Positions 1 through 64,000 are shown, counted from the first letter of the stretch. The stretch is 64,000 bases of DNA from Candidatus Woesebacteria bacterium GW2011_GWA1_44_23 (GCA_001001045.1 LCIL01000005.1:21409-85408); one strand, 5' to 3'. The notes: a model not told the origin generated them from the letters alone. Made by a program: numbers and translations.

Positions 1-228
1 TTTCAGTATCTTTCCTCGGGATTTTTACAACTCATACTCCTCCCCCTGATTTTGATCCAGCAAAATCTTCAAAGCAGGCATGATGAGCTTAGGGCCCAGC
101 ATGATTACGAAACAAATATCAAGGCCGAAAAAGAAATTGAGGCTATCCTGCTTCACCTGGAAAAACAGGATGAAGTTATGCGTAAAATTTTGCAGAAGAT
201 CGAAACTTTGGAGAAAGCCGGAAAATAG
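1..228 (+). CDS. 3' fragment of a hypothetical coiled-coil protein (runs off the left edge)
   Basis: The frame is open from position 1 to TAG at 226-228. The translation ...QQNLQSRHDELRAQHDYETNIKAEKEIEAILLHLEKQDEVMRKILQKIETLEKAGK is heptad-like. There is no start codon inside the window. Confidence 0.3.
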   Translation, partial: FQYLSSGFLQLILLPLILIQQNLQSRHDELRAQHDYETNIKAEKEIEAILLHLEKQDEVMRKILQKIETLEKAGK

Positions 229-329
229 TTTCCGTCACATCCTCTCCGGAGTCTGTATACCCAGAAGCTTCAAGCCATTTTTGAGTACTTGCCCCACTCC
301 AAATGTCAGGGCAAGCCTAAGCTCTTCAT

Positions 330-1829
330 TTAGAAACTGTTGTACTTTTGCGCCAAATCATGTAAGAAGTTGCAGAGAAGGTTCGGTGAATATAATAGTG
401 CAGCCGATTCAATGGCTTCGGGGTATCTAACTAGACTCCGGAGAACTGATGCTTCTTCGGCATTTAAGCTTCCTTCCTTTTTTTTGCTTTCCGGCTTTGC
501 TTTTGCAAGCACGGAGTTCGTTCGGGCGACGGTATACTGAAGATAGGGCCCCGAATTGCCCTCCATGTTCATTATTTTGTCCCATTCAAAAATTACGTTG
601 CTGGCAACCGAATGCATCAGATCAAAATACTTTATTGCCCCAATTCCCACCTCTTTTGCAACATTTTCTTGGCTATTACCCAATTTTTTAGCCCTTTTAA
701 CCGCCTCATCTAATACCTCCTCCAATTTTATGGTTTTACCTTTTCTGGTACTGAATTTTTTGCCGTCGGGCGCCAGGTAAAGCCCGTGGGCGGTATGAAT
801 AAGCTTAACCCGCTCTTTCACAAGACCCAAAAGCCTGGCTGCGGCAAAAAGTTGCTTGAAATGAAGGGATTGTTCGGCTCCGACTTCATAGATAATAGTG
901 TCCGGATCCCATTTTCGCTCCCTGAACTTAATTGTCGCCAGATCGCGTGTTGCGTAGGTTGTGGCCCCGTCGCTTTTAAGAAACATCAGGGGTGTTCCTA
1001 TCCCCTCTTTGGCCAGATCGATAATCAGTGCCCCGTCTTCGCCTTTGACAAGATGTTTTTTAAAACCGGGGTCCTGCATCATTTGCTTCATTTCACTCTC
1101 GTAATAGCTTTCACCGAAGGCAAAATCTATTTTTACCCCCAAGAGCTTGTAAATCCTGTCAAACTCTTCCATTGAGGCGTCAACACACTTCTGCCAGATA
1201 TCTTTAGCCTCGCTGTCCCCCTCTTCAAGCTTTTTGAACCACTCCCGGGCGCTTTCTTCAAGACTTGAATCTGTCTCGGCAAGTTTGTGAAACTCAACGT
1301 AAAGATCCTCAAGCTTGGCAATGTCAAAATCGGCCACATTTTTCAGTTTAATCATGTAAAGAAGCTTCCCGAATTGGGTTCCCCAATCCCCCAAATGGTT
1401 ATCCCCCACGACGGTGTAGCCGAGTGCCCCGTAAAGATTGTATAAAGCGGCCCCAATTATTGTTGAGCGCAGATGCCCGATCCCAAAAGGTTTGGCAATA
1501 TTGGGCGAGGAATAATCAATTATCACTGTTTTGCCTTTGCCTGCGTCTGAAGTCCCGTATTTCTCTTTTCGCTCTTCAATTTGGCTTAAATTATCAAGAA
1601 GGGCTTCTTTTTTCAGCCAGAAGTTAATAAATCCAGGCCCTGCAACCTCTATCCGGTCCACTAAATTGGTTAAATCTTTGTTTACTTTTAACTTTTCTGC
1701 AATTTCCTCTGCTATTTTCTTCGGCGAGCCATGCTGCAGGGCAATGTTGGCGGAGTAGTCCCCGAAAGCGGGATTATCCGTTGCCTCCAGTCCGAATCCC
1801 AGGATTTTTTCTAGTACTGTTTTCATCAC
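330..1829 (-). CDS. argS: arginine--tRNA ligase (class I aaRS)
   Basis: 499 aa. HIGH-like motif SPNIAKPFGIGHLRSTIIG, the anticodon-binding C-terminal region, and a KFSTRKG (MSK-like) motif are present. Confidence 0.85.
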   Translation of the reverse strand: MMKTVLEKILGFGLEATDNPAFGDYSANIALQHGSPKKIAEEIAEKLKVNKDLTNLVDRIEVAGPGFINFWLKKEALLDNLSQIEERKEKYGTSDAGKGKTVIIDYSSPNIAKPFGIGHLRSTIIGAALYNLYGALGYTVVGDNHLGDWGTQFGKLLYMIKLKNVADFDIAKLEDLYVEFHKLAETDSSLEESAREWFKKLEEGDSEAKDIWQKCVDASMEEFDRIYKLLGVKIDFAFGESYYESEMKQMMQDPGFKKHLVKGEDGALIIDLAKEGIGTPLMFLKSDGATTYATRDLATIKFRERKWDPDTIIYEVGAEQSLHFKQLFAAARLLGLVKERVKLIHTAHGLYLAPDGKKFSTRKGKTIKLEEVLDEAVKRAKKLGNSQENVAKEVGIGAIKYFDLMHSVASNVIFEWDKIMNMEGNSGPYLQYTVARTNSVLAKAKPESKKKEGSLNAEEASVLRSLVRYPEAIESAALLYSPNLLCNFLHDLAQKYNSF

Positions 1830-1882
1830 GGCAATGTCAAGATCATGATAATATCTTGCTTGTTGATTTATTCTACAACATT

Positions 1883-2815
1883 TTACTCTATCCAGTACTT
1901 TGTTCCGTCGGTCGTTACCCGGATATCCCCCGCTTGATCGGTTCTTAAAACCTTGACGTTATATCTCGCCAACATGTCGATTATTTCCGGGCGGGGAAAA
2001 TTCCACATGTTTTTGCCAACGCTGATTACCGCAACTTTAGGCACAAGGGACTTGAGGAGATTCTCGGTTAATCCGTTGACACTTCCATGATGAGGTATTT
2101 TGATATAGTTGACGCCCCCTTCCGTCACAACTTTTGATAGTTCGTCGGATAGCTCCTTGGGTATATCTCCCGGGAAAAACCCCGAGAAGTTTTTGAAGCT
2201 AAGTATGTAGACTATTGAATACAGATTGGTGTCCCTCGAAATCAGGTATTTTGCCATGTTGTCGTTGAGGTCATTGATGATTAGCTTAGCATAGAGCTCT
2301 TTGGAAGGGTTAAGTATATCTAAATATATCAGACCTACCCCAAGTCTCATGCCTGCAACCGGACTGATGACGGGTATACCCCGACCCCCCACCTCTTTTT
2401 TTAGCACTTCATAAACGGAAGTGCCAGGATCTATCGGGTTAATCAGAATTCCGCCCACTCTATAATTTTTGACCACTTCTATTAAACCGCTTGAATGGTC
2501 CTTGTCCGGATGAGTGGAAATAATTAGTTCAACGTCACGGTCCCAAAAAGGCATGTACTTCCCCAGACAACTCAAGACGCTTTTATCAGGTCCCCCGTCC
2601 GTCAGTATTTGGGTTTTTCCGTAAGTAATTAATATCGCATCCCCCAGTCCGACGTCACAGGCGATAACATGTAAATTTCCGTCCGGCAACTGAGTAAGAG
2701 CAACAACTGCCGTTGCCAGCATAAGCAGTAGTATTCCAAAAATATATTTCCAAAATTTCATGCGAATAAATAAACCATTTTTACAAACCACCAGTTTAAG
2801 GGGTAGGAAAGCCAA
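1883..2815 (-). CDS. comEC: ComEC/Rec2 C-terminal metallo-beta-lactamase domain protein (TM helix + MBL fold)
   Basis: N-terminal TM helix, then HVIACDVGLGDAILI...TDGG and ISTHPDKDH...KIPHHGS, the MBL-fold motifs typical of the ComEC C-terminus. Confidence 0.75.
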   Translation of the reverse strand: MAFLPLKLVVCKNGLFIRMKFWKYIFGILLLMLATAVVALTQLPDGNLHVIACDVGLGDAILITYGKTQILTDGGPDKSVLSCLGKYMPFWDRDVELIISTHPDKDHSSGLIEVVKNYRVGGILINPIDPGTSVYEVLKKEVGGRGIPVISPVAGMRLGVGLIYLDILNPSKELYAKLIINDLNDNMAKYLISRDTNLYSIVYILSFKNFSGFFPGDIPKELSDELSKVVTEGGVNYIKIPHHGSVNGLTENLLKSLVPKVAVISVGKNMWNFPRPEIIDMLARYNVKVLRTDQAGDIRVTTDGTKYWIE

Positions 2816-3840
2816 AGTATCATTTTACCCAAAAACGGGAATGCCAGACCTATTACTCCCCCTATGCTTCCCAGAATCATAATATAAGGGATTGTCCAAA
2901 GAACAAGTGCGTTGATAAGCGGAGACCATATATTAAACTGTCCAAATGTGACAAACAATATCGGAGCTACTCCGATTTGGGCGGCAAATGAGGTGGTCAA
3001 GCCCTCTTTCAAAATCTGCGGGACAAATTTTAGCCGCTTTGCAATCTTTTTTTCAAAAAGCATTATGGAGGCAGTGGAAACAAAGGAAAGGGCAAAACCG
3101 ATATCGGTTATCCAATCCGGCTCAATTACAAGCATGAGTGCTGCCGTGAGAAACAAAATCCGCCACGCCGTAACCAGCCTTCCCGTTTCCGCCGCCCAAA
3201 AGGCCAGCAGCGCCATGACCGCTGCCCTGACAAGCGGAGCCTCAAATCCCGACAAGAACAGATATAAAATAATACCTAATATAACAAACAGTATCGCCTT
3301 TTTCCGCGGTAGCAAGAGGGTTGTTATACCCATTAAAAAGGAGACAACAAAAGTTACGTTAGTGCCCGAGGCAACTACGACATGGGCAACTCCGGTAAGT
3401 TTCACCTTGTCCCAAAAGTCGGCGGTTAATGTTCCTTTACTTCCCAAGATTATTCCGGCAGTTAGACCCGACATCGGCTGGGGTAAAACTTCCTGGTAAA
3501 AAGCGATTATTCTTTTTCGGGCTAGGGAGCCAAAACTTATATTTCCGCTTACGGAAATTAGTTTTGGATCTTTTAATTTTCCATTACTTACCACTCCTTC
3601 AACCACCACCCTATCCCCGTAAGACACTTCCGGGTAGGCCGGAAGGTAAGCGGTTAATCCCGCGATTTTAATTCCCTGAAAACCCGGATAACTAATCGGG
3701 TCGGTAAAGACGGTTGCGGTTATCCGTACCGCGTCCCCGTTTTTATAAACCGGACGGGATGAGTAAAAACGGAAAGCAATTAATGAAATTATGAAGACTA
3801 TTAACATCAAATTTCTAAAAATTGGAGGGTTTTTAGTCAT
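2758..3840 (-). CDS. comEC: ComEC/Rec2 N-terminal competence (polytopic membrane) domain protein
   Basis: 360 aa polytopic membrane protein with an OB-like N-terminal region and a competence-channel-like TM bundle. It overlaps the MBL ORF by 58 nt in a different frame. Confidence 0.7.
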   Translation of the reverse strand: MTKNPPIFRNLMLIVFIISLIAFRFYSSRPVYKNGDAVRITATVFTDPISYPGFQGIKIAGLTAYLPAYPEVSYGDRVVVEGVVSNGKLKDPKLISVSGNISFGSLARKRIIAFYQEVLPQPMSGLTAGIILGSKGTLTADFWDKVKLTGVAHVVVASGTNVTFVVSFLMGITTLLLPRKKAILFVILGIILYLFLSGFEAPLVRAAVMALLAFWAAETGRLVTAWRILFLTAALMLVIEPDWITDIGFALSFVSTASIMLFEKKIAKRLKFVPQILKEGLTTSFAAQIGVAPILFVTFGQFNIWSPLINALVLWTIPYIMILGSIGGVIGLAFPFLGKMILWLSYPLNWWFVKMVYLFA

Positions 3841-3860
3841 TAAAAATCGATAACCGGAAA

Positions 3861-4490
3861 TTAATATACGCTAACCAAATCTTTGACCTTTTGATAGACG
3901 GAGGACTTGAGAACCCCCTTCGACAAGAGTTCTGAGGTATCTGAGTATGGTCTGTATTCAATGATTCTTTGGCCGTAAACAGGGCCAATACCCGGTAAGG
4001 AGTCCAATTCTCCCAGGCTGGCTGTATTAATGTTAATTAGCGTGTTACTATCGGATGAAAAAGTCGATGATACAGTTTGATCCCCCCCACTATTTTTAGC
4101 ACTCAGGACATTTGAGTGCTCATTTATGTTTGGTATATAAACCTTCTGCCCATCCGTCAACTTTGACGCCCGATTAAGGTATTTATCGGTCCAATTTCTG
4201 TCGGCATTTATACTAAATCCTCCGGAAACGATCAATAAATCCTCTACCCTGCCTCCCGCCGGCAGTCTATAAACACCGGGGGTCAAAACTTCCCCGGCAA
4301 TTTCCACTGCAATTTCTCCGTTAACTGCGGCCGATGTAGTCGCCGTCAAAACCTCCACTTTAGTTGAAGGAGACACCAGTCCGCTTTTAACAATGAAAAG
4401 ACCTGTGGCGATTAATATCAGACCCAGTAAAAGAAAAAGGAGAGGATAGCGGAATTTAATAATCAGTTCGTCAACATTGAAACCATTCAT
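3861..4490 (-). CDS. comEA: competence protein ComEA (SLBB + tandem helix-hairpin-helix DNA-binding)
   Basis: N-terminal TM anchor. C-terminus ININTASLGELDSLPGIGPVYGQRIIEYRP...KVKDLVSVY is an HhH pair. Confidence 0.8.
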   Translation of the reverse strand: MNGFNVDELIIKFRYPLLFLLLGLILIATGLFIVKSGLVSPSTKVEVLTATTSAAVNGEIAVEIAGEVLTPGVYRLPAGGRVEDLLIVSGGFSINADRNWTDKYLNRASKLTDGQKVYIPNINEHSNVLSAKNSGGDQTVSSTFSSDSNTLININTASLGELDSLPGIGPVYGQRIIEYRPYSDTSELLSKGVLKSSVYQKVKDLVSVY

Positions 4491-4522
4491 CTAATTAGTT
4501 ATACCCTATTTAGATGACAAAG

Positions 4523-6640
4523 TTAACTAACTTGCCGGGGACAAACACTACCTTCTTGATGTCTTTTCCCTTTATGAATGCTGAACGGCTTACCCAGGAT
4601 CTCCACCCAAGCCTCTTCACTCAGGTGAGGCGCGAAAGGAGCCAGAAGAAGCGCCAGAGCCTCCAGGTATTCGGTACTATATGTTTTGTACTCGTTTATC
4701 ATATTTACCAATTCCATTAGGGACGATATCGCAGTGTTATATTTATACTCTCCGATGTCACTCCCTACCTTTTTAATGGTTTGGTGAAGTTTTGAGGTAA
4801 CTTCGGGAATTACTTTTTCGTTTGGCTTTTCGTTAAAAAGCTTCCACACACGCTTTATAAACCTGTTTGCGCCTTCCATGCCGGAATCCCTAAAGTCGGG
4901 GGAAGCATCCATCGGTCCCATAAAAGCTAAATACAGGCGGAGGGTGTCTGCACCGAACTTATCAATATAATCGTCGGGGTTTACCACATTTCCCCTACTT
5001 TTGCTCATTTTGGATCCGTCTTTTATCATGAGCCCGTGCGCGAAAAATTTGGGGAAAGGTTCGTCGAAATCTATATGTTTCAAATCATTTAGGACCATTG
5101 TTACAAAACGGGAATACATCAGGTGCAGTACCGAATGCTCCGCTCCGCCAAAGTAAAGGTCAACGGGCAACCACTTCTTCGAAATAACCGGATCAAACGG
5201 TAACTTTGAGGATGTTCCGGCCTTGACTGACGGATAACGCAAGAAGTACCAGGATGAATCAACAAAGGTATCCATAACGTCAGTTTCGCGTTTAGCCTGC
5301 CCCCCGCAGCTAGGACACGCCACTTGATAAAATTCCTTGTGGTTTGCCAAAGGTCCCCGTCCGGAGCCTTCGGGTTTATAGTCCGATATCGGTGGAAGTA
5401 AAAGCGGCAGATCCTCCTCCGGAACCGTAACCCAACCGCATTTTGGGCAGTCGATCATGGGGATGGGTGCCCCCCAATATCTCTGCCTGCTGACCAACCA
5501 ATCCCTAAGGTGGTAATTGATGTGTTTTTTACCCCAACCCTCCTTTTCAATTCTTTCCCAGAGAGAATCATCGGGATCCTTCTCTACTATATCCAAATGA
5601 TATTTTTTAGCAAACTCCATATCACGCTCGTCATGTGCCGGAACTCCCATCACCGATCCAGTTCCGTAGCCGGCAGCTATGTAGTTAGTTTTCCAGATCG
5701 GAAGTTTTTTCCCGGTCAGAGGATCAATCGCACATTCACCGTTGGGCTCGCCGATCTTTTCGGTATTCCCCTCGTTGTACATTTTCTCATCCGCAACGGC
5801 TATAAAAGTAACCGCATTTAATGTATCCGGGCGTGTGGTAAATACAGGCAGATTCCCCCCGTTCTCTTTTTTAAAATTGATAATCATCCCCTCCGACTTC
5901 CCTATCCAGTTTTTCTGGGCGCTTACAACCCTCCGACTCCAGTCTATTTTATTTAAACCGCCCAAAAGCCTGTCGGCATAGTCCGTTATTTTGAAAAACC
6001 ACTGATCAAGGTCTTTCTTTTCCACAATCGTCCCGCAGCGCTCGCATACCTTAAGTTCTTCCGAGTACGAGACAGTTTCACCCTCTGCATTTTTAGGGTC
6101 TTTACCAGCGGTTTTCGGGCTTACTACCTGCTCGTCCGCCAGAACGGTCTTACAGGAAGGGCAAAAATTAACCGTAGCCTTTTTCTTGTAAGCAAGGCCG
6201 GCCTCAAACATCTTAATAAATAACCACTGTGTCCATCTGTAGTAATCCGGATCCGATGTTGTTACCGTTCTGGTCCAATCATATCCGTGACCGAGGCAGC
6301 GCAATTGATTCTCGTAATGCTTCGTTGTTCTTTTAACAACATCTTGGGGGTTTTCATTTATCTTAATTGCATAATTTTCGGAGTGAATTCCAAAAGAATC
6401 ATAGCCGATGGGCTGAAAGACGTCTTTCCCGTTCATTCTCATGAAACGTCCGACAATGTCACTGCCCGTTGAGGCGAAAGCATGTCCCGCATGAAGTCCT
6501 TCCGCGGAGGGGTACGGAAACATCCAAAGGTTATAGAAATGATTCTTTCCGTTTTCTATATCCGCAACGTAAAGCCCGGTCCTGTCCCATTTTTCCTGCC
6601 ATTTTTTCTCAATGGCCGCGTGGTCATACTTTTTTTGCAT
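4523..6640 (-). CDS. leuS: leucine--tRNA ligase (compact form, 705 aa)
   Basis: HAGH motif, Zn-finger insertion CPSC...CERC, TTRPDT and GTGSVMGVPAHDERD editing-domain motifs, and KMSKS. Confidence 0.85.
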   Translation of the reverse strand: MQKKYDHAAIEKKWQEKWDRTGLYVADIENGKNHFYNLWMFPYPSAEGLHAGHAFASTGSDIVGRFMRMNGKDVFQPIGYDSFGIHSENYAIKINENPQDVVKRTTKHYENQLRCLGHGYDWTRTVTTSDPDYYRWTQWLFIKMFEAGLAYKKKATVNFCPSCKTVLADEQVVSPKTAGKDPKNAEGETVSYSEELKVCERCGTIVEKKDLDQWFFKITDYADRLLGGLNKIDWSRRVVSAQKNWIGKSEGMIINFKKENGGNLPVFTTRPDTLNAVTFIAVADEKMYNEGNTEKIGEPNGECAIDPLTGKKLPIWKTNYIAAGYGTGSVMGVPAHDERDMEFAKKYHLDIVEKDPDDSLWERIEKEGWGKKHINYHLRDWLVSRQRYWGAPIPMIDCPKCGWVTVPEEDLPLLLPPISDYKPEGSGRGPLANHKEFYQVACPSCGGQAKRETDVMDTFVDSSWYFLRYPSVKAGTSSKLPFDPVISKKWLPVDLYFGGAEHSVLHLMYSRFVTMVLNDLKHIDFDEPFPKFFAHGLMIKDGSKMSKSRGNVVNPDDYIDKFGADTLRLYLAFMGPMDASPDFRDSGMEGANRFIKRVWKLFNEKPNEKVIPEVTSKLHQTIKKVGSDIGEYKYNTAISSLMELVNMINEYKTYSTEYLEALALLLAPFAPHLSEEAWVEILGKPFSIHKGKRHQEGSVCPRQVS

Positions 6641-6687
6641 CTAAATCCTTTGCAAATTATATCGTATGAACTATACTTTTAGAAGAT

Positions 6688-7326
6688 ATGCAATTTGTAT
6701 CCCCAATCCTTGGCGTCATAACTGTTGTTGCTGCTTTTCTTATAGCGGTCAGTCCCCTGGCAGACTACGGCTTACAAATCGCGGCTTTTACGATGGTGGT
6801 TTACGTGGGGGTTTCTTTTTTAATCCGAAAGCGCATTCTTTCGGCAGACATCAAAGTTACTCTTGATATTTTGGTTTTTTCCCTGACGATTTCCCTTTTG
6901 ATATTTACCACCGGCGGTTTTGCCTCCCCCGTATTCTTTTTAAGCTACTTTTTGCTTTTTGGGGTAACTCTTTTTTCTTCCCCCATCACGGCAACCGCAA
7001 TTACCGTTACCTTCGCACTCCTTTTTATAGTTGCGCCAAAGGCCGATTTTTGGATGGATTTACTTTTCGGGAGACAATATATAAAGGTTATTGCGGACAA
7101 AAAAATGATTACCGGGCTTAATCAGAAAGTCCAAAAAGACAAAATTGATGTAACAACCTGGACCGAGGGGGATTTCCGGAGGCGCCTTCTCAGGATCCAG
7201 GAATACCTGCAAAAGCTTGGGCAGGACCCCTCCATCGAACTTGACAAAAAAGAAAGGATTAACTCACTCTACCGGCAGATTTATGATTTGTTTTTAAGCG
7301 GCAGAAGTCTGGAGAAAAAAATTTAA
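6688..7326 (+). CDS. hypothetical polytopic membrane protein with C-terminal coiled-coil tail
   Basis: Five to six hydrophobic helices followed by a charged C-terminal region. No recognisable family. Confidence 0.45.
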   Translation: MQFVSPILGVITVVAAFLIAVSPLADYGLQIAAFTMVVYVGVSFLIRKRILSADIKVTLDILVFSLTISLLIFTTGGFASPVFFLSYFLLFGVTLFSSPITATAITVTFALLFIVAPKADFWMDLLFGRQYIKVIADKKMITGLNQKVQKDKIDVTTWTEGDFRRRLLRIQEYLQKLGQDPSIELDKKERINSLYRQIYDLFLSGRSLEKKI

Positions 7327-7331
7327 ATGCA

Positions 7332-8039
7332 ATGCTTAAGCTTACCCTCGGCCTGATTGCATCCCTAATCGGAACAGCCAACGCGCAGGGCGTAATCCAA
7401 TCCCCGAATTATATAATCCAGATGCCGAATTTGAATTCGGGCGCCGGGATCCCCTCGTCCAGCAATTATAATGTCGGAACAACAATCGGCCAAACCGGAC
7501 CCGGGCTTTATTCGTCAAGCGGCTACCGCGTTAAATCCGGTTTTCAATATATTTATTCAATAATTCCGTTCTCCTTTACCATTTCATCGGTTTCCATTAA
7601 TTTCGGGAGCCTTATACCCCAAACTCCGGCAACTTCGACCAACACCCTGACCGTCGCAAGCGGAGGCGCGGGGGGGTATCAGGTCAAAGCTTCCGAAAAT
7701 ACTCCCTTGAAACTTTCAAGTTCGGCCTCAACTATTCCCAATACGAATTGTGACTCTTCCTGTACGAATACCACCGCAGGGGTGTGGAGTTCAACCTCAA
7801 GATATGGTTTTGGGTTTAACATGTCGGGGGATGACATACCCGCTGATTTTGTCGATTTGACATATTTCCGCCCGTTTGCCGATAGGGCCAATAGTGAAAG
7901 TCCCCAAATCGTGATGTCTTCAATTTATGTCGGGCGCGGCAGACAATCAACCGTCACCTACAAAGTCAATATTTCAGGGGTTCAACCGGCGGGAACTTAC
8001 AACAATATAATTACTTTTACGGCAATCCCAAGCTACTAA
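7332..8039 (+). CDS. secreted hypothetical protein (family A, shares a C-terminal motif with the 9005..10534 product)
   Basis: Signal peptide MLKLTLGLIASLIGTANA. C-terminus ...YKVNISGVQPAGTYNNIITFTAIPSY. Confidence 0.55.
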   Translation: MLKLTLGLIASLIGTANAQGVIQSPNYIIQMPNLNSGAGIPSSSNYNVGTTIGQTGPGLYSSSGYRVKSGFQYIYSIIPFSFTISSVSINFGSLIPQTPATSTNTLTVASGGAGGYQVKASENTPLKLSSSASTIPNTNCDSSCTNTTAGVWSSTSRYGFGFNMSGDDIPADFVDLTYFRPFADRANSESPQIVMSSIYVGRGRQSTVTYKVNISGVQPAGTYNNIITFTAIPSY

Positions 8040-8233
8040 AAAATGACAAGGCACAAACTACAAACTTCAATTATCGGCATATTTCTATTTTTACTTGGTT
8101 ACTTGAGGTATCCCTTTCCATCTCTCCCCCCATTACCGAACTTGCCATCCAACCGGGCAGAAGTTTCAGCCAGGTTTTTACCGTCAAAAATAACGGGGTT
8201 CCCGTCACCGTCGTTGCAAAGATTTTCCCATTT

Positions 8234-8938
8234 GTGCCTTTTGACAAAGAAGGGCATGCGGAGCTTATCGAGGACCAAAATTCCATTAATGCCTTTACCG
8301 GCTGGTTCTTTTTTGATACGAACCCAACGTCTCTCGGAACAACCGCCAGTCATGACTTTTATGTAAAAATTACCCCTCCCGCAGGAGCCGAGGAAAAAGA
8401 TTATTATTTTACGTTCATTGCCGAGGTCCAAAGCGACAACGGCCTGGGAATCAATAATTCAAAGGCGCAATCAAGAATCGGGGCAAATCTCCTGGTAAGC
8501 GTATCCAAAGGCGGGACACCGGGAAAAAAGGCTTCGATAATTACATTTGCTGCACCCAAAATAATAGACTCATTTTCCGGACTGACTTATGAAGTTTTAA
8601 TAGGAAATTTGGGATCAAGCTTTTTTAAACCGGTTGGCAAAATTACGGTTGATCAAATTTTAGGTTCAACCACTACACTCAACCTGGCACCTCTTAATGT
8701 ACTTGTGGGCGGATCCAGGGAAATCTCATGTATTCAGGAAGAAGAGCTAACCCCCTGCAAAATGCCCGGGAAGTTTTTGATCGGGATTTATAGAGCCAAC
8801 CTGAGTTTTACGGTTGACGGATCCGGCGAAAGTATCGAAAAACAAATTTATACTATAGCTTTTCCGTTTTCCATTGTCCTGGGACTTATTACTATATTTA
8901 TAATCTATCGGTTAATCAGGAGATTGGCCTCCACGTAG
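8234..8938 (+). CDS. hypothetical surface protein with C-terminal TM anchor; the 5' part is probably frameshifted (signal peptide encoded in another frame from 8043)
   Basis: This frame is open from about 8040 with no ATG. A signal-peptide-like MTRHKLQTSIIGIFLFLLGYL sits in frame 0 at 8043. C-terminal anchor ...FPFSIVLGLITIFIIYRLIRRLAST. Confidence 0.45.
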   Translation: MPFDKEGHAELIEDQNSINAFTGWFFFDTNPTSLGTTASHDFYVKITPPAGAEEKDYYFTFIAEVQSDNGLGINNSKAQSRIGANLLVSVSKGGTPGKKASIITFAAPKIIDSFSGLTYEVLIGNLGSSFFKPVGKITVDQILGSTTTLNLAPLNVLVGGSREISCIQEEELTPCKMPGKFLIGIYRANLSFTVDGSGESIEKQIYTIAFPFSIVLGLITIFIIYRLIRRLAST

Positions 8939-9004
8939 TCTCAGTTTCCAAGTTTGGTAATTGTCACTTGACAGGATTTATAGCATGTATAACAATCTAT
9001 CTGT

Positions 9005-10534
9005 ATGCGTATAAGTAGAAGAGTTTTGTTTGTACTTCTTGTGGCAGTTTTTCTCGCCGCATTTGTATTTCTCTCCGACAGCCTCACCAGAAAAGCAGAT
9101 GCCGCTTCCCTATCAGGCGCCAAGGTGACTTTGGCCAATTCAAGACTATCCTATAAGGCGGGTGTGGCGACCGGATCCTCAGGTTCGTCAGTTGTAACAA
9201 TCGACAATTCTTCCCAGCCTGATATCAACACCGGCCATCTTTTCCCGGGTGATGTTCTTTGCTTTACCGATGCGGGGCAAAACGGATGCATCGGAAGCAA
9301 ATCTTATACAGTAGCCAGTGTTATTGATGGAACAACTTTTAACTTGACTTCCACACTCACAAATAACCTGGATACTTCGGGGTACGCGGTTGCAACGCAG
9401 TCGGGGCAATGGACGGTGTCGTTTACCACCGTAGCTGCGGTCCCGGTCGGGGGAAGTATTTTGATTACTATTCCTGAGGCAGACGGGGTTAGCGCCGTTC
9501 AAAGCAACAACGGAATTCCGGACTCAGGTTCAAGTGTCGCGCTAAGCGGTTTTGACTTAAACAGTCTTGCTGCCGGTGGTATTTCAATCACGGGCTGCAC
9601 CCCGGCAAACTGGTCAACCCCGGTTGTAACGGTTGGAGACGGAACCACCAACCATACAATTTCGATTCCCAGAGTTACCGCCGATTGTACGGGAGGAACG
9701 GCAATAGTAGTGACTCTCGGCACCGGTACTCCTTATATAGTCAATCCCGCCCCCTACATAGGCCACACCCAGGGGATTTCGGACGTTTATGGAGTAACCG
9801 TTCAGACGAAAGATGCCGGCGATAACGTTGTGGATTCAGCCATCCCCAGGGCCGCCGCCGTTGAAGCTGTTCTTATTTCGGCAAGTGTAGACGAAAGTCT
9901 GTCTCTGACCGTTGATTTCGTTACGGCAGCAACTCTTTATAATGGGGGCGTGGAAGGCGTTTGCGGCACAATTCCGGCATTATCAGATGCCAGAACTACA
10001 ACCGTCACATCAGTCCCCTGGGGAACGATAACTCAACCGAATCACTTTCTTTACGCTGCCCAAAAACTGACAGTAAGCACCAACGCGGCAACCGGCTATG
10101 TCGTAACATTTGAGGAAAATGACCAAATGGGAAGAAACGGAAATACCTGTACCGGAACTTCTCCCTCCGCCGGAGACTACACCTTCGGAGCGGGAACTTG
10201 CATAAGAGATACCACCTGTAACGGCTCTTGTTCGGAATCTGTCATGGGTGATTGGCAAAATGCGACAAGCTACCCCGGACTGGGTTATTCTCTTGCCAGC
10301 GCAAGCGGAACCGACGCTCCGTTCTTTTACAATCAGGGAGGAGGCTCAACTTGGTATGCCAAACAGCTAGCCGATAAAACCCAAGGTGGAGAGACGGCAC
10401 AGACCATTATGTCAAATGGTGCTCCGGTAAGCGGCAGCGCAGTTTATGTTTGTTACAAATTCACCATTCCCGGAACCCAGCCCGCAGGTTATTATTACAA
10501 TATAGGCAAGTATACAACCACGTCGACCTTTTAA
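9005..10534 (+). CDS. secreted hypothetical protein (family A paralog, 509 aa, Gly/Thr-rich beta-rich)
   Basis: Signal peptide MRISRRVLFVLLVAVFLAAFVFL. C-terminus ...YKFTIPGTQPAGYYYNIGKYTTTSTF matches the C-terminus of the 7332..8039 product. Confidence 0.6.
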   Translation: MRISRRVLFVLLVAVFLAAFVFLSDSLTRKADAASLSGAKVTLANSRLSYKAGVATGSSGSSVVTIDNSSQPDINTGHLFPGDVLCFTDAGQNGCIGSKSYTVASVIDGTTFNLTSTLTNNLDTSGYAVATQSGQWTVSFTTVAAVPVGGSILITIPEADGVSAVQSNNGIPDSGSSVALSGFDLNSLAAGGISITGCTPANWSTPVVTVGDGTTNHTISIPRVTADCTGGTAIVVTLGTGTPYIVNPAPYIGHTQGISDVYGVTVQTKDAGDNVVDSAIPRAAAVEAVLISASVDESLSLTVDFVTAATLYNGGVEGVCGTIPALSDARTTTVTSVPWGTITQPNHFLYAAQKLTVSTNAATGYVVTFEENDQMGRNGNTCTGTSPSAGDYTFGAGTCIRDTTCNGSCSESVMGDWQNATSYPGLGYSLASASGTDAPFFYNQGGGSTWYAKQLADKTQGGETAQTIMSNGAPVSGSAVYVCYKFTIPGTQPAGYYYNIGKYTTTSTF

Positions 10535-10535
10535 T

Positions 10536-11594
10536 ATGAAAAAAACTGCCCTGATCATTGCTTCTTTCCTGCTCCTCCTGGGAGGAGTTTTTGTAGCCTC
10601 CCGTATTCATGCTCAAGAAAGTCTGCAGGTTTTGCCTCTGACCGTCGTTCCTCCCAAACAGGAGGTTTTGATTAACCCCGGAGAGAAGTTTTCCACCTCC
10701 GTCAAGTTTTTAAATCAGGCCGACTCCCCCGTTACAGGCTCCCTGTATGTTCTTGATTTTGTGGTTGAGGATAATGTAGGCACGCCGATGTTTCTGGATA
10801 ATCCCCAGGTTGTGGGTACGACTCAAATCCCGGCCAAGTATTCCGCTGCCAAATGGATATCGATTCCGGATGACACCGTCACCATAGCTTCAAAGGGAAA
10901 TATTTCAGTCCCGATTACGATTAACGTTCCCAAGACTGCCGTTCCCGGAGGAAGATACGCGGCGGTTCTTTTCCAGCCTGCAACAAACCTGACCATGGAG
11001 GATTCGGAATCTGCACTGGAAACTCCAATTACGGTTCGGCTTGCGTCTCTTATTTATATAAGGGTGGCCGGTCCTATTTCCGAAAGCGCAACCGTTACCA
11101 AGTTTGAGGGTCCCAAATTCCTTGAATACGGGCCCGCATCAATCACCACGCAAATTTTAAACCAGGGTAATTACCATATTTCCCCCCAGGGAGATGTCAC
11201 TTTGAAAGACATATTCGGCCGTGTGGTTGCCAAGAGCAAACTTGATGCCAGAAATATCTTCCCGGGTACTTCTAGGGTCTATACAAACGAACTGGGGCAA
11301 AAGTTGATGATCGGTAAGTTCACCACTACCCTCAATGCCACATACGGAGATACGGGAAAACTTCTCACCGCAAGTTTTGTTATGTGGGTCCTGCCCTGGA
11401 GAATAATGCTGGCGATCCTCCTGGCGCTTATAATAATTGCCCTGACAGGAACCATGTGGTACAAGAGAATCAAAAAGAAGGAAGAAAAATTGGTTGAGGA
11501 ACTTAAAGAAGAAAAGACCGAACTCGAAGAATTAAAAGAAGAGCTTAAAGATAAAGTTGCCGGCGAGCCTACTCCAAAAGAAGAGACTAAATAG
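10536..11594 (+). CDS. cell-surface protein, DUF916-like N-terminal domain with C-terminal TM anchor and Lys/Glu-rich tail
   Basis: Signal peptide; QESLQVLPLTVVPPKQEVLINPGEKFSTSVKFLNQ...; C-terminus WVLPWRIMLAILLALIIIALTGTMWYKRIKKKEEKLVEELKEEK. Confidence 0.45.
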   Translation: MKKTALIIASFLLLLGGVFVASRIHAQESLQVLPLTVVPPKQEVLINPGEKFSTSVKFLNQADSPVTGSLYVLDFVVEDNVGTPMFLDNPQVVGTTQIPAKYSAAKWISIPDDTVTIASKGNISVPITINVPKTAVPGGRYAAVLFQPATNLTMEDSESALETPITVRLASLIYIRVAGPISESATVTKFEGPKFLEYGPASITTQILNQGNYHISPQGDVTLKDIFGRVVAKSKLDARNIFPGTSRVYTNELGQKLMIGKFTTTLNATYGDTGKLLTASFVMWVLPWRIMLAILLALIIIALTGTMWYKRIKKKEEKLVEELKEEKTELEELKEELKDKVAGEPTPKEETK

Positions 11595-11644
11595 TCCAAA
11601 CCTGCTGTGGTTAAAAACCCAAAGGACTAGTAAAATAATTAAAG

Positions 11645-12580
11645 ATGAAACGTCTCGCCGAGATAGCCTTCGTGTACCTCATTTTGGGGTGCCTATTTTT
11701 GTCCGCTGGTGGTTTACCCGCCTCGGCCCAAATACTGCCGAATCTGGGGACCAGGAGGGCCCAAGTGACGATTTCCGCAAGCCTCGGGGAACCGGTTTTG
11801 CGGCTTTGGGGCTACGGCTCTGCAAACTCAAGGGTTGAGTTGAGCGGACGGGGTGTTGCCGATTTTGCATATTCAAGGAGTGACGGCTATTATGAGTTTT
11901 CAAAAGCTTTTCTGCCGGCACCAACGGATTTTCTTTACCCCGAGCTTTGTCTGACCGCAATTGACCAGACCGGCCGGGCTACTCCCCCCACCTGCATCCC
12001 GGCTCTTCCCGCAAATGAATTCAGCTACGATATAGGGCCGATAATTTTACCCCCCACACTAAGTCTGGAGGCAGGAAGTACCACTCCGGACACTCAAGTG
12101 GCGGCAAGCGGCATGACAATTCCTAATTCCGAAGTCAAAATTGTTTTGGCGGAAGGCGGTACCGGCAACGCCATTACTAAACTCAGCATCGTTACCGAAG
12201 TTTCGGCGTATTACATTCCGAATTATACTGTGAAATCCGATTCTCAAGGCTACTTCAACTTCAACATGCCCGCGACAACTTCAGATAAATGGCGTATGTT
12301 TGCAATCACAAACTATTCACAGGTAGCCACATCCCCCAAAAGCAACACCCTCACCTTTGAAGTAATTTCCCCGGCCCTTGCCGCTGCCCAAAAATTTTGG
12401 AAACTGATTCTTTCACTTTTAACGCTACCTGTATTTATATCTTTCGAAATATTAATCATTCTCGTCCTTATCGCTTTATTGCTGGTGAAAAGGGGTAAAA
12501 AGAAAGTATCTCCAACTATTTCAAACAAGATCGATGAATATCAAGCTTACCTGATTTCGAAGCGCTTACCCAAAATCTAA
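11645..12580 (+). CDS. secreted hypothetical protein with C-terminal TM anchor
   Basis: Signal peptide MKRLAEIAFVYLILGCLFLSAGGLPASA. C-terminus ...LILSLLTLPVFISFEILIILVLIALLLVKRGKKK. Confidence 0.5.
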   Translation: MKRLAEIAFVYLILGCLFLSAGGLPASAQILPNLGTRRAQVTISASLGEPVLRLWGYGSANSRVELSGRGVADFAYSRSDGYYEFSKAFLPAPTDFLYPELCLTAIDQTGRATPPTCIPALPANEFSYDIGPIILPPTLSLEAGSTTPDTQVAASGMTIPNSEVKIVLAEGGTGNAITKLSIVTEVSAYYIPNYTVKSDSQGYFNFNMPATTSDKWRMFAITNYSQVATSPKSNTLTFEVISPALAAAQKFWKLILSLLTLPVFISFEILIILVLIALLLVKRGKKKVSPTISNKIDEYQAYLISKRLPKI

Positions 12581-13134
12581 TCAAAAGTGACAGTTGCTTT
12601 TTGGATCAAGGTTGCACCGTCGACTGCAGCCTCTATAATGTAAACCCCGGGGGCACTCTCCGAGGCTATATCAAAAGTCGCCCTTCCCTGATTGTCCGTA
12701 ACCGGCTGGATGGGAGAAACCTGGAGTGGGCCTCCTCCCAATGAAACGGTTTTGCCGGATATCCCAAGCCCCCTGTCGTTAAGAATGTAAACGGTTATTC
12801 TTATCTGTTCCCCTCCCACTTTAGCTCTTAAGGGGGACGCAAAAACGTATGAGTTCTCCAAAGACAAACCCGAGCTGCCCGCCGGCCGCGTTTTTTCGGT
12901 ACTGGTTGTAACGGAAGAATAAGCACCGCTTCGAAAAATAAGGGGGCTACGTATCAGATACAGAAAAAGGATGAGTATAAGAATAAGGATAATAAAAACA
13001 ATAAAAACTAAAATTATGTACCTCGTCCTCCTGGAGTCCCTTTCATTTTTTGTATTTTCGCTCTCTATTTTTTCGTCCTCTATACTTTTATCCTCGATAC
13101 TCCTGCCAACAATACTTTCATTATCCGCATCCAT
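12577..13134 (-). CDS. membrane-anchored protein with extracellular Ig-like (Big-like) domain
   Basis: Acidic N-terminus, TM helix YIILVFIVFIILILILILFLYLI, C-terminal beta-rich domain ...GQIRITVYILNDRGLGISGKTVSL.... Confidence 0.45.
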   Translation of the reverse strand: MDADNESIVGRSIEDKSIEDEKIESENTKNERDSRRTRYIILVFIVFIILILILILFLYLIRSPLIFRSGAYSSVTTSTEKTRPAGSSGLSLENSYVFASPLRAKVGGEQIRITVYILNDRGLGISGKTVSLGGGPLQVSPIQPVTDNQGRATFDIASESAPGVYIIEAAVDGATLIQKATVTFD

Positions 13135-13608
13135 GATATTATAATGAGGTACATCGTAATAAAAATCAAGTTTCTATGTATCTTCACAACTTTTGCGTGA
13201 AAATGTAACTCTCAGCTCACGTAAATTATAATTGCCATAAATTCGGGGTAAAAGTAGGGTAAATATTCCTGGCACTCAAGATATGGGTTTGCCAATTATA
13301 TGCGTAATTTTTCTATATTGAGCATACCAAGCTGCTGACAGTGTTTGATATACATATATACCGACAAATTGGAAAGTTAACCGCAAAATTATAGGACTTC
13401 ATATAATAAACGCATATCTCCGCATAAGAATTTTAGGCACGATATTTGTGTGTAAAACAGCGTTATTTTACAGTTATAGCCCCTGCCTTTTATTAATATA
13501 TAGTATTTTTGATGCGTGAAATTACTGCGGTAAATATACTATATACTGCATGAAATATATTTTACCATTCACCCGTTTTATTGCTAATATATTGCAACAA
13601 TTAGGCTC

Positions 13609-13637
13609 TTGACAGCCTTGGTAAATACTTTAATAAT
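13609..13637 (+). promoter_or_regulatory. candidate sigma70-type promoter (TTGACA, 17 nt spacer, AATAAT) for the 13675 gene
   Basis: TTGACA at 13609-13614, 17-nt spacer, AATAAT at 13632-13637, inside a 540-nt AT-rich intergenic region. Confidence 0.35.
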
Positions 13638-13674
13638 AGTCTAATTAGTATAATTCAGTATAATCTAGCCTTAA

Positions 13675-14193
13675 ATGCCCGATACACAATCCGACTCAGT
13701 CAAAAAAGATTTTATTAAATATCTCGATTCTCTTGGCCTTTCTCCCAGATCTCATAAAAATTATAGGAGCGATTTGGGCTACTTCCTTTCCTGGACAATA
13801 TTAAGAATCAGGTCTTTCGGAGCGTACGTCGAGTCGTTAACTGAAGTTGTCCCCTTTTTGAACAAAGATCTTGGCCGTGAATTTAAGAACTACATGACCG
13901 AGAATTCTGTTCCGTCAAAGACCATAAACCGGAGGCTATCCACTCTCAGGCACCTATCCAAATTTTTGACGCAAAGCCATGTTGTCGACAAGGATTTTGC
14001 CGGAGGAATTGAAAATATCAGTTCAAATTACAACAAGAGGCCCGGTATTAATCCTGTTTTCAATGATTTTAGATCGTTTCTCGAAAGTGAGAAGGTTTCC
14101 CCTAACACTATCAAAAACTATCTTTCTGATATAAGACATTTTCTGGCGTGGCTGGAGAATGACAACAAACAAACAGGTAACTTAACAAATTAA
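13675..14193 (+). CDS. tandem phage-integrase N-terminal SAM-like (core-binding) domain protein; probable frameshifted 5' part of the giant gene that follows
   Basis: DFIKYLDSLGLSPRSHKNYRSDLGYFLSW...INRRLSTLRHLSKFL, then a second FNDFRSFLESEKVSPNTIKNYLSDIRHFLAWL whose second half lies in the next ORF. Confidence 0.55.
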   Translation: MPDTQSDSVKKDFIKYLDSLGLSPRSHKNYRSDLGYFLSWTILRIRSFGAYVESLTEVVPFLNKDLGREFKNYMTENSVPSKTINRRLSTLRHLSKFLTQSHVVDKDFAGGIENISSNYNKRPGINPVFNDFRSFLESEKVSPNTIKNYLSDIRHFLAWLENDNKQTGNLTN

Positions 14194-14201
14194 CTAAATA
14201 T

Positions 14202-17200
14202 ATGTCCAACCTGCCTGATATCACTCCTGATTTAATAAAAAGATACCAAGAAGATTTGGTTGCACGCTTCTCCCCGGCCACGGTTAAGAGAAAGTCGATT
14301 TCGGTCGGTAAGTTTCTTGACTGGGCTCAAAAGGAAGGATTCCTGGATACGAATCCCGGAGGTGTTCTTTCGGCTCAGCGTTCAAAGGAGACACTAATCC
14401 CCGCAAAAGCTGCGGGAAAAACTGGTCTCCGCAAATGGTACCATAGGTATCAAAGTATTCCGGGAGCTTCGTATCTCGGGGTTGCGGTTGCCTTAATCCT
14501 TGCTTCAACTATTGGTCTTGGAGTATATAATCAATTCTTTAAAAATGCGCAAAACCCCCTGGCCTACCCCACTTCTCTAACGCCTCCAAGCCGTTATTTA
14601 TCCTTCCAGGGCAGACTCACAAATCAATTCGGTAACCCGATAACAGCCGTAACCAGTGTTACTTTTAAGCTTTATGACGATCCTAGTGCGGGTACAACTC
14701 TTTGGACGGGTACATGTAATGTTTCACCGGATACTGACGGGGTTTTTTCTTCTCTCCTCGGAAGCGATTGCGGAACACAGCTAACAAGCAACGTTTTCTC
14801 CGAAAATGCCGCGGTCTGGCTGGGAGTAAAGGTTGAGTCCGATCTTGAAGCCACACCCAGGGTGCAAATCGCAACCGTCGCCTATGCTACGAATTCGGAG
14901 ACCTTGCAAGGATTCCCTGCCTCCGCATCGGCAACGATCAACACGGTTCCCGTAATAGACAACTCGGGGCAATTGGTCATCGCAGCCTCCTCCCCCAAAA
15001 TTCAATCCACTTCAGGCACATTTGCGATTGAGGGACAGGCTTTGACAATAAGCACACCAACTGCATCAAACGGTGATGTTACTATAGCACCAGATGGCAC
15101 GGGTCAGCTCAATTTAACTTTTTCCGGAGCATCCCCGGGATCCGGAACCGGGATGGTGAATGCTACCGATGCCAATTTAACCTCAGGGTCTCTCTACTAT
15201 GGTGAGGTTGCCAATGACGCCACGGGATACAATCTGCTTGAGCTTGCAAGCGGTGCCACACCGAGAACCAAATTTGCGGTTGATTCGGCAGGTAATGCAA
15301 CGCTTTCGGGAACGATCAACGGCCTTGCCATTTCCGGAGGAACGATAACCTCAGGAACTTGGAATGGAACCGTAATTTCCACTACATACGGGGGTACCGG
15401 ACAGGACTGGGATTCCATCGCCCAAGGTTCACTTCCCTATTTCTCGGGAACCGGGACTATGAGTACGCTGGCTCCGGGGACTTCGGGATATGTTCTAATG
15501 ACTCAAGGGGCTTCAGCCAATCCGATTTGGACTCCTTCCTCAGGGGTAGGAACCAACTACTGGCAACTAACTTCAAATGCCCTCTCCCCCGTTAACTCAA
15601 CTTACGCACTAAACATAGGTAACACCGCAAGTACTTCCGCCTACTTCCATGTACCGGGAACCAATAATCAAAACGCATGGTTCAACTTGGGAACCGGGTA
15701 TTTAGGTGTTGGAACAACATCACCAACGGCTATATTGGATATTTCTGGAAATACAACAACATCGCTGGTTAAAATAACCCAAAATCACAGCTGGTCCGGT
15801 ACAGAATATGCGCTTACCGTTTCGGGATATTCAAATTTGGGAGGTTTTCGTATTAATGCTGCAGATGGTGCCAATGCAATATATAACACTCTTAATGGAA
15901 CGCTGGGTTTTACGAACAACCAAGGATATCCAATAACCTTCTCTAGTTGGAGCGGATCAACGGGTACTGAACGTATGAGGATAGACACCACTTCTGGTAA
16001 CGTCGGTATAGGTACCACTTCACCATCCCAAAAGCTTGATGTTGCCGGCAATGTCAATATCTCAGGCTATGCCACAGCTTCAGCATCTCTTAATGTCGGT
16101 AGCGGAAATGCATTGGCTGGGATAGGAAATATTTCGTATTCCAATGCACTCCTTCCTGGTGGAGTTGCAGGAACTTCAGGATATGTACTCACTTCCTCAG
16201 GGGGTGGAGTAAACACTTGGACAAACCCTGCAACTGTAGGAACTAACTACTGGCAGTTGAACGGATTGGTTCTCTCCCCTGCCAATGCAGTAGCATATGA
16301 TCTCACTATTGGAGGGACGGCAACAGGTTCTGCCTTCCAGGTATTTGCTGCAACAGGGAATATTACAACCTCGGGAGATTTAGCTCTCAATGGTGGGGAT
16401 ATCACATCGACCGGAGATCTGACTATTGATCCTGCGGGTGGAGACGTCTTCCTAAACTCAGACAATCTTAACCTTACGGCCTCCACCAACCTTATCTTTG
16501 GATCAACATCACTTGGAGAATACACATCAAACACAGATTCTGGAGCATATGTTGTTGGCGTATATGATGAGTTTACATATTCTACTGCAACCAATGTCCA
16601 GGGAGTACTAAAGAGCTTTGATACAGCTATCGCAGGAGCCTCCCTTTGGCAAAGAACAGCAGGCTCTCTTGCTCCTGCCAATATTACAGACTCACTTAAT
16701 CTCGGCAATACAGCAACAGCCTCAGCTCTAGTCCACTTGGCAGGAACAACCGGAGAAAACTCATGGATCAACACAGGGAGTGTGGGAATCGGAACAACAA
16801 ATCCGACTTTCAAACTTCATGTTATTGGTACAGCTGGCTTTTCAAATACGGTTACACTTACTACCAACAATGGCTTTTTCTTCGGAACTAAAACTGATGG
16901 TTCTACTACACACCGACTGATTGGACTTAATAATTCAAATCAGCTTCAAATTGGAGAAAATGCTAACGGTGTTCCTCTTATTTTTAAATCTGGAAGCAGC
17001 GGCCAAATGCTGTTTGACACATCAGGAAATCTAGGCATTGGCCTCACTAACCCTTCCTACAAACTGGATGTTACCGGCGATATTAACCTCACTGGAGCTC
17101 TGAGAGATAACGGTTCGGCAGGAACTTCCGGTCAGGTTCTTTCAACTACAGGAACAGGGGTGCAGTGGATAGATGCGGCAGGAGTAGGAACAAACTACTG

Positions 17201-18890
17201 GTCGGTGCTGAGTAACAACACAATATACCCCACAAACACCCTTCAGGATCTGCTTTTGGGTTCGTCTGCCACCGCATCAGCCAAATTTGCATTCAAAGGG
17301 GTTGGATCAGGAGTCCCTACAGCTTCCATCTCAGGAACAACTGCCAATGTAGCTACATTCATTGATGGTAACGGTAATATTTCCACAACAAACCGTAATA
17401 ATCTGATACTTGGAAATTCCTCCACATACAATTCAACCGGGAATATTCTTCTTAACCCCAATGGGACTGGAAATGTGGGGATTGGGACAACTGCCCCAAG
17501 TGGAAAGACCCATATTTTAGGATCTACAAACTCTGGGAACCAGCTTCTTGTCCTACAGAGTTCTGATGATTCCATAAATGACAACGCCCTTGAGATTCAG
17601 ACAAGCTCAGGAACTGTAGTAAGCCGATTTCGCGGTGATGGACGACTCTTTGTTTCAAATCAAATCGGAGTAACCAATGGAGCCTACTCCGGCAACTGGT
17701 ATGGACATCAACTGGATTTGACTGGAAGTGGTACCGTTTCTATTACTGCCGCAGGTAATTCTTATTTTAATTCTGGCAATGTTGGTCTCGGTACTGTTTC
17801 CCCGACAGCCAAACTTGACGTAGCAGGTGACGCTTCCACCTCTGCCTCGCTTGTATTTAGAGGTGCCACCCCAACCATTGATATTCTTAACGGTTCAACT
17901 CTCACATTCCAATCCTCCCCCGGTGGGGATGCCGGTCTAACAAGCATTGCTACCCTTGCACCTGCCGGCAACTTTACCGTTAACGGAACATTAAATGGAT
18001 TAACGGTATCGGGAGGAACAATAACGGGAGGGACCTGGAATGGAAGTTTAATTGGTACTCAATGGGGTGGAACGGGGGCCAATAACTCCACCGCAGCCCA
18101 ATATTCAGTTCCTTACTACTCTGCAACGGGAGTATTGGGAGGAGTTCTAGCTCCGGGAACCTCAGGATATGTATTGACCACAAACAGTACCAGTGGAGCT
18201 CCTACCTGGACCAATGCAGGAAGTGTTGGAACCAACTACTGGCAACTAAATAGCCTTGTTCTCTCCCCTGCCAATGCCTCTGCGTATGACCTTGCTATAG
18301 GAGGGACAGCAACAGGTTCTGCCTTCCAGGTATTTGCTGCAACCGGAGATATTACAACCTCGGGAGATTTGGCTCTCAATGGTGGGGATCTTACAACCAC
18401 AGGTGATTTGACCATTAATCCTGCGGGTGGGGATGTCTACTTGAACTCAGACAATCTTAACCTTACGGCCTCCACCAACCTTATCTTTGGATCAACATCA
18501 CTTGGAGAATATACATCAAACACGGATTCGGGAGCATATGTTGTTGGTGTATATGATGAATTCACATACTCTACTGCTACCAATATACAGGGAGTGCTAA
18601 AAAGTTTTGATACGGCCATTGCAGGAGCTTCTCTTTGGCAAAGAACAACAGGTTCACTCGCTCCTGCAAACATTACAGACTCACTTAACCTTGGCGCTAC
18701 CGCCACAGCAAGTGCCCTCGTGCACCTTGCCGGTACTTCGGGAGAAAACTCATTCATTAATACGGGTAATGTGGGGATAGGAACAAGTGCTCCTTCCACA
18801 TATAAGCTCCAGGTAGTAGGAACGGGAGGATTTAGTACAGACAGGCTGCTGCCGTTACTTTCGGAAACGCTTCATACCAGACGAATATAA
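14202..18890 (+). CDS. giant surface protein, part 1 (1562 aa): SAM-like half-domain, TM helix, tail-fibre-like repeats (GxVGIGTTxPxxKLDV)
   Basis: TM helix GASYLGVAVALILASTIGLGVY. More than 15 copies of the motif N(V/L)GIGTT(S/N)P.(A/Y)KL(D/H)V. Internal 200-aa near-identical duplication. Confidence 0.7.
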   Translation: MSNLPDITPDLIKRYQEDLVARFSPATVKRKSISVGKFLDWAQKEGFLDTNPGGVLSAQRSKETLIPAKAAGKTGLRKWYHRYQSIPGASYLGVAVALILASTIGLGVYNQFFKNAQNPLAYPTSLTPPSRYLSFQGRLTNQFGNPITAVTSVTFKLYDDPSAGTTLWTGTCNVSPDTDGVFSSLLGSDCGTQLTSNVFSENAAVWLGVKVESDLEATPRVQIATVAYATNSETLQGFPASASATINTVPVIDNSGQLVIAASSPKIQSTSGTFAIEGQALTISTPTASNGDVTIAPDGTGQLNLTFSGASPGSGTGMVNATDANLTSGSLYYGEVANDATGYNLLELASGATPRTKFAVDSAGNATLSGTINGLAISGGTITSGTWNGTVISTTYGGTGQDWDSIAQGSLPYFSGTGTMSTLAPGTSGYVLMTQGASANPIWTPSSGVGTNYWQLTSNALSPVNSTYALNIGNTASTSAYFHVPGTNNQNAWFNLGTGYLGVGTTSPTAILDISGNTTTSLVKITQNHSWSGTEYALTVSGYSNLGGFRINAADGANAIYNTLNGTLGFTNNQGYPITFSSWSGSTGTERMRIDTTSGNVGIGTTSPSQKLDVAGNVNISGYATASASLNVGSGNALAGIGNISYSNALLPGGVAGTSGYVLTSSGGGVNTWTNPATVGTNYWQLNGLVLSPANAVAYDLTIGGTATGSAFQVFAATGNITTSGDLALNGGDITSTGDLTIDPAGGDVFLNSDNLNLTASTNLIFGSTSLGEYTSNTDSGAYVVGVYDEFTYSTATNVQGVLKSFDTAIAGASLWQRTAGSLAPANITDSLNLGNTATASALVHLAGTTGENSWINTGSVGIGTTNPTFKLHVIGTAGFSNTVTLTTNNGFFFGTKTDGSTTHRLIGLNNSNQLQIGENANGVPLIFKSGSSGQMLFDTSGNLGIGLTNPSYKLDVTGDINLTGALRDNGSAGTSGQVLSTTGTGVQWIDAAGVGTNYWSVLSNNTIYPTNTLQDLLLGSSATASAKFAFKGVGSGVPTASISGTTANVATFIDGNGNISTTNRNNLILGNSSTYNSTGNILLNPNGTGNVGIGTTAPSGKTHILGSTNSGNQLLVLQSSDDSINDNALEIQTSSGTVVSRFRGDGRLFVSNQIGVTNGAYSGNWYGHQLDLTGSGTVSITAAGNSYFNSGNVGLGTVSPTAKLDVAGDASTSASLVFRGATPTIDILNGSTLTFQSSPGGDAGLTSIATLAPAGNFTVNGTLNGLTVSGGTITGGTWNGSLIGTQWGGTGANNSTAAQYSVPYYSATGVLGGVLAPGTSGYVLTTNSTSGAPTWTNAGSVGTNYWQLNSLVLSPANASAYDLAIGGTATGSAFQVFAATGDITTSGDLALNGGDLTTTGDLTINPAGGDVYLNSDNLNLTASTNLIFGSTSLGEYTSNTDSGAYVVGVYDEFTYSTATNIQGVLKSFDTAIAGASLWQRTTGSLAPANITDSLNLGATATASALVHLAGTSGENSFINTGNVGIGTSAPSTYKLQVVGTGGFSTDRLLPLLSETLHTRRI
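16236..16840 (+). repeat. about 600-bp internal near-identical duplication, copy 1 (copy 2 at about 18227..18835)
   Basis: The encoded 200-aa segments GTNYWQLN.LVLSPANA...GVIGTTNP are over 90% identical. The antisense ORFs 16247..16813 and 18437..18799 share identical peptides. Confidence 0.7.
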
Positions 18891-18925
18891 GCGGATCTTC
18901 GGTTGTTGTTAACTCCCTAACCGGA

Positions 18926-21900
18926 ATGATCAAAGGAACAAGCGGAACACTTAGTGCAATTACGGGGACAGCCGGATATGTAACTTACTGGAGTGATGCC
19001 AATACCATCGCAGCGGAACAATTTGTGACCACAGCCCAAGGAGGCTTGGGAGCAAATGTAACGGCAGGAGGTATAGGAGAAATCCTTTACTCAACAGGAA
19101 CAACCACGTATGACTCCTTAACTGCGGGGACTAGCGGATACATCCTTAAAGCAGCAGGAGCGGCTGCTCCTGCCTGGACGGCGCCTGCTGCTTTGACCAA
19201 GACGGATGACACCAATGTTACCGCCACTCTCGGGGGAAGCGCTTCCACCGCTTTGGTCAATGCTGCCTCCATTACCCTGGGCTGGACGGGACAGCTTTCC
19301 TTGGCCAGGGGCGGAACAAATAAAGCAATGACAGCATCAGCCGGAAGTGTTGCCTACTCCGATGCCGATTCACTGGAACTAGGGGTGGGAACTTCCGGAT
19401 ACGTACTTACCTCAGCAGGAACGGGAACTCCTACTTGGACCAATCCTGCAACACTCGGAACCAATCACTGGCAGCTTGCAAATAACATCCTGGCACCTAT
19501 TAATGTAACCAATGATCTTGCTATTGGGGGAAACTCTACAGCTTCTGCAAAATTCCAGGTGATGGGAACAACAGGCAATATCTCAACAGCCAACAATACC
19601 GTTGACTGGACACTAAACTCTGCAGTTGATGCACTAAATATTGATACCAATACACTTTCAGTAGATGCATTAAATAACAGAGTAGGGATTGGGACAACCA
19701 ATCCTTCTTCAAAAGTGGAGATCTCCGATGGAACAGACTCATTACAAATAGCCGCAAATGGCGATCTTACCTTTGTTGATGCTGACAGCTTTGCGCAAAT
19801 CATAGGACCTAACGGGGGCGGTCTCTATATCAGCTCAGGGACAAGTCAGGATATAGACCTTAATGCCGGCTCAAACAGAATCTATGTTAACGAGGGTCAA
19901 TTAGAATTTAATGCTTCAAGCAGCGATGCTATTTTAGATATTAATAAAAATGGAACAAGTCTACTAAGAATTGAGAATGAATGGGGTGGACAGGTTGCCA
20001 ATATGTATGTGGAGGGCCGCGTCGGTATTGGCACGACTGCTCCTACCGCAGAACTTGATGTTGCCGGTACCGCTTCTGTCTCTGCACTAACCATACGCGG
20101 CGCGTCTCCCGGCTATATAAACCAAGTCAACGGAAACAGCCTAATATTCCGCACGTCTCCCGGAGGAGATACGGGACTTACCGAAAAAATGACTCTCACC
20201 AACGCAGGCTACCTTGGAATCGGAACAACGTCTCCAAATACTAGTCTTCAGGTTGGATCGGGAACGAGCAATCACTCGCTAAGTGCTAATGACACCCTTC
20301 TAACCGCCGATCTTGAACTGGATGGAACAATGTATCTTGATGGCGGACAGATAGCCAATTCGGCCGGAACGGTGTCATTTAGCCTTTCCGCCACACCTGC
20401 AACTTCTTACAACTATCTTTCGTCCAGCAGTTGGCTTATTGATAATCCTGTCAATGTAGGCCAGGCTGCCCTGATGGTAAATCAAGGGAAAGGAGGAGAC
20501 ATTTTTACAGCCTCCGCTTCGGGATCTACTAAGTTTGTCATCAAGAACGATGGCAAAGTCGGGATTGGGACAACAGATCCTCAGGCAATTACACATATAA
20601 AAAACATGAATAACACGCAAGAGATGACAATTCTCCAAATCGATCCTGGTACTTTCACTACGGCAGGCACCTTCTCTGGCATAGTGGCAGATTTCAGTAG
20701 TATTACCCGAAGCGATAGCGACGCCATTGTTTATGGTATCTTTTTAAACAGTCCAACGGCAGGAGGCACCCCGCTCGATACGGTATACGGATTGTACATT
20801 GCAGGGACCAACTGGAATTACGGGATCGTGTCCGAAGACGATGTCTGGTTTCTATCCAACACAACTATCGGGGACGCCAGCGGTGATGCGGTTACGGTAA
20901 ATAGCGCCGGTTGGACTTTCAGCAATGATACCAACTTTTCTCTTTCCGGTGGGGTCAACGGACTGTCTTTCGATACAAGTACTCTGTCAATTGATGCAAC
21001 TAATGATCGAGTCGGCATTGGAACAACCAGCCCCAATGCCAAATTGGAAGTAACCGGAGATGTTTACCTGAGTAACGGTGCAACCCGGAATATAAAAATC
21101 CCAGCGAATATTGATGCTAACGGCAACGATCTTTATATCATGGCCGGAAGCGGAACCTCGACCGGGCCTGGCAATTATAACGGAGGGGATCTCTATCTTG
21201 ATGCCGGCAGTGGTATCAATGCCGGAGTCCCGGGGGATATTCTGCTTCAAACCACGAGCGGTAATGTCGGTATCGGTTTGACAAACCCCAGCCAGGCTCT
21301 TCAGGTTACAGGTAGTATTAATACCAGCGTCCAGTTCCTGGGTCAATCGGCAGATACCGTCTCTGCTCCGGCTTTCTCATGGACCGGTAATACGACTACC
21401 GGAATATATCGTCCTGCCGCCAGCCAAATTGCTCTTACCCTTGGAGGAACCCAAAGAGCTCTTTTCACCGCCACAGCCGTTACCCTTACCGGCCAGACAA
21501 CCCTTACCGCCTCATCACTGTCTACTCTCACCACATCCGCCACACTTAGTTTGGGTGGTGCCACAACTTTGACCTTTACTTCAGACAATGCCACCATCAA
21601 TGGTTCTGATGTTGCAGACGGCGATCTGACTCTTCAAGGAACATCCAACGCGACAAGGACAACAAGTTACGTTCTGCTTCAACCCACAGCCGGATACGTC
21701 GGCATTGGCACGACAGCACCTGTAACCCTGCTACATATACCCAGCACAGCCGATGGAGGTTTGAGCACTCATGGCTCTGAGGTATTAGGCCCGGTATCTG
21801 GAATAAATATGATGATGGATTCTAACGAAATCATGGTAAGAAACAATGGTGTCGCTTCAGCGCTGTATTTAAATCATGAGGGTGGGACTGTCAATATAAG

Positions 21901-23980
21901 CCAGTCAACTGCAGGTATCTTTTCAGTTAACACTAATGGACTTTATGTTAATGCAAGCAATAGTGTCGGCATTGGAACAACGGCACCCGGGGAGGAGCTT
22001 GATATAGCAGGACAAATCCAATTTAACTTGGATGGCGCCGCGGGAGATAATACGATTGGTGTTTGTAAAAGCGTGGCTGACAGCACGGGGGTAGAAGCCG
22101 ACGTTGAATTCCGAGACTGCAGCGGTACTCCGGGTGATATTGCGGAATATTATGCGGCGGAGGCCGACTTACATCCCGGAGACATTGTATCTATTACATA
22201 CATTGACAACAAACCCACGTTGATCAAAACAAACACTTCCTATGACAAGAATGTATTTGGAGTTGTATCTACCTATCCTGTCGGACAACACGGAAAACCG
22301 TTAAGTTCCGGTCTCTATTCTGCAGATGAATATCCAACAGCCATAGGTCTTGCAGGAAAAGTGCCGGTTAAAATCAGCGCAGAAAACGGACCTGTGGCAC
22401 CGGGTGATCCACTCGTATCGTCCTCCATTCCCGGCGTTGCCATGAAAGCTGGAAAAGCAGGCAAGATCATCGGTTATGCAATTGAACCGTATGACGGATC
22501 AACAACGGTCAGTAACGAGGTCAGGGTGCAGGAGTCTATGCGTAGCGGCGCAACCATGAAGTTCAATCTTGACCCACAAGACCCGACAGAGCCCGGAGTC
22601 GGCAAAATTCTGATGGCAGTCAACAATTCCACATATGATCCGGATATTTACCTTACCGATTCCGGCAATCTGAACGTTACCGTTGATCAAAACGGAAACT
22701 ACGAACTTACCGATACCACGACAGGAAACATAATCGACAGGGTTGGTGCATTTGCCGAAACGGTAGCCGCAACGGTGAGGGCAGGAGCAATTGTAACTTC
22801 CGATTTTGTTACCGAAAACCTGACCGCAGAAGTTGCCAACATAGCAAGTGTTGTTGCCCAAAACATTCAGGCAGGTGTGGTTGTAACTCAAGACCTGGCT
22901 ACAACTTCATTTACGGCTTTCCAGGGGACGGTTGACAATATGCTGATAAGTACGGGTTTGGTAGCCCAAAATGTACAAACGGATCTTATCTCTCCCCTTG
23001 CCGATTCTACTGACGTAAAAGTACAAGTGGGATCAAGCGCAACACCCTCCGGAAAGTTCATTGTCCAAGATACCGAAGGAAGTGCTGTGGCTTCAATCGA
23101 CAACGAAGGGAACGCCACATTCTCCGGAACTCTATATGCGGGAGCGATTGAGTCTCAGAGCCTGGATGACATTAAAGCCCTTTTGACCAGTGTCCAGACG
23201 GATCAGAATCTTTTGAAGGATGCTGCAAACTGGAATACTTTAACTGCAACAAACTCTGCAAGTCTTGATCAAATAGCGGTTGCCGATCTTTATGTAACCA
23301 ATCAAGCGGCCATTAATTCTCTCTCCGTAACCAATAGTGTAACAATAGGTTCCGATATGGTATTTAGTTCAACGCTCAACGACCAGTCATTGGCCGTCAA
23401 CAGCATCGATACGCTTTCCGCCCCCCTTAAGATTCAGGCTCTTGCCATGGCTCCTGTAGAAATCATGGCGGGCTTAGTCACAATTGATACTCACGGAAAT
23501 GTAAATATCAGCGGGAATCTTTATGTTGCCGGCCGGGTTAAGGCTTCCGGATTGACTTTGTCGGAAACCGATGTCCCGGAGAATGCTACAGCTTCAGCTC
23601 TTCTTACTCTTCAAAACCTGGCCGGGAGCGAGGTTGCCTCGGTTAATGCATCCGGCTCGGCCCAATTCGGATCAATCTCCACTCCCCAACTTGTTATTGC
23701 GGGGGCTGATGCAACGCAATCGGGTACTATTATAAACGGGGTTATTTCTACAAACTCAACCGTCGGGCAGGCGGTTATCCCGGCGGGAACCAGTGAAATT
23801 ACGATTAAAAATCCTAAAGTTACGGACTACACTTTGGTCTACGTAACTCCAACCTCTTCGACGGAAAACAACGTACTATATGTAAAGAGTAAACAGGGAG
23901 GTCAGTTTGTTGTTGGGTTTGCAAACCCAATAAATGTTGACGTCAGCTTTAACTGGTGGATAGTTCAAGTGAGCCAATGA
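18926..23980 (+). CDS. giant surface protein, part 2 (1684 aa; frame open from 18836): tail-fibre-like repeats and a distinct C-terminal region
   Basis: Same GIGTT repeat family. The frame continues upstream to 18836, which points to a single frameshift relative to part 1. C-terminal region GDIAEYYAAEADLHPGDIVSI...VFGVVSTYPVG. Confidence 0.7.
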   Translation: MIKGTSGTLSAITGTAGYVTYWSDANTIAAEQFVTTAQGGLGANVTAGGIGEILYSTGTTTYDSLTAGTSGYILKAAGAAAPAWTAPAALTKTDDTNVTATLGGSASTALVNAASITLGWTGQLSLARGGTNKAMTASAGSVAYSDADSLELGVGTSGYVLTSAGTGTPTWTNPATLGTNHWQLANNILAPINVTNDLAIGGNSTASAKFQVMGTTGNISTANNTVDWTLNSAVDALNIDTNTLSVDALNNRVGIGTTNPSSKVEISDGTDSLQIAANGDLTFVDADSFAQIIGPNGGGLYISSGTSQDIDLNAGSNRIYVNEGQLEFNASSSDAILDINKNGTSLLRIENEWGGQVANMYVEGRVGIGTTAPTAELDVAGTASVSALTIRGASPGYINQVNGNSLIFRTSPGGDTGLTEKMTLTNAGYLGIGTTSPNTSLQVGSGTSNHSLSANDTLLTADLELDGTMYLDGGQIANSAGTVSFSLSATPATSYNYLSSSSWLIDNPVNVGQAALMVNQGKGGDIFTASASGSTKFVIKNDGKVGIGTTDPQAITHIKNMNNTQEMTILQIDPGTFTTAGTFSGIVADFSSITRSDSDAIVYGIFLNSPTAGGTPLDTVYGLYIAGTNWNYGIVSEDDVWFLSNTTIGDASGDAVTVNSAGWTFSNDTNFSLSGGVNGLSFDTSTLSIDATNDRVGIGTTSPNAKLEVTGDVYLSNGATRNIKIPANIDANGNDLYIMAGSGTSTGPGNYNGGDLYLDAGSGINAGVPGDILLQTTSGNVGIGLTNPSQALQVTGSINTSVQFLGQSADTVSAPAFSWTGNTTTGIYRPAASQIALTLGGTQRALFTATAVTLTGQTTLTASSLSTLTTSATLSLGGATTLTFTSDNATINGSDVADGDLTLQGTSNATRTTSYVLLQPTAGYVGIGTTAPVTLLHIPSTADGGLSTHGSEVLGPVSGINMMMDSNEIMVRNNGVASALYLNHEGGTVNISQSTAGIFSVNTNGLYVNASNSVGIGTTAPGEELDIAGQIQFNLDGAAGDNTIGVCKSVADSTGVEADVEFRDCSGTPGDIAEYYAAEADLHPGDIVSITYIDNKPTLIKTNTSYDKNVFGVVSTYPVGQHGKPLSSGLYSADEYPTAIGLAGKVPVKISAENGPVAPGDPLVSSSIPGVAMKAGKAGKIIGYAIEPYDGSTTVSNEVRVQESMRSGATMKFNLDPQDPTEPGVGKILMAVNNSTYDPDIYLTDSGNLNVTVDQNGNYELTDTTTGNIIDRVGAFAETVAATVRAGAIVTSDFVTENLTAEVANIASVVAQNIQAGVVVTQDLATTSFTAFQGTVDNMLISTGLVAQNVQTDLISPLADSTDVKVQVGSSATPSGKFIVQDTEGSAVASIDNEGNATFSGTLYAGAIESQSLDDIKALLTSVQTDQNLLKDAANWNTLTATNSASLDQIAVADLYVTNQAAINSLSVTNSVTIGSDMVFSSTLNDQSLAVNSIDTLSAPLKIQALAMAPVEIMAGLVTIDTHGNVNISGNLYVAGRVKASGLTLSETDVPENATASALLTLQNLAGSEVASVNASGSAQFGSISTPQLVIAGADATQSGTIINGVISTNSTVGQAVIPAGTSEITIKNPKVTDYTLVYVTPTSSTENNVLYVKSKQGGQFVVGFANPINVDVSFNWWIVQVSQ

Positions 23981-24171
23981 TTTTATGGACATAAAAGGAA
24001 TACCTACTGATAAAAAGACATTAGCCATATTCGGCATATTACTTTTACTAGAAGGAGCCATTCTTAAAGGTCTGATTTTACAATGATAGCAAACCATATC
24101 AATATATATATATTTATATATCGTGAAATATTTTGATGTGAAAAGAAACAATTTGTTCTAAAAATGGGGTA

Positions 24172-24198
24172 TTGACAACGCCTAAAAAATGCTAAATA
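24172..24198 (+). promoter_or_regulatory. candidate promoter for the Wzy_C/TPR gene
   Basis: TTGACA at 24172-24177 and TAAATA about 15 nt downstream, in an AT-rich 240-nt spacer. Confidence 0.25.
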
Positions 24199-24220
24199 CT
24201 CATATGTACAAATAAAAAAA

Positions 24221-26149
24221 ATGGAAATAACCAAGCTCATCCGAAATATCGAAAAATACATCTTGGTAGCACTGGCGGGTTTATTTGCTTTATTTGTTTT
24301 TCCGAAATTTGCCTCCCCCTTCGTTGTCCCTAAGGAAATTTTTGGGGCCGTTGCCGTATCGACAGTGTTGGTTCTTTGGTCGGTGAGATCGATTATTAAA
24401 AGAGAGTCGACTTTTTCTGTCGGAAAGTTTGATCTTGGAGTACTTTTGATAGCACTTGCCTATGTTGTTGCGGCGGTAGTTAAAACTCCGAACAAAATGG
24501 AGGCATTTTTCTTCCCCGGTACCGTAACTTTTGTCATTATTTCTGCTATATTCTATTTTCTGGTCAACCAGTTCGGCAGAAGGACAAAGAACCTGATTTT
24601 AATTGCGCTTTTCGGCTCGGGAATCCTTCTTACGATCTCAATTCTTTTTACGCAGCTTGGGCTTTTTGCCAAAATTCCCCAGCTTCCGGATTTTATGAAA
24701 AACTCTTCTTTCAATCCCGTAGGCGGAGCGCTGCCTTCGGCTCTTTACCTGGTAACCTTACTTCCCGTTGGTATTGCCCTGGTTATTAAGGAGAAGGACT
24801 TGGCCAAAAGGTTATTTTACGGGGTTGCGTCTGTTGTTATCTTTTTTGGAGCAGCTCTTCTTACCATTAACCTTCTTCCCGGAAAGCCCCAAGCCTTGAT
24901 TTTTCCCAGCCTGCTGACCACCTGGGCGATAGTTATTGAGACCTTGAAGACAAGCCCAGTCTGGGGAATGGGCCCTGATAACTATGTTACCGCTTTTAAC
25001 TTGTTTAGGCCCATTTCCTACAATCAAACTGCTCTTTGGGCCGCCAGATATGCCACCGCGAATAACTACTATTTTACTTTGATTACCGAGGTTGGTTTTG
25101 CCGGACTTGCAGCCATCTCGGTACTTCTTATCGGTATTTATAGGGCGGTAGTGGCGGGCTTTAAACAGAAAAACTGGGAGATTGCTTCTTTGGCTCTGCT
25201 GGTTGTGCTTTTTGCGATATTTCCATCCGCTCCGGTTCTCTTTTTCCTTTTGATGGCTCTTCTGGCGGTTTTCTCGAAATCGGAGGAGAAATCCGTAAGT
25301 TTGGCTACCAATAGGGTCCCGACTGCCATTGTTGCAGCTCCGATACTTATTGGGGTTGTTGCTTTGGCAATTTTTGGTACAAGGGCCGTGATGGCGGAAG
25401 TAACTTACAAGAAGTCTTTGGATGCATTGGGCAGCAACAACGCCAAGGATACCTATACGCTAATGGCTCAGGCGATAACCCAGAGCCCATATGTGGATCG
25501 GTACCACGCTTCCCTGGCGCAGGTAGAGATGGCCATTGCTTCGTCAATCGCCAACAACAAGGATTTGACGGAAGAAGACCGTCAAACTATAACACAACTG
25601 ATCAGTCAGGCTATAAATGAGGGCAAGGCGACCGTGACCCTTAATCAGGGAAGGTCGGCCAATTGGGAGCTTCTTGCCCAGATCTATCAGAACATTATGT
25701 CCTTTGCCGAAGGGGCCGATCAGTTCGCCATTGATACATACACGCAGGCGGTTGCGCTTGATCCGATAAACCCCAACCTGAGAATCGGACTCGGTGGAGT
25801 GTATTACGCACTCGGCAGATACGATGACGCGATTGATATCTTTAAGCTTGCAGCTTTGGCAAAGCCCGATTTGGCCAACTCCCATTATAATCTGGCCATA
25901 GCCTATGGAGAGAAGAAAAACTATGACAGTGCAATTGCCGAGATGAACACGGTCTTGACCCTTGTGGCCAAAGATTCACCCGACTACACCTTGGCCAAAA
26001 ATACTCTGGATGCCTTGGAGAAAGCCAGACCCGCAACGCCCGCCGCAGCCGGATCTGAAAATCTGACCCCTCCCCAAAAGCAGGAAACAGTCATAGAGCC
26101 TCCCATAGAACTTCCGGAAGAGGCTACTCCCCCCGCAGCCACACCGTAA
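24221..26149 (+). CDS. O-antigen ligase (Wzy_C)-domain polytopic membrane protein with C-terminal TPR repeats; candidate protein O-oligosaccharyltransferase
   Basis: Ten or more TM helices. WGMGPDNYVTAFNLF...ANNYYFTLITEVGFAGL resembles the Wzy_C/WaaL/PglL motif. C-terminal TPR repeats ...LGRYDDAIDIFKLAALAKPDLANSHYNLAIAYGEKKNYDSAI. Confidence 0.65.
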   Translation: MEITKLIRNIEKYILVALAGLFALFVFPKFASPFVVPKEIFGAVAVSTVLVLWSVRSIIKRESTFSVGKFDLGVLLIALAYVVAAVVKTPNKMEAFFFPGTVTFVIISAIFYFLVNQFGRRTKNLILIALFGSGILLTISILFTQLGLFAKIPQLPDFMKNSSFNPVGGALPSALYLVTLLPVGIALVIKEKDLAKRLFYGVASVVIFFGAALLTINLLPGKPQALIFPSLLTTWAIVIETLKTSPVWGMGPDNYVTAFNLFRPISYNQTALWAARYATANNYYFTLITEVGFAGLAAISVLLIGIYRAVVAGFKQKNWEIASLALLVVLFAIFPSAPVLFFLLMALLAVFSKSEEKSVSLATNRVPTAIVAAPILIGVVALAIFGTRAVMAEVTYKKSLDALGSNNAKDTYTLMAQAITQSPYVDRYHASLAQVEMAIASSIANNKDLTEEDRQTITQLISQAINEGKATVTLNQGRSANWELLAQIYQNIMSFAEGADQFAIDTYTQAVALDPINPNLRIGLGGVYYALGRYDDAIDIFKLAALAKPDLANSHYNLAIAYGEKKNYDSAIAEMNTVLTLVAKDSPDYTLAKNTLDALEKARPATPAAAGSENLTPPQKQETVIEPPIELPEEATPPAATP

Positions 26150-26256
26150 AGGGTACTCCTTGCAAGTTCTTCGGATACAAAAGTTACCTGAAAACCCTGT
26201 TTTAGCCTCAATAAATGCCCCTTGCAAAGTCTCTTCTTACAAGGTAGTTTTAGATT

Positions 26257-27417
26257 ATGCCTGCCAAACTGCTTAGAAGGGTGGCTGAAGAAGGTACGTT
26301 CAGTCATATATATAATAACGGGGTTGAAAATATAGCCATCTTCAAGGACCGGCAAGACTTTGAAGTCTTTCTGGGTTTTTTGAAAGATTACCTATCTCCG
26401 GTCAGTTCCGAAGTTCCCAAAAAAGAATTCACTATTGAAGGCCGCTCTTTCCGGGGCACTCCCCGCCAACCTAAAAATTACCTGGGCAGAGTCGAGCTTA
26501 TCGCCTACCGGCTCACCCCTACCCATTTCCACCTCATCCTGCATCAGAATACCCCGGACTCGCTTGGGAATTTCATCAGGTCCCTCTGCACCAGATACTC
26601 GATATATTTTAATAAAAAATATTCCCATTCCGGAGCTTTATTCAACGGCCCCTACAAATCAGTTTATATCAAGGGTATATCCCAGCTTTTGCACTTCACC
26701 CGGTATCTCCACCGCAGTCCAGATAATGGTGAAGACCCTGTCAAAATATATACATCATACCCAGAGTATATCGGTCAAAGACAATCTTCATGGGTAAAGA
26801 CGAACGCGGTGCTTTCGGTCAAAGGAGTAGACGAGTACAAGGATTTTGTAGAAAAATATCAGCTTAACCAAGAAGAAAGAGATATTCTCGAAGGTGTTCC
26901 TTTTGATGTCAAAGCCCCGCACAAGGAAGAAGTCCTTTATGCACCCGACACCGTTTCCGCTTCTTCCCATGGGACACCTGAACTTTCCCACAAGGCACCG
27001 CCTACTGATTTAAAACCCCGGCCCCGTATTTTCGAGTACGGACTGGCAATGGGGGTTTTTATTGTACTTCTGAGCTTTGGGTTAAATAATGTCCGTGTTT
27101 CTCAGGCAAGATATTCAACAAACTCTCCGGTTCTTTCCGAATCAACAAGCATTATGCCCTCCCCGACCGCTGCCTTACCACCCACCGGTTCTCCCGAACC
27201 AAAAATAATGGTAACAGTTAAAACTGCTGATGCCTCGGTAAGTGCCAATATCCGCAAGGAGCCGAGTTTTCAGGCGGAAATAATCGGTATGGCCAAAAAC
27301 GGTGAAGTTTTTGAATCCGTGTCGATAGGCCCGGAGTGGAATGAGATCAAACTAAATGACGGTTCAATAGGATTTATATTATCAAAACTGGTACTAATAG
27401 ATCAAACTAATATCTAA
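26257..27417 (+). CDS. IS200-like Y1 (HUH) transposase domain fused to TM helix and C-terminal SH3b domain (copy 1, HuH intact)
   Basis: NIAIFKDRQDFEVFLGFL...VELIAYRLTPTHFHLILHQ...RYSIYFNKKYSHSGALFNGPYKS...RYLHRSP...YTSYPEY; TM helix GLAMGVFIVLLSFGL; SH3b ANIRKEPSFQAEIIGMAKNGEVFESVSIGPEWNEIKLNDGSIGFI. Confidence 0.7.
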   Translation: MPAKLLRRVAEEGTFSHIYNNGVENIAIFKDRQDFEVFLGFLKDYLSPVSSEVPKKEFTIEGRSFRGTPRQPKNYLGRVELIAYRLTPTHFHLILHQNTPDSLGNFIRSLCTRYSIYFNKKYSHSGALFNGPYKSVYIKGISQLLHFTRYLHRSPDNGEDPVKIYTSYPEYIGQRQSSWVKTNAVLSVKGVDEYKDFVEKYQLNQEERDILEGVPFDVKAPHKEEVLYAPDTVSASSHGTPELSHKAPPTDLKPRPRIFEYGLAMGVFIVLLSFGLNNVRVSQARYSTNSPVLSESTSIMPSPTAALPPTGSPEPKIMVTVKTADASVSANIRKEPSFQAEIIGMAKNGEVFESVSIGPEWNEIKLNDGSIGFILSKLVLIDQTNI

Positions 27418-27418
27418 T

Positions 27419-28009
27419 ATGCGCAAGATTTTAACATATATCGGCTTTGTAATCGCATGTGTTTTGGTTTCTCTGCTTTTTGTAACCGCCACTACATATA
27501 TTCAGTTAGCCGTTGCTGTCATCCTCTACCCCATCGTTGCCTATTTTGTAATGAAGATCCTCCCCCGCAAGACTAGAGTGGTCCCGGCAGTCGCGGTACA
27601 GACAGCGGGAACACAGGAGGAGGTTGCCGATTTTGACAGACGTACATTTCTCAAACTTGTGGGGGCAACAGGAATTTTCTTTTTTGTGTCCTCGCTTTTC
27701 GGTAAATGGGCCGGTGCTTTGCCGTTTGGCAAATCCTTGGGGTTGGGAGGCAATAGCATACAGGGGAATTCCGCCACCCCCGGAGCCGGCAACCCAGGAT
27801 CTTTGACTGCAAATGGCTACCAAATTTCCGAGATCGATGACGGCGCAATTACGTTTTACGGATTTACCAATGTTGACGGATCCTGGCTAATCATGAAGGA
27901 AGACACCGAAACAAGTTCTTTCCGCTATGCAAAAGGAAGCTCGGGATTTCCCGCAAGTTGGGATAACCGGCAAAATCTCAAGTACGACTACTACTATAAT
28001 CTCTTCTGA
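27419..28009 (+). CDS. membrane protein with internal twin-arginine-like motif (DRRTFLKLVGATG) and conserved C-terminal domain; partner of the Y1-TM-SH3b gene (copy 1)
   Basis: The start lies 1 nt after the upstream stop. Two N-terminal TM helices, then RRTFLK plus a hydrophobic stretch. C-terminus YGFTNVDGSWLIMKEDTETSSFRYAKG...YDYYYNLF is conserved with the 43904..44572 product. Confidence 0.6.
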   Translation: MRKILTYIGFVIACVLVSLLFVTATTYIQLAVAVILYPIVAYFVMKILPRKTRVVPAVAVQTAGTQEEVADFDRRTFLKLVGATGIFFFVSSLFGKWAGALPFGKSLGLGGNSIQGNSATPGAGNPGSLTANGYQISEIDDGAITFYGFTNVDGSWLIMKEDTETSSFRYAKGSSGFPASWDNRQNLKYDYYYNLF

Positions 28010-29007
28010 GATTCTTTTGTATTAAGCCCTGCCCGGATTTGGCTTTCGCGGGTAACTATGGCTCCGTAAAAAAGAATACTCAGGGAGAACAACAAAAACA
28101 TTGCCGCCTGACGCACATAAAATGGAGTCGTCGTATCAACCATCTGTTGATCCGGTGAAGCCGTGACCAAAAGCCAATTTCTGTTTCCCAAAGGTACGGG
28201 GGAATATGAAATCAGACGGCCGTCCCTAGCTAAACTCCCTTCCTTTGTCGTATTTAGGGCATCCTTGAGACTGTCGCTGACAGTTTGATTACCCAGAAAC
28301 GGTTCTTCGCCGGCTTCAAAAACCTTGACTCCCACTTTATCAGGCGTCTTGCTATCGTACAATAGATCCCCTTGCACACCTATCAGATACACCTCTGTAG
28401 CATCCGATATTTTCATTAACTCCAAATAGTGTTCCGTCAAAGGCTTCAATTTCGCCGAGGTAACTACAGCCCCTACAAAAACGCCGTTTTGAAATACCGG
28501 AGAGACCACCGGAATTATTACCTGGCCCTTGGTGCCGCCCATTCGGCTAACAATCGAGGTGCCAACCAAATATTCCCCTTCATCTGACCAGTTTTTGGCC
28601 CAGTCAAAATAATCACGGTCGGCCAGGGAAACTCCCACATCTTGCGTTCCCAAAACATTGGAGATAAACCTGACAATTCCGCGGCTGTCCGTTAATGCGA
28701 CTCCGGCAACCAGGCCGCTGTTGCTCCATTGAGTTACAAAGGCGTCTAAATCAGATTGGGTATTTTCACCCCAGCTTTCCATACTGCCCAACTTCGCAAG
28801 TACCGCAACCGAATTGCCGAACGTTTCGAAAAAAGCCTCAAGATTGCTGGCTTCAGCTCTCGTCACCATTTGTTGCTGATTTAAAAACTGGTTAGTGACC
28901 GCAGGTTTGACTCTCCAGCTTAGGATTACTAAAAAGGCAGCACCCAAACCCACTATCAAAAGAAGGCCAAATAACCAAATCCTGCCCGACAATGCTTTCC
29001 AAAACAT
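27994..29007 (-). CDS. membrane protein with periplasmic Cache-like sensor domain flanked by two TM helices, no output domain
   Basis: N-terminal TM helix IWLFGLLLIVGLGAAFLVIL, a 250-aa extracytoplasmic domain, and C-terminal TM helix AAMFLLFSLSILFYGAIV. Confidence 0.45.
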   Translation of the reverse strand: MFWKALSGRIWLFGLLLIVGLGAAFLVILSWRVKPAVTNQFLNQQQMVTRAEASNLEAFFETFGNSVAVLAKLGSMESWGENTQSDLDAFVTQWSNSGLVAGVALTDSRGIVRFISNVLGTQDVGVSLADRDYFDWAKNWSDEGEYLVGTSIVSRMGGTKGQVIIPVVSPVFQNGVFVGAVVTSAKLKPLTEHYLELMKISDATEVYLIGVQGDLLYDSKTPDKVGVKVFEAGEEPFLGNQTVSDSLKDALNTTKEGSLARDGRLISYSPVPLGNRNWLLVTASPDQQMVDTTTPFYVRQAAMFLLFSLSILFYGAIVTRESQIRAGLNTKESQKRL

Positions 29008-29100
29008 CTTGTTTAAAGGTTAGGGCCAAATGTTTACCCTGTCAATACGTCTTGAGCGTCCCACTGTAAAATTGTTGGGGTATGTCATATAATCGGCCGT

Positions 29101-29886
29101 ATGCTCTCGATCATAATTCCGTCTTATAAAGATCCCCTACTGGGTAAAACCATTGAATCTCTTCTGGAAAACGCCGAGGGTGAAATAGAAATAATCCCCG
29201 TTCTTGACGGATACTACCCGGAAACCCCGATAAAAGAGGATAGAAGAATAAGAGTTGTGCACCTTGGCAGAAATCAAGGTATGCGAAGAGCGATAAACGC
29301 GGGAGTTTCGGTAGCCCGGGGGGAATTTCTGATGCGGAACGACGAGCACCAGATGTTCGGCAAGGGATATGACGTAATTCTTACCCGTGATTGTCAGCCT
29401 AACTGGATTATCACACCCAGGCGTTATGCGCTTGATCCTGTAAAGTGGGAAATAATGAAAGAGGTTCCACCGGTAGATTTCATGAAGCTTAAAATCGTCA
29501 ACATGGCACCCGGTGTCAGAAAATTTTCAGGTGTTGAGGCCCCGGGAGATCCGGGAAAACCCATTCAGGAATCAATGGCTATGCAGGGAAGCTGTTGGGT
29601 AATGCCGCATGCATGGTGGGACAAAGTTATCGGAGAGCTCGAAAACGAAGGTTATGGACCACATTATCAGGACAGCCATGAGATGGTGTTTAAAACCTGG
29701 CAGGCAGGGGGAAAATTAATGGTAGATAAAAACACCTGGCACGCCCACAAACACAGGAATTTTCCCCGGACGCATAATAACGGCACTGCCGAAAACCCAT
29801 CCAATAATGAATCCTGCTGGGCTTATTCATTAAGTATTTGGGAAGATTACTATAATAAAGAAATTAAACCAAGGTGGAAGGTTTAA
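29101..29886 (+). CDS. glycosyltransferase family 2-like (GT-A) protein, paralog family with QGSCW motif
   Basis: MLSIIIPSYKDP...; motif MAMQGSCWVMP shared with the 31019 and 36362 products. Confidence 0.55.
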   Translation: MLSIIIPSYKDPLLGKTIESLLENAEGEIEIIPVLDGYYPETPIKEDRRIRVVHLGRNQGMRRAINAGVSVARGEFLMRNDEHQMFGKGYDVILTRDCQPNWIITPRRYALDPVKWEIMKEVPPVDFMKLKIVNMAPGVRKFSGVEAPGDPGKPIQESMAMQGSCWVMPHAWWDKVIGELENEGYGPHYQDSHEMVFKTWQAGGKLMVDKNTWHAHKHRNFPRTHNNGTAENPSNNESCWAYSLSIWEDYYNKEIKPRWKV

Positions 29887-29913
29887 CAAAATTGGAGTTA
29901 TAATTCCATCACG

Positions 29914-30132
29914 GTGGCTATTATATATGAAAGTATGAAAAAAACTATTGGGGAGCTTATCGACGGACTGTCTATTACTAACAACAAGATCTTCCATCTC
30001 GTCGACAAAGTCCAGCGCAACGAGCATACGCGCGAGGATGCAAAAAAAATCCAAGATTTAAATAAGTTAAGAAGTGAGTATATGAATGCTATAAACGAAT
30101 TCTTTAAGGAAAGGATAGATATAAAAGTGTGA
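29914..30132 (+). CDS. small hypothetical coiled-coil protein (72 aa)
   Basis: Its stop overlaps the next gene's GTG start (translational coupling). No similarity recognised. Confidence 0.3.
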   Translation: MAIIYESMKKTIGELIDGLSITNNKIFHLVDKVQRNEHTREDAKKIQDLNKLRSEYMNAINEFFKERIDIKV

Positions 30133-30917
30133 TTAGTATTTTCTCTGGAACAAAATTAACATCCTCCCGGATTAGAGGTATAGAAATGGCTACCTATCTC
30201 CAGGCCAAACACAACCCAAAAGAAGGATATAAAAACGATGTTTGTATTTATGTCAAACCCAAAGAAATGAGCGCAATTAAAGACGGTGACTGGGTTGATT
30301 TTCTAGATTCCAACATCAGCCTCATCGTCCAGTTGAAGGATCGGCCAAAGGTAAAGGTGATTGCCGCTTCGGAAGCCAGCAATGAAGCCCTCAAGCGGGT
30401 TTTGCCAAACGAAATTATCCTTATTCCCTCACATCACATCAATCAGGAAAAACTTAAAAGAACAAGAAGGCAGATCTCTATCGGAGGCTATATCGGAGGA
30501 TTCTCACCCATGTATGAAGAAATTAGAAGAGGGTTAAAGAAAATCGGATTTGATTTTGTAACCTGCTTCGATTTCAAAGGACGAACAGATGCGATGAAAC
30601 TGTACGAAAGCATCGATCTTCTGATTATTGGGTGGTGGACCGGAGACGACAGCCCCCATAAGATACCGACCAAGATTATCAACGCCGCCTCGTTTGGAAT
30701 CCCGTCGATTGCATATCCTTTGCGCGGATATAAAGAAATTGAAGGATTTTATGTTTCTGCTCATAATTTAAGTGAGATAATAACTGAAGCGGAAAAATTT
30801 AAGGATGAGGACTATTACAATAGATGGGCAAAGAAGATTTCCAAGATGGCTGAAAAATACCATATTAGCAAGATTGCCAAACTATATAAAAAACTAAAAC
30901 CAGGTTTTCCTGCTTAA
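30129..30917 (+). CDS. putative glycosyltransferase (GT-B-like C-terminal motif)
   Basis: ...KIINAASFGIPSIAYPLRGYKEIEG resembles the GT4-type nucleotide-sugar-binding C-terminal motif. Confidence 0.4.
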   Translation: MISIFSGTKLTSSRIRGIEMATYLQAKHNPKEGYKNDVCIYVKPKEMSAIKDGDWVDFLDSNISLIVQLKDRPKVKVIAASEASNEALKRVLPNEIILIPSHHINQEKLKRTRRQISIGGYIGGFSPMYEEIRRGLKKIGFDFVTCFDFKGRTDAMKLYESIDLLIIGWWTGDDSPHKIPTKIINAASFGIPSIAYPLRGYKEIEGFYVSAHNLSEIITEAEKFKDEDYYNRWAKKISKMAEKYHISKIAKLYKKLKPGFPA

Positions 30918-31018
30918 ATCTCTTGAAGGAATGGGGTATTATACACATTCGGAGAGAAGAGTAATTCCATACCTTCCCTGCTGAGAATCGGGTAAAATGG
31001 TGCGTATAGAATATCCAT

Positions 31019-31888
31019 ATGGGTTCAAACAAAAAACCAATAAACTTATCAATAATAATTCCCAGTCGAGATTGCCCCTATTTAATGAAAACTATCCAAA
31101 GTATATTAGACAATTGCGTCACCAATATTGAAATTATGGTAAATATTGACGGAAAACCCCCGAGAAAATTTATTAAGGACAAAAAGGTCACATATATCGT
31201 ACAACCTACTCCAATTGGGATGCGGGGCGGAATAAATAATGGGCTTAAAGCAGCTAAGGGCAAATTTATAATGAAGTGCGATGACCACTGCTTATTTGCT
31301 AAAGGATTTGACAAGATTCTGACAAACACCATGCAAGAGAATTGGCTGGTAACCCCCAAACGTTATTCTCTAAACGAAGTGAAATGGGAAAGGGATGAAA
31401 CCCGACCAATTAAAGAATATCTCTACCTATCCTATCCCAAAAAGTCCGTTCACGGACTTGCCATGTTCCCCGTAGATTGGAATAAAAAAAGTGATCGTCT
31501 TATAGATGATACCATGATGATTCAGGGAAGCTGTTGGCTAGCAAACAGAAAATATTTCATGAAACGAGTGGGTTTTCTTGACGATAAGCCTGAAACGTAC
31601 GGGACCTTTGCCCAGGAACCCGTAGAAGTTGCTTTGAAATACTGGCTTGGAGGCGGGGCGGTCAAGGTAAACAAAAATACCTGGTATGCCCACCTAAAAA
31701 AGAGTAAAAGGTACTATAACGAAACAGGCTGGGCAGAAAAGTTTGCAAAGCAGAACAAAGCAGTAGCAAAAGGCAATGAATGGGCAACCGTACACTGGAT
31801 GAATAATGAGGAACCCAACATGATTCACCCTTTTAGCTGGTTTATAAAAAAATTTCAACCGATTCCGGGTTGGGAGAATTACAAATGA
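31019..31888 (+). CDS. glycosyltransferase family 2-like protein (QGSCW paralog)
   Basis: LSIIIPSRDCP...MMIQGSCWLANRKYF. Confidence 0.55.
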   Translation: MGSNKKPINLSIIIPSRDCPYLMKTIQSILDNCVTNIEIMVNIDGKPPRKFIKDKKVTYIVQPTPIGMRGGINNGLKAAKGKFIMKCDDHCLFAKGFDKILTNTMQENWLVTPKRYSLNEVKWERDETRPIKEYLYLSYPKKSVHGLAMFPVDWNKKSDRLIDDTMMIQGSCWLANRKYFMKRVGFLDDKPETYGTFAQEPVEVALKYWLGGGAVKVNKNTWYAHLKKSKRYYNETGWAEKFAKQNKAVAKGNEWATVHWMNNEEPNMIHPFSWFIKKFQPIPGWENYK

Positions 31889-33372
31889 AAAAAATACTAA
31901 TAACAGGATGCGGAGGGATGTTGGGCGATGCTGTTTATGCTCAATTACGTAAAAGGTATCATGTCAACGCCACCGACATCAACCTCATTGAACCCTGGCT
32001 AAGTTACTTGGACGTCAGAGACCTTAAGAGTGTTAAAAAGGTTTGCGCCGAATTCAAACCGGATTATCTGATTCATCTGGCAGCCTTAACCGACATGGAA
32101 TACTGTGAAACCCACCCAGAAGAGGCGGCGCAAGTTAACGGAACTGCCACAGAAAATCTGGTTAAAATCTCCAAAAAACTTGATATTCCCTTTGTCTACA
32201 TCAGCACTGCAGGTATTTTTACCGATGACAAAAAGGAGCATAGCGAAAAAGACGACCCCAAAGACACTCCTGTAAGTGTATATGGCAAAACCAAATACCA
32301 AGGTGAGGTAGCAGCGAAATCATGGCGTAAGTCGATCATAATCAGGGCCGGTTGGATGATGGGTGGCGGACCCAAAAAGGACAAAAAATTCATCAATAAA
32401 ATTGTCAAACAATTAAGTAGCGGCGCTACAAAGATAAATGTGGTCAACGACAGGGTCGGCACCCCAAGCTATACCTACGATTTGGCAAAAATAATTGTAT
32501 TTCTTCTCGAAAGGAATCTTTACGGTTTATATCACGGCACTTGCGACGGAGGAAACGTAACCCGCCACGATGTCGTCAGTCATATACTTGAATGTTTTAA
32601 CTTGCAAGACAAGGTCAAAGTGGTTGAGGTGGGATCAGATTATTTTAAGGATAGTTTTTTTGCCCCGCGGCCGTTTTCCGAACAGCTAGGCAACAAAAAA
32701 CTTAAATCCACCAACCCAGAATTATTCCGCAGCTGGCGGGACTGTTTAAAGGAATATTTAGGCATGTTTTATTGGAAAGTATCAGGCAACCATACCCCGC
32801 TTTGCGATCTGGCCTATAAATACGGAACCGACAAATGTCCGGAAATAAACCATTCGTATACCCCTTTTTATTACAAATTGCTACAACCCAAAAGAAACTC
32901 TATCAAAAAGATTTTGGAAATAGGAATAGGCTACCCGTCCAACATGAATCATATCGTCCCCCATTACCGGGCGGGTGCAAGTTTATATATGTGGAGGGAG
33001 TTTTTCCCCAACGCCATGATTTACGGAGCTGATATTCTCCCGGAAGCGTTGTTCAAAGACGCACATATAGAAACTTTTTTGTGTAACCAGAAAAAAGACA
33101 CGGACCTAACGAATTTAATCAAAAGCACGGGCTCGGATATCGATATCGTAATTGACGACGGCTCTCATGTAAAAAAGGTCCAGGTGTTTACTTGCCTTAT
33201 CCTATTGCCTCTTCTCAAAAAAGATGTTATTTACATAATAGAAGATGTTAAAGATGCCGTCGAGGTTACCGGAATGATTAAAAAACTCGGCGGGTATGAT
33301 TGCGAGGTTCCGAAGTTGAACCCGGAAAGGCAAGTGAGGCAGGATTGTTTGGTTATTGTTAAAAACAAATGA
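31870..33372 (+). CDS. bifunctional protein: RmlD-like dTDP-4-dehydrorhamnose reductase (SDR) fused to class I SAM-dependent (sugar O-)methyltransferase
   Basis: N-terminal ITGCGGMLG...YGKTKYQGE (YGxSKxxGE RmlD signature). C-terminal LEIGIGYP...DIVIDDGSH (MTase motifs I and post-I). Confidence 0.6.
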   Translation: MGELQMKKILITGCGGMLGDAVYAQLRKRYHVNATDINLIEPWLSYLDVRDLKSVKKVCAEFKPDYLIHLAALTDMEYCETHPEEAAQVNGTATENLVKISKKLDIPFVYISTAGIFTDDKKEHSEKDDPKDTPVSVYGKTKYQGEVAAKSWRKSIIIRAGWMMGGGPKKDKKFINKIVKQLSSGATKINVVNDRVGTPSYTYDLAKIIVFLLERNLYGLYHGTCDGGNVTRHDVVSHILECFNLQDKVKVVEVGSDYFKDSFFAPRPFSEQLGNKKLKSTNPELFRSWRDCLKEYLGMFYWKVSGNHTPLCDLAYKYGTDKCPEINHSYTPFYYKLLQPKRNSIKKILEIGIGYPSNMNHIVPHYRAGASLYMWREFFPNAMIYGADILPEALFKDAHIETFLCNQKKDTDLTNLIKSTGSDIDIVIDDGSHVKKVQVFTCLILLPLLKKDVIYIIEDVKDAVEVTGMIKKLGGYDCEVPKLNPERQVRQDCLVIVKNK

Positions 33373-34091
33373 AAAATCTACTGGTTTATGTAAGTAAAGA
33401 TAAAAAGTTTAACCGGGAGTGTGAGACTCTGGCCAAAATCCAAATTGACAACAGTCTTCGTTTAAAGTGGAGAAAAGAAGATATTTTAATGGTCACTAAC
33501 TTTGATTATGAGTATCGGGGAGTTAAAGCTATCGTTGTAGGGGACGAGAATTATTGTGCAGTCAGGCCAAGATCGATTAAAACTTCGATAATCCCCCACT
33601 TAATTGAAAAGGGAATCATAGAAAAAAGGCATATTTACTGGAATCATGATTTTGACGCTTTTCAATTGCATTCTATCAAAGATGAAGAATTGGGACTAGA
33701 CGGTTTTGATGCGGGCTTTACCGACTACGGTTGGAAAAACGACTGGTGTTTGGGAAGTGATTTTATAAAGGAGAGCGCAAAAGACATCTTTGAGTGGCTG
33801 AGGGACGCAATATTTGCTAATTGGGAGGATGAGGAAATACTCGGAAGAATTACGAGAAGGAATACACATAATATCAACTCGAGAATAAAGAAAATGAATA
33901 TAACTTATCAGATTGGAATGAAAAACGTTGATTTTAACTACAAAATAGCTGCAAAACCGCTAAAAGTTCTCCACTTCCATCCGCATAAACCGGGGCTCCT
34001 AGACATCTTCATGTACGGCAAAAACCAAACGGACAAACCCCTTATGCCTAAGGGTTTAATCAATATATTTAATAAACACGGAATAAAGTAA
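33369..34091 (+). CDS. hypothetical protein (glycan-locus associated)
   Basis: 240 aa, no recognisable motif. Start overlaps the upstream stop. Confidence 0.45.
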   Translation: MKNLLVYVSKDKKFNRECETLAKIQIDNSLRLKWRKEDILMVTNFDYEYRGVKAIVVGDENYCAVRPRSIKTSIIPHLIEKGIIEKRHIYWNHDFDAFQLHSIKDEELGLDGFDAGFTDYGWKNDWCLGSDFIKESAKDIFEWLRDAIFANWEDEEILGRITRRNTHNINSRIKKMNITYQIGMKNVDFNYKIAAKPLKVLHFHPHKPGLLDIFMYGKNQTDKPLMPKGLINIFNKHGIK

Positions 34092-34260
34092 ATACGTTAT
34101 GAGCAAACCATCAGTGGTGGCAATCTTGCCGAATTTTTAAAAAGTATTAGAAAAAGGTGCGAAAACCTATAGAGATCCATAATATTTGCAATCCAAATAT
34201 TAATTCCCAAACGAATATCCTGGGTATCGGAATGAAGGTCATGGAAATTTTCAGAAATAT

Positions 34261-34944
34261 ATGAATAGAGATTTAACAATAATTTATTACTCATCTAATC
34301 GGGAAGTGCCCGAGTTTGAGACCAGAATTAGGAACAATATTTTAAAAGTTTGTGGCGATTTGCCCATAATAAGCGTTACTCAAAAGCCGATAGACTTTGG
34401 AAAAAATATTGTTGTTGGAGATGTGGGAGCTTCTGGGTTTAACATGTTTAGGCAAGTTCAAATTGCCTGCAAGGAGGCAACAACGAAGTTCGTAGTTTCT
34501 GCTGAAGCGGATTGCTTGTACCCCCCGGACTATTTCACCTTTATTCCCGAGAAGGACAACGTATGTTACCGTAATAAAAATCTATATGTAATGGGTCAAT
34601 ATAGAACCTATTTCTACAAAAAGGAGGAAGGTGCAACGCACGCCCAAGTGGTCGGGCGGGAGTTCTGCTTAAGAACTCTGGATAAACTTTTTGAAGGAGG
34701 TCCGAATTGGTCAATCAAGGAGAGAAATTTCCCCAAAGAGAGGACTCATCAAAAAAAGGAGGATGTTTTTGGCAGTGACGAAATTGAATTCTACGAGACA
34801 AAAAATCCGATTGTACAAATAAAAACAAGCCACAGCATGCGACATTACACTCATTCTGATAGAATACCTCGTGACGAACTTCCCTATTGGGGCAAGGGGG
34901 TAGATTTTAGAAAAAAATATTACGATATCGGATTTAGGCATTAA
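34261..34944 (+). CDS. hypothetical protein, paralog family B (QPIDFGKNIV motif), possible GT-A-like
   Basis: Shares ...V(S)..QPIDFGKNIV...(E)AD/EHD..LY.P..F with the 35578..36321 product. Confidence 0.45.
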   Translation: MNRDLTIIYYSSNREVPEFETRIRNNILKVCGDLPIISVTQKPIDFGKNIVVGDVGASGFNMFRQVQIACKEATTKFVVSAEADCLYPPDYFTFIPEKDNVCYRNKNLYVMGQYRTYFYKKEEGATHAQVVGREFCLRTLDKLFEGGPNWSIKERNFPKERTHQKKEDVFGSDEIEFYETKNPIVQIKTSHSMRHYTHSDRIPRDELPYWGKGVDFRKKYYDIGFRH

Positions 34945-34946
34945 AT

Positions 34947-35576
34947 ATGAAACTAATAGATGCAATTAAAGAGCAGCACGGAAGGCCATTTACAATCCCC
35001 GATTGCTCCCGTGATGAACTCCCCGAATGTTTTAAACAAATGGGCTACAAAACAGGGGCAGAGGTCGGGGTTTATAAGGGGGCGTTTACCGAAAAATTCT
35101 GTAAAGCAGGCTTAAAAATGTATGCCATAGATCCCTGGAAGGCATATCAGGGAGCCGGCCGTACTCAACAGGAACAAGCAAGGCAAGACTTCCTTTACGG
35201 GCATACTCAAAGGACTCTCGCTCCCTATAAAGACTGTACAATAATCAGAAAGACGTCGATGGACGCTCTAAACGACTTCGGCCCGGGAAGCCTGGACTTT
35301 GTCTATTTGGACGGCGATCACCGCTTCCCGTACGTGGCACAAGATATTTATGAATGGAGCGAGAAAGTCAAAAACGGTGGGGTGGTCTCCGGGCATGATT
35401 ATTTCTGCACGGATCCACGGGCAAAAAATGTTTTGTGCCAGGTGGGCGCGATAGTAGATGCTTATGTTAGTGCCTTCGGAATTGAAAATTTTTATGTATT
35501 CGGACGGTCCAAATCACTGGAACTTGAGGCCAAAGATGACAGATATCTAAGCTGGATGTGGATTAAGCCTCTCTGA
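34947..35576 (+). CDS. class I SAM-dependent methyltransferase (Methyltransf_24/TylF-like)
   Basis: GAEVGVYKGAFT...FVYLDGDHRFPYVAQDIYEWSEKVKNGGVVSGHDY. Confidence 0.55.
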   Translation: MKLIDAIKEQHGRPFTIPDCSRDELPECFKQMGYKTGAEVGVYKGAFTEKFCKAGLKMYAIDPWKAYQGAGRTQQEQARQDFLYGHTQRTLAPYKDCTIIRKTSMDALNDFGPGSLDFVYLDGDHRFPYVAQDIYEWSEKVKNGGVVSGHDYFCTDPRAKNVLCQVGAIVDAYVSAFGIENFYVFGRSKSLELEAKDDRYLSWMWIKPL

Positions 35577-35577
35577 C

Positions 35578-36321
35578 ATGACAAGCACAAAAGGGTGCAT
35601 TTACTACACCGATAACCGCCCGAAGTCTTTTATTTTGGATAAATGCCGTGAGGAAATTTTAAAAGGCTGGAAAGGTCCCCTGGTTTCGGTTTCGCTTCAA
35701 CCGATTGACTTCGGCAAAAATATAGTCTTGGCAGGGGTAGAACGCGGACTCCCGACTATGATCAAACAAATAACAATGGCTTTGGAGGCACTGGATACTG
35801 ACATTGTCTTTTTTCTGGAACATGATGTTTTATATCACCCGTCTCATTTCGATTTCACTCCCCCAAAGGAAGAAATCTATTATTACAATCTCAATAACTG
35901 GCGCTGGGGAATTAAGGAAAATTTTGCTATTACATACGATGGTCTGACCTCCCTTTCTCAACTCGCATGTTACCGAAAAACTGCCCTAAACCATTATAAA
36001 GGAAGACTTAAATACATCATTGACCACGGACTTAACAAGGACCAAAGCCGGGATCCGAGATGGGGACGGGTTATGGGCTACGAGCCCGGAACAAAGCCCA
36101 GGAGGAGGGGTGGTTTTTCCGATGAAAAGTTTGAGATTTGGAAAAGCGATTTTCCAAACATAGATATCCGCCACAGACATACATTTTCCCCGCCGAAATA
36201 CAATTTGGCTGATTTCAAACATCAACCGATAAACTTCCGCCAAGAGAAAATTGAAAATATTCCTTACTGGAATCTGAAAACGTTGCGGGATCAATGGCTG
36301 GATAAATACATAATAAATTAA
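35578..36321 (+). CDS. hypothetical protein, paralog family B
   Basis: Paralog of the 34261..34944 product. Confidence 0.45.
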   Translation: MTSTKGCIYYTDNRPKSFILDKCREEILKGWKGPLVSVSLQPIDFGKNIVLAGVERGLPTMIKQITMALEALDTDIVFFLEHDVLYHPSHFDFTPPKEEIYYYNLNNWRWGIKENFAITYDGLTSLSQLACYRKTALNHYKGRLKYIIDHGLNKDQSRDPRWGRVMGYEPGTKPRRRGGFSDEKFEIWKSDFPNIDIRHRHTFSPPKYNLADFKHQPINFRQEKIENIPYWNLKTLRDQWLDKYIIN

Positions 36322-36361
36322 ATGAATAAAGGCATGGTTCTCCACACCGCTTTTCCCGGCT

Positions 36362-37474
36362 TTGATAATGCCTAAGTATGCTGTATTATTGCCTCACGCG
36401 AAACCTATGGCTGATCTTTCAATATTAATACCGGCACGGAATGAAATATTTCTGGCCCGCACGATAGAAGACCTCCTGGCAAACATCGAGGCTGATACCG
36501 AGATCATCGCTGTTTTGGACGGGGTACCCGCCAACCCTCCGATTCCCAAAAATGAAAGAGTAAATGTAATCTCCCTTTCCGAAAGTATCGGACAAAGGGC
36601 GGCAACTAATCTTGCCTGTAAATTAAGCCGCGCCAAATATGTAATGAAGGTAGACGCACACTGCGGATTTGATAAAGGTTTTGACCGAAAAATGCTCGAG
36701 GCATTTAAAATTACCGGAGACAACGTTACGATGGTCCCAATTATGCGTAACCTCTGGGCATATGACTGGAAATGCTACCACTGCGGCTGGAAAAAATACC
36801 AAGGCCCCACTCCGGAAAAGTGTGGGCAGTGCGGTAAGGGAGACAAAATTAGAAGAAAGATGCTTTGGATCGGAAAACATAACCCTCAAAGTACTTCTTA
36901 CTGCTTTGACTCGTCTCCCCATTTCCAGTACTTCGAGGATTGGAAACACCGGCCGCAATACGAAAAAGACAAGAGAGAAACGGGACTGACTGAAACAATG
37001 AGCCTGCAGGGCAGCTGCTGGATGTTGACCCGCGAAAAATACTGGGACCTTAATGTTTGCGAAGAAGCATTTGGGGGTTGGGGTTCTCAGGGAATTGAAG
37101 TTGCGGTTAAAACCTGGCTTTCCGGAGGTAGAGTTATTGTCAATCATAAAACTTGGTATGCACATATGTTTAGAACCCAAGGGGGCGACTTCGGGTTCCC
37201 CTACCCGATTTCAGGAAAGGATCAGGAAAAGGCGAAAAGATATGCAAGGGATTTGTTTTTCAACAATAACTGGAATAAGCAAATTCGCCCTCTTTCCTGG
37301 CTCATCGAAAAATTCTGGCCGGTGAAGGGGTGGGCAGAAGAAGACTTGACCAAGCTTAAAACAAACACTTTCAGATTTAAAGAGAAAGCGGAGCCAAAAC
37401 CTGCCGAGAGTGAGCCCGTTACAAGTGATCCGGTAAGAAACCATCAGACGGGTGTTATTTACTCCGCCACTTAA
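36362..37474 (+). CDS. glycosyltransferase family 2-like protein (QGSCW paralog) with inserted CxxC...CxxC zinc-ribbon
   Basis: LSILIPARNE...; WKCYHCGWKKYQGPTPEKCGQCGKGD; MSLQGSCWMLT. Confidence 0.55.
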   Translation: MIMPKYAVLLPHAKPMADLSILIPARNEIFLARTIEDLLANIEADTEIIAVLDGVPANPPIPKNERVNVISLSESIGQRAATNLACKLSRAKYVMKVDAHCGFDKGFDRKMLEAFKITGDNVTMVPIMRNLWAYDWKCYHCGWKKYQGPTPEKCGQCGKGDKIRRKMLWIGKHNPQSTSYCFDSSPHFQYFEDWKHRPQYEKDKRETGLTETMSLQGSCWMLTREKYWDLNVCEEAFGGWGSQGIEVAVKTWLSGGRVIVNHKTWYAHMFRTQGGDFGFPYPISGKDQEKAKRYARDLFFNNNWNKQIRPLSWLIEKFWPVKGWAEEDLTKLKTNTFRFKEKAEPKPAESEPVTSDPVRNHQTGVIYSAT

Positions 37475-37520
37475 TCAAGAAATTCTTCAGAGTTAGAATC
37501 TCATAGTTACAAATTTTAAG

Positions 37521-37574
37521 AATGTATATAATGGCTTAGCCGTTTTGAAACGGTTATGTTGTTGTATATAAATG
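37521..37574 (+). promoter_or_regulatory. conserved roughly 50-nt element (TATAAT box plus 13-bp palindrome CCGTTT(T)GAAACGG) upstream of the SP-repeat gene; copy A
   Basis: aatgtatataatggcttagccgttttgaaacggttatgttgttgtatataaatg is nearly identical to 44912..44961. Confidence 0.6.
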
Positions 37575-37648
37575 TTTAAGAATAAATACTTCTCAGATGG
37601 CTTCAGAAAGGAGGAGATTAGTATAAAAACTAACAGGAGGAAAATCTA

Positions 37649-40600
37649 ATGGCAGTAACATACGTCAAAGCTAGTACCCCCAATACAGATGCGGCGGGAG
37701 CCTTTACAGTAACAGGTGCAGCTCCTGCTGTTGCTGGGAATATTATCATCCTTCAAATTTTTCAGGACGGTACTACTGACGGGGCGGTAACTCAAACCAG
37801 TGCTACCAATATTACTGCTCTAGATGGTACGGCTAATACATGGACTGCTATTACCGAACAGTCGGTAGGAGCATCAGACGAAGGTAGACAGTATCTATGG
37901 GTAGGGCGTTCAAGCGGAAGGTCTACTCCCACATTTACAGGCGGCAACACAACTTCAGAGGATCTTTACCTCAGGATGTATGAGTTTAGCGGAGTAGATG
38001 CTAATGCCACGACTTTATCTGGGATTCTTGAAAACGGTACTGCAGGAACTGTAGCTAACGGCACTGGAACATCTGCGTCCGTTTCTGATACAAGCGTTCA
38101 GACACTGGGAGATGGCCGGCTCGCATTAAATTTTATCGCTGTAAACGATGATCCCCAGGCAGCAGAACTAGCCGCAATGACTGGTGAAACAGGGGGGGAT
38201 TGGGCTTATCCTGTTGCTGCGTGGGGTTCTAGTTCTGGCACTGACGGTACAATCGCTTTAGTTACAGCTTCTATCCCTTCTTCGGGAACAATTGATGGAG
38301 GCTCAGATGCCATAACTTCAGCTGCTTGGGGGGTGATAGGCTTTGCCCTTAAACCTGAATTTACTCCAACAGTAGCTTTAAGTACCCCTGCAGATGACGC
38401 GACAGGAGTAAGTACCACCCCAGCCCTAGTTTTTACAGGAACAGATGCTAACTCAGATGAAGTGGAATATGAGGTACAGGTAGATACAGTAAACACTTTT
38501 GATTCTTCGTCAGCCACTATGGCTAGCAATAGTGAAAGTACTTATGACCATGATTACATTGATAATTATAATTCAGTACCTCCTTCATGGTATGGTCAGA
38601 CATTTACCCCACCTTTTATGGGACCCGTCACTTCAGTTAAGTTTTATTTAAAAGGTTCCGATGGTTTAACGGGTAACATGCCAGTTAGATTGTATGCCAC
38701 AGACACCTCTGGTACTCCAGTAGGTGAAATATTAGCCACATCAGCTAATTTGGATTTATCTAGTCTTTCAACTTCTGCTTATGAACTAGTAGAGTTTATA
38801 TTTAGTTCCCCATACACAGTTGAGTCTGGGGTTCTGTATGCATTAACTTTAGAAAATCTTAGTTCCTCTAACCTATATGTTGGTGCAGATATTAGTTCTC
38901 CTGCTTATACAAATGGTACTGCAATTAGTATGAGTCCCGGTGGTTACCTGACTGTTGCTAGTGATTTATGTTTTTATGTTTATAGTGGAGGTTCTCTTCT
39001 TGACATCTTCTCCCTCGCCGATAACGATGCTAACTGGGCAGGCACAGGAGCACCTAATCCCTTTCCTTCAGGAAATGAAATAACCTATACAGTACCGGCA
39101 GGAAGTGCTTTAGCCGCAGGAACTACTTATTACTGGAGAGTACGAGCTATTGACCCTCTAGGAAGTAATGCCTGGGGATCTTGGAGTCCTGGGGCACATA
39201 GTGGATATAGTGAGTTTACAACACAGGCAACAGGTTCATTTTCGCCTTCGATTTCTCCATCTGTAAGTCCAAGTGCGTCTCCTTCGGTATCCCCCTCAGT
39301 CAGTCCGTCTATCTCGCCTTCTGTAAGTCCCTCAGTTAGCCCTAGTGTTTCCCCAAGTCTATCTCCCAGCGTTTCTCCTTCTGCATCTGTTTCGCCATCA
39401 ATCTCACCCAGTGTTAGTCCTTCGGAAAGCCCATCAGTATCGCCCTCGGTCTCGCCTTCAGTTTCACCCTCTGCATCCATATCTCCATCGACCTCACCCA
39501 GTGTTAGTCCATCAGTAAGTCCCAGTGCAAGTGCTAGCCCATCGGTCTCACCATCGGCTAGTCCGTCGGTGTCTCCCAGCGTTTCTCCTTCCGTAAGTCC
39601 GTCGGCTTCTGTTAGTCCGTCTATGAGTCCGAGTGTATCGCCCTCTGTAAGTCCCTCTGCATCAGTTTCACCATCTATCAGTCCTTCTGTGTCTCCCTCC
39701 GTCAGCCCCAGTGTCAGCCCCAGTGTCTCACCCAGCGCAAGTATCTCTCCAAGTGTTAGTCCCAGCGTGTCGCCAAGTGCTTCTCCTTCTATTTCACCTT
39801 CCGTTTCTCCATCAGCTTCTATATCTCCGTCAGTTTCGGAAAGTGTAAGTCCATCCGTTAGCCCAAGTGCGAGTGTAAGCCCGTCGGAATCACCGTCAGT
39901 TAGTCCATCTGTATCTCCAAGCTTTAGCCCTTCGATCTCAGCCAGTATATCGCCAAGCATATCTCCGAGTGTGTCCCCTTCGGCTTCCGTATCCCCATCG
40001 GTTTCCCCCAGTATCAGCCCTTCTGTCTCCCCAAGTGCCAGCCCAAGTCAAAGCCCATCGGCATCAATTAGTCCTTCCGTAAGTCTATCCATTTCTCCTT
40101 CTTTCTCTCCGTCCGCATCCATTAGTCCCAGTGTCTCTCCCAGCATATCGCCCTCGATCAGTCCATCAGTATCCCCTTCGGAGTCTCCCTCTGCATCAGC
40201 TAGCCCATCTATTAGCCCTAGCGTATCTCCTTCTGTCTCGCCCAGTGCTTCTGTGTCCCCTTCGGTAAGTCCGTCTGCAAGTGTTTCGCCTTCTGTCTCC
40301 CCATCGGCCAGTCCATCTGTCTCTCCGAGTCAAAGTCCATCGATTAGCCCATCAATTAGTCCGAGTATATCTCCTTCCGTTTCGCCTTCAGCGTCGATTA
40401 GTCCGTCAATTAGTCAATCAGCAAGTCCGTCAGTGTCACCGAGTGCGAGTATTAGCCCTTCACTAAGTCCAAGCATGTCTCCTTCTGTTTCTCCTTCTGG
40501 GTCAATCTCACCCTCAATAAGTGCTTCCGTTTCGCCTTCTGTCTCCCCTTCAGCATCTATTTCTCCGTCAATAAGTCCTTCTATTAGTCCGTCTGTTTCC

Positions 40601-42538
40601 CCATCGACTAGTCCATCTGTCTCTCCGAGTCAAAGTCCATCGGCTTCGATTTCCCCGTCTGTCTCTCCAAGCGTTTCTCCTTCAATAAGTCCATCGGTAA
40701 GTCCAAGTTTGTCTCCTTCGGTAAGTCCTTCAGCTTCGGTTTCACCAAGTATCTCGCCAAGTTTGTCTCCTTCGGTTTCCCCCAGCGCAAGTATTTCACC
40801 TTCCATTTCTCCAAGCGTTTCTCCTTCGATAACTATATCATCGTCTATCAGTCCAAGTGTGTCACCCAGTGTCAGTCCATCGGTAAGTCCTTCGGTATCA
40901 TCTTCTCAAAGCCCTTCCGCATCAGTATCCCCATCAGTTTCACTGTCCGTAAGCCCAAGTGTATCTGCGAGCGTTTCCCCGTCGGTTTCCCCTTCAGCCG
41001 GATCAAGCGAGTCTCCATCACTTTCACCAAGTATAAGCCCATCAATTAGCCCCTCAGTTTCCCCATCTGTCAGTCCTTCGATTTCCCCTAGTGTTTCGCC
41101 ATCAATCAGTCCTTCTGCTTCGATTTCTCTATCTGTAAGCCCGTCGGTTTCACCATCAGTCAGTCCGTCGATAAGCGCTTCCGTTTCACCAAGCCCCAGT
41201 GTTTCTCCTTCGACTAGTGCGAGCATTTCTCCTTCCATTAGCCCATCAGTCAGTCTGTCGGTGTCACCCTCAATTAGTCCAAGTGTCTCTCCTTCGGTTT
41301 CACCAAGTATCTCGCCAAGTTTGTCTCCTTCGGTTTCCCCCAGCGCAAGTATTTCACCTTCCATTTCTCCAAGCGTTTCTCCTTCGATAATCAGCCCTTC
41401 GGTGTCACCAAGTATAAGCCCATCCATTTCGCCCAGCATCTCACCTTCTCAAAGTCCGTCAGTGTCCGTATCACCTAGCCAATCTCCCTCCGCCTCTCTG
41501 TCACCGTCAGTATCGCCCAGTGCAAGTATTAGCCCTTCAATAAGTCCAAGTGTCTCACCTTCGGTTTCACCTTCTGGATCAATCTCACCCTCAGTAAGCC
41601 CTTCTGTTTCACCTTCTGTCTCTCCTTCAGAATCTATTTCCCCGTCAATAAGCCCATCCCGCAGCCCGTCAGTTTCTCCATCCATCAGCCCGTCAGCAAG
41701 TCCGTCTGTGTCACCAAGCGCAAGTATTTCGCTGTCTATTAGCCTGAGTGCTTCTCCATCTGTTTCCGCCTCGATATCGCCGTCTGTTTCACCTTCTGTA
41801 AGTCTCAGCGTTTCTCCTTCGATAAGCCAATCGGTAAGTCCAAGTTTGTCTCCTTCGGTAAGTCCTTCAGCTTCGGTTTCACCAAGCGCAGGCTTTTCAA
41901 TTTCACCCAGCGTTTCACCGTCTCAAAGCCCTTCGGCTGCGGCTCCCTCAAGTCTCAGTCCATCCGTGTCTCCATCAATTTCTCCTTCAATTGCCATTTC
42001 AACCTCACTATCTCCAAGTGTGTCCCCTTCTATCTCAGCATCCCCATCAATACCGTCTTCAATATCTCTTTCTGTATCACCAAGTGCGAGTCTAAGTCCA
42101 AGCCTGAGCCCATCGGTCGGTCCTAGCGGGAGTCCGCCAGCTTTGCCCAGCACCAGTGCCTCTTTCTCTGTTAGCCCAAGTGCCTCACCGTCACTGTCTG
42201 CTAGTGCTTCTCCTACTGAATCAGCATCACCTTCACCTGCCACGGTGGTATATTCTGCCAGCGCCAGCCCGAGTGTTTCTCCGTCGATCAGCCCCTCTCC
42301 CGCCCGCTATGCATCACCAGAAAAGCCCAGCTTTTATTATGACTCCGCTATTGTTCTCCGGGATGTGGCAAATCGTGATGTTAACTTAAGTGGGCTTCAA
42401 GATACCATACCTTCATGGAACAATGCAGGCCGGCCGAAGAATTTAAAACCCGCCACATTAGGTTTCAATATTGAGACAAAGGATCTCGAATTATATGACG
42501 GATCATTATGGCATAGGCTGCCAATGAAAAAAGTATAG
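37649..42538 (+). CDS. giant Ser/Pro-repeat surface protein (1629 aa): N-terminal globular/FN3-like region, about 1000 aa of SPSxSP repeats, conserved C-terminal domain
   Basis: RBS ggagg upstream. N-terminal region includes ...TTYYWRVRAIDPLGSNAWGSWS. Repeats SPSVSPSISPSVSPSAS.... C-terminus ...PSWNNAGRPKNLKPATLGFNIETKDLELYDGSLWHRLP. Confidence 0.8.
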   Translation: MAVTYVKASTPNTDAAGAFTVTGAAPAVAGNIIILQIFQDGTTDGAVTQTSATNITALDGTANTWTAITEQSVGASDEGRQYLWVGRSSGRSTPTFTGGNTTSEDLYLRMYEFSGVDANATTLSGILENGTAGTVANGTGTSASVSDTSVQTLGDGRLALNFIAVNDDPQAAELAAMTGETGGDWAYPVAAWGSSSGTDGTIALVTASIPSSGTIDGGSDAITSAAWGVIGFALKPEFTPTVALSTPADDATGVSTTPALVFTGTDANSDEVEYEVQVDTVNTFDSSSATMASNSESTYDHDYIDNYNSVPPSWYGQTFTPPFMGPVTSVKFYLKGSDGLTGNMPVRLYATDTSGTPVGEILATSANLDLSSLSTSAYELVEFIFSSPYTVESGVLYALTLENLSSSNLYVGADISSPAYTNGTAISMSPGGYLTVASDLCFYVYSGGSLLDIFSLADNDANWAGTGAPNPFPSGNEITYTVPAGSALAAGTTYYWRVRAIDPLGSNAWGSWSPGAHSGYSEFTTQATGSFSPSISPSVSPSASPSVSPSVSPSISPSVSPSVSPSVSPSLSPSVSPSASVSPSISPSVSPSESPSVSPSVSPSVSPSASISPSTSPSVSPSVSPSASASPSVSPSASPSVSPSVSPSVSPSASVSPSMSPSVSPSVSPSASVSPSISPSVSPSVSPSVSPSVSPSASISPSVSPSVSPSASPSISPSVSPSASISPSVSESVSPSVSPSASVSPSESPSVSPSVSPSFSPSISASISPSISPSVSPSASVSPSVSPSISPSVSPSASPSQSPSASISPSVSLSISPSFSPSASISPSVSPSISPSISPSVSPSESPSASASPSISPSVSPSVSPSASVSPSVSPSASVSPSVSPSASPSVSPSQSPSISPSISPSISPSVSPSASISPSISQSASPSVSPSASISPSLSPSMSPSVSPSGSISPSISASVSPSVSPSASISPSISPSISPSVSPSTSPSVSPSQSPSASISPSVSPSVSPSISPSVSPSLSPSVSPSASVSPSISPSLSPSVSPSASISPSISPSVSPSITISSSISPSVSPSVSPSVSPSVSSSQSPSASVSPSVSLSVSPSVSASVSPSVSPSAGSSESPSLSPSISPSISPSVSPSVSPSISPSVSPSISPSASISLSVSPSVSPSVSPSISASVSPSPSVSPSTSASISPSISPSVSLSVSPSISPSVSPSVSPSISPSLSPSVSPSASISPSISPSVSPSIISPSVSPSISPSISPSISPSQSPSVSVSPSQSPSASLSPSVSPSASISPSISPSVSPSVSPSGSISPSVSPSVSPSVSPSESISPSISPSRSPSVSPSISPSASPSVSPSASISLSISLSASPSVSASISPSVSPSVSLSVSPSISQSVSPSLSPSVSPSASVSPSAGFSISPSVSPSQSPSAAAPSSLSPSVSPSISPSIAISTSLSPSVSPSISASPSIPSSISLSVSPSASLSPSLSPSVGPSGSPPALPSTSASFSVSPSASPSLSASASPTESASPSPATVVYSASASPSVSPSISPSPARYASPEKPSFYYDSAIVLRDVANRDVNLSGLQDTIPSWNNAGRPKNLKPATLGFNIETKDLELYDGSLWHRLPMKKV
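39240..42290 (+). repeat. coding tandem repeat array, 9-nt/18-nt periodicity (SPS[VIAL]SP)
   Basis: Direct reading of the translation. Antisense ORFs (GE/TD/LG-rich) are artefacts of the same repeat. Confidence 0.85.
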
Positions 42539-42818
42539 TATCTTGCAATATTTTTTGACTATAAGCGTATTCTTAAAGCCGTATCTAACTACCCATAGTT
42601 CCTTATAAGCTTCTGGTACTCTCCTACTCCTATAACCATTACCGATCTCCAATATATTAACTAAATCATGATTTTACTCATTTGTTGCATTTTGCGGGCT
42701 TCCATGAATTATAAGGGGAATTTCCTAGATAGCTTCCTGAATAATCGGATAGTTAAGAAGGCTCAGTCTACTAAAAGACTCTTGTAAATCATAATCGCTT
42801 TATACATACTTGTAATCT

Positions 42819-42844
42819 ACTTGCTATCTTCAGTGATAGCAAGT
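42819..42844 (+). promoter_or_regulatory. 10-bp-arm inverted repeat (ACTTGCTATC-N6-GATAGCAAGT) 12 nt upstream of the GTG start of the second Y1-like gene
   Basis: Seen directly. Candidate operator or 5' UTR hairpin. Confidence 0.35.
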
Positions 42845-42855
42845 AACTTAAAACT

Positions 42856-43902
42856 GTGACTGCCCATGATTATCAAGCCAAACTAAATGGGGTACTATAT
42901 TCCCATGTTTATCGTGATCTCGCATCTGAAAAAATTTTCATTGATAACGAAGATTATCAGGCATTCGTAAACTTCTTAAATGAATACTTGTCTGACAAAA
43001 ATGTTGATGATAGTAAAAAAATATTTACAATAAGGGGGCATACTTACCAAGGAGTCCCCCGTTTACCTAAAAACTTCTCTAAACAGATTGAGCTTTTAGC
43101 CTATAAGTTAGAGCCAAATCGTTTTGACTTCCTGATAAGAGAAAATGTTCCTGGGACTACTCAAAAGTTCATAAGAGCCGTATCAACAAGGTACGCCCTA
43201 TACTACAACAAGAAACATCATCGAACCGGTTCCCTATTCAAGGATACTTACAAACTGGAAAGAATCAGCGATCCTGCACTACTACCAGGTCTAATTCGTA
43301 GCCTCCACAGTAACTTTAGTAAAAAAGACGGTGTGCCCGATCATGCTTACTCTTCATGCCCTGAATATCTTGGTCAAAGAGCATCGAATTGGATCAATTC
43401 GCAGGCTATACTTTCTAATGAAGGACTGGGTGATCAAAAGCTGTACCCGGAAAAGGGTAAACCGGAAACCGGTGTACGTGTCACCCGTTATCGCCCAAGA
43501 TCCAAAGCCAGGGTACCAGAAATAATATTATCCATTGCGATTCTGGCTATGCTAATAGCTCAAAGTATATTAAGAATCGAAACTTCTTCAACATCAAAAG
43601 CTTCATACTCGCCTCCTTCATACGCTACGGTTCTGGGTGACAAAAGGGAAGCAACGGAAGACGAAAATATAAAAACCGTAGAAGTGAATCAAGGGAAGGT
43701 TTTAATTGATACCGTTGATAATTTGGAAAGTGTAGATATCTATCGGGACGCTTTGTTATCGTCACTTAAAATTGGCGAGGCTAAGGATAATGACATCTTT
43801 GAGCTTGTTTCTGAAAGCCCGGGCTGGTATCAAGTAAAACTTATTAATGGGTCAACTGGCTATGTCTCGTCAGAATATTCGGAAATAATAACGAATTATT
43901 AA
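42856..43902 (+). CDS. IS200-like Y1 transposase domain fused to TM helix and SH3b domain (copy 2, HuH motif degenerated to FDF)
   Basis: GVLYSHVYRDLASEKIFIDNEDYQAFVNFL...IELLAYKLEPNRFDFLIRE...RYALYYNKKHHRTGSLFKDTYK...; TM helix IILSIAILAMLIAQSIL; SH3b ...SPGWYQVKLINGSTGYVSSEY. Confidence 0.7.
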   Translation: MTAHDYQAKLNGVLYSHVYRDLASEKIFIDNEDYQAFVNFLNEYLSDKNVDDSKKIFTIRGHTYQGVPRLPKNFSKQIELLAYKLEPNRFDFLIRENVPGTTQKFIRAVSTRYALYYNKKHHRTGSLFKDTYKLERISDPALLPGLIRSLHSNFSKKDGVPDHAYSSCPEYLGQRASNWINSQAILSNEGLGDQKLYPEKGKPETGVRVTRYRPRSKARVPEIILSIAILAMLIAQSILRIETSSTSKASYSPPSYATVLGDKREATEDENIKTVEVNQGKVLIDTVDNLESVDIYRDALLSSLKIGEAKDNDIFELVSESPGWYQVKLINGSTGYVSSEYSEIITNY

Positions 43903-43903
43903 A

Positions 43904-44572
43904 ATGATCAAAAAAATTATGTTATATGGCAGTTTCTTGGCTGCCAGCTCTGCTGATACGGCCGTTTTCCTTGCGTCTAATGATTATTTTCATCTTGCGC
44001 TTGCCATCCTTCTTTATTTCCCGTTAATTTATATTGCTTTTATAATATTTCCTCGCAGAACCGAATTTGCTGGGAATGTCCCAATCCACCAGGGAAATGG
44101 AATAGAGCCAAACCTGCTAACCACTAACAAGATCGGACAATTTTCCGGCTCCCCTTCCCCTTCGACCGACAGCGTCGAAGTTTCCGACATCAATAAACGG
44201 GTGTTTCTCAAAATGATTGGGGCTACGGGTTTATCCTTCTTCATTTCTTCTCTTATTTCAAAAAGGTTGCCTTCTCATGTTTTCGGGCAATCTGAAGAAC
44301 CAACAACAACCTCTATCATAGATTCCACAGGAGAGGCAGTAGACCCTGCCAAGCACCACCCCACTGACAGCTATAAAATTTCCGAGGTCGACTATGGAAT
44401 TAATACCTATTATGGCTTTATTGATGAAAATGATGGCTGGTTCATTATGGAACAAGATACAAATGCCGGAACCTACCGTTATATAAAAGGCAATGCGAAT
44501 TTTCCTGATAATTGGAGGAGCCGCGAAAGTCTTACATATGACTATTACAATAAAATTTTTGCCAAATCGTGA
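43904..44572 (+). CDS. partner membrane protein (copy 2): KR-FLK motif and conserved C-terminal domain
   Basis: DINKRVFLKMIGATGLSFFISS; C-terminus YGFIDENDGWFIMEQDTNAGTYRYIKG...YDYYNKIF. Start lies 1 nt after the upstream stop. Confidence 0.6.
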   Translation: MIKKIMLYGSFLAASSADTAVFLASNDYFHLALAILLYFPLIYIAFIIFPRRTEFAGNVPIHQGNGIEPNLLTTNKIGQFSGSPSPSTDSVEVSDINKRVFLKMIGATGLSFFISSLISKRLPSHVFGQSEEPTTTSIIDSTGEAVDPAKHHPTDSYKISEVDYGINTYYGFIDENDGWFIMEQDTNAGTYRYIKGNANFPDNWRSRESLTYDYYNKIFAKS

Positions 44573-44911
44573 TCTTAATACGTGTTTACAATCAATAGGA
44601 AGTTGAATAGTAAGTGAAGCATGATTTGGACGACGATAGACTTGGGATCGAAAGCGTACCCCACTAGGAATACTCCCGGTGTTTCGATGGAAGCCATGTA
44701 CAAAGCAACAGCCAGTGTGGCTAGGACCAAACCGTGATTACCCACCCACTGGTCCTGCTCAAAGCCGAACAAAGAATCGATGGCAAACGAGTTGAAAGCT
44801 AGCCTGCCGTACCACAGAAAAGCGGTATTTTTATGGCGCTTCAGAAAACCACTTCGCAAATGTCAATTGATGTTTGTAAACTCACAAAATCTTATAGTTG
44901 GAACGCACAAA

Positions 44912-44961
44912 AATGTATATAATGGCTTAGCCGTTTGAAACGGTTGTGTTGTTGTATAAAT
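44912..44961 (+). promoter_or_regulatory. conserved roughly 50-nt element, copy B, upstream of the second SP-repeat gene
   Basis: aatgtatataatggcttagccgtttgaaacggttgtgttgttgtataaatg. Confidence 0.6.
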
Positions 44962-45050
44962 GATACTTATTATTGTTAATAGGCCGCATGCGAATAAAAA
45001 TATATTTTAATGCTGTAATTTATGTAGGTTTTACGTTCAAGTAATCTAAA

Positions 45051-46496
45051 ATGGCAACACGGTTGTATCTACCATCAACGGGGACTCCCGCGGTAACCCC
45101 CGCTTATAGTGCGTCTTGGACCGGAACTGACGAGGCGTCAAGGCTAAGTGCTGTAACAACAAAAATCTCTTCGGCGATGGCCTCTGCTTCGACCACAACC
45201 GATACCAGTAAAGTCCCGGATGCTTATCTCATGAGGCAGTACGTTTCTGATCCTTTGACCACTCAAACAATTTTAGCCCAAACAGTCAAATGGCAAATTA
45301 GAGCCTCTGAGACAAACCTATCAAACAATATTTTTACCGCAATTACTATTAGAAGTTGGGACGGTGCTTCTACTTTTCAAACACTGCTTGCTTTAACCTA
45401 TGACGGTACGGAGTTAACAACGTCTCTGGTCAACAGACAATTTAGCGCCACAACCACAGAGGTAAGTATTACTTCCGGAGACAGGTTAATTATTGAAATC
45501 GGAGTAGGTGGTGACCCTACACCCTCCGGATCCGACTTTCATCACGGATCCTTGCGTATTGGAGACGCATCATCAACGGACCTGCCAGAAAATGATACCG
45601 ATACAAACGATTACAATCCCTGGGTCGAGTTTGCAAATACTTTGACATTCGCTGTGGCCGGCCCTTCGTTTTCGCCATCGGTTTCTCCTTCAGTTTCTCC
45701 TTCGGTTTCTCCTTCTATTTCCCCTAGTATTTCTCCGTCAGTTTCTCCCAGTATTTCTCCTTCTATTTCACCTTCAATTTCACCATCTGTTTCCCCTAGT
45801 ATTTCTCCGTCAGTTTCTCCCAGTATTTCTCCTTCTATTTCACCTTCAATTTCACCATCTGCCTCGATATCCCCTTCTATTAGTCCAAGTGAGTCTCCTT
45901 CGGTTTCACCATCAATCAGCCCGTCAATTTCACCATCTGAATCACCATCGACAAGTCCTTCGGTAAGTCCCAGTGCTTCACCGTCGGTCTCACCGTCAGA
46001 AAGTCCATCCGAAAGCCCATCAGAATCTCCTTCGGTTTCTCCGTCAATTTCTCCCAGCGCTTCGCCTTCGGTATCACCATCCGAATCTCCGTCAGCGAGT
46101 CCTTCTATATCCCCTTCAATATCACCCAGTCCGAGTATGTCTCCTTCAACCTCACCAAGCACATCTCCTTCAATAAGCCCTTCCGAATCACCATCGGCTA
46201 GCCCTTCAATTAGCCCTAGCTTATCTCCATCTGTTTCTCCATCAGAAAGTCCATCGGAGAGCCCGTCCGTTTCTCCAAGTGTCTCACCGTCTGTTTCACC
46301 TTCCATTGCCTCCAGCTTTTCACCTTCTATCTCACCTTCGGAAAGCCCGTCGGTGTCCCCGTCGGTGTCCCCGTCCCTTTCCCCGAGTGCCTCCCCAAGC
46401 ATTAGTCCGTCTGTTTCTCCTTCAGCTTCGATTTCACCATCTTATTCACCGTCTGTTTCACCTTCAGTCTCTCCATCGCAATTAGCCCTTCCATAA
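45051..46496 (+). CDS. Ser/Pro-repeat surface protein, N-terminal part (unique 200-aa domain plus SPS repeats); probably continuous with the next two ORFs
   Basis: N-terminus MATRLYLPSTGTPAVTPAYSASWTGTDEASRL.... Repeats begin about aa 205. The frame ends inside the repeat at a junction sequence that recurs at 47740. Confidence 0.6.
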   Translation: MATRLYLPSTGTPAVTPAYSASWTGTDEASRLSAVTTKISSAMASASTTTDTSKVPDAYLMRQYVSDPLTTQTILAQTVKWQIRASETNLSNNIFTAITIRSWDGASTFQTLLALTYDGTELTTSLVNRQFSATTTEVSITSGDRLIIEIGVGGDPTPSGSDFHHGSLRIGDASSTDLPENDTDTNDYNPWVEFANTLTFAVAGPSFSPSVSPSVSPSVSPSISPSISPSVSPSISPSISPSISPSVSPSISPSVSPSISPSISPSISPSASISPSISPSESPSVSPSISPSISPSESPSTSPSVSPSASPSVSPSESPSESPSESPSVSPSISPSASPSVSPSESPSASPSISPSISPSPSMSPSTSPSTSPSISPSESPSASPSISPSLSPSVSPSESPSESPSVSPSVSPSVSPSIASSFSPSISPSESPSVSPSVSPSLSPSASPSISPSVSPSASISPSYSPSVSPSVSPSQLALP

Positions 46497-49110
46497 GCCC
46501 CTCCCTTTCTCCCTCGGTTAGTCCGAGTCTGTCTCCATCGGTCTCCCCGAGTGCCTCCCCAAGCATTAGTCCGTCTGTTTCTCCTTCAGCTTCGATTTCA
46601 CCATCTATGAGCCCCTCCGAATCACCATCTACGTCTCCTTCCACGTCACCGTCGATTTCGCCTTCGGTTTCACCAAGCCCGAGTATTAGTCCCTCAGTAA
46701 GTCCGAGTTTTTCTCCGTCAGTTTCATCGTCAATCTCACCAAGCATTTCACCCTCCGTCTCGCCGTCACCGTCGATATCTCCTTCAATAAGTCCGTCCGT
46801 TTCACCTTCCCCCGGCTCCAGTTTTTCTCCATCCATAAGTCCGTCAATCTCGCCTTCGATTAGCTCTAGTGTTTCGCCGTCAGTCAGCCCGTCGGTATCA
46901 CCATCTCCCTCCGTCTCGCCTTCGGTTTCGCCAAGCCCGAGTATTAGTCCCTCAATAAGCCCGAGTGTCTCTCCGTCAGTCTCTCCCAGTGTAAGTTCAT
47001 CGGTTTCTCCCTCAGTATCGCCATCGGCGTCGATCTCGCCATCTATATCTCCAAGCAAGTCGCCATCAGTGTCTCCAAGTGTATCCGTCAGTATCTCCCC
47101 TTCGGTTTCGCCTTCACCATCCATCTCGCCTTCAGTAAGCCCATCGGTAAGTGCGTCGATCTCTCCTTCTATCAGTTCCAGTGTCTCGCCTTCTGTCTCC
47201 CCAAGTCCTAGCATGTCCTCATCGATAAGCCCGTCGGCGTCCCCGTCTGTTAGTCCGTCCGTTTCCTCATCTGTTAGTCCGTCTATTTCCCCGTCACCGT
47301 CAGCATCACCTTCGAATAGCCCATCGGTAAGTCCATCGATCTCTCCTTCAGTAAGTCAAAGCATTTCCCTTTCGGTTTCTCCTTCCCCATCCGTCTCGCC
47401 TTCGGTAAGCCCATCGGTTTCCCTGTCTGCATCGCCGTCCGGATCGCCGTCTGTTTCACCATCGGTTTCTCCCTCACTGTCTGTTTCGCCATCCGTCTCC
47501 CCGAGCCCAAGTGCTTCACCATCCGTAAGTGCCTCGATCTCTCCTTCAATAAGTCCGTCCGTTTCGCCTTCCCCCGGCTCCAGTTATTCTCCTTCCATAA
47601 GTCCGTCAATCTCGCCTTCAATTAGCCCGAGTCTGTCTCCATCGGTCTCCCCGAGTGCCTCCCCAAGCATTAGTCCGTCTGTTTCTCCTTCAGCTTCGAT
47701 TTCACCATCTTATTCACCGTCTGTTTCACCTTCAGTCTCTCCATCGGTGTTTCGGCATCCATTAGCCCATCTACCTCGCCCTCGGTTTCCATATCTCCGT
47801 CTATTTCACCCAGTAAATCTCCGTCTATTTCACCAAGTGTTTCTCCCAGTATTTCCGCCTCTATTTCTCCAAGTCCTAGTATTTCGCCTTCAATTAGCCC
47901 AAGTGTGTCTCTTTCGGTGTCTCCCAGTGTTAGCCTGTCAATTTCTCCCTCCGTCTCGCCATCACCTTCCCTGTCCCCGTCCTTTAGTCCAAGCCAATCT
48001 CCTTCGGTTAGTCCGAGTGTTTCCCCGTCAGTCAGCCCGTCGGTATCACCATCTCCTTCGATCTCGCCATCGGTGTCACCAAGCGCGAGTATCAGCCCTT
48101 CAATAAGTCCGAGTATTTCTCCGTCAGTTTCTCCCAGCGTAAGTTCATCGGTTTCTCCCTCGGTATCGCCCTCACCGTCGATTTCACCTTCAATGAGCCC
48201 ATCGGTAAGTCCATCAATCTCTCCTTCAATAAGTCAAAGCATTTCCCCTTCGGTTTCGCCCTCTATTGGTGTAAGTATTTCTCCATCGGTTAGTCCCAGC
48301 GTCTCAGTATCCAAATCCCCGAGTATTTCACCGTCAAAGTCTCCGTCCTTAAGTCCGTCGGTTTCACCCTCGCCTTCCCGTTCGCCCTCTCTTAGCCCAA
48401 GTGAGTCCGCTTCTGTTTCACCCTCTGCTTCACTTTCGCCGTCGGAATCCGCTTCGGTAAGTCCTTCCTTCTCACCATCGGCTTCCATCTCACCCTCAAG
48501 AAGCCCTTCTATTTCACCTTCTATAAGTCCCAGTATTTCACCCTCAAAGTCTCCATCAGCAAGCCCGTCCACTTCTCCCTCTGCTTCAATCTCGCCATCT
48601 TTGAGCAAGTCTGCCTCACCTTCAAGATCGCCTTCAGTTTCCCCGTCAGGATCGGCGTCAATTTCACCTTCATCAAGCTCATCGGTCTCACCTTCGGTAT
48701 CAATCTCGCCAAGTGTTTCTCCTTCGGTTTCTCCAAGCCCCAGTCTGTCACCTTCTGTAAGTCCAAGTAAATCGCCCTCTCTTTCTCCGTCAATCTCACC
48801 AAGCTTTTCTCCGTCGGTTTCTATCTCCCCTTCATTAAGCGCATCGGTCTCGCCAAGCCCGAGCGTTTCTCCTTCCCCTTCCCTCTCCCTGTCCATTTCA
48901 CCAAGCGTTTCTCCGTCGGCTTCTATATCACCTTCGGTTTCGCCACCAAATTCAATTTCACCTTCCATTTCCCCCTCAAGCGCTCCTGTTGCGAGCGCCT
49001 CGCCTTCGGTTTCCCCGTCCCCATCAGCTGCCGGGGTGGCTTCTTCTGTCTCGCCGTCACCTTCTCCGGCGGTAATTGTTTACTCGGCCAGTGCCAGCCC
49101 ATCAACCTCT
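45660..49110 (+). repeat. coding SPSxSP tandem repeat array spanning three ORFs in three frames
   Basis: Seen directly. An 80-100 bp sub-repeat recurs at about 46370, 46531 and 47641. Confidence 0.8.
46607..48106 (+). CDS. SP-repeat ORF (frame open from about 46481); middle segment of the same repeat gene
   Basis: Pure SPSxSP repeat translation. The frame differs by one from its neighbours. Confidence 0.45.
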   Translation: MSPSESPSTSPSTSPSISPSVSPSPSISPSVSPSFSPSVSSSISPSISPSVSPSPSISPSISPSVSPSPGSSFSPSISPSISPSISSSVSPSVSPSVSPSPSVSPSVSPSPSISPSISPSVSPSVSPSVSSSVSPSVSPSASISPSISPSKSPSVSPSVSVSISPSVSPSPSISPSVSPSVSASISPSISSSVSPSVSPSPSMSSSISPSASPSVSPSVSSSVSPSISPSPSASPSNSPSVSPSISPSVSQSISLSVSPSPSVSPSVSPSVSLSASPSGSPSVSPSVSPSLSVSPSVSPSPSASPSVSASISPSISPSVSPSPGSSYSPSISPSISPSISPSLSPSVSPSASPSISPSVSPSASISPSYSPSVSPSVSPSVFRHPLAHLPRPRFPYLRLFHPVNLRLFHQVFLPVFPPLFLQVLVFRLQLAQVCLFRCLPVLACQFLPPSRHHLPCPRPLVQANLLRLVRVFPRQSARRYHHLLRSRHRCHQARVSALQ

Positions 49111-49365
49111 TTCAGTCCTTCCATCCCCCCAGTTCCGGAAGAGCCGATACTGTATAAAAATCCAACTATTTTCAGAAACAAAAGAGTATCTGTAGGTGTG
49201 AGCTATGTTCCAAGCGGACAGCCAAGACTCCCGTCATGGAACACGGCGGGAAGACCCAAAAACCCAAGGGCAAGAGTCGTCGGATTTAATTTCGCAACTT
49301 CCAGTTTAGAATATTGGAATGGATCAAAGTGGTTAATACTACCTATGAAGAGGATCAAAACTTAG
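47905..49365 (+). CDS. SP-repeat ORF (frame open from about 47750) carrying the conserved C-terminal domain
   Basis: C-terminus ...RLPSWNTAGRPKNPRARVVGFNFATSSLEYWNGSKWLILPMKR. Confidence 0.55.
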   Translation: MSLSVSPSVSLSISPSVSPSPSLSPSFSPSQSPSVSPSVSPSVSPSVSPSPSISPSVSPSASISPSISPSISPSVSPSVSSSVSPSVSPSPSISPSMSPSVSPSISPSISQSISPSVSPSIGVSISPSVSPSVSVSKSPSISPSKSPSLSPSVSPSPSRSPSLSPSESASVSPSASLSPSESASVSPSFSPSASISPSRSPSISPSISPSISPSKSPSASPSTSPSASISPSLSKSASPSRSPSVSPSGSASISPSSSSSVSPSVSISPSVSPSVSPSPSLSPSVSPSKSPSLSPSISPSFSPSVSISPSLSASVSPSPSVSPSPSLSLSISPSVSPSASISPSVSPPNSISPSISPSSAPVASASPSVSPSPSAAGVASSVSPSPSPAVIVYSASASPSTSFSPSIPPVPEEPILYKNPTIFRNKRVSVGVSYVPSGQPRLPSWNTAGRPKNPRARVVGFNFATSSLEYWNGSKWLILPMKRIKT

Positions 49366-49445
49366 CAGGTTGGGCATCTTGTAAGGAGAGACCTTTCAAG
49401 GAGGCTAACAGGAAGATTAACCATTAACCTATCAAATTTTTACTA

Positions 49446-49474
49446 TTGATATGGGGTGGTAAGATTAATATAAT
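49446..49474 (+). promoter_or_regulatory. near-consensus promoter TTGATA-17-TATAAT, 12 nt upstream of the ATG of the mini-gene
   Basis: TTGATA at 49446-49451, 17-nt spacer, TATAAT at 49469-49474. The leader is very short and has no obvious SD. Confidence 0.45.
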
Positions 49475-49486
49475 AATTTAAACAAT

Positions 49487-49681
49487 ATGGCAATTTCTTC
49501 ACCGGTACTTGTTGAGATAGGTCAGGGTTTGTCTTTAATGGTCGGTCTCCCGACGATCGCATCTTGGAATTCTCAGAAGCGTCCGCAAAAAGCAAAAAGG
49601 GGTACGTTCGGATTTAACACCCAGACAAAAAGTTTGGAATATTGGGACGGGTCGGGGTGGTACACTGCCAAGCTTAGTTAG
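49487..49681 (+). CDS. 64-aa stand-alone copy of the conserved C-terminal domain of the SP-repeat proteins
   Basis: MAISSPVLVEIGQGLSLMVGLPTIASWNSQKRPQKAKRGTFGFNTQTKSLEYWDGSGWYTAKLS aligns with the C-termini of the 37649 and 47905 products. Confidence 0.5.
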   Translation: MAISSPVLVEIGQGLSLMVGLPTIASWNSQKRPQKAKRGTFGFNTQTKSLEYWDGSGWYTAKLS

Positions 49682-49731
49682 TCAAAAGTACTACTTGTTT
49701 TTTTATAATTTCGGATTAATAATGTTGCAAG

Positions 49732-49935
49732 ATGCTTAATTTCATTAAAAATATCGGTCCCGTAGAGTGGGTGGTTATTCTTCTTATTCTGATAATAATT
49801 TTCGGCCGCAAAATACTTGTAAGCCTTGGCCGTGCCAGTGGTGAAACAGTTAGGGAACTGAAAAGCGTTAAGAAAAGCTTGACCGACGCTGTTGAAGGAA
49901 CAGAGGACAAGCCCGAGAAGAAGGAGGTGTCTTAA
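49732..49935 (+). CDS. tatA: twin-arginine translocase subunit TatA/E
   Basis: N-terminal TM helix followed by the FG hinge: WVVILLILIIIFGRKILVSLGRASGETVRELK. Confidence 0.7.
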   Translation: MLNFIKNIGPVEWVVILLILIIIFGRKILVSLGRASGETVRELKSVKKSLTDAVEGTEDKPEKKEVS

Positions 49936-49941
49936 AAATTT

Positions 49942-50103
49942 ATGTTTCAATCGATAGGGACAACAGAGTGGATAATAATTGCCGTCTTGGTACTTTTACT
50001 CTTCGGAGGAAAAAAGATTCCGGAATTTTTCAAAGGCATCGGTGAGGCCGTCAGGGAGTTTAAGAAAGCTTCAAAAGATACCGACGAGAAAAAAGAAGGA
50101 TAA
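49942..50103 (+). CDS. tatA: second TatA/E-family protein (53 aa; below the ORF-track cutoff)
   Basis: [53 protein letters not shown]. Confidence 0.65.
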
Positions 50104-50123
50104 TCCAGTAGAATGTTCTCAAG

Positions 50124-50873
50124 GTGGAAAACATCAAGGCTCTCGGATCCCCCGAAGTTAAAGAAGCGCTAGCCAAGTACTCTCACTATTTGGTTGAAGC
50201 CCGCAAAAAGATCATATTTACGCTTATTGTTTTCGTTCTGGCAACTTTCGTGGGTTTTTTCTTTTATGAACAGATAATAAAATTTCTGGTTGATTTCCTG
50301 AGTCTTACCGGAATCAACATAGTTTTCACTTCCCCATTCCAGTTTATCAATCTTGCAATCAGTTGCGGCGTGGCAACCGGCATAATATTTTCCTTTCCGC
50401 TTCTTGTCTTCCAAATCATGTCCTTTTTGAAGCCGGCTCTCAGAGGAAAAGAATATAAAATGATCATGAGGCTCCTGCCCTTTTCCCTTATTCTTTTCGC
50501 TTTGGGGTTTTCATTCGGGGTTTTTATTATGAAATGGCAGGTCCAGATATTTTTAAGCAGGGCAGTTTCAATCGGCATCGGCAACATCCTGGACATAAGT
50601 AAGCTTTTATCGGTAGTTCTTTTAACCTCCGCTCTGATGGGGATAGGTTTCCAGTTTCCTATCCTGTTGCTTCTTCTTCTCAGAATCGGTCTAATTACCA
50701 ACGGTCAACTTCGTAAAATCCGTAAATGGGTTTATCTCGGTTCTTTCGTGTTCGCGCTGCTGCTGCCGCCGGATTCAATTTTGGCAGACGTACTTTTATC
50801 GCTGCCTTTGATAATCCTTTACGAAATTACCCTGATTCTAGATAGAACTTTTGACGGTCACCGTTTAACCTAA
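50124..50873 (+). CDS. tatC: twin-arginine translocase subunit TatC (GTG start)
   Basis: Six TM helices, TatC-like ...FTSPFQFINLAISCGVATGIIFSFPLLVFQIMSFLKPAL. Confidence 0.8.
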   Translation: MENIKALGSPEVKEALAKYSHYLVEARKKIIFTLIVFVLATFVGFFFYEQIIKFLVDFLSLTGINIVFTSPFQFINLAISCGVATGIIFSFPLLVFQIMSFLKPALRGKEYKMIMRLLPFSLILFALGFSFGVFIMKWQVQIFLSRAVSIGIGNILDISKLLSVVLLTSALMGIGFQFPILLLLLLRIGLITNGQLRKIRKWVYLGSFVFALLLPPDSILADVLLSLPLIILYEITLILDRTFDGHRLT

Positions 50874-51821
50874 GCGGTTTGCCTTAAACCAATCGACAAA
50901 TTCGGTTAGACCAGCCTCCAAGGTGATCTTGGATTCAAATCCGAGAAGTTTTTTGGCCTTTGAGGTATCCGCATACGTGTTTCTCGATTCCCCGCTGAGA
51001 CTTGGAAGATATTTGATTTTTGCCTTCTTACCGGTTATTTTTTCCAAAACGGAAATAAACTTTTTAATGCTTACCGGACGGCTTGCGCCGAGGTTAATTA
51101 TTTCGTAACCGAAAGGTTTGGCAAGGGCAAGTGTTATGCCCCGGACAATATCTTTTATGTTCGTAAAGTCGCGCGTTGCACGCCCGTCCCCGTTCAGGTT
51201 AATTTTTTTACCTGTTAAGAGAGATTGCGTAAAAATGTAAGGTGACATGTCGGGGCGCCCCTTGGGGCCGTAGACAGTAAAAAAACGGAGTATGGTAACG
51301 TTTAGGCCGTAAATCATGTGGTAGGTGTAGCAAAGGAGCTCAGCCGACCTTTTGGACATCGCGTAGGGATTAAGAGGCTTAAGACACGGCGCATCTTCCT
51401 TTGAGGGAATGGGTTCATCATTGCCGTAGACCGATGAGGATCCTGCAAATACGACGTCTTTAACTCCCATTTCCCTTGCGGCCTCCAAAACGTTAAGGGT
51501 ACCGGTAACATTTGTTTTGATGTATAAATCCGGGTTTTTAAGCGAATTTCTTACCCCTACTCTTGCGGCCAAATGGACAACTTTATCGAAGTGAAGCCCC
51601 TTAAGAAGGCGCATTAACCGGGCGCGGTCCTCAATATCGACGTTCAAAACCCGCAGGCGTTTATTTTTGAGCCTACGGATATTTTCCTTCTTGAAAAGGA
51701 TGTCATAATAGTCACTGAAATTATCAACACAGGTAACCTTGTCCCCTTTTTTAAGTAGTTCCTCAATTAAACTTGAGCCGATAAATCCGGCGCCTCCCGT
51801 AACAAGAATTTTCATATTCAA
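50865..51821 (-). CDS. NAD-dependent epimerase/dehydratase (extended SDR; UDP-sugar 4-epimerase-like)
   Basis: VTGGAGFIGS...YAMSKRSAE (YxxxK). Confidence 0.8.
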   Translation of the reverse strand: MNMKILVTGGAGFIGSSLIEELLKKGDKVTCVDNFSDYYDILFKKENIRRLKNKRLRVLNVDIEDRARLMRLLKGLHFDKVVHLAARVGVRNSLKNPDLYIKTNVTGTLNVLEAAREMGVKDVVFAGSSSVYGNDEPIPSKEDAPCLKPLNPYAMSKRSAELLCYTYHMIYGLNVTILRFFTVYGPKGRPDMSPYIFTQSLLTGKKINLNGDGRATRDFTNIKDIVRGITLALAKPFGYEIINLGASRPVSIKKFISVLEKITGKKAKIKYLPSLSGESRNTYADTSKAKKLLGFESKITLEAGLTEFVDWFKANRLG

Positions 51822-51848
51822 AACTGAGGGCAGTATACTCCAAAGATG

Positions 51849-51919
51849 TGGACCGTGGGGGAATTGAACTCCCTTTTCCGCAATGCGAATGCGGTGTACT
51901 ACCGGTGTACTAACGGCCC
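51849..51919 (-). tRNA. tRNA-Ala (anticodon CGC) candidate, 71 nt
   Basis: Hand-folded cloverleaf. Acceptor GGGCCGU/ACGGUCC carries the G3:U70 Ala identity pair. D-arm GUAC-ACCGGUA-GUAC. Anticodon arm CCGCA-UUCGCAU-UGCGG. T-loop UUCAAUU. There is one A-C mismatch in the T-stem and no encoded CCA. Confidence 0.55.
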
Positions 51920-51949
51920 AGACACACTTGGATTATACCAAAGTATTCC

Positions 51950-53098
51950 CTAACGAAGATAGTTAAGCGGATTGACGCGTACTCCATTGAGGAATATCTC
52001 AAAATGCGTGTGAGGGCCGGATGAGCGGCCTGTAGAACCCATCTTCCCGATCGCCTGGCCGCGGCCGATGTTTTGCCCCGATATGACCATAATCTGGGAT
52101 AAATGCGCGTAGCGTGTTTTGTAGCCGTTTCCATGATCGATAAGTACCATATTTCCATACCCGGCAGTATCCCAGCCCGCGTAGATAACACGCCCGCTGT
52201 CGGCAGCCACGTCCGGAGTCCCGGTGGAGTTGGCAATATCAAGACCCGGGTGGTACCAGGAGAATCTTTGAGTGATTCTTCCCGCAGTCGGCCAGACGAA
52301 TTGGCCCATGGCGGTAACCGTGCCCGCATCGGGCGTAACTTGCCTTACCCTCGGGGCTACCGCGGCGGCCGGCATAACTCCGTCGGGAACCACAACAATC
52401 TGGCCTATGGCCAGTTCAAAGGTTTCGTCATCGGTGAAAGTATTAAAGGGAAAATCGACTATCGCCTGCGAATCCGCGTCATATTTTTTTGCAATGGAAT
52501 AAACTGTGTCGCCCTTGGCTACAGTATGGGTAATTCCCGTTACGGGCATGACTTTGAGGGTTTGCCCGACTTTAATTTTGTCGTTCGTAAGTCCGTTTCC
52601 CCAACGGACTGTGTCGGCCGAAACACCAAACTTATTGGCAATGGATGCAACCGTGTCCCCGCTTTGAACCTTGTAATCAACCACACTATCTCTTACCTTA
52701 CTGGATATTTGTGTATCAATGGCAGGGTCGTCGGTGGAAGCGGAAAGCACGACGGGGGTAACCGATATGCTCCAGGGATTTACACTTTTGCCCGGAAATT
52801 CCTGGGCAATAATAGGAGCCATCATGACTCCAAGGGCCGTTATTGCCACCATTCCAGAATGAGAAAGAGTTCTTGAAAGTTTCCCCCTTTTTCTATACAG
52901 TGCCGTAACAACGACTCCCTTTTTCTCCTCAAACCGCAAGAAACTTATGTGAAGACTTTTAAATGCAAAATTAGCAAGCTCTCTTAGAAAAATCTTTATG
53001 TCTTGCCATATTCCAACCAAAGCCTCGAGGGTATCATCCATGCGACATAGATGATATCGTATAAAAGGGTGTGAAGCAAACTTTTTAGAAGAACACAA
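51950..53098 (-). CDS. LysM-repeat M23 family metallopeptidase (membrane-anchored)
   Basis: Two LysM repeats (VQSGDTVASIANKFGVS...; VAKGDTVYSIAKKYDAD...). M23 motifs HPGLDIA...GYGNMVLIDHGNGYKTRYAHL...GPHTHFE. Confidence 0.75.
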   Translation of the reverse strand: MCSSKKFASHPFIRYHLCRMDDTLEALVGIWQDIKIFLRELANFAFKSLHISFLRFEEKKGVVVTALYRKRGKLSRTLSHSGMVAITALGVMMAPIIAQEFPGKSVNPWSISVTPVVLSASTDDPAIDTQISSKVRDSVVDYKVQSGDTVASIANKFGVSADTVRWGNGLTNDKIKVGQTLKVMPVTGITHTVAKGDTVYSIAKKYDADSQAIVDFPFNTFTDDETFELAIGQIVVVPDGVMPAAAVAPRVRQVTPDAGTVTAMGQFVWPTAGRITQRFSWYHPGLDIANSTGTPDVAADSGRVIYAGWDTAGYGNMVLIDHGNGYKTRYAHLSQIMVISGQNIGRGQAIGKMGSTGRSSGPHTHFEIFLNGVRVNPLNYLR

Positions 53099-53105
53099 AA
53101 TTAGC

Positions 53106-54431
53106 TCAGGCAGTTTTTAGGCTGTCGAGGAATTCGTCATTGGTCTCAGTCCTGGAAAGTCTATCGATCAGAGTCAGGGTTTTTTCATCATCATTCATCA
53201 TTTCAATCATCCTCCGAAGCGTATTTACCTTCTTAAGTTTTTCCATTCCGAAAAGAAGTTCATCCTGTCTTGTCCCGCTTCTTGATATGTCAATAGCTGG
53301 AAAAACGCGCTTGTCCGAAAGCTTTCTGTCCAAGTGAAGTTCCATATTTCCGGTTCCTTTGAATTCTTCATAAATCAGGTCATCCATTCTGCTTCCCGTG
53401 TCAACCAAACAAGTTCCGATAATGGTCAGGGATCCCTTGCCTTCAATTTTTCTGGCAGCTCCGAAGAATTTTTTAGCAGGGAAAAGAGCCATGGGGTCAA
53501 ATCCTCCCGAAAGGGTTCTGCCGGAAGTCGGAAGAGCCAGGTTGTATGCCCTGGCCATTCTGGTAATCGAATCAAGGACTATAACAACATCACGCCCACC
53601 TTCAACCAGCCTTCTGGCCCGTTCCAGTGCCAACTCTCCCACTCTGGTTTGGTCCTGAGGAGCTTCATCAAAATTGGAGGCCGCAACCTCTCCCATTTTA
53701 TCCGTGACAATGTCCATCGTTCTTATGATATCCGTGACTTCCTCGGGGCGCTCCCCGATAAGAACGGCCATAATGTGAACTTTTCTGGCTTTTCCTTTTC
53801 CTTTCTCCGGATAATTGAGTGCGATTCCCTTGATAATGTCTTTCACAAGCCAGGTTTTACCGGCTTTGGGTGGAGAAACTATAAGGGCACGCTGACCGAA
53901 ACCTATCGGAGCAACCAAATCTATCATTCTATTAGTTAATGTATCTTTATCGGTCGAAAGAATAATCTGTGCATCAGGGTAAACGGCCGTCATGTCGTCA
54001 AAGTCCACTCTTTGACCCAAAGCTTCAACCGGTTCTCCGTTAACTTTTTCAACCTTCAAAAGACCCCAATATCTTTCGTTTTCTTTTGGACGCCTGGCCT
54101 GTCCGCCAACCATGTCTCCGACACGCAAGTTAAACCTTCTGATTTGTGAGGCGGAAATATAAATATCGTGATCGCTCGGAGCAAACCTTTGAGGCCTAAG
54201 AAGTCCGCTTCCCTCATTGGCAATATCCAGAACTCCCTCTACAGACTCCGTAGGTAGCCCCGCATCGGGAATCATCCTCTCATCAACCACCAAGGGGTTA
54301 ATGGGCCTTTCCTGAATGGCCACAGGAGCCGGAGGAAGCATCCCTGCATCAACCGGGGCACCGACCAGCGACTGCACGTCACTATCCCCCTCTTCTTTTA
54401 TAAGTGTCTTCTCAACTGCTTTTTTCGGCAT
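53106..54431 (-). CDS. rho: transcription termination factor Rho
   Basis: GVLDIANEGSGLLRP (OB/CSD), Walker A FGQRALIVSPPKAGKT, ...VVIVLDSITRMARAYN. Confidence 0.85.
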   Translation of the reverse strand: MPKKAVEKTLIKEEGDSDVQSLVGAPVDAGMLPPAPVAIQERPINPLVVDERMIPDAGLPTESVEGVLDIANEGSGLLRPQRFAPSDHDIYISASQIRRFNLRVGDMVGGQARRPKENERYWGLLKVEKVNGEPVEALGQRVDFDDMTAVYPDAQIILSTDKDTLTNRMIDLVAPIGFGQRALIVSPPKAGKTWLVKDIIKGIALNYPEKGKGKARKVHIMAVLIGERPEEVTDIIRTMDIVTDKMGEVAASNFDEAPQDQTRVGELALERARRLVEGGRDVVIVLDSITRMARAYNLALPTSGRTLSGGFDPMALFPAKKFFGAARKIEGKGSLTIIGTCLVDTGSRMDDLIYEEFKGTGNMELHLDRKLSDKRVFPAIDISRSGTRQDELLFGMEKLKKVNTLRRMIEMMNDDEKTLTLIDRLSRTETNDEFLDSLKTA

Positions 54432-54504
54432 TAAATTAGTGGTAATAGAAAACTCACGGAAATCCGGGCAAACTCGAAGTTACAACTGTAAGTATAGCCC
54501 TATT

Positions 54505-57291
54505 TTAGACCATGTCAAGGGTAGCGCTTCTGCCCTTTTTAGACTTAAAAATCAACACAAGCAGTGTAACAAGTCCCAAGACTCCTCCTCCCCACTCCAA
54601 AATCTGAGGCCAGAAGAAAATATAGATTACGGAATTTGATTTTGCATTTTCGGACTTCCCGGTAGTCCACCCGTTTGCCCAACTATTAATCCTAACGTGA
54701 TTCAATACCTGGAATCTGGAATTGACGATCCGGAAGGCCACCCAACCCCTATCATAACCTTGTCCCAATTCAAGTAAGCCTTCACCTCCTGTTTCAACGC
54801 CATAACCCCACGTACCAAACTTTTGAACTTTCAGGAGCCTCAGATCATTTTGGATAGCTTGGAGGCTTCCCGAGGGAGACGCAATAAAGCTATTCAGATA
54901 CCCGGAATCTACCGGGTAAAACTCGACTTTCGTCAAAAGGTTTTCGGAGGCAATTCTACCAAAAGACCTTGTTTCAAGATTCAAAACATATCCTGCGCCT
55001 TCAACATTTTTCGGATAAACAAAATATGTCTTATCAAACTTGCCGGAAGGAAGAATTTCCTCAACGTCCGGCACCTGAGAATATAAATTAAATAAATAAA
55101 TCTTGAGTCCTCTTCCTTCCCTGTTTTCTCCGGAAATTCTTACGATATAACCTTGGTTATATCGGAGATCGGGGTAAGGTAAATAGTCGCAGGATGCTCC
55201 ACTTCCTTCCGCGCGGTACAGGATTCCAATGGCAGAGTTGGTTTTGAAAACACTACCGATTTTTTTCAAATCGCAGTTATAAGCACTGGGAAAACCGCGG
55301 TTCACCGAAAGATTCTCTGATATTGCGGGACTTCCCGAAGGTAAATCCGGAGCTTTTCTGGCCGGAACCACGCTATCGTCGCCTGTATAATCGCCATACG
55401 CTGCAAACTCCGGATCAACCGGCGAATATGACAAATCTGAATCGGTTCGAATAAATTCAGATGGGGCAAATACTTCCGCCTTACCGAAACCGGTTTCGTA
55501 AATTGTCAAAAAGCCAAATTTTGCCTCTTCCCTAATCCCGTTTTCTGCAAAGATAGCTTTAAGTTCGGGAATTTTAAGAATATCTGCTGTCCCGCCGGGG
55601 TTAACTATCGACTCGTCCAAAAGCAAATATTTTACCTGATATTTTTTGAGTGTATTCACAAAGCTCTGAGTGTCATTCGCATATAATGCGAATGCGCTTT
55701 GAGTGTAAAAGTCTTCGTTACCGATGCTCCAACGGTCAAAATCACGGTATAAAATCGGGTCGGAGACTCCATATGTTAAAAACCCTGATCCTTCATACCC
55801 CCAACTTCTGTACTCCCAGCCGTATTTGGAATTGATAGGGAAAAGGGCAACACGGCCTCCCGGATTTGAATTAAACCGGTCAAATACCCGACCGTACTCC
55901 TCCGGTAAAACCTTTTTAACATTGGGTCCAATCAACCAGCCATTGAATACGGGCAGGGCAAAGTAAATCAGACCGGCAGTGGTTAAAAGAAAAAATAATA
56001 CCTTAACCAAAACCACAAACGCTTTTAAACGGGCTCCCCAGAAAGTTAGGAGTATAAATGTAAAATAACCGAAATAGAATGAGGCGGTAATTTCAAACAA
56101 AATTGAAAACTTCGTGAAAGGCATTCTGAATCCCTCGGCAAAAACCCCAAAGTTGTTATAGAAATAGGCATATAAATTCCCCAACGGCGGGTTAATATTC
56201 AAAAGGAAAAACAGGCAAAAGATAAGTACAGGGATAAAAGCCAGGGCGGCTTTTCCCAGTTTTATGATTCCTGAAAAAAGCCCCAAAAGGGTTAAGCCAG
56301 CCAGGATATATCCTGTGGCGGTAACGGCAGGAATTGACAAATATTTTGTCCAAACTCCCAATAGATCGGTAAATTGATTGCCGGCAAAATCAAAATTACG
56401 CCACCCGAAAAGAAAGTTTTTCTGCAAAAGAATATCGGCAGGATTACCGTAATCACGGTTTCTTAAAAACGCCTCCTGGCTAAAAAGGCGGTTTATATTT
56501 GAGTTTGAAATCACCCCTGATTGGTTGGCGATCGAATAAATATTGGGCAAGATCCAATACAGGCTTAAAAGCACGGCGGTTAGTATCATTACTAAAAGTC
56601 TTACAAATTTAACTTTTTTATCCGGGGACACAAGGACGTAAGTGCAAAAAAAGACAAAAAGCCCGGCGAAGCTCGCATACCAAAGCGTCGCCGCATAAGC
56701 CATAGGTGATGATAAAATCAAGATTACCGCCCAAAATATGAGACTTACCTTACCCCCTTCCTGCAGGTATTTAAGTCCTGAGAACGCTATCCAAGGGAGG
56801 AATGCAAACGCCGCCGTAAACATCTCGAAAGGAACGTAAAAGTTCTGCAAAGTTCCAAGGTTCAGAAGGTAAAATAGGGCCCCCGAAAAAGCTGCAGGAT
56901 ATATCCAAACACTTTCCTTCTCTTTCCGGAAAACATATTTAAGAAAAAAATAGACCCCCAGGGGACCCAAAATCAGACAAATAAAAATATAGGAATAACG
57001 AAGGAAAGAGGCCGGGAGAACAAACGATTCGAGCCATAAGAAGATAATTCTTGGAAAGTCGGCCATGTGCGAATGAGCCGCAACCGCCCCCAACCCCTGT
57101 TCCGCCCTCCATACGCCTTCCCAAACGCGCCTAAAGGCCTCGGCAAAATTAAACTCCGGGTGCAGGGAGTCCCAACCGATAAGATAAGTGCCCGGAGAGT
57201 AATTTTTAAAACAGATAAACGCCGCAACGGAAAAAATAATAAGCGGGAATAAAATACTAAGGAGCAGTTTGAATTTTTTATTAGAAATCAT
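54505..57291 (-). CDS. large polytopic membrane protein (928 aa) with C-terminal extracytoplasmic domain; GT-C-like (AftD/DUF3367-like?) glycosyltransferase candidate
   Basis: About 14 TM helices in the first 450 aa, then a soluble domain. N-terminus YLIGWDSLHPEFNFAEAFRRVWEGVW. The family assignment is tentative. Confidence 0.45.
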   Translation of the reverse strand: MISNKKFKLLLSILFPLIIFSVAAFICFKNYSPGTYLIGWDSLHPEFNFAEAFRRVWEGVWRAEQGLGAVAAHSHMADFPRIIFLWLESFVLPASFLRYSYIFICLILGPLGVYFFLKYVFRKEKESVWIYPAAFSGALFYLLNLGTLQNFYVPFEMFTAAFAFLPWIAFSGLKYLQEGGKVSLIFWAVILILSSPMAYAATLWYASFAGLFVFFCTYVLVSPDKKVKFVRLLVMILTAVLLSLYWILPNIYSIANQSGVISNSNINRLFSQEAFLRNRDYGNPADILLQKNFLFGWRNFDFAGNQFTDLLGVWTKYLSIPAVTATGYILAGLTLLGLFSGIIKLGKAALAFIPVLIFCLFFLLNINPPLGNLYAYFYNNFGVFAEGFRMPFTKFSILFEITASFYFGYFTFILLTFWGARLKAFVVLVKVLFFLLTTAGLIYFALPVFNGWLIGPNVKKVLPEEYGRVFDRFNSNPGGRVALFPINSKYGWEYRSWGYEGSGFLTYGVSDPILYRDFDRWSIGNEDFYTQSAFALYANDTQSFVNTLKKYQVKYLLLDESIVNPGGTADILKIPELKAIFAENGIREEAKFGFLTIYETGFGKAEVFAPSEFIRTDSDLSYSPVDPEFAAYGDYTGDDSVVPARKAPDLPSGSPAISENLSVNRGFPSAYNCDLKKIGSVFKTNSAIGILYRAEGSGASCDYLPYPDLRYNQGYIVRISGENREGRGLKIYLFNLYSQVPDVEEILPSGKFDKTYFVYPKNVEGAGYVLNLETRSFGRIASENLLTKVEFYPVDSGYLNSFIASPSGSLQAIQNDLRLLKVQKFGTWGYGVETGGEGLLELGQGYDRGWVAFRIVNSRFQVLNHVRINSWANGWTTGKSENAKSNSVIYIFFWPQILEWGGGVLGLVTLLVLIFKSKKGRSATLDMV

Positions 57292-57399
57292 TTGGGGATC
57301 AATCTAATCATAACACTAAAAAAATATGGGGCTGGCTGGCAAATGTTGATTAAAAAATCAAATTTGGTATCCAACCAACCCCCTTCTTAGACTTAAAGC

Positions 57400-57804
57400 C
57401 TAAGGCCAATATACATAAACTGGAATATCAAAATCATATCCCCCTCCATTCAGTCCCGTGACGGTCAGTCGAGCGGTAAAGCTCGTAAACGGCCACGGAT
57501 AGTAGTGATCTGTAAACGCAACACCGTTTATCATTTCAATATCGGTTGATGCGCCATCCTGTCCCAAAGTGTCAAACTGGATATGTGCCCAACCGTCTGG
57601 AGCATTCTGACAGCTTATATCAAATGTCACAAAGTTCGGCGCATAGGTTGTAACTACAATGTTGCATTGCGGCTCTGGATACGGCTTCATAATAAGTGGT
57701 AGGAAAACTTGATGTCCTTCCGCCGCTTTTACTTGAACCGACCCGATCCCGACAAATACAAATATGACCATCGTTATGATGGTCAAAAACAGGTGTTTCT
57801 TCAT
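57400..57804 (-). CDS. small secreted hypothetical protein
   Basis: Signal peptide MKKHLFLTIITMVIFVFVGIGSVQVKA. Confidence 0.45.
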   Translation of the reverse strand: MKKHLFLTIITMVIFVFVGIGSVQVKAAEGHQVFLPLIMKPYPEPQCNIVVTTYAPNFVTFDISCQNAPDGWAHIQFDTLGQDGASTDIEMINGVAFTDHYYPWPFTSFTARLTVTGLNGGGYDFDIPVYVYWP

Positions 57805-57980
57805 TTGATCCTCCTTTTGGGTATATGAAAAAACTTTTGGTCTTAGAATTAAAGAGCAAAACTTCGCTCAGCTAAATTAATAAAAAATATTATTAACTTA
57901 GTCGAACGGGTAACCACTTTATTTTAATCTCAGATGAGAAGAAAATTGTGGTTACCCGAATCGAGGCAAATATTTATTAT

Positions 57981-58967
57981 CTACCGGGTAAAGGTAGTTT
58001 CAAGGCCCATCAGGGGTTCGTTTCCAGATGTAAATAACACTTGGATGTGAACGCCTTTGCAGCCTTCAGGAACGGAACAATTTGCTCCAGCATTTTGAAT
58101 CCCGGTCGGATTCAATTTGGAGTTCATGTTCAACATTTTGTTGGTACCTTCACTGGTAAGACCCCAGATGGCCATGTCCAACGCATTTCCGTTGAAATAG
58201 CGGCCATGTAGCCTGAAACCTTGGTTAAAGATACCTGTGTAATCGCTGGTAACCTTACCTACATTGATGACTACTAACATACAACCGATTCCAGTTCCGT
58301 TTTCTGAACAAGAACCAACACCGGGTATATCGTAATCGCCACTGTAATACAGGTAGGATTCCGAAGCGACTGGCACGCGACAAGCTTCTCCGGCCAATTG
58401 CTGGCAGAAGTTGCTTTCGGGATTGGCGTATTCCAATCCGTCCGGGACACATTGCTTGGTGGGGTCATCGGCGCACGTGACTACCGGAAATTCCGGAACC
58501 AGAGGATTCGGCTCATTTGGAAATGTAGGCCAAAGCTCCGGAGCGATTGCGCGCCAAGTCCACTTCTCAGCATCCTGCCGGAAGGTTGTTCCATCCCCAC
58601 GGTCAAAATCAGCACCTGCCAACCATGTCAATGTCCAGTCGTTTGACTGACTTGACCCTACAATAACCTGTGCGCCAGCAGGTTGGACTGCAGGTTGGAC
58701 AGCAGGTTCTGCCGTTGCGGCGGGTACGGTTACTGCTGATACTTGGTTTTGACCTGCTGGGCCTTGTGGGCCTGCGGGACCTGCTGGGCCTTGCGGACCT
58801 GCGGGACCTGCTGGGCCTTGTGGGCCTGCCACTGCGGCCTGATTTTTAATTTCAGAAAGCATATTTACCGTATTCGCAATCTGAGGACCGGGCCACACAA
58901 ACCAGAGAAACGCAAGTACTGCCAAAAAAACAATCACGATTAGAATCAACCACAAAATCTTTCTCAT
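57981..58967 (-). CDS. membrane-anchored protein with short collagen-like (GPQ/GPA)n stretch and Cys-rich C-terminal domain
   Basis: RBS aaggagg. TM helix ILWLILIVIVFLAVLAFLWFV. AGPQGPAGPAGPQGPAGPAGPQGPAG. Confidence 0.55.
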   Translation of the reverse strand: MRKILWLILIVIVFLAVLAFLWFVWPGPQIANTVNMLSEIKNQAAVAGPQGPAGPAGPQGPAGPAGPQGPAGQNQVSAVTVPAATAEPAVQPAVQPAGAQVIVGSSQSNDWTLTWLAGADFDRGDGTTFRQDAEKWTWRAIAPELWPTFPNEPNPLVPEFPVVTCADDPTKQCVPDGLEYANPESNFCQQLAGEACRVPVASESYLYYSGDYDIPGVGSCSENGTGIGCMLVVINVGKVTSDYTGIFNQGFRLHGRYFNGNALDMAIWGLTSEGTNKMLNMNSKLNPTGIQNAGANCSVPEGCKGVHIQVLFTSGNEPLMGLETTFTR

Positions 58968-59223
58968 TTCAGCCTCCTTTCAAGGCGAAAGATAGATCTT
59001 GTTTTCTGGCGCCAGAAAACAAACATTTTTTATCGAAAAAATTGTTTCGCTTTTTGAACGCCCGTTTCGACTTCGGGAATCTAAGAACTAAAAACTGAAT
59101 AACAAAAACAAATGCTTTTCTAATTCCTAGAGTCCCAAAGCCGAATTTTTTGCCTCGATATATTAAAGTGCTAACTAACCTATCAAGCCGCCACGCATTT
59201 GTGATGGCCTGAATTGGTCAGTT

Positions 59224-59463
59224 TTAAGCAGAAACTTTATTTAGTTTCTTTGAAAGAACCAAAAACATTAGTGAGGAAACCAGAAGCACTCCCCCAACCA
59301 CGGCTAGATTGTCTCCCAAACCGGCTGCTACCGGTGTATGAACTCCACAAACAACTCCCCCTCCGTATGGCTGGGGACAAATAATCTCAACTTCCTCCGC
59401 CAAAACCCTTACCGGGGCGGCAAGAAATACCAAAGCCAAAATCACTAAAATCAGCTTTTTCAT
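59224..59463 (-). CDS. small secreted protein with C-terminal hydrophobic anchor and basic tail (candidate sortase substrate, no canonical LPXTG)
   Basis: MKKLILVILALVFLAAPVRVLA...HTPVAAGLGDNLAVVGGVLLVSSLMFLVLSKKLNKVSA. Lies immediately downstream of the sortase gene. Confidence 0.4.
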   Translation of the reverse strand: MKKLILVILALVFLAAPVRVLAEEVEIICPQPYGGGVVCGVHTPVAAGLGDNLAVVGGVLLVSSLMFLVLSKKLNKVSA

Positions 59464-59563
59464 ATTGATGTGGGCACTATATCACGGATATACCGGTTTG
59501 TCAACATTATAAGACATGTTTTGTTCTGTGTATGACAAGCCATAGTTTTTAGGTTTATTTTCG

Positions 59564-60454
59564 TTAAACCTGAATCAGGCGTGCGTAGATAAATACCTTC
59601 TCTTCCCCGGTCAAGGTCTCACAGGTATAAAGGATAAGGTCAGCCGAATAATCCAGTATTTGGGTCCCCTTGCTGGTCGCATAAACCTCATATAGATATT
59701 TCCTTTGGCTCCAATCGATTTCCACCATATCCCCAACCTTAACTTTGGGTAGATTGTAAAATGAATTATTGCGCCTGTAAGAGTTTGTCCAGGCCAGATA
59801 CCCGAATCTGTGCGCGGCAAGTATGATTGATCTGCCGTTATCATTCGGGGCACCAAAGTCGGAAACCCTCCAAACACCCTTTTTTAAAGCAGCCTCGAAA
59901 TTATCGGCAGTAGCCTCCTGAATGTCGGTATCCACTCCGATAGACGCTATAACCAGGTGGTTGGTTAAGGGCAATCTCGGGTCAAAAGGGGGGAAATAGA
60001 CAGGTTTTGATGTATTTAGATCACTTTTAAGGGTCTGAACTTCGGTGCGGGACATCCTGAAATTCTCAAAAGTCGTGCTGATAATAGTCTTTCCAAAGGT
60101 TAATGCTCTCGGAGCGAAGAAGGTGAGAACCAAGGCAATGCCTATTAAGGCCGAGAATTTTGAAAGTTTTCGAAAAGATAAGGATACTTTACCGGGCTGC
60201 CTTGGAGCCACGACACGCTCAGGCATGATCGGCTGCGGAGACACCTCCACGGTGCCAAATTTCCTGTTGTATATATGTTGGTAGATAACAACTTCTGCCA
60301 TATTTGAATCCGTATTATAGGCTACTTGAAGGAAAATTGCAACTTTTACAATAAAAAAATGCACTCCGTACCAAACTTGAGGAACGGGTAGATCCCCTGC
60401 CCTAGAATCCACCCGTCCCTCAAACCTGGTATTAAAAGTGCATTTTCCTCCCAA
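59564..60454 (-). CDS. sortase family transpeptidase (membrane-anchored)
   Basis: IILAAHR (catalytic His context), LILYTCETLTG (TLxTC Cys motif), N-terminal TM helix. Confidence 0.7.
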   Translation of the reverse strand: MGGKCTFNTRFEGRVDSRAGDLPVPQVWYGVHFFIVKVAIFLQVAYNTDSNMAEVVIYQHIYNRKFGTVEVSPQPIMPERVVAPRQPGKVSLSFRKLSKFSALIGIALVLTFFAPRALTFGKTIISTTFENFRMSRTEVQTLKSDLNTSKPVYFPPFDPRLPLTNHLVIASIGVDTDIQEATADNFEAALKKGVWRVSDFGAPNDNGRSIILAAHRFGYLAWTNSYRRNNSFYNLPKVKVGDMVEIDWSQRKYLYEVYATSKGTQILDYSADLILYTCETLTGEEKVFIYARLIQV

Positions 60455-60882
60455 CTATCAAAGGGCCTTGACAACCCCTTGCATTCGCTTTAGTCTGATT
60501 ACGATTTGTCTTGAGCTAGTCAGTTCGTCAGTTAACCTGTCCGCAAGACAAATCCCGTGTACGAAGTACTTGAAAATTTACTTCGTTATAGTTTTGAAAG
60601 AGCATCTCTATTCGTGGCGAGTCCCACTAGAAATTAGAGGAGAACCCAACGATGGCGATGCTCTTTTTTTACTTCCTCAAACCAATTTCAATGTTCAAGA
60701 AAAAGTGTAACACTCCATGTCAACTCTGTCAAACCCTATAACATATTTAACTGTAAAATTTTACTCACCCATAGTCGAAAATCCCCCAATAATGCCATAT
60801 ATACGGCATTATTTTTTTATACTCAAAATTTGTGGATAACTCGTTGATATCTCTAAATGGCTGCGTTATAGTCTGAAAGGGG

Positions 60883-62190
60883 TTATCTGAAGAGTTGTTT
60901 GATTGCAGCCCCCACATACTTTACCTCTTTTGATGTAATTGCAATAGTAAACCCGAGTCTTTTTGACTCTTTTATCCTTTTGTCCTGCGCCACCACTTCC
61001 CGGACCTCTCCCAGAAGGCCCACCTCCCCAACCGCGATAACTTTTCCTGAGACTGGTTTATCAAAATAGCTTGAAGCCACTGCCAAGCAGATGGAAAGAT
61101 CACTCGCCGGTTCCGTCACCTTAAGTCCCCCCGCTACGTTTACAAAGACATCGTAATCATAAACAGGGAGACCGCAACGACGTGTCAGTACGGCAAGCAG
61201 CAGTTCAAGACGCCTCGAGTCAATTCCTTGTGCAACTCGCCTTGGAATGGCCAACTTTGTGGGCACAACAAGTGCCTGAATTTCCACCAAAAGCGGCCGT
61301 GTTCCCTGCATAACACTCGTTGCAATACTCCCCGAAACATTCTTTACCCCCTTCTCCAGAAATGCTTTTTCGATATCGTCAACGGGCATAAGTCCCCTGT
61401 CCTGCATCTCGAAAACCCCCACTTCGTCAGTCGGCCCGAACCTGTTTTTAACGGCCCGCAGCACGCGAGTTGTGAGTGTTTTATCCCCTTCAAACCACAG
61501 GACGGTATCTACTATATGAGCAAGCACCGCGGGTCCCGCAACCGTACCTTCTTTGGTAACATGTCCAACCAGGAAAAGAGGAATATTCTTCTCTTTTGCG
61601 GCCTTGAGGAGCCTGAATGTGCACTCGCGAACCTGTCCTACCGATCCTGCCATACCTGACAGGTCCGATGTAGTCATTGTTTGGATAGAATCGACAATAA
61701 CGGCTGAGGGGCTTTCGATCGAATCGATTACCGTATCCACATCTGTATTCTCCAAAAGGTTAATTCCACTTTTTTTGATACCAAGCCTCATAGCCCGGAC
61801 CTTGATTTGGCTCACAGATTCCTCCCCACAAACATAGAGAACATTGTCAAGGTTTTCCGAAAGCTGAAGAAGAAGTGTCGATTTACCTATTCCGGGCTCT
61901 CCCGCAACAAGTACGACCTGCCCCGGCACGAGTCCCCCTCCAAGCACCCTGTCAAGCTCGGAGATCTTGGTGGAAACGCGCTTCGTGGCAGCGTTTTTTA
62001 TATCCGAAAGTTTTATGGTTTTTGCCTGTTTTGCTGTTCCCTGACCACGGCTTGTCTTTACAGATTTGGTCCCCGTTTCAATGACAGTCTCAACAAGGCT
62101 GTTCCAGGTTCCGCACTCGGGACATTTGCCCATCCAGCCGGCAGACTCGTAACCACATTGCTGGCAGACATATTTGGAGTGAAGTGACAT
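60883..62190 (-). CDS. radA: DNA repair protein RadA/Sms
   Basis: N-terminal C4 zinc finger CQQCGYESAGWMGKCPECGTWN, Walker A GEPGIGKST, Lon-like C-terminal domain. Confidence 0.85.
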   Translation of the reverse strand: MSLHSKYVCQQCGYESAGWMGKCPECGTWNSLVETVIETGTKSVKTSRGQGTAKQAKTIKLSDIKNAATKRVSTKISELDRVLGGGLVPGQVVLVAGEPGIGKSTLLLQLSENLDNVLYVCGEESVSQIKVRAMRLGIKKSGINLLENTDVDTVIDSIESPSAVIVDSIQTMTTSDLSGMAGSVGQVRECTFRLLKAAKEKNIPLFLVGHVTKEGTVAGPAVLAHIVDTVLWFEGDKTLTTRVLRAVKNRFGPTDEVGVFEMQDRGLMPVDDIEKAFLEKGVKNVSGSIATSVMQGTRPLLVEIQALVVPTKLAIPRRVAQGIDSRRLELLLAVLTRRCGLPVYDYDVFVNVAGGLKVTEPASDLSICLAVASSYFDKPVSGKVIAVGEVGLLGEVREVVAQDKRIKESKRLGFTIAITSKEVKYVGAAIKQLFR

Positions 62191-62216
62191 CTCGGCTCAA
62201 TAATACCACAAAGGGG

Positions 62217-63332
62217 TTATTTGTATCCTACCGGGACTGAGGTTAAAACGAGGCCCAGAGCAATCCTTTTATCTTTTAAATTAACTTCCTCAATTGTGCA
62301 TTTGACTTCTGCCCCAACCGAAAGCTTATAAGCAGGAGGGATTTGAGTAATGTGGATCAAGCCCTCAACCCCCGGTTCAAGCTCAACAAACGCTCCAAAA
62401 TCACTGATCCGGACAATCTTACCCGTAACTTTATCCTCAGATTTATACTTTTTCGGAACTTCCTCCCAGGGATCTTTCTTAGCCTGTTTAATGGAAAATG
62501 CAAGTTTTCCCTCGTGTGCAGCCAGAACCTTCACCTGGACCTGGTCACCTTCGTGAATAACATCGGATGGAAGGTTAACTCTCGAGAAGGAAAGCTCGGA
62601 AACATGGACCAGGCCTTCTACTTCTGCTTTTTGCTTTTTAGCGCTCTTCGCTGTCGCCACCGGGACCTCAATTTTTACAAAAGCGCCGAAAGGAGCGACG
62701 GTTGTGACAACTCCCTCGTAAACTTCCCCTTCTTTGATCTTTTTCAAAGCTTCTTTTACTAGTGCGATATTCCCTGCTTCCGACACTTCCTTCTCGGATA
62801 GAACTACTTTTTTGTTCATTTTATCAACCTCCATGACGCGGGCTTTAAAGTACTTGCCGACCAAATTCTGAGGATTCCCGGTGATTTCCTTCCCAAGTTG
62901 GGAGGTTGGAATAAACCCTTCAATCCCCATAACGTCCACTACAAACCCGGGGGTACTTACTCCCTTGCCAAAAACAGGAACCGCTTCTCCGGATTTTTTG
63001 CAAGCTTCCAATTTTTCCCAGGAGATATCCTTCATGGCATCTTTAAGACCCAAAATTGTGGTTCCCTCGCGGGTTTCCGGCACCAAAATGGTAACCATTA
63101 CATCATCGCCCACCTTAATGCCTTCAATGAATTCTTTGGCGTCGGTGTAGCCTTTTTCCTTAACAATTCCTTCGGATTTGCCGCCGATATCAAAAAGGAT
63201 TACGGAATCCGTTTTGGAAAGGACTTTGGCAACGACTCTCTGCCCTTTCGTGAATGTTTGGACCTTATTCTTGGCACGAGCGAGGAGCTCCGCCATGGTT
63301 ACTGCCTTAGTTGAAGTTGTTTTTGTAGTCAC
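62217..63332 (-). CDS. rpsA: 30S ribosomal protein S1 (short four-S1-domain form)
   Basis: Four S1 repeats (GQRVVAKV..., GDDVMVTI..., GKYFKARV..., GEVYEGVV..., GDQVQVKV...). Confidence 0.75.
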   Translation of the reverse strand: MTTKTTSTKAVTMAELLARAKNKVQTFTKGQRVVAKVLSKTDSVILFDIGGKSEGIVKEKGYTDAKEFIEGIKVGDDVMVTILVPETREGTTILGLKDAMKDISWEKLEACKKSGEAVPVFGKGVSTPGFVVDVMGIEGFIPTSQLGKEITGNPQNLVGKYFKARVMEVDKMNKKVVLSEKEVSEAGNIALVKEALKKIKEGEVYEGVVTTVAPFGAFVKIEVPVATAKSAKKQKAEVEGLVHVSELSFSRVNLPSDVIHEGDQVQVKVLAAHEGKLAFSIKQAKKDPWEEVPKKYKSEDKVTGKIVRISDFGAFVELEPGVEGLIHITQIPPAYKLSVGAEVKCTIEEVNLKDKRIALGLVLTSVPVGYK

Positions 63333-63394
63333 TAATCATTACCGCCTTTCTTTTGTAATACAGGTATTGTACGCCTAAAAACTAAAACTGACAA

Positions 63395-63449
63395 GGGAAA
63401 AAAGAAAAATCCGCCTGCAGGGGTGTGTTGAAAATACCCTTACAGGCGG
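63395..63449 (-). terminator. rho-independent terminator for the 63471..63836 gene (minus strand)
   Basis: 12/13-bp stem CCGCCUGCAGGGG...CCCUUACAGGCGG followed on the minus strand by a U-rich tract (plus-strand gggaaaaaagaaaaat). Confidence 0.5.
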
Positions 63450-63470
63450 CAACTTGCAAAAAAAGGATTG

Positions 63471-63836
63471 TTACAGGTGTTTGGCTTGGTTTTTAAACCA
63501 ATTTCGAATCTCTGGCCAAAGAGCCCATATCCAAATCAATACGACTCCTATTACCATAATGAGTAAACCCGATAGGGTTTTACCATAACGGTCAAGGATA
63601 AAACCAACGATTAGTGATGCAAACATCACAACGACTGGCCAATCCTTCTGCATTTTTCCTCCTTGTGTCTTCAGGTTTGCCCAAATTGTCTTGGGAAACT
63701 TGCTGTTAAAAAAATGCCAGAATACGATTACAAAGATAATGTACGCGATCAAGACTTCCTGTTCGGTCATTCTTCCTCCTTTTGCAAAGTCAAAGAACAT
63801 CATATCGGCGATATGATTGTGGGAATTTTCCCACAA
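63471..63836 (-). CDS. small hypothetical membrane protein (121 aa, three TM helices)
   Basis: Hydrophobic helices. No recognisable family. Confidence 0.4.
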   Translation of the reverse strand: MWENSHNHIADMMFFDFAKGGRMTEQEVLIAYIIFVIVFWHFFNSKFPKTIWANLKTQGGKMQKDWPVVVMFASLIVGFILDRYGKTLSGLLIMVIGVVLIWIWALWPEIRNWFKNQAKHL

Positions 63837-63860
63837 AAAACCCCGATTTACAAATCGGGG
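63833..63860 (-). terminator. rho-independent terminator just downstream of 5S rRNA (minus strand)
   Basis: Minus strand reads CCCCGAUUUGUAAAUCGGGG followed by UUUUUU. Confidence 0.55.
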
Positions 63861-63880
63861 TAATTTGTTTCAAGACATTG

Positions 63881-63998
63881 TTCTGGCGATGAGATATTTT
63901 CGCGCTCAGTTGCCCGAGGACTATCGTCTCCGCTAAAGTGTTTCACTTCTGAGTTCGGAAAGGGATCAGGTGGGACCACTTTGCACTAATCACCAGAA
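63881..63998 (-). rRNA. rrf: 5S ribosomal RNA (minus strand), at the window edge
   Basis: The reverse complement reads UUCUGGUGAUUAGUGCAAAGUGGUCCCACCUGAUCCCUUUCCGAACUCAGAAGUGAAAC...CUCAUCGCCAGAA. It carries the conserved loop-C block CCGAACUCAGAAGUGAAAC. Helix I pairs 5' UUCUGGUGAU with 3' AUCGCCAGAA. Confidence 0.8.
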
Positions 63999-64000
63999 AA

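Follow-up and report, generated by a model that had tools for sequence, protein, structure and literature searches.

The second of two Ser/Pro-rich (SP) loci in the DNA analysed here (64,000 nucleotides from Candidatus Woesebacteria bacterium GW2011_GWA1_44_23, hereafter the window) raises the question of why one repeat-rich protein should be written in three reading frames. As assembled, this gene (SP gene 2, 45051..49365, + strand) consists of three consecutive ORFs on the + strand, in the frames already given in a preliminary description of the sequence: ORF1 (45051-46496, frame 0), ORF2 (46607-48106, frame 2, open further upstream), and ORF3 (47905-49365, frame 1). The Ser/Pro-rich reading changes frame at 46478|46479 and at 47746|47747, each step being -1 (+2), which places precisely the changes formerly put at about 46479 and 47745. 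Frame 0 meets a stop 5 codons past the first junction. The probability is about 93% that the split into three ORFs arose during assembly, as a local scaffold-join error, and is not biology.

The gene 2 locus was compared with that of 20 other public contigs from one Candidatus Woesebacteria population of the Rifle aquifer, the window's own contig not being among the 20. Nine N-free independent assemblies (IDBA-UD, MEGAHIT k141, SPAdes, and JGI) carry gene 2 as a single ORF of 1,028-1,674 codons. Relative to contigs L004 and L020, the window has 1 mismatch in 4,315 nt, besides two blunt deletions (40/64 and 112 nt) located at the points where the frame changes. At the first junction (46478..46479), 40 nt are missing relative to L004 and 64 nt relative to L003 and L020; at the second (47746..47747, junction homology of 0-2 nt), 112 nt are missing relative to L004 and L020 and 646 nt relative to L003. 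Putting 64 and 112 nt back into the window yields one ORF of 1,496 codons and, together with the single ORFs of the sister assemblies, bears out the earlier view that this is one gene and not three; the true gene would have at least 1,488-1,674 codons. Neither junction occurs in any of the 20 other contigs. The end of the repeat that precedes both is followed by GTAAG(T/C)CC in 9/9 other contigs, and the right-hand sides of the junctions are preceded by other sequence in 9/9 and 7/7 contigs, so that both junctions are unique to the window. Scanning metagenomes for the end of the repeat returned only a duplicate of the L003 contig and two unrelated matches.

Both frame changes directly follow the same sequence block, as had been reported, although the full block, an exact repeat of 99 nt, is present twice (46380..46478 and 47648..47746, + strand) and not three times: the supposed third copy (46544-46606) comprises its first 63 nt, and no frame change comes after it. 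This partial copy is contained in an 84-nt exact repeat (46523..46606, second copy 47627-47710, + strand), at which the frame is unchanged. The two longest exact repeats of the whole window are both exactly 99 nt long, which is far from chance and points to the k-mer limit of an assembler. In intact copies of gene 2, a 206-nt exact direct repeat occupies gene positions 1330-1535 and 2662-2867, with a spacing of 1,332 nt; of this repeat the window retains, at both places, exactly the leading 99 nt.

The paralogue (SP gene 1, 37649..42538, + strand, 1,629 codons as assembled) has its own N-terminal region of ~540 aa and shares with gene 2 the type of array and the C-terminal domain. It had been regarded as intact, and its ORF is indeed open; comparison with more than 15 other assemblies nevertheless reveals two gaps, one of 48 nt at 40832|40833 and one of 63 nt at 41390|41391. 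The pattern is that of gene 2, with a true repeat of 112 nt and each blunt gap located right after a copy of the gene's own 99-nt exact repeat (40734..40833 and 41292..41391, + strand). Gene 1 is still open because 48 and 63 are divisible by three. Breakpoints tied to a k-mer length are thus found in 4/4 blunt deletions of the window, each following a 99-nt exact repeat copy where the true repeats measure 206 and 112 nt.

A single sequence of events probably accounts for these deletions. The organism would carry one uninterrupted gene 2 of roughly 1,500-1,700 codons, and the 206-nt repeat of its array would exceed both the largest k-mer of the assembler (100) and the read length. A contig entering the repeat from the left would reach k-1 = 99 bases into it and stop there; the next contig downstream, arbitrarily trimmed, would then be butt-joined to it without Ns, with the loss of 40-64 nt at the first junction and 112 nt at the second. 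Since both gene 2 deletions are 1 modulo 3, the reading frame steps from 0 to 2 and then to 1. The same process would have removed the 48 and 63 nt from gene 1. The window sequence presumably originates from an IDBA-type assembler (maxk 100) with a trimming step, and we infer that no read supports either of the two gene 2 junctions. IDBA trims contigs when the gap between them is estimated to be negative, and such trimming would explain where the deletions end on the right; a search for a simple de Bruijn rule predicting these ends found none.

The same sites are troublesome in sibling assemblies. Runs of Ns occupy the junction sites in the curated sister genomes L001 and L002, and five contigs stop at gene positions 1384-1470 (72-nt-corrected for L006 and L009), within or just past the first repeat copy. 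L011 and L016, two NCBI assemblies of the other strain variant that are also IDBA-type, carry blunt deletions whose left ends are as in the window and whose right ends differ (159/561 nt and 29/563 nt, i.e. 0/0 and 2/2 modulo 3). In the MEGAHIT and SPAdes contigs, all differences are homology-mediated and keep the frame. IDBA-UD with --maxk 100 was used for the sister genomes, and scaffolding errors were stated to occur at erroneously scaffolded contig pairs (Anantharaman et al. 2016, PMC5079060). Local errors without any supporting read are reported to be prominent in IDBA-UD assemblies, a CPR gene with repeats being one of the places affected (Chen et al. 2020, PMC7111523). Gene 2 resembles these published cases in that two contigs appear misjoined over a short region of a repeat-containing gene, in that this region is given as Ns in curated sister genomes, and in that the k-1 = 99 signature fits --maxk 100.

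Could the deletions nevertheless be genuine? In this strain, gene 2 would then have two deletions that shift the frame and gene 1 two that do not, and the fibre gene would be inactivated in part of the population. The deletions are, after all, present in the sequence as given, repeat arrays are prone to deletion, and in-frame length differences between samples exist. Biological array deletions, however, normally use repeat homology and come in multiples of the 12-nt unit, whereas 4/4 deletions begin exactly 99 nt into exact repeats, with 0-2 nt of junction homology. A genuine pseudogene is also hard to reconcile with IDBA-type assemblies that agree on the left ends and differ at the right ones, with N-runs and contig ends at the same places, and with flanks otherwise identical to intact alleles, all of which makes it very unlikely. 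Less probable still is a classical homologous repeat collapse, in which the assembler would have merged two repeat copies with loss of the intervening sequence. Of the earlier proposal of repeat-mediated misassembly or collapse, the misassembly part stands and the collapse between repeat copies does not, the junctions being blunt where a collapse would leave homology, and the sequence between the copies being retained in the window. Such collapses do occur at this locus elsewhere: homology of 63-539 nt underlies the loss of 1,866 nt in L014 and L017 and of 228 nt in L013, as well as the passage from copy 1 straight to copy 2 in L010. Unlike the window junctions, these collapses leave the frame unchanged, every true repeat spacing being divisible by 3.

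The least credible reading is that the two shifts are functional and serve either for programmed ribosomal frameshifting or to switch the gene on and off. In its favour, both go in the same direction (-1) after the same 99-nt sequence, but a slippery heptamer of the form X XXY YYZ is absent at TCTCCATCG|CAATTAG and TCTCCATCG|GTGTTTC, frame 0 terminates very soon after the first junction, and the shift sites are found in no other assembly of the population, the relatives being read in a continuous frame. Neither a slippery site nor its conservation in relatives thus marks a programmed -1 frameshift. As for slipped-strand contingency genes, no homopolymer or non-triplet microsatellite is present; the array unit is 12 nt, the homology-mediated variants are all multiples of 3, and the frame changes are blunt deletions. 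The recombinational phase or size variation evoked in the preliminary description fails as the cause of the frame changes, with the junctions in 0/20 other contigs and no short out-of-frame unit. Assemblies do differ in size without a change of frame (by 72, 228, 534, and 1332/1866 nt), with array length varying by up to 1,866 nt among intact assemblies. At least the 72-nt difference, due to a perfect tandem duplication (45718..45861, + strand, 24 aa x 2) found in one or two copies depending on the assembly, is probably a real in-frame polymorphism.

With the three-ORF structure read as an assembly error, the protein encoded by gene 2 can be considered as a whole. Its N-terminal globular domain (45051..45665, + strand, ~205 aa) is predicted to be an all-beta jelly roll (AF2 pLDDT 94.8). 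No signal peptide was found, residues 3-6 forming a core strand of this domain in the AF2 model. A Foldseek comparison with BFVD matched it to the N-termini of fibre-like proteins from uncultured Caudovirales (TM 0.82, E 1.6e-16); both its sequence relatives at 30-57% and its free-standing homologues are located in phage virion modules. Then follows an array of Ser-Pro-Ser-x tetrapeptides (45666..49137, + strand; S 50%, P 23%, Gly 0.5%, x mostly V or I), interrupted in the window by the two artefactual junctions. It uses all six Ser and all four Pro codons and would extend over ~1,200 residues in the real product. The conserved C-terminal domain (49138..49365, + strand; ..IPSWNxxGRPKNxxxxxxGFNxxTxxLExWxGSxWxxLPMKK) is common to gene 1, with 29 invariant positions in a 78-column alignment, and terminates in gene 2 with ..LPMKRIKT, without LPXTG. 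Its motif, W-x-T-x-x-RP...GFN..T..LE.W.G..W, is also present in proteins of tail-fibre type (T7 tail fibre N-domain, S74 chaperone). Searches of both terminal domains against Pfam, NCBIfam, and PHROGs gave nothing at curated thresholds, only weak PHROG matches of unknown function. Exact look-up of ORF1 (481 aa) found no record, the sense SP proteins being missing from that collection; a scan of genome contigs with the N-domain found no relative among GTDB representatives. A word-indexed homologue search with the 75-aa C-terminus produced no candidates, and a HMMER scan without word index did find relatives. A literature search on Ser/Pro repeats in Woesebacteria gave nothing relevant.

The gene 2 product is probably an extended fibre made of a phage-type jelly-roll head, a long Ser/Pro stalk, and a conserved C-terminal domain of ~45 aa. 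Upstream lies a co-oriented glycosylation cluster (29101..37474, + strand) with three GT2 genes, a weak GT1-like gene, an RmlD-like reductase, a methyltransferase, and several unknowns; the stalk is probably O-glycosylated by these neighbouring transferases. The mucin- or S-layer-like O-glycosylated fibre suggested in the preliminary description would fit the adjacent GT2/RmlD-like/methyltransferase cluster. Among the neighbours, Pfam scans identified GT2, RmlD-like, methyltransferase, and TatA/TatC proteins, and no SecA/SecY. Gene 2 lies in a bacterial chromosome amid housekeeping genes (Rho, TatC, ArgRS, and LeuRS). A prophage origin of the region was considered and set aside on account of these surroundings; the window yielded no gene for a capsid, portal, terminase, or tape-measure protein. 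On the opposite strand, GE(T/D)-rich ORFs (45611..47214, made up of 45611-46402 and 46402-47214, and also 48234-48968) are called as genes in public records. They are by-products of the repeat codons and were rejected as real genes: they are fragmented, and it is the sense frame that connects the N-domain, with its confidently predicted fold, to the conserved C-domain.

For annotation, the frame shift would be biologically without meaning, and describing gene 2 as three ORFs or as a pseudogene would be wrong. The frame shift serves as a cautionary example, and the seemingly intact gene 1 has also been silently shortened. Exact repeats of length k-1 followed by a blunt discontinuity provide a simple flag for IDBA-type local errors, readable from the sequence alone. 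In public records of the locus, antisense calls and C-terminal stubs replace real proteins of 1,500-1,700 aa. It is possible, if still conjectural, that the artefact hides a real family of giant fibre proteins of bacteria, so far almost without annotation, with variable N-terminal heads, 1,000-1,400 residues of S-P-S-(V/I/..), and the conserved ~45-aa C-domain; such proteins might serve Woesebacteria and other CPR as a major glycosylated surface fibre, perhaps a phage-derived adhesin for host attachment. The head jelly roll of gene 2 is otherwise free-standing in phage virion modules, and SP fibre genes lie beside the glycosylation island and, in at least three divergent contigs, immediately upstream of tatA-tatA-tatC. 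The arrays come out of short-read assembly broken or corrupted, and gene callers choose antisense ORFs, which leaves public protein databases with only C-terminal stubs of 50-170 aa, in dozens of clusters at 50% identity. With its phage-type end domains beside a glycosylation cluster in a CPR bacterium, this family, poorly captured in public data, is worth a look.

Several known systems share part of this architecture. The (Ser-Pro)n hydroxyproline-rich glycoproteins of plants and volvocine algae have, like gene 2, Ser/Pro-dominated rod-like repeats expected to adopt extended, polyproline-II-like structures, but they are eukaryotic, depend on prolyl hydroxylation, and are unrelated in sequence context. 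The serine-rich repeat glycoproteins (SRRPs) of Gram-positive bacteria (Fap1, GspB, and SraP) also place very long Ser-rich, short-period repeats between non-repeat domains, are encoded beside glycosyltransferases, and are notoriously hard to assemble. However, gene 2 has neither signal peptide nor LPXTG, SecA2/SecY2 and GtfA/B are absent from the 64-kb window, the unit is S-P-S-x (23% Pro) instead of an S-x dipeptide, and the end domains are of phage-fibre type. BclA-type exosporium glycoproteins of Bacillus combine a TNF-like jelly-roll domain with a long, length-polymorphic, O-glycosylated stalk, an adjacent rhamnose/GT cluster, and the lack of a signal peptide. Their stalk is built from G-X-Y triplets, whereas that of gene 2 is S-P-S-x and almost free of Gly; their globular domain is C-terminal and not N-terminal, and gene 2 has no sporulation context. 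Phage fibres with an N-terminal jelly roll and collagen-like or other repeats, as in uncultured Caudovirales from BFVD, differ in their collagen G-X-Y stalk and in the virion-module location, gene 2 having no other phage genes nearby. They nevertheless share the fold of its N-domain (TM 0.82), of which gp27 of the Streptomyces phage Wakanda is a free-standing version, and, as in gene 2, they consist of a head domain, a repeat stalk, and a terminal domain, the ends of gene 2 being of fibre type both through the relatives of the N-domain and through the C-terminal motif seen in the T7 tail fibre and S74 proteins.

The serine/proline fibre gene of this window (gene 2, 45051-49365, plus strand) is read as three successive ORFs in frames 0, 2 and 1 (45051-46496, 46607-48106 and 47905-49365), as the preliminary description had stated. 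S-P-S-x tetrapeptide repeats are found in all three; they are preceded in the first ORF by about 205 aa without repeats and followed in the third by a repeat-free tail of about 75 aa. In an alignment of this tail with the C-terminus of the upstream paralogous gene 1 (37649-42538, plus strand), 29 of 78 columns are invariant. The three ORFs are thus parts of one gene, as had been proposed. Both frame changes are -1 steps, located at 46478|46479 and 47746|47747, and an exact-repeat scan bears out their position directly after a repeat block, since each full copy of a 99-nt exact repeat (46380-46478 and 47648-47746) stops exactly at one of them. The block had been counted three times; only two copies are full, and the third shares a 63-nt core (46380-46442 = 46544-46606). 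The same scan gave an 84-nt repeat in gene 2 (46523-46606 = 47627-47710). The longest exact repeats of the 64-kb window are two pairs of exactly 99 nt each, one in gene 2 and the other in gene 1 (40734-40832 = 41292-41390).

Twenty contigs of the same Woesebacteria population were retrieved through two exactly conserved neighbours, a 222-aa protein and TatC, from NCBI MAGs, ENA MEGAHIT k141 and SPAdes assemblies, ENA 'ANAN16' scaffolds and JGI. Gene 2 is a single ORF free of Ns in contigs L003 (1,674 codons), L020 (1,496), L004 (1,488), L012 and L015 (1,472), L011 (1,434), L013 (1,396), L014 (1,052) and L017 (1,028). It is broken in the window, in L016, and in L001/L019 and L002/L018, which carry N-runs within the gene. 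Contigs L005-L009 stop at gene 2 positions 1384-1470 (in the two-copy numbering of the 72-nt unit described below), inside or just past the first 99-nt copy. Two deletions aside, the window differs from L004 by 1 mismatch in 4,315 nt. These deletions comprise 40 nt after gene 2 position 1428 (window 46478) and 112 nt after position 2696 (window 47746), and the corresponding gaps relative to L003 are 64 and 646 nt; all four lengths equal 1 modulo 3, which explains both -1 steps. With the 64 and 112 nt of L020 inserted, the window reads as one ORF of 1,496 codons, a single base off L020. In the other contigs, the end of the 99-mer is followed by GTAAG(T/C)CC (9/9), the right side of junction 1 (46478|46479) is preceded by ..CCGCGT (9/9), and that of junction 2 (47746|47747) by ..GGTTAGCCCGA (7/7). 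Both junctions therefore exist only in the window.

Intact copies of gene 2 contain an exact repeat of 206 nt (gene positions 1330-1535 and 2662-2867, spaced by 1,332 nt), of which the window retains exactly the first 99 nt in both copies. Two classes of length difference separate the assemblies. Homology-mediated differences of 24, 72, 228, 534 and 1,866 nt, with junction homology of 5-539 nt, occur in MEGAHIT, SPAdes, JGI and IDBA contigs and are multiples of 3 without exception. Blunt deletions, with junction homology of 0-2 nt, measure 64/646 nt in the window (1/1 modulo 3), 159/561 nt in L011 (0/0) and 29/563 nt in L016 (2/2), and the left end of every one lies at gene 2 position 1428 or 2760. 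A left end fixed at the repeat start plus 99 nt, combined with an arbitrary right end, is the pattern expected of contig joining at k = 100. A contig built at this k would stop k-1 bases into the repeat and would then be joined to the next one without an overlap check, the right-hand contig presumably having been trimmed beforehand. Such trimming is how IDBA treats negative gap estimates; that the window came from this assembler is inferred. The assembler used for the sister genomes was IDBA-UD, run with --mink 40 --maxk 100 --step 20 (PMC5079060). Local errors without read support have been described as prominent in the output of IDBA-UD, with mention of a complicated case in a repeat-containing CPR gene (Chen et al. 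2020, PMC7111523). In that study such stretches are replaced with Ns, and the N-runs of L001 and L002 are located precisely at the gene 2 breakpoints.

On these sequence comparisons, the broken gene 2 is judged to be an assembly error and not a real feature. The preliminary description had offered misassembly or collapse; the former agrees with the blunt junctions and the left ends fixed at 99 nt, whereas homologous collapse between repeat copies does not. Other assemblies do show such collapse here, in frame and with homology left at the junction, which makes it a very improbable source of the window's junctions. Decay into a real pseudogene, slightly less improbable but still most unlikely, would require that a strain matching the intact alleles in all other respects had suffered four independent blunt deletions, each beginning 99 nt inside an exact repeat. 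Programmed frameshifting and phase variation, taken together, have next to no probability: the junctions lack a slippery heptamer and have no counterpart in relatives, and gene 2 contains no out-of-frame repeat unit. As a frame-shift finding, an assembly error is of low interest.

The array of gene 1 had been described as intact, which does not hold. Although gene 1 reads as 1,629 codons as assembled, its true repeat is 112 nt long, the window keeps 99 nt of either copy, and it lacks 48 and 63 nt that over 15 other assemblies contain, in both cases directly behind a 99-nt copy. The artefact of gene 2 is repeated here, except that the losses happen to be in frame; luck alone has kept the ORF open.

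The earlier suggestion of phase or size variation loses its first half, with no out-of-frame unit to sustain it, and probably keeps its second for one unit. At 45718-45861, a 72-nt (24-aa) unit is duplicated perfectly in tandem; the assemblies have it once or twice. Both states are seen across samples, in both strain variants and with three assemblers, so this is probably a genuine in-frame 24-aa length polymorphism. The 534-nt unit corresponds to a 539-nt exact repeat found in L003 only. Since differences of 534 and 1,332/1,866 nt are beyond short-read resolution, the true length of the gene 2 array is given as a minimum, at least 4.4-5.0 kb.

What remains of interest is the underlying fibre family, which is poorly captured in databases. 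What public records annotate over the arrays are long antisense ORFs rich in GE(T/D) (minus strand, 45611-46402, 46402-47214 and 48234-48968 in gene 2; 39130-39960 in gene 1), accompanied by short C-terminal stubs, P0054 (97 aa) among them, and sense SP proteins were not found in a collection of 15 billion proteins. Copies of the C-terminal motif, W-N-x-x-G-R-P...G-F-N-x-x-T-x-x-L-E-x-W-x-G-S-x-W, are found, frequently as tandem repeats, in proteins that carry T7 tail-fibre, S74 or pectate-lyase domains. The motif likewise closes dozens of 50-170-aa 'proteins' whose start lies within a Ser/Pro array; these stubs are C-terminal fragments of the SP fibre family. The gene 2 array is 50% Ser and 23% Pro, with x being V > I > others. 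Every one of the six Ser and four Pro codons is in use, which suggests that the array is conserved as protein and not as DNA. Over both arrays, GC skew falls to -0.36 (40001-42000) and -0.41 (46001-48000) and GC rises to 0.50-0.53, a footprint of TCN/CCN codons and not a replication signal.

The first 210 aa of gene 2 are predicted with high confidence to form an all-beta jelly roll (pLDDT 94.8, pTM 0.91) that includes residue 3 onward, so that the product has no signal peptide. In structure, this fold most closely resembles the N-termini of proteins from uncultured Caudovirales (TM up to 0.82, E 1.6e-16), which run on into collagen repeats or S74 chaperone domains; matches in the PDB are weak (CocE C-terminal domain and TNF-like lectins). 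Sequence relatives at 30-57% identity are free-standing proteins of 210-360 aa, some of which continue into repeats of another type. Annotated only as hypothetical, they belong to phage virion modules: after the tape measure (contig L024, 10001-10672), in a Mu-like head module (L025, 10001-10678), and, in the case of Streptomyces phage Wakanda gp27 (L026, 9001-9759), flanked by the major capsid protein and the head-to-tail adaptor.

The window itself is bacterial chromosome, encoding ArgRS, LeuRS, ComEC/ComEA, Rho, an M23/LysM peptidase, tRNA-Ala, TatC and a sortase; phage hallmark genes were looked for and not found. Two neighbouring proteins are identical in genomes of Rifle aquifer Woesebacteria (Microgenomates, CPR), e.g. 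RIFOXYB1_FULL_42_36. The end of the fibre gene is followed by an ORF of about 65 aa and tatA-tatA-tatC (49365-50873), an order shared by contigs of divergent relatives (L028, 1102-2889; L029, 653-2365) that both start within a Ser/Pro array. This linkage may reflect a functional tie to Tat export or mere conserved synteny. Elsewhere, a two-gene module occurs in duplicate (26257-28009 and 42856-44572; 28% and 33% identity between copies). Its first gene (about 350-390 aa) has an N-terminal region that reads as transposase-like, a TM segment and a C-terminal SH3_3, and its second (about 200-220 aa) an internal twin-arginine-like motif (DRRTFLKLVGATG / NKRVFLKMIGATG). Two adjoining giant ORFs of 1,562 and 1,684 aa (14202-23980) are without Pfam domains, the second having weak PHROG tail-fibre matches, and a 68-nt exact repeat joins 16455 and 18444 in this region. 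A 328-aa protein with a weak collagen-triple-helix match is encoded near the sortase gene (the two at 57981-58967 and 59564-60454, both minus strand) and varies in length in sister assemblies (131+145, 319 or 328 aa).

Just upstream of gene 1 lies a co-oriented cluster (29101-37474) of three GT2 glycosyltransferases, an RmlD-like reductase and a methyltransferase. As a working model, the gene 2 product would be an extended surface or virion-like fibre, variable in its head domain and conserved in its C-terminal one, which this adjacent cluster probably O-glycosylates. By the tests that define membership of each, it stands outside the SRRPs, BclA and the phage fibres, which are its closest analogues in function.

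Follow-up and report, generated by a model that had tools for sequence, protein, structure and literature searches.

The window analysed here, meaning the whole stretch of 64,000 nucleotides from Candidatus Woesebacteria bacterium GW2011_GWA1_44_23 (GCA_001001045.1, LCIL01000005.1:21409-85408), has a G+C content of 45% and carries two genes for giant Ser/Pro-repeat proteins (the fibres), each ending in a small C-terminal domain (the foot), a short gene encoding that domain alone (the mini-protein), and genes for a twin-arginine translocase (Tat). The features are arranged as follows:

29101-37474, plus strand: sugar-modification cluster directly upstream of fibre 1, with three GT2 glycosyltransferases, an RmlD-like reductase and a methyltransferase.
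37649-42538, plus strand: fibre 1, 1,629 aa without a signal peptide, comprising a globular N-terminus, a Ser/Pro stalk and a C-terminal foot.
42347-42535, plus strand: fibre-1 foot domain, the last ~63 aa (mini-family HMM positions 5-65, E 1.4e-20), with the conserved tail LPMKKV.
42856-44572, plus strand: two-gene module between the fibres (42856-43902 and 43904-44572).
45051-49365, plus strand: fibre 2, one gene that lies in three frames here; its intact form has 1,673 aa.
49195-49362, plus strand: fibre-2 foot domain (HMM positions 10-65, E 2.4e-21), with the tail LPMKRIKT.
49446-49474, plus strand: promoter-like site, TTGATA-17-TATAAT, 11/12, by consensus match only.
49487-49681, plus strand: mini-protein gene, 64 aa, pI 9.9, all-beta, the foot domain alone.
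49732-49935, plus strand: tatA paralogue 1, 67 aa (Pfam TatA_B_E, 44.2 bits; cut-off 21).
49942-50103, plus strand: tatA paralogue 2, 53 aa (Pfam TatA_B_E, 59.6 bits).
50124-50873, plus strand: tatC, 249 aa (Pfam TatC, 140.6 bits; cut-off 25.1).

The initial annotation had aligned three segments of this region, namely the C-terminus of the 37649-42538 product, that of the ORF ending at 49365, and the 64-aa ORF at 49487-49681. All three are present at these places, and the alignment is confirmed by pairwise BLASTP with E-values of 2e-13 to 1e-18: the mini-protein matches the C-termini of fibre 2 (E 2e-13, 49% identity over 39 aa) and fibre 1 (E 2e-14, 44% over 54 aa), which in turn match one another (E 1e-18, 40% over 81 aa). 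A six-frame motif scan finds exactly three copies in the whole 64 kb. While the 60-aa domain of the initial annotation does correspond to a conserved unit, the unit is wider than the motif on which it was based: the shared stretch is the whole ~60-65 aa and takes in a beta-hairpin upstream of that motif, with the fibres matching profile positions 5-65. The 64-aa ORF itself is 100% identical to 'hypothetical protein A2394_02395' of Candidatus Woesebacteria bacterium RIFOXYB1_FULL_42_36.

That two Ser/Pro-repeat proteins carry the domain at their C-termini likewise stands, whereas the product starting at 47905 is not a protein in its own right, as the ORFs 45051-46496, 46607-48106 and 47905-49365 are pieces of a single Ser/Pro-repeat gene that lie in three frames. 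In an independent assembly of the same organism (L028; 99.8-100% identical elsewhere) fibre 2 is a single 1,673-aa ORF that runs from MATRLYL... to ...LPMKRIKT, and relative to it the window is short by 64 nt at 46478/46479 and by 644 nt at 47747/47748, both of which shift the frame. By this comparison the fibre-2 break in the window is an assembly repeat collapse. An intact, orthologue-like counterpart of 1,582 aa is encoded at a further locus (L008).

In both fibres an N-terminal globular part is followed by SPS-x repeats over ~1,000 residues and then by the C-terminal domain of ~60-65 aa. Fibre 1 has ~530 aa of globular N-terminal domains and a Ser/Pro stalk of ~1,020 aa (49% Ser, 21% Pro) ahead of its foot; the intact form of fibre 2 has a jelly-roll head (aa 1-~200), followed by the SP-repeat stalk and the foot. 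The fibre-1-type N-terminus (MAIS/MAVT...) also heads a giant ORF at another locus (L006), and across Microgenomates-type Patescibacteria the giant fibres span roughly 1,000-2,400 aa. Among ~22 fibre N-termini the heads are highly diverse, the stalk and foot being conserved, and no signal peptide or RR motif is found in any of these N-termini. The fibre-2 head has 44 homologues and belongs to no Pfam family, and neither Pfam nor NCBIfam yielded a usable match for either fibre head. The AlphaFold2 (AF2) model of the fibre-2 head (pLDDT 94) is a beta jelly-roll that resembles, at low TM, TNF-like lectins, CBM6/22 modules, C1q/TNF heads and the CocE jelly-roll domain, and we read the likeness of this predicted fold to lectins and carbohydrate-binding modules as a fold-class resemblance only. 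Adhesins that contact conserved cellular machinery through their conserved end show this pattern of a variable head on an invariable stalk and foot, and such conserved-end versus variable-end logic fits an assembly role or an attachment role for the foot; the fibres would be displayed at the cell surface. The sugar-modification cluster upstream provides candidate fibre-glycosylation genes and the Ser/Pro stalk is probably glycosylated. A like arrangement, with a Glyco_transf_92 protein and a CmcI-type methyltransferase encoded before the fibre, is seen at the L008 locus.

A profile of the three segments recovers 207 homologues of the mini-protein, nearly all 64-70 aa long and 58-76% identical, whose named sources are Woese-, Curtiss-, Davies- and Levybacteria. 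For 44 distinct orthologues from 61 loci the median pS is 0.77, with synonymous sites saturated, against a pN of 0.28, and the unsaturated pairs give a dN/dS of ~0.27, a substitution pattern that marks the mini-gene as real, conserved and under purifying selection. Since the mini-proteins are closer to each other than to the fibre feet (mini versus foot 34-39% identity), they form a separate, constrained domain lineage; their consensus reads m......l.diGqGlS.m.Glp.i.sW.t..RPk..k.GtfGFN.qT..LEyw.G..W..a.m, and that of the feet ..ip.WN..GRPk..k.Gt.GFN.qt..LE.w.Gs.Wl.lpmkki. Neither an RR motif nor a hydrophobic N-terminus is present in the mini-proteins. We also considered the N-terminal 25 residues of the mini-protein as a signal peptide and rejected this assignment, as the stretch contains no RR, is modelled by AF2 as a beta-hairpin and is homologous to a hydrophilic stretch of the fibres.

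As the initial annotation had proposed, the mini-gene is preceded by a near-consensus promoter-like sequence (TTGATA-17-TATAAT, an 11/12 consensus match) and stands directly before tatA-tatA-tatC, a position that proves to be conserved. With 12 nt between the end of the -10 element and the ATG of the mini-gene, the leader of any transcript from this site would be very short. Downstream, both tatA genes and tatC score above the Pfam cut-offs and are adjacent on the same strand, as in a Tat translocase operon. The neighbourhoods of four divergent mini-protein orthologues all read mini, tatA, tatA, tatC, and a six-frame HMM scan places a giant ORF ending in the foot directly upstream of the mini-gene on the same strand. 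In 16 of the 19 loci from species-representative genomes, one or more foot-bearing fibres, the mini-gene, tatA, tatA and tatC follow one another on one strand, mostly with gaps of 4-60 nt between the genes. The mini-gene is also present in 37/40 TatC-anchored metagenome loci (sampled at TatC at least 57% identical and with at least ~1 kb of upstream DNA), and a fibre foot lies upstream in nearly all metagenome mini-gene loci whose DNA reaches far enough. The loci belong to Microgenomates-type Patescibacteria, including one WWE3, and the genes that flank the cassette vary from locus to locus. At the level of the sequences compared, these data establish the order fibre-mini-tatA-tatA-tatC as conserved, and the short gaps, together with the finding of no terminator-like site between the mini-gene and tatA, suggest co-transcription.

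A lineage with 43% TatC identity keeps the same order, with a 292-aa protein ending in a mini-like domain in the slot of the mini-gene, and at one locus beyond the 16 (L025) a fibre foot with a mini-type tail abuts tatA as a natural fusion. Loci with TatC of 31% identity or less have neither the mini-gene nor a fibre foot. Three loci with TatC of 66-67% identity (L043, L044 and L046) have other ORFs in place of the mini-gene and foot-bearing fibre upstream, those replacing the fibre upstream of tat in L044 giving no PHROG matches, and at one locus (L021) the mini-gene occurs with no tat genes downstream.

Between the two fibre genes of the window, 42856-43902 encodes a Y1-transposase-like N-terminal region, a transmembrane segment and an SH3 domain, and 43904-44572 encodes a membrane protein with an internal Tat-like motif, NKRVFLK. 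The same type of gene pair adjoins the mini-gene or a fibre at two other loci (L021 and L075) and is possibly a two-gene module associated with the cassette, though not a universal one. The 43904-44572 product is a paralogue (E 1e-42) of that of 27419-28009, which carries the motif DRRTFLK, and judging from these motifs the (R/K)R-x-FLK proteins of the window could be conventional Tat clients.

The likeness of the domain to phage tail-fibre proteins, noted in the initial annotation, is borne out as homology by PHROG, tblastn, HMM and Foldseek comparisons. All three segments match phrog_1325 (E 6.2e-7, 6.8e-5 and 1e-5) at profile positions ~40-81 of 334, a match that covers the domain rather than the whole protein and comes from a collection without a curated cut-off, and further PHROG matches fall in several other phage families of ~300-360 aa. 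A tblastn search against GenBank phages matched 217 records. Among them are proteins annotated as tail fiber or minor tail protein in phages of Micrococcus, Streptomyces and Microbacterium (for Micrococcus and Streptomyces at E 1e-5 to 1e-4); the two that we inspected, of 240 and 424 residues, have the motif at an internal position, about aa 155-190. Also matched were T4-like cyanophages, in which ~320-aa proteins encoded between the neck genes gp14 and gp13 carry the whole mini-like unit at residues ~12-75 (HMM E 1.8e-11), and among predicted viral structures the domain has more than 1,000 matches at Foldseek probability 1.0, many of them cyanophage fibre-like. The PHROG 1325 proteins, the cyanomyovirus 'T4-GC_349' family and the actinophage minor tail proteins are thus true sequence homologues of the foot. 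The phage families that carry the module are labelled 'unknown function' in PHROGs and show no link to Tat.

An exhaustive mini-family profile search retrieved 1,106 cluster representatives at E ≤1e-3, in which the ~40-aa core, W-x-T-x2-R-P-x5-G-x2-G-F/Y-N-x2-T-x3-E-x-W/Y-x-G-x2-W, is often in tandem, with up to 17 stretches per protein (11 in the top match, E 1.7e-70). A Sec-like signal peptide is found in 11/82 full-length representatives; one protein (P0124) joins a signal peptide and four repeats to a pectate-lyase-like domain. An hhalign probability of 99.5% for the module is inflated, since A4 includes the window's own cores. As judged by these profile searches, the ~40-aa core is part of a module that is widespread in the tail fibres and tailspikes of phages and in bacterial surface proteins. 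Among curated families, a Pfam hmmscan of the three segments at E-values up to 10 returned no family, and hence no tail-fibre N-terminal family, and an NCBIfam scan of the window sequences returned none either. The best mini homologues reach 23.8-26.1 bits against DUF7360 (PF24059, 39 aa), below its gathering threshold of 27.6, and the window sequences themselves give no match to it; by these scores the domain is related to DUF7360 and lies outside the curated family.

The more specific proposal of an N-terminal motif that docks fibres to the virion is not supported. About half of the ORFs on IMG/VR contigs have the module at the N-terminus and the rest have it internally or at the C-terminus, in contrast to its invariably C-terminal position in the fibres of the Patescibacteria (candidate phyla radiation, CPR), and the nearest solved structures are trimerisation subdomains. 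Nor did a profile similarity to tail-fibre N-terminal domains emerge from Pfam, and in one protein that has a true Phage_T7_tail domain (P0127, residues 30-163) the motif lies ~250 aa downstream of it, at 414-457. The module is generic to fibres rather than a dedicated N-terminal docking motif.

Homology to phage tail-fibre and minor-tail proteins could also mean that the fibre and mini genes are a prophage or phage-derived tail-fibre remnant that lies beside tat by chance. We regard this as very improbable, since the cassette and its flanks contain no other phage genes, the neighbours being glycosyltransferases, tat, an epimerase and a LysM/M23 peptidase, and the position is fixed across many species. 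Furthermore, neither the fibre heads nor the other fibre parts have PHROG matches, and the polarity is a mirror image of typical phage fibres, with the conserved end at the C-terminus here.

The IMG/VR contigs also encode stand-alone module proteins of 49-90 aa adjoining ~320-aa, domain-bearing paralogues. In a second alternative, the mini-protein could, like these, serve fibre assembly alone, as an adaptor, chaperone or heteromeric partner, with an inherited tat linkage and a Tat system that serves ordinary twin-arginine clients. The candidate clients with DRRTFLK and NKRVFLK motifs in the window imply that Tat need not serve the fibres, and the mini-gene has a promoter-like site of its own. 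Such a purely accessory role nonetheless leaves unexplained why the mini-tatA junction is kept in 16/19 genome and 37/40 metagenome loci despite varying flanks, and in the lineage with 43% TatC identity as well; the 4-60 nt gaps with no terminator suggest co-transcription, and the fibres, lacking a signal peptide, still need an export route. We therefore consider this explanation unlikely, if still appreciable.

To what structural end the domain may serve is suggested by its predicted fold. The mini-protein is modelled by AF2 from 116 sequences as a six-stranded, all-beta domain (pLDDT 89.6). Foldseek against the PDB returns nothing at E <1e-3 (best E 0.35, with the trimerisation-subdomain matches spanning 0.35-0.47), its leading matches being the tailspike CBA120 TSP3 (probability 0.99, rmsd 2.0 Å over 46 columns, 24% identity, E 0.37) and the collagen XV/XVIII trimerisation domains (probability 0.97, TM 0.50-0.58, rmsd 2.2-2.6 Å, 13-20% identity, E 0.35 or worse), followed by phage hyaluronidase fibres, Mtd and TSP4. 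The repeat profile aligns with TSP3 residues 580-612, covering the linker and the C-terminal D4 domain, at a weak E-value of 0.12, and with residues 370-403 of the 410-aa 'Gp49' at E 0.011; we found no relevant literature for the corresponding PDB entry, 9D83. The D4 sheet of TSP3 has three strands and builds a beta-prism II trimer with a core lined by Asn, Trp and Pro (PMC6517402), and the invariant residues of our motif alignment are Pro, Asn, Trp and Glu. Because the structural matches lie below Foldseek significance and the TSP3 match is weak, trimerisation is put forward by analogy, and the best-supported structural reading is that the domain would be a small cap or foot through which fibrous trimers oligomerise.

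Several known systems place a comparable unit at a comparable position. TSP3 D4 (PDB 5W6F/6NW9), a small beta unit of three strands, sits C-terminally on an elongated trimeric spike, as the foot does on the CPR fibres, and the P22 and Det7 tailspikes have analogous C-terminal trimer caps; the CPR domain differs from D4 in an extra N-terminal beta-hairpin, comes after a Ser/Pro stalk and not after a beta-helix enzyme, and is cellular and also made as a free protein. In collagen XV/XVIII a mostly beta domain of ~55 aa, C-terminal to long fibrous repeats, nucleates the trimer, and the CPR foot is likewise placed, although there is no sequence similarity, the repeats are Gly-X-Y rather than Ser/Pro, and trimerisation on the CPR side is conjectural. 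The T4 fibritin foldon is a further functional analogue of the foot. Other similarities were set aside: PDB sequence searches with the three-sequence and 116-sequence profiles gave chance-level glycosidases and fucose lectins (E ≥0.27), matches of the repeat profile to designed Kelch 'SAKe' entries are spurious sums of many 11-13-residue matches, and its WW-domain matches (E 0.03-0.4) amount to fold-level resemblance only.

The same domain properties can be read differently, with the domain as a non-covalent anchor to cell wall or carbohydrate, a lectin-like beta-hairpin or beta-prism by which the C-terminus of the fibre would adhere to an envelope polymer, the free mini-protein occupying or regulating the same sites, and Tat being either a mere neighbour or the exporter of something else. 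This is essentially the model of the initial annotation, in which the domain may anchor the fibres and the mini-protein acts as a competitor or regulator. With its basic pI (9.3-11.5) and conserved aromatics the domain recalls wall-binding repeats, its core occurs in tandem in secreted bacterial proteins such as P0124, and it is weakly similar to fucose-lectin blades and WW domains; beta-prism II is, moreover, also a lectin fold (PMC6517402). Yet the similarities to lectins and WW domains fall short of significance (E 0.03-9) and the best structural matches are oligomerisation subdomains. In addition, the mini-protein lacks a signal peptide and would thus have no known route to the wall, and the tight, conserved coupling to tatA-tatA-tatC is left unexplained. 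Taken together, we judge wall anchoring to be unlikely.

We instead favour, with about even confidence, a reading in which oligomerisation of the foot marks the cell-proximal fibre end, the mini-protein acts as a foot subunit in free form, and the unit is functionally coupled to the adjacent Tat system. Oligomerisation would probably proceed as a trimeric beta-prism, by which the foot would define the cell-proximal fibre end; the mini-protein, as a free subunit, may co-assemble with or cap the fibre foot and might tie the fibre to the adjacent, dedicated Tat translocase, in which case the coupling could serve either the export of a pre-folded, modified fibre or its membrane anchoring. A bolder version, in which foot and mini-protein together form a signal-peptide-independent device that delivers or anchors giant, pre-folded and probably glycosylated fibres to TatA-TatA-TatC, is in our estimation quite unlikely.

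A twin-arginine signal peptide is the defining feature of Tat cargo, and neither the fibres nor the mini-protein have an N-terminal S/T-R-R-x-F-L-K motif with a hydrophobic region. A fibre trimer of ~3 x 1,600 aa would also be far larger than known Tat cargo, which speaks against Tat export. In Bacilli, tatC operons include genes of known Tat substrates, phoD among them (PMC3827258), and signal-less subunits can leave via Tat as 'hitchhikers' (PMC4273604). These precedents, phoD-tatAd-tatCd and the hitchhikers, make a fibre-Tat coupling plausible. The Bacillus subtilis phoD-tatAd-tatCd locus resembles the CPR cassette in encoding a minimal TatA/TatC pair, in a monoderm-type cell, directly after the gene for a specific exported protein, with the difference that PhoD has a canonical twin-arginine signal peptide and the CPR fibres and mini-protein have none.

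An instructive comparison is offered by the GspB/Fap1-type adhesins, which are giant, Ser-rich, fibrillar proteins encoded together with glycosyltransferases and a dedicated accessory Sec system. The CPR cassette shares with these loci the Ser-rich repeats, the neighbouring glycosyltransferases and the adjoining export genes, the latter being tatA/tatC rather than secA2/secY2/asp. The long N-terminal signal peptide and LPXTG anchor of the GspB/Fap1 type are lacking in the CPR fibres, which have the foot and the mini-protein instead, and no secA2/secY2/asp genes or LPXTG anchor were found in the cassette of the window. The fibre-mini-Tat cassette is a new form of 'dedicated export system encoded with its cargo', and the domain a new, uncurated branch of a widespread, uncharacterised phage-fibre module.

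Patescibacteria are thought to live attached to other cells, and type IV pili are, to our knowledge, almost the sole attachment apparatus studied in them. In line with this, our literature searches on CPR fibres and adhesins found only work on type IV pili, those on the domain, the mini-protein or the cassette found no description, and none was found on DUF7360. Searches on Tat in Patescibacteria found only statements of its presence, TatA and TatC being known to occur in Microgenomatia (PMC9166423). The cassette is a second, lineage-wide candidate attachment apparatus, in which Ser/Pro fibres with swappable lectin-like heads, an invariant foot, a tiny partner and Tat are encoded as a unit; assuming an extended stalk of ~1,000 residues, we estimate fibre lengths on the ~0.3-micrometre scale. 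It also provides a testable hypothesis on the retention of Tat in these minimal genomes and on the route by which a giant protein without a signal peptide gets to the surface. A Tat link that dispenses with the signal peptide would, if true, be categorically new, and a foot/mini-Tat device would represent a non-canonical use of Tat and a new fibre-building route in ultra-small episymbiotic bacteria. For the phage world, the comparison suggests a likely structural role, as a C-terminal oligomerisation or foot unit, for an uncharacterised module that is very common in tail fibres.

Finally, we observed in the course of these comparisons that public gene calls at fibre loci are often wrong, with antisense ORFs called inside the repeats, and that assemblies collapse the repeats themselves.

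Fibre 2, one of the two giant Ser/Pro-repeat proteins of the window that end in the foot domain, is spread over three overlapping ORFs, one per frame (45051-49365). In a second, independent assembly of the window's organism (locus L028, 212-5239), fibre 2 is instead encoded as a single 1,673-aa ORF that includes the repeat sequence missing from the window, namely 64 nt at 46478/46479 and 644 nt at 47747/47748. Inside the Ser/Pro repeats, furthermore, long antisense ORFs with a high content of G, E, D and L turn up in public gene calls and in plain ORF lists alike, and annotations carrying them have the true plus-strand fibre genes absent or broken up. Examples from gene calls or ORF lists, with others similar, are:

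L004, 2197-5208, minus strand, antisense repeat ORF
L006, 2745-5558, minus strand, antisense repeat ORF
Window, 39130-39960, minus strand, antisense repeat ORF

Several compared loci depart from the cassette of fibre(s), mini-gene, tatA, tatA and tatC. At L025 (4779-8159), the fibre's foot domain carries a mini-protein-type tail (...WLAAPLS) rather than ...LPMKKI, and tatA follows the fibre directly with no separate mini-gene, an arrangement that looks like a recombination fusing the fibre foot to the mini-gene. At L089 (670-1548), from a lineage whose TatC identity is only 43%, the mini-gene slot is occupied by a 292-aa protein with HATD..KRKE-type repeats and a mini-protein-like domain at its end; the representative search also recovered comparable proteins (P0134 and P0148), 169 and 326 aa long. 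Exceptions to the cassette are found at L044 (2900-5652), as well as L043 and L046, where three ORFs of 618, 128 and 170 aa lie upstream of tatA, without a foot domain and without a PHROG match. Because two of the three share an N-terminal motif (...LYS..KE.WKT...LNKF.FP), these ORFs may represent a different fibre-like set.

The pairing of a fibre with a mini-protein is mirrored in viruses, where stand-alone 49-90-aa copies of the domain adjoin domain proteins of the ~310-320-aa type on viral contigs other than those of the cyanophages. Cyanophages themselves encode clusters of paralogues, each ~310-320 aa long and carrying the domain N-terminally, with small ORFs interleaved; the clusters are positioned between the neck genes gp14 and gp13. 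Cyanophage and other viral examples are:

L003 (Synechococcus phage S-MbCM7), 2968-5844
L115 and L130, further loci

A two-gene module is present twice in the window, with one copy between fibre 1 and fibre 2, and in each of two further genomes it adjoins the mini-gene or the fibre:

Window, 26257-28009, first copy
Window, 42856-44572, second copy
L021, 466-2296, module pair
L075, 1951-3698, module pair

The product of the first gene combines an N-terminal region resembling a Y1 transposase with a TM segment and an SH3 domain. That of the second is a membrane protein that has two TM helices at its N-terminus, an internal motif of the Tat consensus (DRRTFLK or NKRVFLK), then a hydrophobic helix, and a C-terminal beta-rich domain of ~90 aa. 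The second-gene products may be membrane proteins inserted through both Sec and Tat, and are candidates for conventional Tat clients.

Two further giant ORFs of the window are mutually related (about 30% identity, E 3e-23), lack the foot domain and have no Pfam match:

14202-18890, 1,562 aa, integrase-SAM-like N-terminus, then a hydrophobic segment
18926-23980, 1,684 aa, Gly/Thr-rich fibre-like repeats at its start

The core motif of the foot domain (window 49610-49660; A4, the profile of its ~40-aa repeat core) shows short, non-significant likenesses to three kinds of beta-meander with three or four strands: the propeller blades of fucose lectins (E.cWDG.GWY), WW domains (G..YYYN..T) and Kelch blades.

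Finally, several MAG records with this Microgenomates-type cassette (L010, L013-L015, L017, L018, L020, L021, L023, L025 and L026) name 'uncultured Gammaproteobacteria', 'Pseudomonadales' or 'Oligoflexia' in their titles. These names look like placeholders or mislabels; the records' TatC E-values against the window TatC fall in the range of Woesebacteria- or Levybacteria-titled loci.
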